DNA of 43,199 nucleotides from Jimgerdemannia flammicorona (GCA_003990765.1 RBNJ01000079.1:1-43199), one strand, 5' to 3'. Positions 1 to 43,199 are shown, counted from the first letter of the stretch. Program-made: numbers and translations. The notes: a model not told the origin generated them from the letters alone.

Positions 1-1196
1 CAACCTCGAAGTTTCTTACGATAAAATCTCATATCGGCGTATCCGTCCGGGCCAATGGGAATAATATCGTTCTTTAACAGTTGGTGGTCGCGGACATAAC
101 GGGTTATGTTTGGAAGTTTCAGGCTCTCGAGTTGAGCTGTAGTTTTTGGATCATGAAACAAGATATCGATAACCTCGTAAGGATCTAGACGGTTGGCTAT
201 AAACAAAAATGAGTAAGGAATTTCGATGGAGATTAACTTCTATTCAATTGGTTCAAAATTTTCTTGTCGATATTCCGGGAATTGTGATAGAAAACAAATT
301 GAGATGGAGGATTTATCAAATCCAGAATTTAACATATAGGGAAATGAGAAGATAATCTAATCCACACCTTGCGGAACCGCTGATGGTGATCGAGAGCGAG
401 GGAACAGCATTTAAGAAATGGAGGCAGAGAATATAGTTGAGAGATGAGCGAAAGAAGATGTGAGATGTTAATTCTTAACAGTTACAATAACACCATTACA
501 GCAATCCTTTTATAGACATGTGAGGCTCTCCACGAGATTCAGGGTACTCCCAGTACACTTCAGATTTTATAAAAGTATAGTCAATACTTACCAGTAGATG
601 CTGTCATATGTTGTAGCGTAGGCGAGGGTGATCGTTTCAAAACCGGTGGCAGCTCGACAACGATGTGCAGGTGATTTCGTGCAGGGCCTTCAGGGAAGGT
701 ATCTTGAATTTCGTCGAATGGTGACAGCTTGTGTCCGTAGGACTCGATATGAAAAGAGCGTCCAAGGGTGTCGAGGTCACTCTTCCGAATGTTGACCAAC
801 CAGAGCGTGAGGTTACGAGCCGCAATACTGTCCAACTCGGGTGAATTCTCTTTCTTAATAAGCTTCTTGAGGTCGGCGATATCGGCGACATTCGCGACAT
901 CAACTTTGAAGGCCTGATTGGTTGGGTCGTCGCCGTGAACAAGACAGAAGAGCTTTACATCGGTAGTTATGGGGTCCGTAGTTACGGGGTCTGTTGTTAT
1001 TAGACTTAGTTTGTTGTCGGAGGCATTTTGTGTTGCCTGCGTCCCCCGACCTCGCCCGCCGGCTGGGAAGGGGGGGGGGTTTTGCGAGCTCCCCGACGTC
1101 TAAAGCCGTGAGGACAGCGGTCCCTTTTAGAATTGCAAGTTGGAAATATGGAATCAAAGGGAGGAAAGTGTAATATACCTTATTCCTGGTTCGCAT
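1..1196 (-). CDS. Crinkler (CRN)-like protein, 5' part, spliced; continues off the left edge. Proposed exons 1196-1179, 1099-592, 196-<1
   Basis: The frame of ORF 581..835 extends upstream to ...VKLFCLVHGDDPTNQAFKVDVANVADIADLKKLIKKENSPELDSIAARNLTLWLVNI...HLHIVVELPP, matching the CRN N-terminal ubiquitin-like header (LFCLV, DLKxLIK, LxLWxV, HIxV). A canonical GTAAGT donor at 591 (phase 1) and a TTTATAG acceptor at 197 give an open frame (ANRLDPYEVIDILF...) to base 1. The first exon/intron (GT 1178, AG 1100) is less certain. Confidence 0.8.
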
Positions 1197-1224
1197 TGGA
1201 ATGACAAAATAGATGAAGTTGTGG

Positions 1225-1295
1225 AGTTGGAGAGTGCAGTTGGAGAGTGAGTTGTGTGTAGTTGGAGAGTGAGTTGTGTGCAGTTGGAGAGTTGG
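1225..1295. repeat. Short tandem repeat (~22-bp unit AGTTGGAGAGTGAGTTGTGTG[T/C]) just upstream of the CRN-like start
   Basis: Full units begin at 1238 and 1260, with partial AGTTGGAGAG copies on either side. Confidence 0.8.
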
Positions 1296-1309
1296 AAGAA
1301 GTCGTAGGG

Positions 1310-1560
1310 TTTGACGTGTTTGTTTTGGTTGTCAAATTGACACTAATTAATTATGTCACGCGACGAGGGAATAGCAACAATGACGTAGTCATTCGATGGC
1401 GCTATGGGCTTCGGGGGCTAGCAACTGTTTGGAAATAAATACTGCATAACACGGAAGACTACCAGTACACAGTAAAGGCAGTAGCATCGTCGGGAGGTCA
1501 CATGAAATATCACATGTTCGCAATCAAAGATGTCTGCATAGAACACGTGCAGAATCGAAG
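1310..1560. promoter_or_regulatory. Probable promoter of the CRN-like gene with E-box/CRE-like motifs
   Basis: CpG-retaining region with GTCACGCGAC (1355), TGACGTAGTCA (1381), GTCACATGA (1497), TCACATG (1510) and CACGTG (1544). Function is inferred from position and motif only. Confidence 0.45.
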
Positions 1561-1639
1561 GCACAATTTTTATTGTCCTAATTATGTCGAAGTTGACTAC
1601 CAGGTAGTGCTTTCTAAATATCTACCATGCCTGATGTTG

Positions 1640-1745
1640 TAACAAATTGAATTGAATTAATTTGATTCCAATTTAATTTGATTTATTAAATTGAGGGTCA
1701 ATTTAATAAATTAAATTTAAATTAATCAAAATTTAATTTAATCTA
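1640..1745. mobile_element. Degenerate relic resembling the AT-rich fold-back MITE family
   Basis: AATTG/AATTT pentamer arrays and TTGAGGGTCAATT resemble the subterminal arrays of the MITE at 20983-21396; no clear termini. Confidence 0.4.
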
Positions 1746-1838
1746 TTATCAAAACTTATATATATACTTATTTTTAGTTATATAGTCCTATAGTTGCTTT
1801 GACCAACTTTACTCTTATATTTACAGAAATTAGTTCTA

Positions 1839-4391
1839 TTTTTTTTTTTTTTTTTTTTTTTTGATAGTTTCTTAGACTTCACTATTTATTATCAGTCTAT
1901 CAAATATAAATACAGTACCTCAGCCTACTACCCAATCTCCCTAGGGGAGCCCCCCTCTATATCTTCACACTTGAAGGCCACCTTACCATCTGCCACTATA
2001 ATTCTCTCCCTACTCTACTTACAAATCTTCTCTGCTAAGTATTATTGATATCTCCTTTATAGACTCTATTTCAACCACCAACTTATTAAGATATTTACTA
2101 TTAACTCTTCTCAATTGCTAAATACTCTCCTAAACTCATTACCTCCTCTTCTCAAAAACAAACAATTAGTATCCAGCCAGCTCTATCGATATAGCTAAAG
2201 TTTATTCACTATAAGCCACTCATTTCTAATCTCTTTTATCAATCAATCTTTCAAATCTCTCTATCTACCTCACTTATCAACCCTCCTTCTTACTACTTCT
2301 AATTAAGTTCTAACTACTAACCAAAAGTCTCCAAATACCTCATACTCTCTAAGCCAATGTTCTGGTATCTATACAAAATCTCCTTTCTATTCTATATTAT
2401 AATACTTCTCATACTCAAATTATCTTCTCTTTATAAAATATTCTGAGTGAAAGTTAAGTATGATATTCCTTCTCAGTAAGTATCAACATACTACTCAGAA
2501 CTTAGGTAGTAGTCAATATTATACCTCTGTACTCTAGTTCAGATTCTATTCTAGTCTTACTTCTCTCCAATATCTGCTATCTATCAGCCACTAGGCTAAA
2601 CATTCTATCCTAACTCTCTTTAGTATAATACCCTATCACTAATATTGAAGTTAATCAGTAGAGTACTTTATAATATATAGTCTCATCTCCAAATCACCAG
2701 ATCCTATAGTATCTCTCTCTCAACTCTCTATCAGTAAAGACTGATATAGTGTGCCCCATCAACTACCTCTTACTAAAAGCTCTTATTCTATATGTACTTA
2801 CTACTTTTAAGCCCAATCAAGGACAGTAGATATCAGAAGAGCCTCTTAGTGAAAACCTCATCTCTCAGATCTTTGTATTAGAGGAATCCAGCCACCCTCT
2901 CTTAGTTTCACAGCTCTCTTTAGCCACTATACTCTCAGATAATAAAGTCTCTTCAGGAAGTCAACTAGCTCAAGACCTCCTCTATCTACTGGTAATAACA
3001 GAATATTCTAGCTAATTTAACTCTTTCTTCTAACCTAGATTTAGTCTTTAGCTAGCTTCAAAAGCTGCTATACTATCTAGGTCAGAAAGTCTAAATAATA
3101 TATCAAATACTATAGCTTCAGAAGTTGGTAAATATTCAGAATTAAAATATGACCCACTAAAGAGATGTGATAGCCTTCTTAGCTCTACAGGGCCTCTCCC
3201 CAAATAGCCACTCTCTGCTCCTACTAAGTTCTAGATAAAATAGACTTATAGATAGAGAAAAAAATACCCAAGTATTATATAGCATTTCTAGCTAAGACAA
3301 TTGTTCTAATGATATTTTCTCCTATTAGACTATTATTTAATACTATTATATCATACTTATACTAATTGAGTTTTACCCCAGAGTATACCTCATACTACTT
3401 CACAATTTTCTAAAGAGCTCTCATATCTATAATTGACTCAAGATCCACCATTATGTCATCCATAAAGGCCCCAACCTTTTAGATAATTCTAAATATGGAA
3501 AGTTCCACTACCTTATACTAAATTATATCTATCAATAGCTCTAAGAATAGAGCATAAAAAATAGAGGATAATGGATCTCTCTAGTGAACATCTCTATCTA
3601 GAGAAAATGCCACCCCCTGATGATCATTATATATGAGTACTACCATACACTCTTTCAGTAGACTAATTACCAATACTCAGAACTCCTGGAGAACTCTAAT
3701 CCTATCTAGTATCTTTATCAACCAGACCTACCAGATATGGTCATAGGCCTGCTCCTGATCCAGGAAGACCAATCTTCTATTCAGTCCACAGGCTTGAGTC
3801 TCTTTAATAATACTATAAACCCAAGCTATACTACATATCTCTAATAAGTCAGCCTCTAACAAAGTTCTGCTGCTCCTTACTCAGAACTTACTAGGCTATC
3901 TTCTGTAGCATTCTCACAACTATCTTAGTAACTATCTTTCTATTCATATCTAGGAGCATAATTAGTCACCAGTTCTTCAAATTCTCTCTCTTGCTCTTGT
4001 CCTTATATAACAGTGCCACCAGCTCTAGATCCTACTCCCCCACCTATTTCTCCGATAGTAATACTAAGTTGAAAAGTGCTGTCATCTCTTCCAGTACTTC
4101 AGAGACTCTTACCAGCTTCTTTCAAAAGTCCTAGGACAGACCATCCTCTCCTAGTACAGTACCGAGCAAAGTCATAAGAAGAATATAGTATATCTTCTCC
4201 TTCTGAACTGATAGTACCAAACTGTCTAGCCTATCTACTTATAGCAGTTGTCACTTCTCTAAAGTTTTTCAATAGTGGCAACATTGGCCCCACCCTTCTC
4301 TTCACTCTATAAACCACTCTATCTCTCCTTTAGCAAGCTCAAAATATTTTGTAAACTATGTCCCAGCAGACCATCAGAACTCAGTCCTCTC
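1839..4391 (-). mobile_element. LINE copy A (L1/Tx1-type), 3' half, heavily decayed
   Basis: Poly(T) at 1839-1862; minus-strand AATAAA and the family 3' motif; decayed RT motifs (DQEQAYDH ~3750, *RDPLSSIFY ~3570, AFMDD ~3460) homologous to ORF2 of copy C. Confidence 0.9.
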
Positions 4392-7300
4392 TTTTTTTTT
4401 TTTTTTTTATAGTCACTTGGACTGCATCCTTTATTAATACTCCCATCTATCTCATATAAAATACAGTGAGCCCACTTCTATCCAATCCTCCAAGGGGGCC
4501 CTGCCCTGTCCCCTATCCAAATATAATCAAAGACCACTAGGTCATGAATGACTGCCACTCTTCCACCACTCTGCCTACATATCTTCTCTACCAGGTGGCA
4601 GTTTTGCCCACCCTAGGGATCCCATCCAGCCCACCATTCTATCAGTATATCTCTCATCAACCTCTCTTATCTTAATAATCTCTTCCATAGACTCAGCCTA
4701 TATCTCTCCTGTAACACAAAGAGCCAATATCCAGCCAGCTTTACTCATATAGCTAAAACCCACTCTACAGTAAGCTACTCATTACCTACTCTCCCAATCA
4801 ATCTGGTGCACAGATCCACCCAGCAATCTCTCTCTCTATCTGGCCTTTTTTTGACTCTCAACAAGTCTCCAACTGCTAATCAAAAGTCCTCTATGATCTT
4901 ACACTCTCCCAATCAATATTTAGGTATCTATATAAATCCTTCAATCTATCTTACATTATAGTACTCCTTGCAGTCCAACACTCCACCATCTATCAGATGG
5001 CTAGAGCAGAAATTCAGCATAAAATTCCTTTATAATACCTACCATTATATAACTCAGAACTTTGATAGAAGCTATTTCCTCACCTCAGTACTCTACAATC
5101 AGACTCTTACCCAGTCCTACTCCTCTCTAATTCTTACTGCCTACCAGCCATTAGGCCAAAGATGCTGACCAAGATCTCATTAATAATCTACACCATCCTC
5201 TATGTCAAACTCAAGAGAGGAGTATCTCCTAATAATAATCTATCTCATCTTCATATAGCTCGTCACCATTATAACTCTTTTTTATTACTTTATCAGTATA
5301 AGTCTATATAGTAAGTGCCTTCTGCCACTCTCTATCAGAAATCTTTATACTGCAACTGCTAACTCTTCTCTAATCTAACCAGAGATTACAAATCTTCTAA
5401 GGACTCTCTTGGGGAGAATCTCATCTCCCACACCTTCTATATCAAGGCACCCATCTACTCTCTTACCGCTCAACAGCATACCACAATCACCAAGCTCTCA
5501 GACATTGCAGCCTCTTGGGAAAATCCACCAGACCAAGCTCCCTATGCTTTACTAGTATGGTAAGGGTATCCCAACTAATTTGGAACCTCCTATCAGATCA
5601 GATCCAATCTCATACCAGCCTCACTAGTCTCTTTATCACCCAAGTGGGGAAGTCTAAATAATAGGCAATATACCACAGTTTAGGGAACTAGTAGGCATTC
5701 AGAATCGATACCTGAACTGCTAGGGAGATATGGCAATCCCCCTAACCTCTAAGGGCCTCTCTCTATATGACCACCCTCCTCTCCCAGTATACTCATGTCA
5801 AGATAGATCCATATATTAAGAGAAAGATGTCCAGATACCATACAGCCTCTCCTGTAGAGACAATTGTTCCAATGATGTCCCCTCTCATCAGTCTATTCTC
5901 AAGCACTATTGTCTCATACTTATACTAGTTGAGTTTCACTCTAGAGTATATCTCATAATATTCCACAGTCTTCTTAAGTGCCTCAACATCTGCCACTGAC
6001 CTAAGTCCAATCATTATATCATCTGCAAAGGCTCCCATCTTCCATACTACACTATATATAGAGAGCCTTATTACCTTCCATCTAATCCTATTTATCAAAA
6101 GTTCCAATGATAGGATATATAGAATAGAGGATAGTAGATCTCCTTGAGGAAATCTTCTTCCCAAGGAAAACACCATCCTCTAGTGGCCATTACACATTAA
6201 TGCTGCCTGACTATCCTCCGCAACTTCAACATAGTGATACAGAATAGTGTGGGTACACTAATTCTGTCCAGTACCTTCCCTAGCCACATCTGCCACATAT
6301 GGTCATAAGCCTTCTCTTGGTCCAAAAAAACCAATCTCTCATCCAATCTACTAGCCCATAGACCCAAGCTGTCCTATCTCAGATAAGTCTGCCTCCAACA
6401 AAATTATGCTATTCCTTACCAAGTACCTATTGAGTAACCTTCTGTAATCTCACTATGATTATCTTAGTAACTATTTTTCTATCCATATCCAGAAGTATGA
6501 TTGGCCTCCAGTTCCACCAGTCCTCCCTCCTTCTCTTAATCTTATATAGCAGAGCTACCAGTCTAAGATCCTATCCTCCAACCTTGAAACAACAATGTCA
6601 CAGAGGGCTGCCATCTCTCCTAACACTCCAGAGACCCTTGCCATCTTCTTCCAAAAGTCCCAAGATAATCCATCCTCTTCTGGAGCTATCCCCAGCTTAG
6701 TGGCTACCAGGACTTACTAGATCTCCTCCTCCTGATCTAGTAGAATCAGGTCTTTCAGACTCTCTATCTGGGTCAGCTCTCAATCTTCTAGAGTATCTCC
6801 AATTGTCTCAGCATCTTTACTACCTTCATTCTCACTCTATAGACCCTCTCACCACTCTTTCAACTCTTTTAAGATCTGTTGTATATTATGTATCAACTCT
6901 CCTTCTTAATTAAGAATATCATCTCAGTAATGCTGCACTCTCCTTGTCTGGAGGAGTCTTGATAAGAACCTCATAGGTCTCTCACCTTCATCAAGCACCT
7001 GCTATCTCAGCCTAGCTACCATGTCTTTACATATATCTCCTCCTCTTCTCTTAGCACTAGTTGCAGCTTCATCACCTCCAACTTAGTACATTTTAACTGC
7101 CAGTCCTCCACTACTCCAGAGTTCAATAACTCCACCCACTCTATCTACTGTCTAGCCAACCTATTAGAGGCCCACCTTACTCTCCTTCTTCTCTTATATT
7201 CAGCATCTCTACCAGTCCTCCCCTAATAAACTCTTGCTCCTTTCTTCAGCTTTACTCACCAGACACCCACTAGTTTACCCTTAAGAGTCCAATAAGCAAT

Positions 7301-7734
7301 TATCTCCTGCACTTCCTCTACCAAATAGTCCCACAGTTCCCTCTCAGCTAGCAGAGAGAAGTTCAGACACTAATGTCTAGGTCCATCTCTACTCACCCCA
7401 AACTGCTCCTATCCTAACAGACCCCAATGATCTGACCATAGATATCACTCTACCTCTAGAGTCCTCCAAACATCTACTCTCCAGCAATTAGTCATCAGGA
7501 TCCAGTCAATTCTTGTATCTAGACCATTTACTCAGTATATATAGATCCTCCTTTTCCCCTACAGTGTTCTGTTCATATCCTCTAAAGAGCAAAGATTTTC
7601 CACCTCCTCTCATATGTACATCCAGTCTATCACTCCTCCCCCCAGCATACCTCCCACCATCTGATCTATCTATCTGAGAGTTATGCACCATATAGAAGTC
7701 TCCACCCAATATGTCAACTCTATTCTCCAAAAGA
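4392..7734 (-). mobile_element. LINE copy B (L1/Tx1-type), ORF2 region, decayed and 5'-truncated
   Basis: Poly(T) at 4392-4408; QGDLLSSILY and FADD in ORF 5925..6176; APE motif ILGGDF in ORF 7506..7730. Confidence 0.9.
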
Positions 7735-8050
7735 TGTTAACAGAAGAGTGCTAGAGAGTGAATGTCTGAGATATGCTGGAGGTGGTCTGGTGTCTATGGT
7801 CAGATTACTGAGGTCTGATAGAGTGTGGAAGATTTGGAGAAAGTGGGGATAGGTCTGGACATTAGTAACTGAATTCTTCCTTATTGGAAGAGGGTTTCTT
7901 GTAGGCTGACTGGGAGGTAGAAGTTATAGAAAAGATTAGCAGATAGTGGGAGCAGGGATTGGAGATTGGGGACTGGTGGTGGTTAAAATTGAGTGCTCAT
8001 AGGTATTGGAGAGAGGCAGGGAGGGAAAGGAGTGTCCAGAGGAGGCAGTA
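7735..8050 (+). mobile_element. Opposite-orientation LINE ORF2 fragment (end of the APE endonuclease)
   Basis: Translates to LEVVWCLWSDY*GL...SGH**LNSSLLEE...RYWREAGRE, homologous to WCPWSDHWG...GY*HLNVTLL at 10800-10900. Confidence 0.75.
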
Positions 8051-8255
8051 AGTATAATGAACTTTATAAAGATTTGCAACACTGAGACTTCTTTTGCTCG
8101 AATCATTCAGAGAGAGCTAAGCCACACAGACATCTTTTAGTGAAAGACAACACGTTTTCAAGTTTTTATTTCGAATATACTGGTGTACATTGTGCAGTGG
8201 GAGTCTACCTACAAGATACAATAAGTTTCAGGGAAAACCGTCAAGTTTTGGTGAC

Positions 8256-10123
8256 ATGGCTAGTCAAGATTCCTCTAGCTCTGAGCATTTGGAGAGGAGA
8301 GGCCTAGTCTGGGGATTCTCAGGAGCTTTGCAACTGCTGCAGGAGCTGGTGTGGCTGCTGGGGGGACAGGTGAGCAGGGGAGGACTGGAGGGATTGAGGC
8401 CTAGTATACAGTGGTTGGGAATAGGAGGGCGGCAGCTAGGCCCATGGGGGTTGGACAGGGGGGATGTAGTGTTGACAGGGGGAGAGGTCAGGTGATGAGT
8501 CAGGTGACAGGTCAGGTGGCTGGCAGGAGACAGGGGTCTGGTGGCATGATGCTGGGGACGGGTTCTTCTGTAGCTAAGCAGGGGGCTGGGGAGAAGACTG
8601 CAGGTGGTGCAGCTGCACTAAGTGGAACAACTACTAGTGTCTTGGGGGCCAAAGAAAAGGTGCCTCTGGCGGCTGGGACTGGCGAGCTGGTGGTGAGGCC
8701 CTTCTTTTACAAATCGGTATCAACATTGGTGATCTCAGCAAACTTCCTGGGACTGGCAATGTCAGCAAGGGAGGTTCTAAGACTGGTGGGAGAGGAGGTG
8801 GCTGGAGCAGAGTCTCTGAAGTTCATCCCTTCGGCAGAGGTGGTGGAGATTGGATTTGTGGAGGAGGAGGCAATGGTGAAGGTACTGGAGAAAGGGATGA
8901 CAGTCAAGGGTATCTGGATTGGGATGGCGAGGTGTCTGAGGTGGGATCCATATGCTGTTCAGCTGGTGGTTGAAGGACTGCCTACTCTGGGCAGACAGGA
9001 GACCAAGGAGATGGTGGTAGAGGTACTGGGTGGATATGGTGAGATGGTGGACTTTGGATTCATGTTCTGGAAGGGTACCAAGTTGAGGAATGGTAACTAT
9101 GAGGTGATGCTACATTTGGAAGGCAAGGAGGCAACTGGGCTGGGCCATGATTGGCCTGAAGGGATTAGAATTGAGGGGCAGGAGTGCAAGGTGTGGAGGA
9201 GGAAGGGAGCAGAACAGGAGGAGGAAGAGTTAGCAATTGCTCTAGAGGAGAGGGAGGCTGCCAAGGAGCTGCAAAAGAGGAAGTGGGAGGAGTATGCAAA
9301 GGATTGGGTCTGGATTGAGGTGGATGGAAAGCGGAAGAGGTGGAGGAAGGAGAACTGGAAGCATCTACAGGCAGCCCTTCAGGAGGTGGCAGTGGAAGAG
9401 GAGGTGAGAGTAGAGGCAGCCAAGAATCAGATGGAAGGAGTGGAGGTGGTAGAGGTGTCCTTCTCCCAGATGGGTGGTGTAGAGGACTCGGCGCATGCAC
9501 CAGTGAGAGGAAAGTGGACAGATAAGGAGGAGGTTGGTGAAGGAGGCTTTCAGGTCGATACTGAGGTGGTGCCAGAAACTCAGGTAGAGGACACCTGTAT
9601 AGCTGGGGCGGCGAATGTACATTGGGAGTATCCTGAAGCTGGGGAGGTAATTCATTTGGAGAAAGTGGTAGAGGAGGACGAGCTCATGGATATGACTTCT
9701 GATGTGTTGGCAGACAGAGAACAACTGCAAGAATTGAGCAGGACCCCCAGGCCTTCAACTCCTGGGCCCCTGGTGATGATGGTAGAGAGTTGGTACCAGG
9801 CAGTATTGGAGGAGCTGGCTGAGGAGGATATCAAGGAAGTGGACATGTTTCATGGATCTCAGGAGACATGGAATGGATTTCTCAAGGTAACGATGCAGGG
9901 GCCTAAGCTGGTGACGGCAATGGTAGCTGCCCTTCTGGATGATGAAGAATATGATTTTGATGAGAGCAGGATGGCTGACATCAGAAAGGTGGTGGCAGAA
10001 AGAGTAGACCTGTTCTGCAACAGTGAAAATGGTAATTGAAGCTGGAGGGCAATTTGTGAGGACCAGAGAGAGATTGTTAGAAGAAGGGCTGAGAAGGTAG
10101 TGGCAGTCCTGGCTGAGCTTTAA
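8256..10123 (+). pseudogene. LINE ORF1 (Gly-rich N-terminus, probable RRM-like core, acidic C-terminus)
   Basis: 542-aa open stretch 8411..10039; homologous to ORFs 35455..36210 and 41819..43199 (RCLRWDP, V.QL.V.G.P, YGE.VD.GF.W.GT, DWP). The frame continues past the TGA at 10039 to TAA 10123. The ATG at 8256 needs a frameshift. Confidence 0.85.
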
Positions 10124-10135
10124 ACAACTTCCTTA

Positions 10136-13100
10136 ATGATAATGAACAATCTATGTATTTTATTGATCAATGTCAATAGATTGCAGGATGGTGTCAAGAG
10201 ACGACAGCTTTTCAGATAGCTTAAAGTCAGGAGGTATGATGTTATGTTTCTTCAGGATGTTCAGGCTTATGGCAAGTCAGACTATGAGATTTGGAGTAAA
10301 GAATGGTATGGTGGAGCAGGTTGGAATAAGCAGGTGGGCATCTTGATTGGAATAGGCAAAGGCGAGTTAGTGGAGATAGAGAGCTTTGGCAACAGAATAA
10401 TTTGGGGAAGATTAAAAGGAGGGGCAGGTGATGGTTTGACAGTTGGATCAGTTTACCTCCCTACAGTTAGCAGAGAGTGAAAGCAATGGATTGAGGGATG
10501 GCAGGCATGGGATGGTCAGGAGGTAGTTGCTTTGGACATTTTGGAGGGGGACTTCAATATGGTGTATGATCGGGTGCTGGACAGATCTGATGGTAGAGCA
10601 GGAGTCGCAGTATCACATGGACTTTCCCATTGGCTTCAGGTGGAGCGAGATATAGACTTGGTGGATGGTGTTCATCAGCGGCAAGGGGATGCAGTGGGAC
10701 CTTTCACCCAGTGGCACCCAGTTGGAACAACCTTGGTTAGGACATGAATAGACTGGGTGCTAGTGGTGGAGTGCTGGGGTAATGTACTGGACATGGCTGA
10801 GATGCACTGGTGCCCTTGGTCAGATCACTGGGGAGTAGAGGTTTGCAGGAGATTCCAAGCAGCAGGTAGTGGTGGTGGATACTGACACCTCAATGTGACC
10901 TTACTCAGAAGAAAGAAGGAGAGGGACAATTTTGTAATAGTTGTGAAACAGGAAGTTAGGCAATGGCAGAGTGAAGGGCAGTTGATAGCAGAATGGTGGG
11001 GTAAATTCAAACACTTGGCTGGTACTTACTGGTGAAATGTTGGAGAAGTGGCAGGAAAAGAACAGAAGAATAAAGAAAGGAGAGTGGAGAAGGGGCTGAG
11101 ATGGCAATTGAAGCTCTTGGAAATGGGGAACTTGTCTGGAGAGGTGTGCCAACGTTTGACATTAGAGGTGGCTGAGTTGCAGGCAGATTTAAAGGAGTCG
11201 GAGACCAGGGTAGTGGATGGCCTGCTGGCCAGGCTATGAGCTAGATGGTTGGAAGAAGGAGAGAGGCCGACAAGATACCTGTCTGGTATCTTAAAGACCA
11301 GGAGAGTATGGTATAGCTGGGCTTCAGTTTTGTGCAAAGATGGAGTAGAGATCTCTGGAATTACTGATATATTAGGAGAGATATCTGGCCAATGGTGGGC
11401 TCTTTGGCAGGATGGTGGGGAGCAGTCTGAGGGCATGGAGTTTGAGGTAGATAATGATGATATGGTGAACAGTTGGCTGGTGGCAGTGATACCTGAGATA
11501 GGGGAAGCGGTCATGAGGGAGGTGTCCCTAGATGAGGTATTGGAAGTACTGAGGAAGATGCAGACTGATTCATCCCCAGGGGAGGATGGGTTGCCCTGGG
11601 AATTCTGAAAGGAGTTCAAGGCTGAGTTTGGTGACTGGTTGGTGGAGATGGCCAATGCTATTCTGAAGGAGGGCTGTTGGATAGACAATGGCTCCTTGGG
11701 GCTAGTTTCTCTTCTATACAAGGAAAAGGGAGATCGACAGGTGTGGCATAATTGGCAGCCTATCATACTGCTGAATGTGGATAGAAAATTGGTGTCGAGG
11801 ATTCTGGCAGGAAGGATGCAGCAGTATATTGGTACACTAGTTGGGGAGGAGCAGTGTGGCTTTATCAAGGGGAGGCAGATCAGAGATAGTACTGCCTGGG
11901 TGCAGAATGTTTTAGAAAGCTGCAGGAGCTGGCAGGTAGATGGCCAGATGGTCTTTCTGGATCAAGAAAAGGCCTATGACAGAGTGCAGTGGAGTTACCT
12001 AGAGGCTGTTCTGAGGAGGGCCGGATTTGGTGTAGTAGAGGCAGGGCATTTGATGGGCTTAGTGTGGGGATGCAGAGCAGCAGTCATGATGAATGGATGG
12101 TATGGACCAGAGTTTGCCTTGGGGCAAGGGGTGCTGCAGGGGGATCCTCTCTCCCCCCTTCTTTATGTACTTTCTCTAGAGCCTCTGCTGGCATGGCTGA
12201 AGGGGCAGCTTATGAGACTGAAGATGGGTGATGTGGTCTGGCAGCTGGGCACCTTTGCAGATGATATGGTAGTAGGGTTGGGTAGTCAGGAGGATGTAGA
12301 AGCCCTGGAAGAAGGGGTTGGACAGTATGAGGGGCTGGCAGGGGTGAAATTGAATTGGGGCAAGTGTGAGACAATGGAACTTGGTACTGGTCTGGGGGGT
12401 CATAGACAATTCAGACAATTGGTAGCTACAGGGAGTATGGTGCAATATCTGGGTATCTGGTTCTCAGTATATGGGACAGTCCTGCCAAAGGAGTGGTGGT
12501 GTGGTTTAATTCAGAGGCTGGAAGATGTGCTGACAGGTTGGTCAGGGAGAAGCTTCTCTCTGGTTGGCAGAATAGTAGTCTTGAATGTGTACTGGCTGCC
12601 CAAACTGTGGTATCTGGGCTATCATCTGGATTTCCCAGGGTGGGTGGTGCAGCAGTTGAAGAAGATTGTCGAAGGGTGGTTATGGCAGGGGAGGCATCTG
12701 CAGATTGGATGGGAAACTTTAGCAATGAGGACTTCCGATGGCAGCCTGGGGTTGGTGGATTTCAGATGCCAGCTGAAGGTGCTTCGGGGCTGGTAGGGGT
12801 GCCGAATGATGGAACTAGATGAAGGAGGTTGGGGCAGGCTGGCCATGGACAATTGGGAGGTCCGGTTCTGCCCTCGTGGTGAGGTTTGGAAGGATATGAG
12901 GGGCTTGCTTCAAGTTAGGAGTATAGGCCGACTGCAGTTTAAGGGGTTCTGGTGGGGTATTGTAGAGGCCTAGCTGGCCATGGGTTTGGTGGGCCCAGAG
13001 ATCAAGGTGGATGAGGACCCTGAGCAGAGGTGGTGGTGACTGGGAGACCTTCAGGTTGGTGGCTATAGTCTGAAGGAGTACTCTCTGATTGAGACAATGG

Positions 13101-13767
13101 AGTGGATCAGATCTGGCCCTCTGGAGAGATGGCCGCCTGGGTGGCAGAGAGCTGGTATCAGAGAAGACTAGGAGTGGGCCAGAATTTGGAATTGGGGAGC
13201 CTCAGTACACAAGATGGTACCACCCAAATACTGGGTGGTTTGGTGGTGCTTCTTAAGGCACAATGTGATGCTGAGCTATCAGACTGGCTGGATGGAGGTG
13301 GATGGCTGTCGGGACTGCGAGTGGTGTGATGAGATAGATGGAGGAGTAGTTCAGACACCAGAACATGTCCTGGGGGCCTGCCTGGGTGTGGAAGGATTTT
13401 GGCAGAGTTTGAAAGATTACTGGAGCTCCGAGAGGCATAGGGCAGAGGATCCGACCAGTCTGGTGGTCAAGTGCTGGCTGGTAGGGAAATTGGTAATATA
13501 TGGGGGGGCCTTGGTTGAGTTTTGGGGGTCTGGGTCTTAATGGCAGTACATTGGCAGTAGATTTTTGAACAAGACCCATGGATGGGAATTGGGGAGATAG
13601 GAGAGTGGTGGAGGTGGCTTCTCCAGGAGATGGTTCAGGGTTAGTGGTATCAGGGAAAGCGACTTCAACCAGGGGCCTTAAAGAAGGTGCAGGACATTGT
13701 ACAGAAGAGTCAAGAGTATCTGGTTTTAGATGATCAAGGGGTGAGATGGAAGGAAGGAGTTGGCTGA
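10136..13767 (+). pseudogene. LINE ORF2: APE endonuclease, reverse transcriptase, C-terminal Cys/His motif
   Basis: INVNRL, FLQD, GSVYLP, GDFN, RID, SDH; SPGEDG, WQPIILLNVDRK, DQEKAYDRV, QGDPLSPLLY, FADD, YLG; CxxC...QTPEHVLGAC. One frame from 10136 to ~13680, broken only by point-mutation stops. Confidence 0.95.
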
Positions 13768-13869
13768 AGTTGGTTGAAGGGTGCTATTTATATGTTAGGA
13801 GTTGTTAGCAGTGATTTGTGGTTAGTTGGTATTGTATTAGATAGTTCATAATAAAGGAGTCCAAGTGAC

Positions 13870-13904
<35 letters not shown>

Positions 13905-13907
<3 letters not shown>

Positions 13908-15890
13908 GCAATACTACATGAGAATATATCAACTATATATAGCTAGCCCTCAAGAAGTTCAAAGAGCATGGCCTCTATATCAAGCCTAAGCAGTGTAAGT
14001 TTGCAGCTCAAGAAATTGTCTATCTAGGACACATCATTAACCAGACTAGAATTCATATAGATCCTATGAAGATTAAGGCTATTGTAGTCTATCCAAGATC
14101 AAAAACAACTATAGAAGTCTCTGTCTTCCTTGGACTGATCTCCTACTATAGAAGATTTATCAAAGAATACTCTAACATTGCAGCACCTATCTATGAGCTA
14201 CTGAAGAAAGAGACTAAATTTGAATAGACCAAGAAATATTAAGAAACCTTCAATGAACTCAAAACTAGGTTGATCTAAGTATCCATCCTCAGAAGACCAG
14301 ATTGAAACCTAGAGTTCATCCTATAGACAGATGCAAGTACTATAGGACTTAGAGTAGTGTTAGCTCAGAAGAAAGATAGATATAAATATGTCATCATCTA
14401 TACAAGCCAAGATACCCATGGAGTAAAACAGAACTATGAGTCATATAAGCTCAAATGCTTAGCAGTAGTCTGAACAGTAGATAAGTTCTACTACTATCTA
14501 GCCAGAAAATACTTCACTATTCAAATAGACCACTTTACTCTTGCCTGACTATTCTACACTCTGAACTCTAAAGGAATATATGCCAGATAGATCTACAGAC
14601 TGCAAGAGTATGACTGTACTATCAAATACTACTCAGAAAGAACTAATTCCAATACTGATGTACTTTTAAGAATACCCCAAAATACCCCTATTAAGACTAT
14701 TTAATATGAATAAAAAGTTATATTATGGATTAATTAGCTATCTTAGACAGTAGAAGATACTTAACTATTTTGAACCCAGACTATTACTATTATCGACTGA
14801 ACTTAGAAACAATTTGAACTAGACAACACTATACTTAGAAAAAGAGAAAAGCTCATAATATCTGAATATAAGAAATATCAAGTAATGAAGAAAGTACATG
14901 AATAAGGATATCTAGAAAAAACCAACATATATGATAAGATAAGAAGAACTATATGATAGTCTAAGATAGAAGAAGACTTGTATCAATTTGTCAAAGGGTG
15001 TAACAAGTACCAAAAATAGAAACAAGATCAGCAAGACCAGATATCCAGATTATTAAGAATCAAACCTATCCTCTTCCACCACATTGCAATAGATATCATT
15101 GAACTACTACCAGTAACTCTATCAGGGAACTGCTATATCATAGTTATTGTAGACCTCTTTACTAAATAGATAGAAGCAGGAGTATTACAAGAAGTCAATA
15201 CTCTCTCTATTACTAACTTCCTATACTGAGAAATTATTTGTTGCTACAAGATACTAAGACAAATCACCACAGACCATGGCACAGAATTTGTCAATAGATT
15301 CCATGAGATAATGTATCAGAAATATAAGATTCAGCACATCAAGACTATGTATATCACCCTCAAGAAAATAGACAGATAGAAAGAACCAATAAGACTCTCA
15401 AGAACATCTTGGCTAAGATCTCAGAAACATACAAAAATTGGGATAACTACCTCTCAACTATCCTCTCTATCTTATAAGATATATAGTCACAGAGCATATA
15501 CTTTATCTCAAGAGAACTGCTCTTCAGAGAAGAAGATTCTGATAGAACCTCAGCTATAAATCTAGACCTAACTTAGTGACAGATTAACTCAGAAATCTGG
15601 AAACTACACCAAATTAGAAAGAAGGTAAAATATTATATCATCAAGTTATAAGTACTAATAAGGAAGAATGCAGAAAAGAATCACAAGACTCTAGAACCCA
15701 TTCAAATCAAAGAAAAGGTTCTATTGTATTGAAATATGGTAAAAGCCTCATGATTATAAAAACTGGAGCTCAAATGGAAAGAACTCTTCTATGTACAAGA
15801 CATCAAGGGAACTATCTTCTGGCTTAGAAACCTCTTAGGGACTATACTGTCTACTATGGTATATAGGAACAGACTCAAGAAGTACCATTA
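13905..15890 (+). pseudogene. Ty3/gypsy pol relic: RT C-terminus, RNase H, integrase with GPY/F tail, no chromodomain
   Basis: KPKQCKFAAQEIVYLGHII; FLGLISYYRRFI; TDASTIGLRVVLAQ; LKCLAVV*; HIAIDII; VDLFTK*IEA; ITTDHGTEFVN; YHPQENRQIERTN; KLELKWKELFYV; RNRLKKYH*. Many stops. The 5' half is absent upstream of LINE C. Confidence 0.92.
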
Positions 15891-16521
15891 ACTCATATAA
15901 GAGAAACAAAACATGATAACTACCTATAAGATTCTAGTCTATAAATAATAACAACATATTCTGTGACCAGCAGGTAATCTGTCTGGACCATTCTCTAAGG
16001 AATATAGTACTAGCAACTACTCATCCATGAGACTTTCAAAGCTAGAGGAGTTCAAATTATCAATTGATTGATCAAGATCAGAATCAGACCCTTGCTCTAT
16101 ATAAAGAGAGTGACCCTTCACCATTATGCCAAAATATATAAAGAAGATGCCAGTCCATAAATACTACTTTTTGACCTCCTTCCAGAGGTTATGAGATTGG
16201 CAAATTTTACAGACTAGATCAATGAATAAGGATATTCAAGAGAAGATCCTTATTTAGAAGAAAGATGTAACAGTAATCTCAGAATGGTGATATTATCACA
16301 GAAGATAGCCTTTCCTTATAAGCCACCAGATCAGAGTATAAGATCATATAGCATAACTCACTCAGGTTACAAGATAAGCAATGATGATCAACTATGAGTC
16401 ATTGCAACCACAAGATAGACATCTCAAGAAATATAAAAGAAGAACTAAAGAACTATAGCAGCAGTAACTCAAACAAGACTCACAAAACCCCAAAATAGCT
16501 CAAATACTCACTATAAATAAA

Positions 16522-16977
16522 ATGCCTACTGCTTACCAAATCTCAAGATCTAGAAACTACTAAGGATTCTCAGTTTAAGAAAGAATGTTCCAAGATATCA
16601 GAAGAGCCATAAGGACCTATACAAGAAGGACTCCTAATATCAGTGACTCTTACTACTTTATTCTTGACTGTTATGAAATGGAAACAAAGATCACTATCAC
16701 TACTGAATACTTCTAGATATAGCAGGAATACAAAATAGGAAATCTCCTCTACTAGGAATTCCCTCAGGTCAGTCTTCAAGAAATACAAGATACTACCTTT
16801 ATAGATGTATACAAATTGAGGGTAGTCAAAAAGATCCATCAGGTCTTCAGTATATACCTTGGTCAATTCTCAACTTAGAGTATACTAGAGTCTCAGACTT
16901 CAAGGAATTGTCAGTCTACCATACAGATGTACTAGAGACTATAGTAGTCTTAGAAGTCTAATCCACTATCACCCTAA
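16522..16977 (+). pseudogene. Decayed extra ORF downstream of the gypsy integrase, function unknown
   Basis: ATG at 16522, then ~115 codons in one frame (MPTAYQISRSRNY*GFSV*ERMFQDIRRAIRTY...EYKIGNLLY*EFPQ...KLRVVKKIHQVF) with scattered stops and codon texture like the adjacent pol. Confidence 0.45.
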
Positions 16978-17099
16978 AAAGTGATGAGGTAGGAGAGTTC
17001 TAGAATTCCATCCTTGAGAACAATCTTGATCAATTTCTACAAGAATTAATCTTAGTATTCCAAGGCCCCAGTATCCAGGTTAGATCTCCTCAAGATCCT

Positions 17100-17712
17100 A
17101 TCTTTGTTTCATACTTTGTAGAGGAGAACCTCATAGATTAGAGAGCCCCTGATCTCTTTGCTCTCCCCACTACTGCTAAATATGATGATATTATCTGTGA
17201 TGATATTATTGGCAATGATGTTATTCTGCTAATTAGTGATATGTATAAAACATGTAAAATATATAAAATTTTTACTAATCTCATCTCCTTTGAAGACATC
17301 CTATCTCTGACCTCTAATCTTAATAATAGTGATAAAGATAAAGTCCCCAGAGTTCTGAATATTCTGCTCTAAGTTCTTTATATAATTGTTTATCTGAACA
17401 TCTAAATCTTCTAGTATTCTTTTCTTATACAACTGAAATCTACTGTACTTATAACTAAAGTTTTCTGTATTCCAGTATCTTATTTATTTGATTACTGAAA
17501 TTTATATTTAGCTTTATATCTTAGCAACTATTGAATTATATTTTGTATAAATACCCCTCTCATTTTCTTTAAAATAAAGTTAGTTCCCTCAGTTCACTTA
17601 TACTCAATTCTATATAAGCAATCTAAGAGATAATAAGACAGTTTAAAGATAAGAAGTTTGAGGACTATAAGATCTTGGAAAGGCACTCCAATAGGAACTT
17701 ACTTATAACAAA
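17100..17712 (+). mobile_element. Possible decayed 3' LTR of the 13905-15890 gypsy element
   Basis: GTATAAATACCCCT at 17545 matches the TATA context of the other LTRs (37238, 26753); possible ATAACA end near 17710. 5' end and PPT not resolved. Confidence 0.35.
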
Positions 17713-17908
17713 CTTATAGTTAGTCTAAGAGATATACCTTGAAGTAAATCTGATATATTTGAAGAACTCAATACCCTCTATATAATACTATTTTTTTAAT
17801 AAAAATAAAAATGGTTGAGTTTATGAACTGCTAAATAAATATATGAATAGAATGTAAATAAAATACTCACTATAGTATAAATTGAACCATTGCTGTCTTT
17901 GACCTTTA

Positions 17909-18284
17909 TAGTGCTCCTAATGAATCAAATCAAAGATCTAATTTGAATTAAATTGAAGGCTAATTCTATTTGAGATCTGATTTGAACTCTATTTTTTGAA
18001 ATATAATAACTCAACAAATACATATCCAAATTTAATGATCTTTAGCTTGTTAGATTTCTCTTATATATATAGAGGAATCTAACAAGCTAAAGATTATTAA
18101 ATTTTGACATATATTAGTCAAGTTATTATATTTTGAAAAATAGAGTTTGAATTAGACCCTTAATTCAATTTAAATTTGATTTGATTTGAACTTGATTCAA
18201 ATTGAAAAATTCCCAATTCAATTTGATTCAAATGATCCTCAATTCAATTCAATTTGAATTGATTTGATTCATTTGCAAGCACTA
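17909..18284. mobile_element. Fold-back MITE copy (older)
   Basis: TAGTGCT...AGCACTA termini; internal palindrome TTTAGCTTGTTAGATT / AATCTAACAAGCTAAA as in 20983-21396; CpGs lost; no TSD seen. Confidence 0.85.
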
Positions 18285-18698
18285 GCTGTCAGTATAGTAT
18301 CATTATCATTTTTTATATGGGTTATAGTTATAAATACTACTCTTGTAGAGCCTTAGAGACTAAAGTATATGAGGACTACTTGTTATCTTACTGTAGAGTT
18401 CTTATAGTAGCATATTGTCTAAAATTATCAATAAAGATAATGATTAATTCATCTGAAGCATATCTGTAAAATACTATTAGTCTTATATCTATCTTATCTA
18501 GATGTTTTAGTTCAATTTATATAGTTGTTTAAGTACTAATAGTTATTTATTATTTAGCTTAAAAGTGAGAGATTCATCTTAAATCACCAGCTAATAGATA
18601 CTAAGTTATAATATAGTAGATGTATAACTATATAAATATATCAGATTTCTATATCTTGAAAACTTAATCTTCTTTAACTCTATAGAGTCCTTGGAATG

Positions 18699-20191
18699 TG
18701 TAAGAGGGTTACTTATTAGAGTAACTATTATGTAGTTCTGAAAGAGTTTTCTGGAAGTTCTAGATATTCTAGAAGACTGTTTTCTTAAGGTCAAGATCAA
18801 TTTCATATAGAGTATGTCCTCTAGCTTATTGATTTCAAGATTGAGTTGACATCTCAACCAAATTCCTTATTTGGACTAGTTCTGGATATTTAGGATTTTC
18901 TGTATTTCAGGAAGTTCAAGAAACTAAGACCAGCTTAGTTGAATCAGCATATCACTGCAGACAATACCCAATTAGAAGATTTCATAATAGGGTTAGAAGT
19001 GAGACCTAATAGAGAGTAGATTTATTTAAGAGTAGTTTGTGAGTTATTAAATAGGTTTATTTGCTATTTATGATATTGCTATACTAGGAGTAGTTGTGTG
19101 AAGGGATATTGTGGGGAAGTATTCAGGAGTTGTATTCAAATTGTTCAAGTCTGAGATTCTGAAGTCTGAGAGAGGGGGTATTTATACTAATAAGGGGCTA
19201 TCTGGACTATACTGAATATAGATGTAGCACTTAGTGCTTTGCTGAGTTGGAATGCAGTCATATAGTATAAGTGTGATCTGATATATCAAGAAATCATCTG
19301 ACTGCTGAGTTAGTTCACAGTCACATCATATAAGACTAATCTAACTATACTATGACCTAAGCTATCTATAGATTTAGATACTATCTGGTTAGTCTTTAAT
19401 AACATCACTATTGATGATATCATCTCTGGTAAAGTCTGAGCAGTTTTCTAACTTCTGATATCATCAGTTTCAAAGGTATCATCACCTCTGTCTCTTGCAA
19501 AATTACAGCTATCCTTGGTAGCAGTGGTTGTATAAGAATAATAGGTCTTGGTTCTCTTTTTTTTTTGGACTGCTGGTACATTTGTAAGGACTGGTCATCC
19601 TTGTCTAGGGCAAGGACTCTCAATATCATGGCTGGGGGTTTGAATCTTTCAGAAATGGTATTTTCTATAATCTGAGGTAATTTCTAATAGTAATATCTAT
19701 CATATAGATGAGCTTGAGATTGGTTTTGACAATGTCAGCTTTCTTGAGTTCAGATGAAGTATCCATCATTCTCCAACAGAGATGACACAGATAGAGCAAA
19801 TAGGGTTATTCAAATGTATTTTGCTTCTGCTAAGTAATGAGGTCTTTATATAGTTGCAGTATATCTTAGTCTTGAGTTGATAAGTATAGTTCATGAACCT
19901 TTGATAGATGAGATAGGATTCTTCTCATCTCAATTTGAGTTTGGTACTTCAGTTTTCTTTTGTAATAATATGGTACATCAAAACTAGTTATAGAGGTTCA
20001 GAGTCAGTCTTATGGTTGTAGTACTTCTTCTGGTATTCTTGTGTCTTGGTAGTAGGTTCTCATACTTGCTGGCATATTTTGTATAATTAGGTGATCTCTT
20101 CAGTAACTTGTTTTGTAGTCTTGTATGTGGTTTCCAAATTAGTTCTGAGGATAATATGTGATTTTGGTGGCTTGGAGGTTATACACTTATA
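18699..20191 (-). repeat. 3' LTR of family 1 copy 1
   Basis: Direct repeat of 23549-25039; follows the PPT AAGAAGGGGAGAG on the minus strand. Confidence 0.93.
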
Positions 20192-20982
20192 ACTCTCCCC
20201 TTCTTAGCTTTTGATATCCTCATCAAGGCCTTCTAATTTGATCTAGTATTATTGTACCATTTGGATAGTTCTTGTGGCTATATTTGTTGAGAATTTGTTC
20301 AACTTTGTATTCTTCTTGGTCATTAATAATGACAGATATAGGTGGGTTTTACAGTTTGGTTCAGAAATATGTCTTGGACTTTCTGGAGTAAGGGTCTGAT
20401 ATAGTGTCAACTTTAGAAAAGTCTTCTTCAGAGTTCTTAGGTTCTCTTTTGGATGAGTGGATGGAGATAGTACAGAGAGGGCATTTCTTGGCCAATTTCT
20501 TAAGCTATAGCTTATTGATATGGGTAATCTTTAGTCCAGGGTCACTAGAACTGAGTGGGTCCCTTTTGCCTTATAGTTTGAAGTTGTGGCATCCTTTCTT
20601 GATGGTCAGAGAATGGTTTATCCAATCAATCATAAAGTTCTCTTATTTCAACCATAGGGTCCCAAGGATGATTTCATTATCAGAAAGTGGTATGATCTAG
20701 AGAGTAATATATACTTGGTAGTTACCAATTCAAAAGAGCAGGTTGTGGACTTCCTTGCCTGTTAGAGTTGATTCAATTTTTTTAAATAGAATTTAAGCAA
20801 TGCAGAAACCAATAGAGATCTTTAAGGGTATCCAACTATGGTTTCAGATGAGGACAATAATTTCATCTATATAGTCTTTATCAATGACTCCTCCTTTTAC
20901 TGAGAGTTTTTTTAATACTAGGCTGCTATGACAGCATATTCTTTCAATATGTCCTTTAGAAATTTGGATACTGATTCCTGTG

Positions 20983-21396
20983 TAGTGCTCCCAACAAATC
21001 AAATCAAATCGAATTTAGCCCAAACTCAATTCGATTTGATCGAATCAAGGGTCCAATTCAATTCGATTCAAATCGAATCAAAGGTCCAATTCAATTCGAA
21101 GTTCGATTCAAACCTTAATTTTCAAAATATAATAACTTGACGAAACCTCATCCAAATTTAACGTATTTTAGCTTGTTAGATTCACCGTATTAATGTGATT
21201 CTAACAAGCTAAAGTATGTTAGATTTGGATGAGTTTATGCTGAGTTATTGCATTTTGAAAATTAGGGTTCAAATCAGACCCTCAATTTGATTTGACTTTT
21301 GATTCGATTCAAATTGAAAAATCCCCAATTCGATTCTACTCATTTAACCCTCAATTCGATTCGATTCGAATTGATTTGACTTGTTTGGGAGCACTA
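20983..21396. mobile_element. Young 414-bp hAT-type fold-back MITE inserted in the dUTPase region
   Basis: TIR TAGTGCTCCCAA/TTGGGAGCACTA; perfect 8-bp TSD TTCCTGTG (20975-20982, 21397-21404); the empty site is visible in copy 2 at ~39885-39900; CpGs retained. Confidence 0.95.
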
Positions 21397-23548
21397 TTCC
21401 TGTGTAGACTTACTTAACTTCTCAGTTGGAAACTGTAGCTTCTTTGGCTGCATATAGGTTATATCCAGCTGCCTTTTGACTTTCTTTAGTTGGGGCCTTA
21501 GCAGTTTGCCTTAACTTGATGAAGTCCAGTATTCTGGTAGTCAGGTTATTGAGGTAGTGCAGAGTAGTAACAGTTGCTTATATTGTTGTTTGGGGTTTTC
21601 AGTTGGGGTAGACACTGGCCATGTGTCCTGTCTTTTGGCAATAGAAGCATGCTCTGCTTCTTCAAAGTTCATTTCTTTTTTCTTTGGTGAGTTTCTTAAA
21701 GATACTCAGCTGAGTGGGTTCATGATTTCAGGATGTCTAAGAGGTGGATATGGAGGGAGCTCAGAATGCTTTATGCTTGGGTTCTTCTTTCTTAGTCCAA
21801 GTTTTTTCCTTATTATTGAATTATCTTTGGGGCAGAATTAGTCCAGCTGTCAGAATTCACTTGACTATAGTCTTGATTCTTGCCAGGTACTATTGTTGGT
21901 GATTACAACCAACTGAGTATTCTTGTTCTTAGATTTTCCTTATAAGCCATTCAGATAGAAGTGGTCTGCTCTTGTACCATTTTATGTTTTGTCATTGGCA
22001 ATGTATTCTAGGCCAATAGTGTTCAGAAGTAACTCAAGTTTTGTATAGAAGGTTTTAAATTCCTCCTTGCTATATATATTAAATTTGAGATTGCAGAGTT
22101 TAACTTGAGATTTAGCAATCATGATTTCACTGTGGTATTGAACAATTATGAGTTGTTTGAGTCCAGGAGCTATAGGATAGGCTTTATATCCTGGGGCATT
22201 ATTTGCTGTATTTTGGATAACAACTACAGGTCAGGTGTCCTATGTGAGGGGTTTTTCAGAAAAGGTTCACTACCATTCATCAGCAGGTTCTCAGAAGAAT
22301 GTAACAACTTGATGGACATAGGCTGTAGTAGTAGTAAAGAGTTGTTCCAGAGTGTGGTCTTGATTATTTGTTAGAAGACAGTCAGCAACTTACTCATTGG
22401 TCCATTGCTTGGCTTTAAAGTTAGTATCAACTATGTTAATGAATCTTTGAACTTCTTGTGCAGTACCATTGAAGGTAGGTAGGCTCAGATTTTTGATTGG
22501 TCGGGTCTGTTCAGCTAAGATAGTAATGGTTGCTGTCATTATAGCTATCTGGGCTATAAGGTCTAGAATCTGTTGATTTGCCATGTTGTTTACTAAAGGT
22601 GGTTGGACTACTGGTAGTAGTGTTACTAGTACTACTTGAGGTACTGGTACAGAGTATGATGGTATTCTTTGAGTCTGTGTAAGTTGCTGGAGTAATAGTT
22701 GTGAGTCTGGAGTAAGGGCTTGATAGATATAGCTATCTATTGCTATATAGGTATATTCTGTCCTGATAGAGGTACATCTCCTTCAGTAGTATATCTGGGA
22801 TTGAATTCACTGAGATACTCCTCCTCTTCTTTAGCATAGTCTCTATGTAGTTGAGTTTGCTCAGTATCAAAGTAGACAGAATTAGTTATATATCCAATTT
22901 TGGAAGGACTTAATTCAAAGTCAAGTTCTGGTTTAGTATTGGTTTTGAGTTCAGGTAGGGCTATAGCTGGGCCTGCTTCAGGTTCAGCATCAGGTTGTTG
23001 GCAGAGAGTTTCTCTTGTTTCTTTCTTAAGAATATGGCAGGTCTTGCTATTCTGGAAGCAGTAGTATAATGCAGTCTTGGTTCTAGTGCAGTGAAAGTCA
23101 GTAGAGTTGAGCCACTTGACTACAGAGACTTGGGCTTTGTGAGGAACTAAGACTAGAAAGACTGCTGCTGGTTGTCCTAGATTGCTTGGATTTGTGGAGC
23201 TGACAAAACTCTTGTTGAGAAGAGTAAAGAAGACTTCTATAAGACCTTTTTCATCCTGACTTGTAGGATGTAGAGTAAGGAGTTCAGTATATAGGGTTTC
23301 ACCTATCTGCTGATTTAATTGGAGTACTTCTTTCTTTGAATGAAGTCTGTCCCACTTGTTATAGGTATGAAGGTCAAATTGTTCTTATATGTCAGATTCA
23401 ATTCTCTCCAAATTGTCAGATTGTTCAGAATAAATTCCAGTTCAGAGGTTGGGCTTTATACCAACTTATAGGAATTCTCAGAGGTATTTATAGCAGGGTA
23501 AGGAAGCATCTTGAAGCAGAATTGGATTATAAACTGCTGCTACCAAGT

Positions 23549-25039
23549 TATAAGAGAGTTACTTATTAAGGTAACCATTACATAGTTCTAGAAGGGTTTT
23601 CTAGAAGTTCTGAATATTCTGAAAGACTGTTTTCTTAAGGTTAAGATCAATTTCATATAGAGTATATTCTCTATGCTTATTGATTTCAAGATTGAGTTGA
23701 CATCTCAACCAAAGTCCTTATTTGGACTAGTTCTAGATATTCAGGATTTTCCATATTTCAGAAAGTTCAAGAAACTAAGACCAGCTTAGTTGAATCAGCA
23801 TATCACTGCAGACAATACTCAATTAGGAGATTTTGTGATAGGGTTAAAAGTGGGACCTAACAGGGAGCAGATTTACTTAAAAGTGGTTTGTGAGTTATTA
23901 AATAGGTTTATTCACTATTTATAATATTGCTATACTAAGAGTAGTTATATGAAGAGATATTGTGGGGAAGTATTCAAAAGTGTTCAGATTGTTCAAGTCT
24001 GAAATTCTAAGGTCTGGGGGAGGGGGTATTTATACTAGTGAGAGACTATCTGGACTATGTTGAATATGGATATAGTACTTAGTACTTTGTTGAGTTGGAA
24101 TGCAGTCACATAGTATAAGTATAATCTGATATATCAAGAGATTGTCTGACTGCTGAGTCAGTTTACAGTCATGTCATATAAGGCTAATCTAACTATACTA
24201 TGACTGCTAAGCTATCTATAGATTTAGATGCTGTCTAGTTAGTCTTTGATGATATCACTATTGATGACATCATCTCTGGTAAAGTCTGAGCAGTTTTCTG
24301 ACTTCTGATATTATTAGTTTTAAAGGTATCATTATCTCTATCTCTTGCAAAATTATAGCTATCCTTGGTAGCAGTGGTTGTATAAGAATAACAGGTCTTG
24401 GTTCTCTTTTTTTTTGGACTACTGGCATATTTGTAAGAACTGGTCATCTTTGTCTAGAGTGAGAGCTCTCAATGTCATGCTGGGGGTTCAAACCTCTCAG
24501 AAATGATATTTTCTATAATCTGAGGCAATTTCTAATAGTAATATCTGTTATATAGATGGGCTTGAGATTGGTTTTGACAATGTCAGCTTTCTTGAGTTCA
24601 GATGAAGTATCTATCATTCTCCAATAGAGGTGACACAGATAGAGTGAATGGGGTTATTTAAATGTATTTTACTTCTGCTAAGTAATGAGGTCTTTATATA
24701 GTTGTAGTGTATCTTGGTCTTGAGTTAATAAGTGCAGTTCATGAACCTTTGATAGATAAGATAGGATTCTTCTTATCTCGGTTTGAGTTTAATACTTCAG
24801 TTTTCTTTTATAATAGTATAGTATACCAAAACTAGTTGTAGAGGTTCAGGGTTGGTCTTATAATTATAGTACTTCTTCTGGTATTCTTATATCTTAGCAG
24901 TAGGTTCTCATACTTGCTAGCATATTTTGTATAACTAGGTGATCTCTTCAGTAACTTGTTTTATAGTCTTGCATATGGTTTCTAAATTAGTTCTGAGGAT
25001 GACATGTGATTTTGGTGGCTTGAAGGTTGTGCACTTACA
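23549..25039 (-). repeat. 5' LTR of family 1 copy 1
   Basis: Direct repeat of 18699-20191, followed on the minus strand by ACT + TGGTAGCAGC PBS. Confidence 0.93.
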
Positions 25040-25219
25040 GAATGTAGGGATAGATGAGTTCAAAGTATATCTATCTATAGACTTATTAGTTCTCTTGCTT
25101 TTTCTTTATTTTGAACTATTTCAATCTGAGATTTATTTACTCTAGATACTGGTGATAATTATACAAGTTTTGCTAGCTATAAGATAACTAAGTTATGAGT
25201 CACTTTTTGCAAGTATTGA

Positions 25220-25312
25220 ATCTTTTCAATATCTGCTAAGTTTTAGGTAATTGCAAAAATTTCAATATCTGTAAAAATTTTAGCAATTGTTAAAGTTTCT
25301 ATATTTGCAAAA
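25220..25312. repeat. Imperfect 36-bp tandem repeat, ~2.5 units
   Basis: TTTCAATATCTG at 25224 and 25260, TTTCTATATTTG at 25296. Confidence 0.6.
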
Positions 25313-25499
25313 TATGTCTACTATTTGTAAGACTATATTATATTTGGGAATCAGATTTGAGTGCTATGATCAAATGTCTATTCTCCTAATTCATATTACT
25401 AATTCAGATCAACTATTATAATATATATCTTATTAAGATCAAAGCTATAGCAATTTACTTAAGATTTATAATATATAGTTATAAAAGCCCAGATCCTTA

Positions 25500-26345
25500 T
25501 AAAACTTATCACTTACTATTGATCTATTAAAAAAGAAGACTAAATTTAAATAGATAAATATATAGCAAAAAGTATTTAATAAATTCAAAACTAGATTAAT
25601 ATAAGTACTTATATATCTAGAGAAGAGCTAACTATATAGTAAGAAGGTTATTCTACAAGCTAATATAAATTCAATATAACTAAAAATAGTATATATTTAT
25701 ATAAAAGAAGAATAGAGTTGAATAATACTCTTAAATAAATCAAATCAATTTGAATTGAATTGAATTGAGATCTGATTTAATTCAATATTTTTATCTCAAC
25801 TTCAAAATATAATAATTTGGTAAAAATATATCCAAATTTAATATTCTTTATTATGTTATATTTATTATAATAATATATATCTAATAAGCTAAAATTTATT
25901 AGATTTGAATATATTTTAGTCAAGTTATTAAATTTTGAAAAATTAGTTTAAATTAAACTTTGAATTAAATTAAATTAGTCTCTAATTTGATTCAAAAAAT
26001 TTTAAATTAAAATAAATTATTATGAAATTTGATTTGATTCAATTTGTTTTAATTACTAGAGTTAAGTAGTATATATAATTATATATCTCAGCTAAAGAAC
26101 TTATAAAGAAAAAATATATAAATTCTATAAGTTAGAATATCTTATAGTTATTTGAGCTATAAAAAAGTTCTACTACTACTTTATAGAAAAATATTTTACT
26201 TTTCAGATATATATATAGACTATTTAGTTCTTATCTAATTATTGATTACAAGTAAACTTAAAGAAATCTATATCTAATAGATCATAAAGCTCTAAGTCTA
26301 TGATGCACTATTATATATTAATTAGAAAGAACTAATACTAATATA
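25500..26345 (+). pseudogene. Very decayed gypsy RT-connection/RNase H relic, split by a MITE
   Basis: DLLKKKTKFK*...FNKFKTRL and YKLEYLIVI*AIKKFYYYF align with 14190-14500 (ELLKKETKFE*...FNELKTRL; YKLKCLAVV*TVDKFYYYL). Confidence 0.75.
25723..26058. mobile_element. Fold-back MITE copy (oldest)
   Basis: Mutated TIRs TAATACTC...ATTACTA; flanks GAGTTGAA/GAGTTAAG consistent with an 8-bp TSD GAGTTGAG with one G>A in each copy; internal TTCAAAATATAATAA..ATCCAAATTTAA core. Confidence 0.8.
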
Positions 26346-26453
26346 TTTGAAATCTAACTTAATATACAATCTTAGCATTGTATCAGCTATTTTTATTATA
26401 TTGAGATATCTTATTATAGTTAATCTATAATGTTCAATTAAAAAATAGGAACT

Positions 26454-29400
26454 TGTAATAGAACGAACGAACGAGACGCGACATACAACGAGCGATCACG
26501 TGACCTGGAGATGACGTCACCATCGAGCGCGACATACGACGCGAACAATGTAATAAATGAGTATCCAGCTTACCCCTAGCAATCGGCGCCACAGCAACTA
26601 GTGCTGTAGCAACTGATCATTGCTTAACAACAGAGGTCCTGATCATAAAGTGTTCCTAATCACAAACCATCTAACAAAGGTCACAATCATAAACCTCATC
26701 TATAGTTACCAAATTAGTCACTTATACTTAGTCAGAAATTGCAAACCAACTTGTATAAATATCCTCAGTTTCCATCTGAAATAAAGACAGTTTTAGTTCA
26801 GTCCTTGATACAAGAATCAAGTTCCCCTCCACACACACACATTCCTCTGAGTCTTAGTAATGATATCTAAGTAACTTTAGTATTTCTGACTAAACTCTAG
26901 AAGTCTAGCTAACTTCTGCTAGAACTGAGACTGGTATATAAATTACAAAGACTTAAGTAAACCCTTTATTGAACCTGAATTCCAAGGTGAATTCAGTCTG
27001 TGCACAGCAAAGAACAAGTCCCTTATAATTATAGTTAATAAGAAGGATATTACTACTACAATTATTTTTAAATAAGTACTTCTTTATACTAAAGACTTCT
27101 TAGTATACTTGTATACTAAGTTCTTAGGTAATACCTTGTTTTCCTAATTATCCAAAGGATAAGAGAGAAGTAGAAATAAGAGTTATTATAACTTGATAGC
27201 AGTAGAATTATCAAGTTAAGAAGATATCAAGATCATACTCTTGAGAAGTTGAAATAAGACCAATTTTAGATAAGAGTAACCCCTAGAACTGACTGTAGAT
27301 TCCCCAGGAATAAACCCCCAAACAGAGCCAGATAAGCTATTATCATTAGGACCAAGTAGTACCAGAAAACTACAGATCCAGAAATCTACTAGCAAGTAAT
27401 TAACTAGGTATATAGAAATCTATATAAGGCCTTTAGGAACTTCCATCCAGGTTTTAGAAATATAGTCAGCTGCTATAGATTCTACACACTTCTCCATAAC
27501 TACCTTGGAACTACTAGAACTCAAGAATCTATTATTATAGCTACTCAGGAATTTCTAGACTATATCTCACTTTCTGTAGTAAGAGAAGTAGCTGCTGAGT
27601 AGATTGTATCTGACAGATACTATCATACTCCTACCAGGACCTCCCTCTACTATAGGTTAGTTGTTTACTATACCTCTACTATAATAAGATATAAGACTGA
27701 ACAAGTAGGCCACCCACCTCTTACTGCTGATCAAGAAGTAGGTCCATCTACTCTATCAGAGGCTGATATCTTCTTTGAAGGACCCAGTCAGTATAAGGAT
27801 ATACTATCTCATCAAAGAAGAGAGTCAGATGAAGACTCTGCAGGTTACTAGTCTGACAATAGTCAATAAGAAACAGCAGATCTAGGAATTTACCAAGGAC
27901 TTATAGATTAAAAAGATTAGACCTCAGAACCAATCTAGCTACCTATATAGAGATTTGATCTATCTACTCTTACAGGACTTTTTGATCTGATCTCTAGGAA
28001 TCAAGTAACCTCAAGTCATACAATACTACAATCTCATCAGGCAGAACAGTTTTCAGGAGAATCTATCTCTACAGACCTACTACCAACAGTCAATACAATA
28101 GTAGATATCAATATTGCAACTCTGACTATCCAATTAGCTACACTAGCAGAGATAGTAGGATAAATTGCTAAATAGAACAAACCTATCAAGACTCTGAGAA
28201 TTCCCAATTTCAGTAGAAGAAATAGAATATTGAAACCTTCATTAATATAGTTGATATAGAGTACTAAGTAAACCAATGAAATAATAACTGAGTATCTACA
28301 GAGATGCTTACCAATAACTAAGATAATACCTTTCAACAACTATTTACCACATCAGCAGTACAAGTGGAAACAGTAGTAACATTCTTTACTAGAACAGTAG
28401 CTGAGTTCTGGTGTATTTTAGAAGAATATCTAGTAATTTGAGAAGACTACTCTCAAGTTACTAGCTAAGTACTTGATCAAGTTAGATCAGATTGAGATAA
28501 CTATGCAGCAGGCTCAGGACTCAAGACCCTACTACTGAACAAAGTCTGAAATATAGTATATATATAAAAACTTAGAACAAATCAGTCTAGATGAAGTTTC
28601 ATAAGAATAGTAAGGAGGACTTAAAAATCTTTACCACTAGGATGAATACCTATCTCAAAATTGTGGAACTTACTTATTAGGAAAATAATTTGACCATCAA
28701 TAATATCAGAGCCAACTATCTTTTTACAGCTCTATCAGACTGACTCACTCAGAAGATTAAGGAACAAGGTCTTCTCTAAGGATATCTCCACTACTTATGG
28801 TACTTTGTCCAGGTATAAAGAAGAGTCTGTGAAATCTTTATTATATAGATCCCATAAAATTCAGAATATAAAAAGAATTACCAAGATAGGAGGAATCCCT
28901 CCAGAAGGAATAATTAAAGAAATGATCAAAGAAATGATCAAAGGAACTAGTGAAACCCCAGAGGACCAAGACTCTCTAATGAGGATAAAAAGAAGTAGCT
29001 TTGTAAAAAAGAATTGTATTTTATTTGAAGAAGATAGGACATATCTCCTTCAAATGTCCTGAGAAGAGAAACAGATCAGATGAGCTTAATAACTAGAACA
29101 TCACTCTTATTAGAGAAGACTCAAGAAAGAAAAACCTCAAGAATATCATCAAAGTATATAAAATATGGTACAAGACTACTATTCCCACTAAGACCCATTC
29201 TACTAATATAGGATATAACCTCTACAGTAGCCAAGATCTCATCATTCCACTAAGTATTAATATATAATATATACTGGAATTATAATATAAGCCTTCAAAG
29301 GAATATATATACATCTTGCTAAAAGAAGCAGCCTGGTCAAAGAATTCAATATTGGGCTAGAAAGAGGAGTAGTTAATCAAAATTTTGGAGATATATCATT

Positions 29401-30836
29401 TGAAGTCAAAGCAGACCAACAAATTTTTTAGGCAATCATTGAAGAAATCTATCAAGATCTTACCATTGAAGAAGTCTCTGAGCTCTCTCAGACAGACTAT
29501 AGCAAGAAAGGGTTTGAATCAACCAACAAACCCCCTAGTCAAAAGGTTACCACTATAAAAGAAGCTAATGAAAACTAATATAAGAGAATTGTAGATGATT
29601 ATATACCATATAGATGATGCCCTCATTTTATCTAAATATACTATATATAATATATTGGTGAATACCACACATGTCTCTTCAAGATTTTCAAAATTCAATC
29701 CAAGAAATACCAAGCCTAACAGACTAAAGAACTCAAACAAGACTACTCTCCTTATGAAGAATAGGAAGAGACTAACTTTGAGGAGACTGATGATAATTGG
29801 GATAAAGAGCTCAATACTATCAAGAAAGAGGACAGTTATATCAAGTTTACAGGCCAAGTTTATAAATAGAATGTCAATGTTTTACTAGATAGTAGTACTA
29901 CTAGAAACTATATTAGTACTAAGACTGCTAAGAGGATTGGAGCCTAAAGCCGACCAGCCACTAAGAAAAGAAGTATTATCTTTGATGATAGTAAGACTGA
30001 ACCTTTGACCAAGATCTGTAAAGATCTACTGCTCAGAATTGACAAATATCAAGAAAAGTTAGACTTTAGTATTGTAGTCTTTCAGGACAAGATATTATTC
30101 TAGGAAAAGCCTAGTTGACTCAATATAATCCAGATATCAACTAGAGGACCAATAAGGTTAACCTGATCCATGAAGGCAGAAAAATTACTCTGATATCCCA
30201 AGAAGATACTAATTATCAAAGAATTGAAATCATCTCTACCATTTAAATAAAGAGACTTTCTCATAAAAAAGAAAACACATACTTTATTTATATTATACAA
30301 AAAGTCACTAAAGTTCCAAATAGTCTTATCTTACTAAAAGCTTAAGAATTGTTTGAAGAATTTCAAGATATATTCCAGGAATCTAAAGAGCTTCCACTCA
30401 AGCACCAAATCCAATATGGAATTGATCTCATTCCAGAATCTAAATCTCTATATAAGAGTATTTACTAGCTGACCCAACCTGAACTTAAGATCCTCAAGGA
30501 TGAATTGATCAAACTATTGGTCCAAAGATATATTGAACTCAGCTATTCTCCATTTGGAGTTTCCATTCTGTTTATTAAGAAGAATGGCTCTTTGCAAATG
30601 TGTATTAACTACAGAGCCCTCAACAAGATTACCATCATGAACCAGTATACCTTATCTAAGATTGATGAGTTATTATACCAAATCTTCAAGGTTAAGATCT
30701 TTTCCCTACTGGATTTATTAAATAGTTATCACCAGATTCTCACTTGATAAGAAAGTTATTGAGAAGACAGCTTTCTGAATATAGTTTGAACACTATCAGT
30801 TCTGAGTTATGTCTTTTGGTTTGATCAATATATATA
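26454..30836 (+). mobile_element. Ty3/gypsy LTR element, family 2 (5' LTR, pre-Gag domain, Gag, dUTPase, protease, RT start), interrupted by LINE D
   Basis: LTR from TGTAATA (26454 or 26549) to TATTATA (27190); PBS TGATAGCAGTAG at 27194; Gag KPIKTLRIPNF; knuckle remnant KKIGHISFKCP; dUTPase PTKTHSTNIGYNLYS, RSSL, GVVNQNF, KGFEST (29150-29525); protease LLDSSTT..ILGKA*L; RT SPFGVSILFIKK, CINYRALNKIT, KTAF, VMSFGLIN. Confidence 0.9.
26461..26590. promoter_or_regulatory. CpG-rich island with E-box (TCACGTGA 26496) and CRE (TGACGTCA 26512)
   Basis: 17 CpGs counted in 130 bp, against essentially none in the flanking kilobases; direct repeat CGCGACATAC at 26477 and 26528. Confidence 0.65.
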
Positions 30837-33800
30837 TTTTTTTTTTTTTTTTTTTTTTATAATCACTTAGACTTCATTATTTATTACTAGTCTATTAATA
30901 TGGTTACAGTATCACCTCCCACTACCCAATCCCCATAGGGGAGCCCCCTCCCACACCTTCACAAATAAAGACCATTTTCTCATCCACCACTCCAATCCTC
31001 CCCTACTCTGCTCACAGATTTTCTCTACTAAGTAATACCTCCAACTATCCTGCAGACCTCAACCAAGCCACCAGTCTGTCATAGTGTCTTCCATAAGCCC
31101 TTGCCATCTCAACAGTCATACCCCCAAGTCCAGTCTTCTTCTATCCTTAAAAACAAATAACCAGTAACCTGCCAGCCCCACCTAAATTACTAAAACCCAA
31201 CCTAAGATAAGCCACTCCTTCTCCACCCCACCTACCAATCTATCCCTCAAATCCTCCCACTGACCCCATGCACCATCTCCCCTATATACTACCCCCAATC
31301 AATCTCCATCAGCCTGCCAAAAGTCACTAAATATCTCACACTCTTCTAGCTAATGTTCAGGCATCTGCACATATCCCCCTTCCTGCTCTACATTATGGTA
31401 CTCCTCACAGTTGAAGCATCTCCCCTCAATAAGGTGATCTGAGCAGAAGTTGAGCATAACATTCCTCTACAGCATGTGCCACTAGACCACCCAGTACTTT
31501 GGCAGTATCTACCTCCTCACCTCAGCACTCCAGGCCCAGATCTCCTACTAGTTCCACTCCTCTTCAATATCTACCAACTGCTATCTGCTGGGCCACAGAT
31601 CCTGGCCTAGCCTCCTTTGGCACTCAATCCTATCACTAATATCAAACTCAACTAAGGAAATGCCCCCCAATAATACTTGGTCTCATTTCCATATTGCTGG
31701 GTCCCAAGGCATCTTCCCTTTATTTTCCTGCTAGCAAATTCCAATATAGTGCACCCCCTCTACTACCCTCCACCAGAAGTCTTTGTATCTCATATGCCCA
31801 GTATTCCAAAGCCCAATCAAGGATAGTAGATCTCCTGTAGAGCCTCTCAGTGAGGACCTCATCTCCCAGACCTTCTGCAACAGAGAGACCCAGTTACCCC
31901 CTCTCAACTCCACCACTCTCTTTAACCACCATGCTCTCAAGCAGTATAGCCTCTTTGAAAAGTCAACCAGCCCAAGTCCTCCTCTCATCACTGGTAAGGA
32001 TAAGACCTCTCAGCTGATCTGACTCCTTCTCTTAGCCCAGATCCACCCCTTGGTCAGTTTCATCAGTCTCTTTACTACCCAGGCTGAGAAGTTCAGGTGA
32101 TAGGCCAGATACCACAACTTCAACAACCAGTAGATGTTCAAAATCAAGACATGTTCTGCTAAAGACAAGTGGCAACCTCCTTAACTCTGCAGGGCCTCCC
32201 CCCAGATTACAACTCTCTGCTTCTACTAAAGTCTCAGTAAGACTGACCCATATACTGATAAATAGATACCCAAGTACTACACTGCCTCTCCAGCAGGGAC
32301 AATTATTCCAATAACATTCCCTCCCACCAGACCATTACCTAATACCATTGTTTTATACTTATACTAATTGAGTTTAGCTCCAGAGTTCACCTCATACCAC
32401 TCCACTGTCTCCTTGAGCTCTTTTACATCAGCAATGGATTCCAGGCTGACCACTATATCATCTGTAAAGGCACCAACTTTCCACCCAATTCCAAAGATAG
32501 AGAGCCTCACTATCTTCTGTCTAATTCTATCCATTAGAAGTTCTAGGAAAAGAGTATACAGAATAGGAGACAGTGGATCCTTCTGGAGTACACTCCTACC
32601 CAGGAGAAATACCACCCCTCTATACCTATTATACAAGAGTGCAGCCTGACTCCCTTCCAGTAGGCTGACTATTGCTGACCAGAACTAGTGAGGTACTCCA
32701 ATCTTATTCAATATCTTTACTAATCAGACTTACCTCACCCAGTTGTATACCTTCTTCTGATCCAGAAAGACCAGTCACCCATCTAGTCCACAAGCTTGTG
32801 CCCCTTCAATAACTCTATGTACCCAAGCTGTGTCATCCCTAATGAACCAGCCTCCTATAAAGCTCCTCTATTCAATACCCAATACTTGCTGGACCACCTT
32901 CTGCAGCCTTGCGATCACCATCTTAGTCACCAACTTTCTGTCTATATCCAGCAGTATAATTGGCTGCTAGTTTTTCCAGTCCTCTCTCTTTCTCTTGTTC
33001 TTATAAAGCAGTATCACTAGTCCCAGATCCTGCTCCTCCACCTATCTCCCTAACTGTAGTATTAAATCACACAATGTCATTATCTCACTCAGTACCCCCA
33101 GGACTCTCACCATCTTCCTCCAGAAGTTCTAGGGCAGACCATCCTCCCCAGGTGCCATACCTAGTATAGTCATGGTGAGAACCTGGTAGATCTCCTTCTC
33201 TTGGACTAGCAATACCAAGCCACCCAGTCCTTCTGCCTATAGGGGGTACCAATCTTCTAATGTCTGGTCAATGACAGCAGCATTAGCCCCACCCTCTTCC
33301 TCACTCTATAAACCACTCCATTGCTCCTTTAATGATCCAAGAATGTCTTATATATTATGTACCAGCATACCATCAGAGTCTAGTACCCCCTCCCACCTCT
33401 GCTTTATTCTTCTCACCTGAAGAGCCCTTGTGAGATACTTTGAGGGTCTTTTCCCTTCCTCTAAACCCTGCCAATGAAGCCATGCTACCAAGCTCTGCAC
33501 TCTAGTCTCCTCCTCTTTCTACAATATCTGTTGTAGTTTCTCAATCTCCATTTTTACCCACATTAATCTCCAATTCTCTCCCCCCTCCAGTGTCACTAGT
33601 CCTGCCCAATCTTCCAAGAGTCTAGTCAGTCTAGCAGAAGCCCATATCACCCTTCATCTCCTCTGTTTCCCAGCCTCCTTGCCAGCCTCACTCCAGTAGA
33701 CCCTAGCCATCTTTTTTATCCTCATCCACTGAACACCAACTGGGACACCTTTCTGTCTCCAGCCCTTTACTCTCTGTTGAATATCTGCAGCCCACTTATT

Positions 33801-36235
33801 CTACAGTACCCTATTATCTAATAAAGAGGAATTGAGGTGCCAATGTCCAGGCCTATTCCTACTCCTCTCAAAATATCTCTGTCCTAGTAGCCTCCAATAA
33901 TCTGACCATGGACACCACTCCACCTCCAGCAACTTCCAAATATCCAAACCCCAGCAGCTTACTATCAAAATTCAGTTAATTCTTATCCCCAGGCCCCCTG
34001 CCCAATGCATGTATACTCTTCTATCACTCCAATACTCTCTACCAGCATCTACCAGAGTGCTTAGTCTTTCCACTTCCTCCTATACTGCCAGCCCTCCACT
34101 CCTGCCCTCAGCTCCCCATCCTCTATTGGTTCTATCCACTAGTACATCCTGGACTATATTGAAGTCTTCACCAAGCATATCCACCCTGGCTTCTGCAAGG
34201 GCCCCACTCTCCTAGAGATCCTTTACCCAATCTATACACTCATCTCATACAGCAGAGTAGTAGTAAGAATCCACTGTAACTGGCTCCTAACCTATATATA
34301 TCCACTCTCTCTAGACCAATCTATCTCTCCAGCTCTTCACATTGTATATCTCCCCTCTATCTCTCTAGACCAGAATCCCAACCTTGCCCTTCCAAACTGC
34401 CTCACCTCCTCATTCCTTCATCTATTCCAGCCTATTCAAATCATCCTCATACCTGACATTCTGCAAAAGGAAGAGATCAGCCTCCAATCCCTTTAGCCAA
34501 GTAAAAATGTTCCTACATTGAGAAGAGCTCTATAACCCATTCACATTTAAGGAAAAGATATTAGTTGTACTATTTATAAGAAAATACTATGTGTTAACAG
34601 GTTCATCCTCTACTGCTCTATACTCATTACTTCCTGTGCCATATCCAGATTATATTCTGCAGGCTCCTCCTCCTCTTCAGCCCTCTTAGCCTCCAATCCA
34701 GTCAACAACTCATTCATCTCCCCATCCACCTTCTCCTCAAACTCTTTCTGATACTCCAGGCAGGCCTTCTGTCAGAGCTACAATCCATGATACTTAGTCC
34801 AGTAGTAGTTGGCCCTCTCACCAGTAACACCTGCCAGCTCTGTCTCCCTCTTCTTATCCACCTCATACCCTTTCTCCTCGAGGTACACTACAAGAATTTC
34901 TGTCTTCAATGCCATCACCACTCCATTCTCCTGTAGAATCCATGCCCAATACTCATTACTCATTACTCTAAGGTCTACCTCTTTCAACTCTTCAGCTGCT
35001 AAGTTATTCATCATTCTATACATCCAAAGTAGGTTCTCCACCTCCTTCCCTCCTGGAGTCACTGGCCTCTCTCCATCTAGCATCATGGTGTCAGCCCCTG
35101 TACTTGCAGACTCATTCCATACCTCTGGAATATCCACCAGTTCCTCCTCTCTAATCACCACCACTTGTCCCCCTTTTACTATCTCCAGAACTTCAAATTG
35201 TACTTACTGGGTCCCCTGCATGGGTACATCCTCTACCACTCTACTTTGAGAAGCCAGATCTCACCTGATAAGAGGGGTAGGAGTAGGTGAGTCCTCTCAA
35301 GTCTCCTCCCAGACCTCAAATGTACTATCTGCATATGGAATATTATCAGTCACCTCCCTGTCCTCTCCTGTCCCCTTCTCTCCAATTCCTCCACCCTCAC
35401 TAGCCCAGACACTCACTTTGGCATCTCCTGTCTTCTTAATTCTACTATATTCTTCTATAGTCTACCCTCCAGTTTAGCCAGTAGCTCCTTCTGCCTCTTA
35501 TGTCCCTGGGCCCTTTTCCACTGCCTCTTGTCTACTCGAATCTGCTTCCCATCTACCACCTCCAAATGTATTGACTCTATAAAAGCCTTCCAAGCCTTCA
35601 CCCACCACTCCACTATACCACTCAGATCTTCCAGTACTTCCAATAAGTTCTCTTCCTCCTCCTTACTTTCCTTCACCCTCATCACCTTGTATAAGATTGC
35701 CCCCCAGACCATCACTGAAGGCCAGTCTCTTGCCTTCCCAGTAGCTTTCTTTTCTGCTAACCAAATCCTGATATCAATATCTCCAGTCCAGAATGAGGTC
35801 CCTTCCCAGACTCTGAATCCAACATCTACTACCTCCCCATACTCAGCTATGATCTCCTCAACTCTCCTTCTTATCTCCACCACTATCACCATGAGTACTC
35901 CTTTCACCAGCAGTTGTACCACCCTGAGGTCCCATCTCAGGCAATATGTCATTAGAATACATATCTCCCCAACAGTTAGTCCAGCCTTCAGTGCCTCCTC
36001 CAAAGGCCCAGCCTCCTCAAAGTCCACCTCTACTTCCTCCAATCTCTTCAGAAACTTCACTGATACCACTCCAGCCACCTGCTTAGTAATTAGCCCCAGC
36101 ACCATTTTCGCTATCACCACTAGGCCCTGGAAGTACAAAGTAACCACAAACTCTGAGATTGACTTCTTGAGTAATGGGGCCACCACCAAGCCCATCATAC
36201 TATCTGCCAAATCTCTCTATCATCCAAGCCCCATC
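30837..36235 (-). mobile_element. LINE copy D (ORF2 ~34560-30950, ORF1 36235-~34590); ORF1 interrupted by family 1 copy 2
   Basis: Poly(T) at 30837-30858; QKDPLSPILY/FTDD (32364..32636), GGLGLVDF (31731..31991), LNVNGL and LLQN near 34460-34550; ORF1 pieces 34778..35164 and 35455..36210. Confidence 0.93.
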
Positions 36236-37735
36236 TGTAAGCATACAACCTCCAAGCCACCAAAATCACATGGCATCCTCAGAACTAATTTGGAAACTAC
36301 ATGCAAGACTACAAAACAAGTTACTGAAGAGATTATCTGGTTACACGAAATATGCCAGCAAGCACAAGAACCCACTACTAAGATACAAGAATACTAGAAG
36401 AAGTACTACAACTATAAGACTGACTCTGAACTGCTATAACTAGTTTAGTATACTATACTATTATAAAAGGAAACTGAAGATACCAAACTCAAATTGAGAC
36501 AAGAAGAACTCTATCTCATCTACCAAAAGGTTTACAAACTACACTTATTAACTCAAGACCAAGATATACTGTAACTATACAAGACCTTATTACTTAGTAG
36601 AAGCAAAACACATTTGAACAACTCTATTTACTCTATCTGTATCACCTCTATTGGAGAGTGACAGATGCTTCATCTGAACTCAAGAAAGTCAATAACATCA
36701 AAACCAATCTCAAGCCATCCATGTGACAGATATTACTACTAAAAATTGCCTCAGATTACAGAAAATATCATTTTTGAGAGGTTTGAACCCCCAGCCATGA
36801 CATTGAGAGCTCTTGCCCTAGATGAGAATGGCCAGTCCTCACAAATGTGCCAGCAGACCAAAAAGAAAAAGAACCAAGACCTGTTATCCTTATACAACCA
36901 CTACCACCAAGGACAGCCTTAATCTTATAAGAGATAGAAGTAACAATACCTTGAAACTAATGATGTCAGAAGTCAGAAAACTGCTTAGACTTTGCCAGCA
37001 ATGATGTCATCAATAGTGATGTCATCAAAACTAACCAGACAACACCTAAACCTATAAATAGCTTAGCAGTCATAGTATAGTTAGATTAGCCTTATATGAT
37101 ATGACTGTGAACTAACTCAGCAGTCAGACAATCTCTTGATATATCAGATCACACTTGTACTATATGACTGCATTCTGACTCAGCAAAGTACTAAGTGCTA
37201 TATCTATATTTAGCATAGTCCAGATAGCCCCTCACTAGTATAAATACCCCCTCCCCCAGACCTCAGAACACTAGACAATAAGATCTGAACAATCTGAATA
37301 CAACTTCTGAGCACTTCCCCACAATATCTCTTTATACAACTACTCCTAGTATAGTAATATCATGAATAGCAAATAAATCTATTTAATAACCCATAAACCA
37401 CTCTTAAGTAAATCTGCTCCCCATTAGGTCCCACTCCTAACCCCATCACGAAATTTCCTAATTGGGTATTATCTGCAGCAATACACCAATTTAACTAAGC
37501 TGACCTTAGTTTCTTGAACTTCCTGAAATATGGAAAATCTTAAACTTCCAGAACTAGTCTGAAAAAGGACTTTGGTTGAGACATCAACCTGATCTTGAAA
37601 TCAATAAGCATAGAGGATGTACTCTATATGAAATTGATCTTGACTATAAGAAAACAGTCTTCCAGAATATCCAGAACCTCCAGAAAACTCTTTCAGAACT
37701 ACGTAACAGTTACTCTAAAAAGCAACCCTCTTACA
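36236..37735 (+). repeat. 5' LTR of family 1 copy 2 (1500 bp), TATA-like TATAAATA at 37239
   Basis: Matches 41132-41736 and the reverse complement of both copy 1 LTRs. Confidence 0.95.
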
Positions 37736-37738
37736 ACT

Positions 37739-37750
37739 TGGTAGCAGTGG
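37739..37750 (+). other. Primer-binding site, probably initiator tRNA-Met
   Basis: Consensus of the three PBS copies is TGGTAGCAGCGG, complementary to a tRNA ending ...CTGCTACCA as in eukaryotic initiator Met tRNAs. Confidence 0.75.
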
Positions 37751-37759
37751 TTTACAATC

Positions 37760-40700
37760 CAATTCTGCTTCAAGACACTTCCTCACCCACTATAAACCCC
37801 TCTGTGAATTCCTACAAGTTGGTATAAAGCCCAACCTCTGAACTGGAATTTATTCTGAACCATCTGACAATCTGGAGAGAATTGAACCTAATGTACAAGG
37901 ACAATTTGACCTCCACACCTGCAACAAGTGGGACAAACTTCATTCAAAGAAAGAAATACTCCAGTTAAATCAGCAAATAGGTGAAACCCTATTCACCAAA
38001 CTCCTTACACTATACCCAGCAAGTCAAGATGAAGAAGGTCTTATAGAAGCCTTCTTTACTCTTCTCAATAAGAGTTTTGTTAGCTCCACAAATCTGAGTG
38101 ACCTAGGATAACCAGCAGCAGTCTTTCTAGTCTTAGTTCCTCATGAAGCCCAAGTCTCTGTAGCCAAGTGGCTCAACTCTACCGACTTTCACTGTACCAG
38201 GACTAAGACTGTACTATACTACCAATTCCAGAATAGTAAGGCCCACTATATTCTTAAAGAAGAAGCAAGAGAAACCCTTCATCAACTATCTGACCCTGAA
38301 CCTGAAGCAGGCCCTGCTACAGCTCTACCTGAATCTGAAACCAATACCAAACCTGAACTTGACTTTGAATTAAGTCTATCTGAAATCAGATATACAACTA
38401 ATTCTGTCTACTTTGACACCGAGCAAACCCAATTACATGGAGACCAAACCAAAGAGGAGGAGGAGTATCTCAGTGAATTTGATCTCGGATATACTACCGA
38501 AGGAGAGGTACCTCCATCAGGACAGAATACACCTATATAGCAAAAAACAGCTATCTATCAAGCCCTCACTCCAGACCCACAACTACTACTCCAGCAACTT
38601 ATACAGACTCAAAGAACACCCTCATACTCTACACCAGTATCTCAAGTAGTACCAGTAACATCACTACCAGCAGTCCAACTGCCTCCAGTAAACAATATGG
38701 CAAATCAACAGATTCTAGACCTCACAGCCCAGGTAGCAATAATGGTAGCAACCATTACTATCTTAGCTGAACAGACCTGACCTACCAAAAATCTGAGCCT
38801 ACCTACCTTCAATGGTACCACACAAGAAGTCCAAAGCTTCATTAGTATAGTTGACACCAACTTCGAAGTCAATTAATGGACCAATGAGTAAGTTGCTGAC
38901 CATGTTCTGACAAATAATCAAGACCACACTCTAGAACAACTCTTTGCTACTATCATGGCCTATGTCTGCCAAGTTGTTACATTCTTCTGAGGACCTGCTG
39001 AAGAATAGTGGCAAACCCTTCCTGAAAAACCCCTCACATGAGATACCCAATCTACAGTTGTTGCTCAAAATGCAGCAAACAATGCTCCAGAGTATAGAGT
39101 CCATCCTGCAGCCCCTGGACTCAAACAACTCATGATTGCTCAATACTGCAGCAAAACCATGATTGCTGAATCTTGAGTAAAACTCTGCAACCTCAAATTC
39201 GATATATATGGCAAAGAAGAATTCAAAACCATCTGTACAAAACTCGAGTCACTCCTGAATACTGTTGGCCTAGGATATATTACCAATGATGAAGCATGAA
39301 ATGGTACAAGAGTAGACCATTTATTCGATGCACTGCCTGAATGGCTTACTAGAAAAATCCAAGAACAAGGCCACCCAGTTGGTTGTGATCACCAACAATA
39401 GTGCCTGGTAAGAATCAAGACTATGGTCAAGTGAATTCTAACAGCTGGACTAATTCTGCCCTGAAGACAATTCAATAACAAGGAAAAGACTTGGACCAAG
39501 AAAGAAGAACCCAAGCATGAAGCATCCCGAGCTCCCTCCACATCTACCTCTTGAACATTCAGAAATCGTGAACCCACCTAGCCAAGTACCTTCAAGAAAC
39601 TTACTAAAGGAGAAAGGAATGAACTTCGAAGAAGTAGAGTATACTTCTATTGCCGAAAGACAGGATACATGACCAGTGTCTACCCCAACCAAAAACCCCA
39701 AACAGCAATATAAGCAACTGTTACCACTCTGTACCACCTCAACAACCTGACCACCAGAATACTAGACTTTGTCAAGTTAAGACAAACTGCTAAGGCCCCA
39801 ACCAAAGAAAGTCAAAAAGCAGCTGGATATGACTTGTATGCAGCCAAAGAAGCTACAGTTTCTAACCGAGAAATCAAGCAAGTCTATACAGGAATCGGCA
39901 TCCAAATCCCTGAAGGACATGTTAGAAGAATATGCTGTCGCAGCAGCCTAGTATTGAAAGGACTCTCAGTGGAAGGAGGAGTCATTGATGAAGATTATAC
40001 AGGCGAAATTATTGTCCTCATCTGAAACCACAGTTGGACACTCTTCAAGATCCCTATTGGATTCTGTATTGCCCAGATACTATTCAAAAAAATTGAGTCA
40101 ACCCTGACAGTCAAGGAAGTCCCTGAACTACTACCTACCATCTGAGGATCCAAAGGATTTGGCTCATCAAACAAGGCCCCAGCCCAACCTACCATGAGCA
40201 AAGAAGAACAATTCTACAAGAATATTGAAGATGGATATGTATATACCAAGTGGCCAATGCCCACATGGCATTGGAATATACTCTTCCTGAATGATTGATG
40301 ATTTCTTCTCTTGCATCAATAAACTGGCTCAAAGAAGAACCAATAGAAGGAAAACTCCTACAACTGAAATCACCACCATTGGATCAGACAAACTGCTTAC
40401 ACTTAAAGCTTTTGTCAACTGAGCACCTGTCAAGATTATGATAGACAGTGGTGCCTCAGGCAACTTCATCAATGAAGAGACAGCCAACAGACTCAAGGTC
40501 TTCACCTCTCCAGTACAACAAACTCAAGCAGTTGCTACAGCTGATGGAACCTCACATATTATTAGCAAAGAAGTCCACAATCTACTCTTATGAATTGGCA
40601 ACTACTGAGTATATATTACCCTCCAAATCATACCACTTCCTGATAATGAAATCATCCTTGGGACTCTATGGTTAAAATAAGAGAACCCTATGATCGATTG

Positions 40701-41100
40701 GGTAAACCATTCCCTGATCATCAAGAAAGGACACCACAACTTCAAACTGTAAGGTGAAAAGGACCCACTCAACTCTAGTGACTCTGGACCAAAGATCACC
40801 CACATCAACAAGCTACAACTTAAGAAATTAGCCAAGAAATACCCTCTCTTTGCTATCTCCATCCATCCATCCAAAGGAGACCCCGAGAACTCTGAAGAAG
40901 ACTTTTCCAAAGTTGACAGCCATGTCAGACCACTACTCCAGAAGATCTAAGACATATTTCTGAACCGGACCACAGAACCACCTGCACCTGTCATTATTAA
41001 TGACCAAGAAGAATACAAAGTTGAACAAATTCTCAACAAACATAGCCACAAGAACCATTCAAATGATACAACAACACCAGAACAAATTAGAAGGCCCTGA
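37760..41100 (+). pseudogene. Polyprotein relic: unknown N-terminal domain, Gag + zinc knuckle, dUTPase, aspartic protease, chromodomain stub
   Basis: Gag from ATG 38697 (LSLPTFNGT); knuckle YFYCRKTGYMTSVYP ~39640; dUTPase AAGYDLY, RSSL, GGVIDEDYTGEI, IAQ, *GSKGFGSS (39760-40170); protease MIDSGASGNFI at 40438 and IILGTLWL; then DIFLNRTTEPPAPVIINDQEEYKVEQILNK. Confidence 0.92.
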
Positions 41101-41131
41101 CAAGGACATCGAAAGCTAAGAAGGGGAGAGT

Positions 41132-41736
41132 TGTAAGCACACAACCTCCAAGCCACCAAAATTGTATGGCATCCTCAGAACTAATTTGGAAACCACATAC
41201 AAGACTACAAAACAAGTTACTGAAGAGATCATCTGGTTACACGAAATATACCAGCAAACATGAGAACCCACTACCAAGATATAAGAATACTAGAAGAAGT
41301 ACTATAACCATAAGACTGACTCTGAACCACTATAACTAGTTTGGTATACTGTACTATTACAAAAAGAAACCAAAGGTACCAAACTCAAATTGAGACAAGA
41401 AGAACCCTATCTCATCTACCAAAAGGTTCATGAACTGTACTTATCAACTCAAGACCAAGATACACTACAACTATACAAGACCTCATTACTTAGCAGAAGC
41501 AAAATACATTTGAACAACTCCATTCACTCTATCTATGTCACCTCTATTGGAGAGTGATGGATGCTTCATCTGAACTCAAGAAAGCTGACAATGTCAAAAC
41601 CAATCTCAAGCTATCCATGTGACAGATATTATTACTAGAAATTGTCTTGGATTATAAAAAATATCATTTCTGAGAGGTTCGAACCCCCAGCCACGATATT
41701 GGGAGCCCTCACTCTAGATGAGAATGGCCAGTCCCA
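41132..41736 (+). repeat. 3' LTR of family 1 copy 2 (first ~605 bp)
   Basis: Matches 36236-36840 and diverges after GAGAATGGCCAGTCC. Confidence 0.93.
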
Positions 41737-43199
41737 CCATCTCTCTCTACTACAATTCACGTTACACACACTTTTCAACGCACTTTCAAAGTATTTATTG
41801 GCGAGAGATACTAAAGCAATGTCAACCAGCAAGCAAGCCGACGTGCATACTAGGTCGGGTGGACCTGGGGCCTTCGACTGGCAGACTGTCGGGAGAGGGT
41901 ATGGATTGGGGTTAGGATCTTTCGGTGGCTCGAATGGGCAGGGCAGCTCGGGTAGTGGAGGTGGCACTGGTGGGGGGGCTGGAGAGAAGCAGGGGAGGAG
42001 CTTTGCGGACACGCTGAAGGATGGAGACTGGCTGTTGGGCACTCGGAGTGGACCGGCAAGAGGGAAGGGGAAGCAGAGGGATGGAGCCGCTGGGGGAACT
42101 GGACCTTCGCGGGGGGGAGGTGGGGGAAGTGGAGGGCTGGCTGGGGGTAGTGGCGGGACTGCTGATGGTGGCGTGACGGTGAATCTGGAAAAAAAAAGAG
42201 ATGTGACGGTTGATGGCCAGGGGGGGCAGGGGCTCCTGATGCAGAAGGGGGACCTGGCTGATAGTGTAACGGGACTGGCAGTGGCCCCATTGCTCAAGAA
42301 GTCAATCTTGGAGTTCGCGGCTACCTTGTGCTTCCGGGGCTTAGCAGTGACGGCGAGGATGGTCCTGGGGCTTATCTCGAAGCAGGTGGCTGGTGCGGCC
42401 TCAGTGAAGTTCTTGAAGGGCATGGAGGGGGTTGAGGTGGGCTTTGAGGAGGCGGGCCTACTGGATGAGGCCATGAAGACAGGAGTGATGGTTGGGGAGG
42501 TAGTGGTCTCCATGGTTAGGTGCTTGAGGTGGGACCCCAGGGTCGTGTAGCTTCTGGTGAGGGGGGTGCCTACGGTGACTAAGGAGGAGACTAGGAGGAG
42601 GGTGGAGGAGGTGATGGTTGAGTATGGTGACGTGGTGGACATTGGATTTCAATTGTGGGAGGGGACGACTATCAGGATGGGTGACGTCGATGTCAGGATT
42701 CAGTTGGCAGGGAAAGAGGCCACAGGGAAGCCGAGTGACTGGCCCTCGGTGCTGATGTGGGGGGCTGTCGTCTGCAAGGTGTCGAGGGTGAAGGGGAGTG
42801 AAGAGGAGGAGGAGGACTTGCTGGAGGCACTGGAGGAGTTGGGTGGGGCTGTGGCAAGGAGGGCGACGGCCTAGAAACTGTTTGAGGAATCGACGTATCT
42901 GGAGGTTGTGGGCGGGAGGCGTATCTGTATGGATAAGAAGCAGTGGGAGTGGATCCAGGGACGCAAGAGGCAGAAGGAGCTGTTGGCGGGTATAACAGGT
43001 GGGGGGAAGAAGCAGTCGGGTAAAGCTGAGGAGACTGGGGGTGCTGAGGCCAGTGTCTGGGCTGGTAAAGGAGGAGAGGAGGTAGAAGCGAAGGAGGCAG
43101 GTGCTGGGAAGGGGCTGGTCAAGGACCCATTTGCTGATGGTACCTTTGAAGTGTGGGAGCCGGAGTTGGATGCCACCCCCACCCCACTTATCAGGAGGG
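41737..43199 (+). mobile_element. LINE copy E, 5' UTR and ORF1 (ATG 41819), youngest copy, runs off the window
   Basis: ORF1 is homologous to copies C and D; many CpGs are retained; in-frame TAG stops at 42548 and 42872. Confidence 0.92.

Follow-up and report, generated by a model that had tools for sequence, protein, structure and literature searches.

In three dUTPase-bearing Gypsy families of the Jimgerdemannia flammicorona genome, Gag is preceded in frame by an additional domain and an acidic linker. The leader that encodes them is purged of ordinary start codons, so that one RNA probably yields two capsid proteins, one long and one short, by near-cognate initiation at a conserved CUG or GUG and leaky scanning to the Gag AUG. 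The elements were analyzed in a window of 43,199 nucleotides (GCA_003990765.1, RBNJ01000079.1:1-43199) and in related copies drawn from a 231-Mb assembly. A sequence-only reading of the same window had described the domain and overlooked the main signal, the AUG-free leader with its conserved near-cognate start.

The host elements are Ty3/Gypsy LTR retrotransposons with dUTPase, chromodomain and a single ORF, and LTRs with TG...CA ends, PBS and polypurine tract are all present. Well-preserved copies encode, in order, Gag with a CCHC knuckle, dUTPase, protease, RT, RNase H, integrase, SH3 and chromodomain; the protease-RT-RNase H-integrase order was found in family-2 copies with Pfam, and family-1 copies show the identical order. 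The chromodomain behind integrase is clear at the family-2 locus L103 (PF00385, E 3.8e-12) and is a remnant, recognized by eye, in the window's family-1 copies. A first look returned 1947 family-1 candidates, of which the best 40, 93-94% alike, were scored; family-2 candidates numbered 764 by DNA (best 40 scored) and 2182 by protein (best 150 scored). The copies examined are the best-scoring ones, and 40 stretches were chosen for long open frames. Over 1860 polyprotein columns, families 1 and 2 share 37% identity. A third, more decayed family was found through an outside protein and 30 of its loci were fetched, bringing the families that carry the domain in this genome to three, where two had been recognized before.

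Copy A of family 1 (36236-41734, + strand) begins with a 5' LTR bounded by TG...CA (36236..37735), of which 37001-37735 is the standard family LTR and 36236-37000 an extra piece found in an RT-less subfamily. Its PBS (37739..37751, +), which we take to be of the initiator-Met tRNA type, lies 3 nt past the LTR end. AUG-started Gag, comprising an N-terminal helix, capsid and CCHC knuckle, extends from 38697 to approximately 39700 (+), its ATG being present in 54 of 59 covered family-1 copies, and the dUTPase follows in frame behind the zinc knuckle (39789 to approximately 40140, +; PF00692, E 1.3e-19). Protease, deletion junction, chromodomain remnant and polypurine tract occupy approximately 40380 to 41131 (+), with the junction at ~40958 and RT, RNase H and integrase missing; the 3' LTR (41132..41734, +) is cut short at the start of a LINE-like element. 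The domain of copy B, the second family-1 copy, lies on the opposite strand (23001..23411, -), with TTG as its start codon and the Gag ATG at 22584. A related element, the family-2 copy, occupies about 26500-30800, and its extension (27277..28100, +) runs from a fixed stop at 27277-79 through a domain reaching ~27704 and then the linker, with GTA at the family's GTG site (27295) and ATA at the family's Gag ATG site (28098).

Family 1 is not itself RT-less; RT is absent only from a subfamily, to which both window copies belong. RT, RNase H and integrase were found in 9 of 20 fetched family-1 stretches, namely in all 9 whose match reaches ~40958, the remaining 11 ending before the junction point or bearing other deletions, and the deletion junction of the subfamily is spanned by all 40 scored matches. 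The domain and all downstream motifs found share one frame in 8 of 18 long copies, while the other 10 break at varied places. Copy A carries two private stops within its extension, at 38109 and 38538.

Models and alignments place the domain at 37872..38282 (+) in copy A, a length of ~135 residues where ~90 had been proposed. The motifs quoted in the sequence-only reading, with their 19-residue spacing, are present in copy A, copy B and the family-2 copy, and the alignment is significant against shuffled controls: the similarity between window copies (score 58) was reached by 2 of 2000 shuffles and that between better-preserved copies (score 96) by 0 of 2000, as was that of each pair among the three families (0 of 2000). 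The five other frames of the family-2 region gave no significant similarity, 54-473 of 500 shuffles reaching the score. AlphaFold, given 7 sequences, predicted six helices (pLDDT 86.6, pTM 0.78), and a second model with family 1 leading returned the same fold for residues 1-137 followed by a disordered linker. The capsid region of the long model is poorly folded (pLDDT under 50) and gave a weak match only, to Drosophila Arc (E 1.8). The most conserved residues of the domain (W100, S103, an H, a T and L-Y-x-R) cluster around the loop joining the last two predicted helices and probably form its binding site. The linker itself, ~140 acidic and proline-rich residues (38283..38696, +), is predicted to be disordered save for one short helix, and its motifs AGP[SA]T and PSH[ST]AP recur across families, the latter resembling, imperfectly, PT/SAP late domains.

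The domain is coding and under purifying selection. Stops occur at 0.005 and 0.006 per codon in the Gag frame of the extension versus 0.04-0.08 in other frames, although this openness is inflated by the choice of copies on similarity and partly on a long open frame. With dN/dS computed from transversions only, so that decay mutations are avoided, the domain gave 0.21 in family 1 (95% bootstrap 0.09-0.44; divergent copy L112 against 73 copies) and 0.29 in family 2 (0.17-0.53; 46 young against 30 old copies), similar to the 0.30 of Gag. Values were 1.06 and 2.49 for the leader before the start and 0.55-12 for the other two frames of the domain; the linker gave 0.63 in family 1 (0.32-1.5, an interval that includes 1) and 0.44 in family 2, and the first 25 codons 0.26 (interval undefined) and 0.78 (0.22-6.2). 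The earlier proposal that the domain was kept even in the RT-less derivative is less well supported than it was put: the domain was inherited from an autonomous family, and although nine extended-LTR copies show a dN/dS of 0.22 (5 synonymous and 6 non-synonymous transversion alleles, p 0.019), this low value could be carried-over variation. L112 (G000:C29053:1-1580) is a single divergent family-1 copy, 79-84% alike to the rest and with CpG largely intact; no close sister of it occurs among the 40 scored matches.

To place the domain among known proteins, we searched profiles, sequences and structures. The profile search of 1.84 billion representatives returned 5 matches, three of which share the motifs (P0002, E 3e-13; P0003, E 5e-7; P0006, E 6e-4); the other two, P0004 and P0005, are tandem-repeat proteins and were dropped as relatives. 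P0001 is a family-2 protein whose gene call begins at the GTG and which may derive from this organism or a very near relative. P0001, P0002, P0003 and P0006 are all singletons on short contigs, and P0003 continues into a Gag-like helix. Pfam returned no family for the domain or its outside relatives, only weak sub-threshold rows, and 0 of 10 members matched PHROGs or NCBIfam. FANCD2, the best PDB-sequence match (E 0.026), was rejected as a relative. There was no usable match to the domain in phage records or in the ESM Atlas (feature score 0.76 at best; in structure comparison a poor model reached TM <=0.46), and Foldseek against PDB and BFVD gave none at E 0.001. Comparison of two models with 48,161 chains in VIA reached best Z scores of 4.9 (rmsd 6.0, 118 aligned) and 4.7 (rmsd 3.8, 104 aligned); the weak rows include Spt6, archaeal filamentous virus capsid proteins and RSV capsid (Z 4.6, rmsd 4.4, 87 aligned), with no matrix protein among the matches listed. 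On these models such rows fall in the range of common helical arrangements, and the comparison presents the predicted fold neither as new nor as different. Scans for relatives with DNA context gave 240 and 169 pattern matches in JGI metagenomes, and a scan of viral contigs 73, with 0 confirmed in either. The view of the sequence-only reading that this is a selected, helical domain of no known family agrees with the dN/dS values, the six helices of the AlphaFold model and the absence of a Pfam match, and profile search together with multi-copy comparison added three outside proteins that share the domain. The domain family is without precedent in the libraries searched; for the element class, the dUTPase and the translation strategy, precedents exist in each case. 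A search of mostly freely accessible literature turned up no fungal LTR retrotransposon with a domain of non-AUG start ahead of Gag.

An in-frame stop at 37839..37841 (+) bounds the extension upstream in 74 of 74 family-1 copies (72 TGA, 2 TAA), leaving 285 codons to the Gag ATG rather than the ~310 codons from the PBS given previously, and an in-frame stop also follows soon after the PBS in 43 of 46 young family-2 copies. The earlier remark that the extension has no in-frame ATG was confirmed. The candidate start in family 1 is a CUG (37872..37874, +) with A-3 and G+4, a context kept in 69 of 74 copies, which lies eleven codons past the stop and 275 codons from the Gag ATG. Its family-2 counterpart, a GTG six codons past the stop, has A-3/G+4 in 38 of 46 copies, the others mostly reflecting G-to-A decay. 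Past the stop, these are the sole in-frame codons among CTG, GTG, TTG and ACG with both A-3 and G+4, the distance from CUG/GUG to the conserved Gag AUG is 263-275 codons, and the predicted fold starts 3-6 residues beyond them. Tryptophans at residues 20 and 100 from the CTG carry the same numbers from residue 1 of P0002, and the conserved Trp is residue 100 from a family-3 GTG and 98 from the family-2 GTG. The family-3 GTG, two codons past a stop, has a weaker context (G-3, A+4), and at codon 20 after it a further stop is present in 30 of 30 copies; this family has lost nearly all its CpG, and the stop may have arisen by CpG decay. P0006 begins five residues further upstream and contains an internal Met.

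Frame-shifting indels common to at least two copies number 3 per PBS-to-start leader and also occur in U5, one shared leader indel lying 16-18 nt upstream of the CTG in 14 of 74 copies, whereas none of the distinct indels of the extension is shared (0 of 17 and 0 of 3); constraint on the frame therefore begins at about the CTG. An in-frame start within the LTR through a 1-nt-shorter haplotype was considered and rejected, as both haplotypes occur in many copies and their frames differ upstream of the CTG. No significant hairpin was found 3' of the start codon. A second PBS-like word (AAGTTGG...) occurs 50-80 nt past the true PBS at 37812-37825, and in the same place in family 2.

Inherited AUG codons are missing in every frame from ~375 nt upstream of the PBS to the Gag codon, a zone of 1.33 kb in family 1 and 1.26 kb in family 2. 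Between -374 and the Gag codon there are 0 stable ATG sites, versus 25 in the first 1000 nt of Gag in family 1 (73 copies) and 21 in family 2 (46 copies); the control triplet CAT gave 11 versus 13 and 13 versus 10, respectively, and eleven other triplets likewise showed no gap. Family 3 (30 loci) has 0 ATG sites from +18 to +991 and 22 after. In-frame ATG codons amount to 2 of 19,212 and 3 of 11,994 in the extension versus 206 of 15,524 and 116 of 11,952 in Gag, and at xAY codons before G the ATG-forming base is inherited in 0 of 5 and 0 of 8 cases in the extension versus 15 of 16 and 18 of 20 in Gag. Because every ATG site within the zone also has ACG alleles, the ATGs of single copies occurring at ACG/ATG/ACA sites, we read the ATGs seen there as products of CpG decay rather than as inherited codons. 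ATG count per copy drops with rising CpG count (rho -0.63, n=59; rho -0.78, n=44), and L112 and L192 have 0 ATG in 880 and 960 nt.

Upstream, the zone ends at a short ORF, and downstream at the Gag ATG, which occupies the same column in all three families. In family 1 the sole inherited AUG between a TATA-like box and Gag opens a four-codon uORF (37362..37376, +), reading M-N-S-K/E-stop in 52 of 58 copies listed; family 2 has a uORF of equal length at -378, reading M-x-x-K-stop in 27 of 31 copies. These uORFs lie 105-125 nt past the TATA-like box TATAAATACCCC (37239..37250, +), which is shared by families 1, 2 and 3 at -500, -482 and -456 from the PBS. From this box alone we infer that transcription starts just downstream of it.

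In the scheme that we consider probable, ribosomes would enter at the cap near the TATA box and either pass the four-codon uORF or translate it and then resume scanning. A minority would initiate at the CUG or GUG and yield a minor long polyprotein, and the remainder would scan ~800 nt further to the Gag AUG and yield the main polyprotein, the AUG-free zone representing the signature of leaky scanning. Several near-cognate codons in good context lie upstream, out of frame or blocked by stops, and these would draw off some ribosomes. Non-AUG starts need A or G at -3 and G at +4 and engage ~2-30% of ribosomes, the rest scanning on (PMC3542737). It is improbable that the long form is real but reaches its start by other means, namely a spliced or alternative upstream AUG exon, internal entry or shunting. 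Family 2 does have a pyrimidine-rich CAG directly upstream of the GTG and a leader that folds better than shuffles (z -3.5), and shunting in rice tungro bacilliform virus likewise involves a short uORF with a non-AUG start behind it (PMC3542737). However, the family-1 leader is structurally unremarkable (z -1.3), the only inherited AUG from the TATA box to Gag is that of the uORF, which stops after four codons in both families, and neither splicing nor shunting would require U5 and the extension to be AUG-free in all frames. A frame that is open by chance, whether as a non-coding leader or as a fragment of a captured gene that is now dead, would fit the absent AUG and the few outside relatives but is very hard to credit. 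Stops are infrequent in this frame, dN/dS falls well below 1 in it and in no other, the amino-acid sequence is conserved among the three families and in three outside proteins, and the predicted fold is confident; the selection results refute this reading unless they are alignment artefacts.

Near-cognate initiation with leaky scanning has several counterparts. In MLV, an upstream in-frame CUG in strong context produces an extended Gag, glyco-Gag, beside the AUG form by leaky scanning (PMC3542737), and the same sequence feature, a strong-context in-frame near-cognate codon with no AUG before the Gag AUG, was found here. The MLV extension, however, has a signal peptide and directs the protein to the cell surface, outside virions (PMC3542737), whereas the extension described here spans 263-275 codons with a predicted folded domain and no hydrophobic segment, in an env-less retrotransposon. 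Rice tungro bacilliform virus likewise combines a short 5' ORF, a non-AUG start and ~895 AUG-free nt to the main ORF, but it expresses separate ORFs I-III and shunts past a stable stem-loop (PMC3542737); here there would be two isoforms of one ORF, and U5 itself is AUG-free. PEG10, a domesticated Ty3/Gypsy gag, starts at both an upstream in-frame CUG and an AUG, although its extension comprises 34 residues, without an additional domain, in a host gene (PMC2800197). The dUTPase-bearing fungal chromovirus PosPlaTy3-3 of Postia placenta shares the dUTPase before protease and the chromodomain after integrase; the sections consulted describe no pre-Gag domain or non-AUG start, and the supplementary tables may list extra ORFs (PMC2864245). 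In Drosophila MDG1, sORF1 and sORF2 are selected accessory coding sequences between 5' LTR and gag, but they are separate short ORFs and sORF2 has a hydrophobic membrane segment (10.1101/2025.03.14.642691). In the elements studied here no separate ORF with its own stop before gag was found: the frame enters Gag in preserved copies, and the sequence, fused to Gag, looks soluble. Plant ORF0-type extra ORFs are reportedly also selected accessory coding sequences between 5' LTR and gag, in the form of separate short ORFs.

With respect to function, we tentatively favor, at somewhat less than even confidence, a low-copy adaptor at the capsid surface that engages a host factor, because three families retain the fusion to Gag and because the N-terminus of Ty3 Gag is directed outward on the capsid (PMC6525542). 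The long form would co-assemble into the particle at low copy number, the acidic tether would hold the helical domain outside the capsid, and the host factor would serve particle trafficking, nuclear entry or chromatin tethering. In retroviral Gag, these tasks are the job of matrix and p12-type regions. The highest 19-residue hydropathy within the extension is 0.37-1.18 in five sequences, with no signal or transmembrane segment; residue 2 is Glu, Asp or Thr, never Gly; and basic and acidic residues are equal in number (16/16 and 15/15), leaving the overall charge neutral. Lacking a signal or membrane segment, Gly2 and net charge, and joined to an acidic, Pro-rich linker, the domain therefore qualifies neither as a glyco-Gag nor as a FAST-like sORF2 (10.1101/2025.03.14.642691).

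Ranked below this adaptor, and rather unlikely, is a role in which the translation scheme is the same but the protease frees the domain as a soluble accessory protein that, for example, counters host RNAi or DNA methylation or controls copy number. The domain looks soluble, is neutral and is predicted to fold alone, the heavy CpG and CpA decay of these elements implies strong silencing pressure, and MDG1 sORF1, likewise upstream of gag, is nuclear (10.1101/2025.03.14.642691). Against this, a long, partly selected linker fuses the domain to Gag in all three families; for a freely acting factor an ORF of its own would suffice, as in the case of the MDG1 sORFs. Least plausible of the three, and decidedly doubtful, is a matrix-like, membrane-binding module with which the main Gag would begin, a minor short form then arising from the internal AUG. 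The sequence-only reading had named matrix-like, targeting and anti-silencing functions as options. Size and helical content of the predicted model fit such a module, and the succession of helical domain, acidic/proline spacer, capsid, zinc knuckle, dUTPase and protease parallels the layout of betaretroviral Gag-Pro. N-terminal Gly2 for myristoylation is a mark of retroviral matrix, if not a universal one; here it is absent and the charge is balanced, so that the usual sequence marks are missing. In addition, non-AUG starts usually capture 2-30% of ribosomes (PMC3542737), and with A-3/G+4 at the Gag AUG the short form would be expected to predominate.

Ty3/Gypsy Gag is usually viewed as capsid plus nucleocapsid, and Gag with a non-AUG extension has, to our knowledge, been described mainly in MLV and in the domesticated PEG10. 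A domain behind a CUG or GUG, kept in families with polyproteins ~37% alike, would mean that N-terminal modules and Gag isoforms of the retroviral style also arose in env-less elements. It is conceivable, if somewhat short of an even prospect, that an env-less fungal-type lineage independently evolved a retrovirus-like Gag strategy, in which the uORF and non-AUG start set the ratio of the domain-bearing long polyprotein and the domain engages a host pathway at the capsid surface (nuclear entry, chromatin tethering, vesicle traffic or counter-silencing). If so, annotation of transposons from their ORFs would overlook such AUG-less domains, which may be widespread in long leaders classed as 'untranslated'. 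The analysis provides a new domain family with a confident model and an exact candidate start codon, and an AUG-free stretch ending at the Gag AUG offers a simple screen for hidden accessory domains elsewhere.

Several further features of the window and of the fetched loci were recorded. The LTR of the RT-less subfamily is lengthened by 765 nt at its 5' end (36236-37000, 19426-20189, 24276-25039, 41132-41734). By eye, the first ~360 nt of this piece translate into something like an integrase C-terminal piece, without a Pfam match, and the ~300 nt that follow show 76-81% likeness to sequence 3' of the family-2 chromodomain. The extended LTR also holds a polymerase III B-box-like GGTTCGAACC with an A-rich tail (~36780-36880, 41675-41735), which recurs in the family-2 3' region (L103 ~6700-6850) and is possibly SINE-derived; comparison of the LTR with Rfam and tRNA gave no match. 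Inserts 74-76% like the extended family-1 LTR piece are present in two family-2 copies (L041 2250-3045, L035 2259-3050). By eye, a family-2 ORF 3' of pol (L103 ~7000-7600) looks similar to a frame that precedes the leader in L112, on the minus strand in the first 300 nt as oriented. MITE-type AT-rich inverted-repeat elements lie at 21062-21396, 17936-18284 and 25768-25952, one of which interrupts the copy B dUTPase, and an ORF with a Crinkler effector N-terminal domain lies at 581-1099 (-; PF20147, E 2.8e-21), a gene that, together with the heavy CpG and CpA decay and the type of element, would fit a fungal host. LINE-like elements with RT (PF00078) occupy 8405-12796 (+), 35455-36216 (-) and 41740-43199 (+); related ORF1-like frames gave no Pfam match. 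One of these elements starts where the copy A 3' LTR is cut, and such elements flank several fetched loci.
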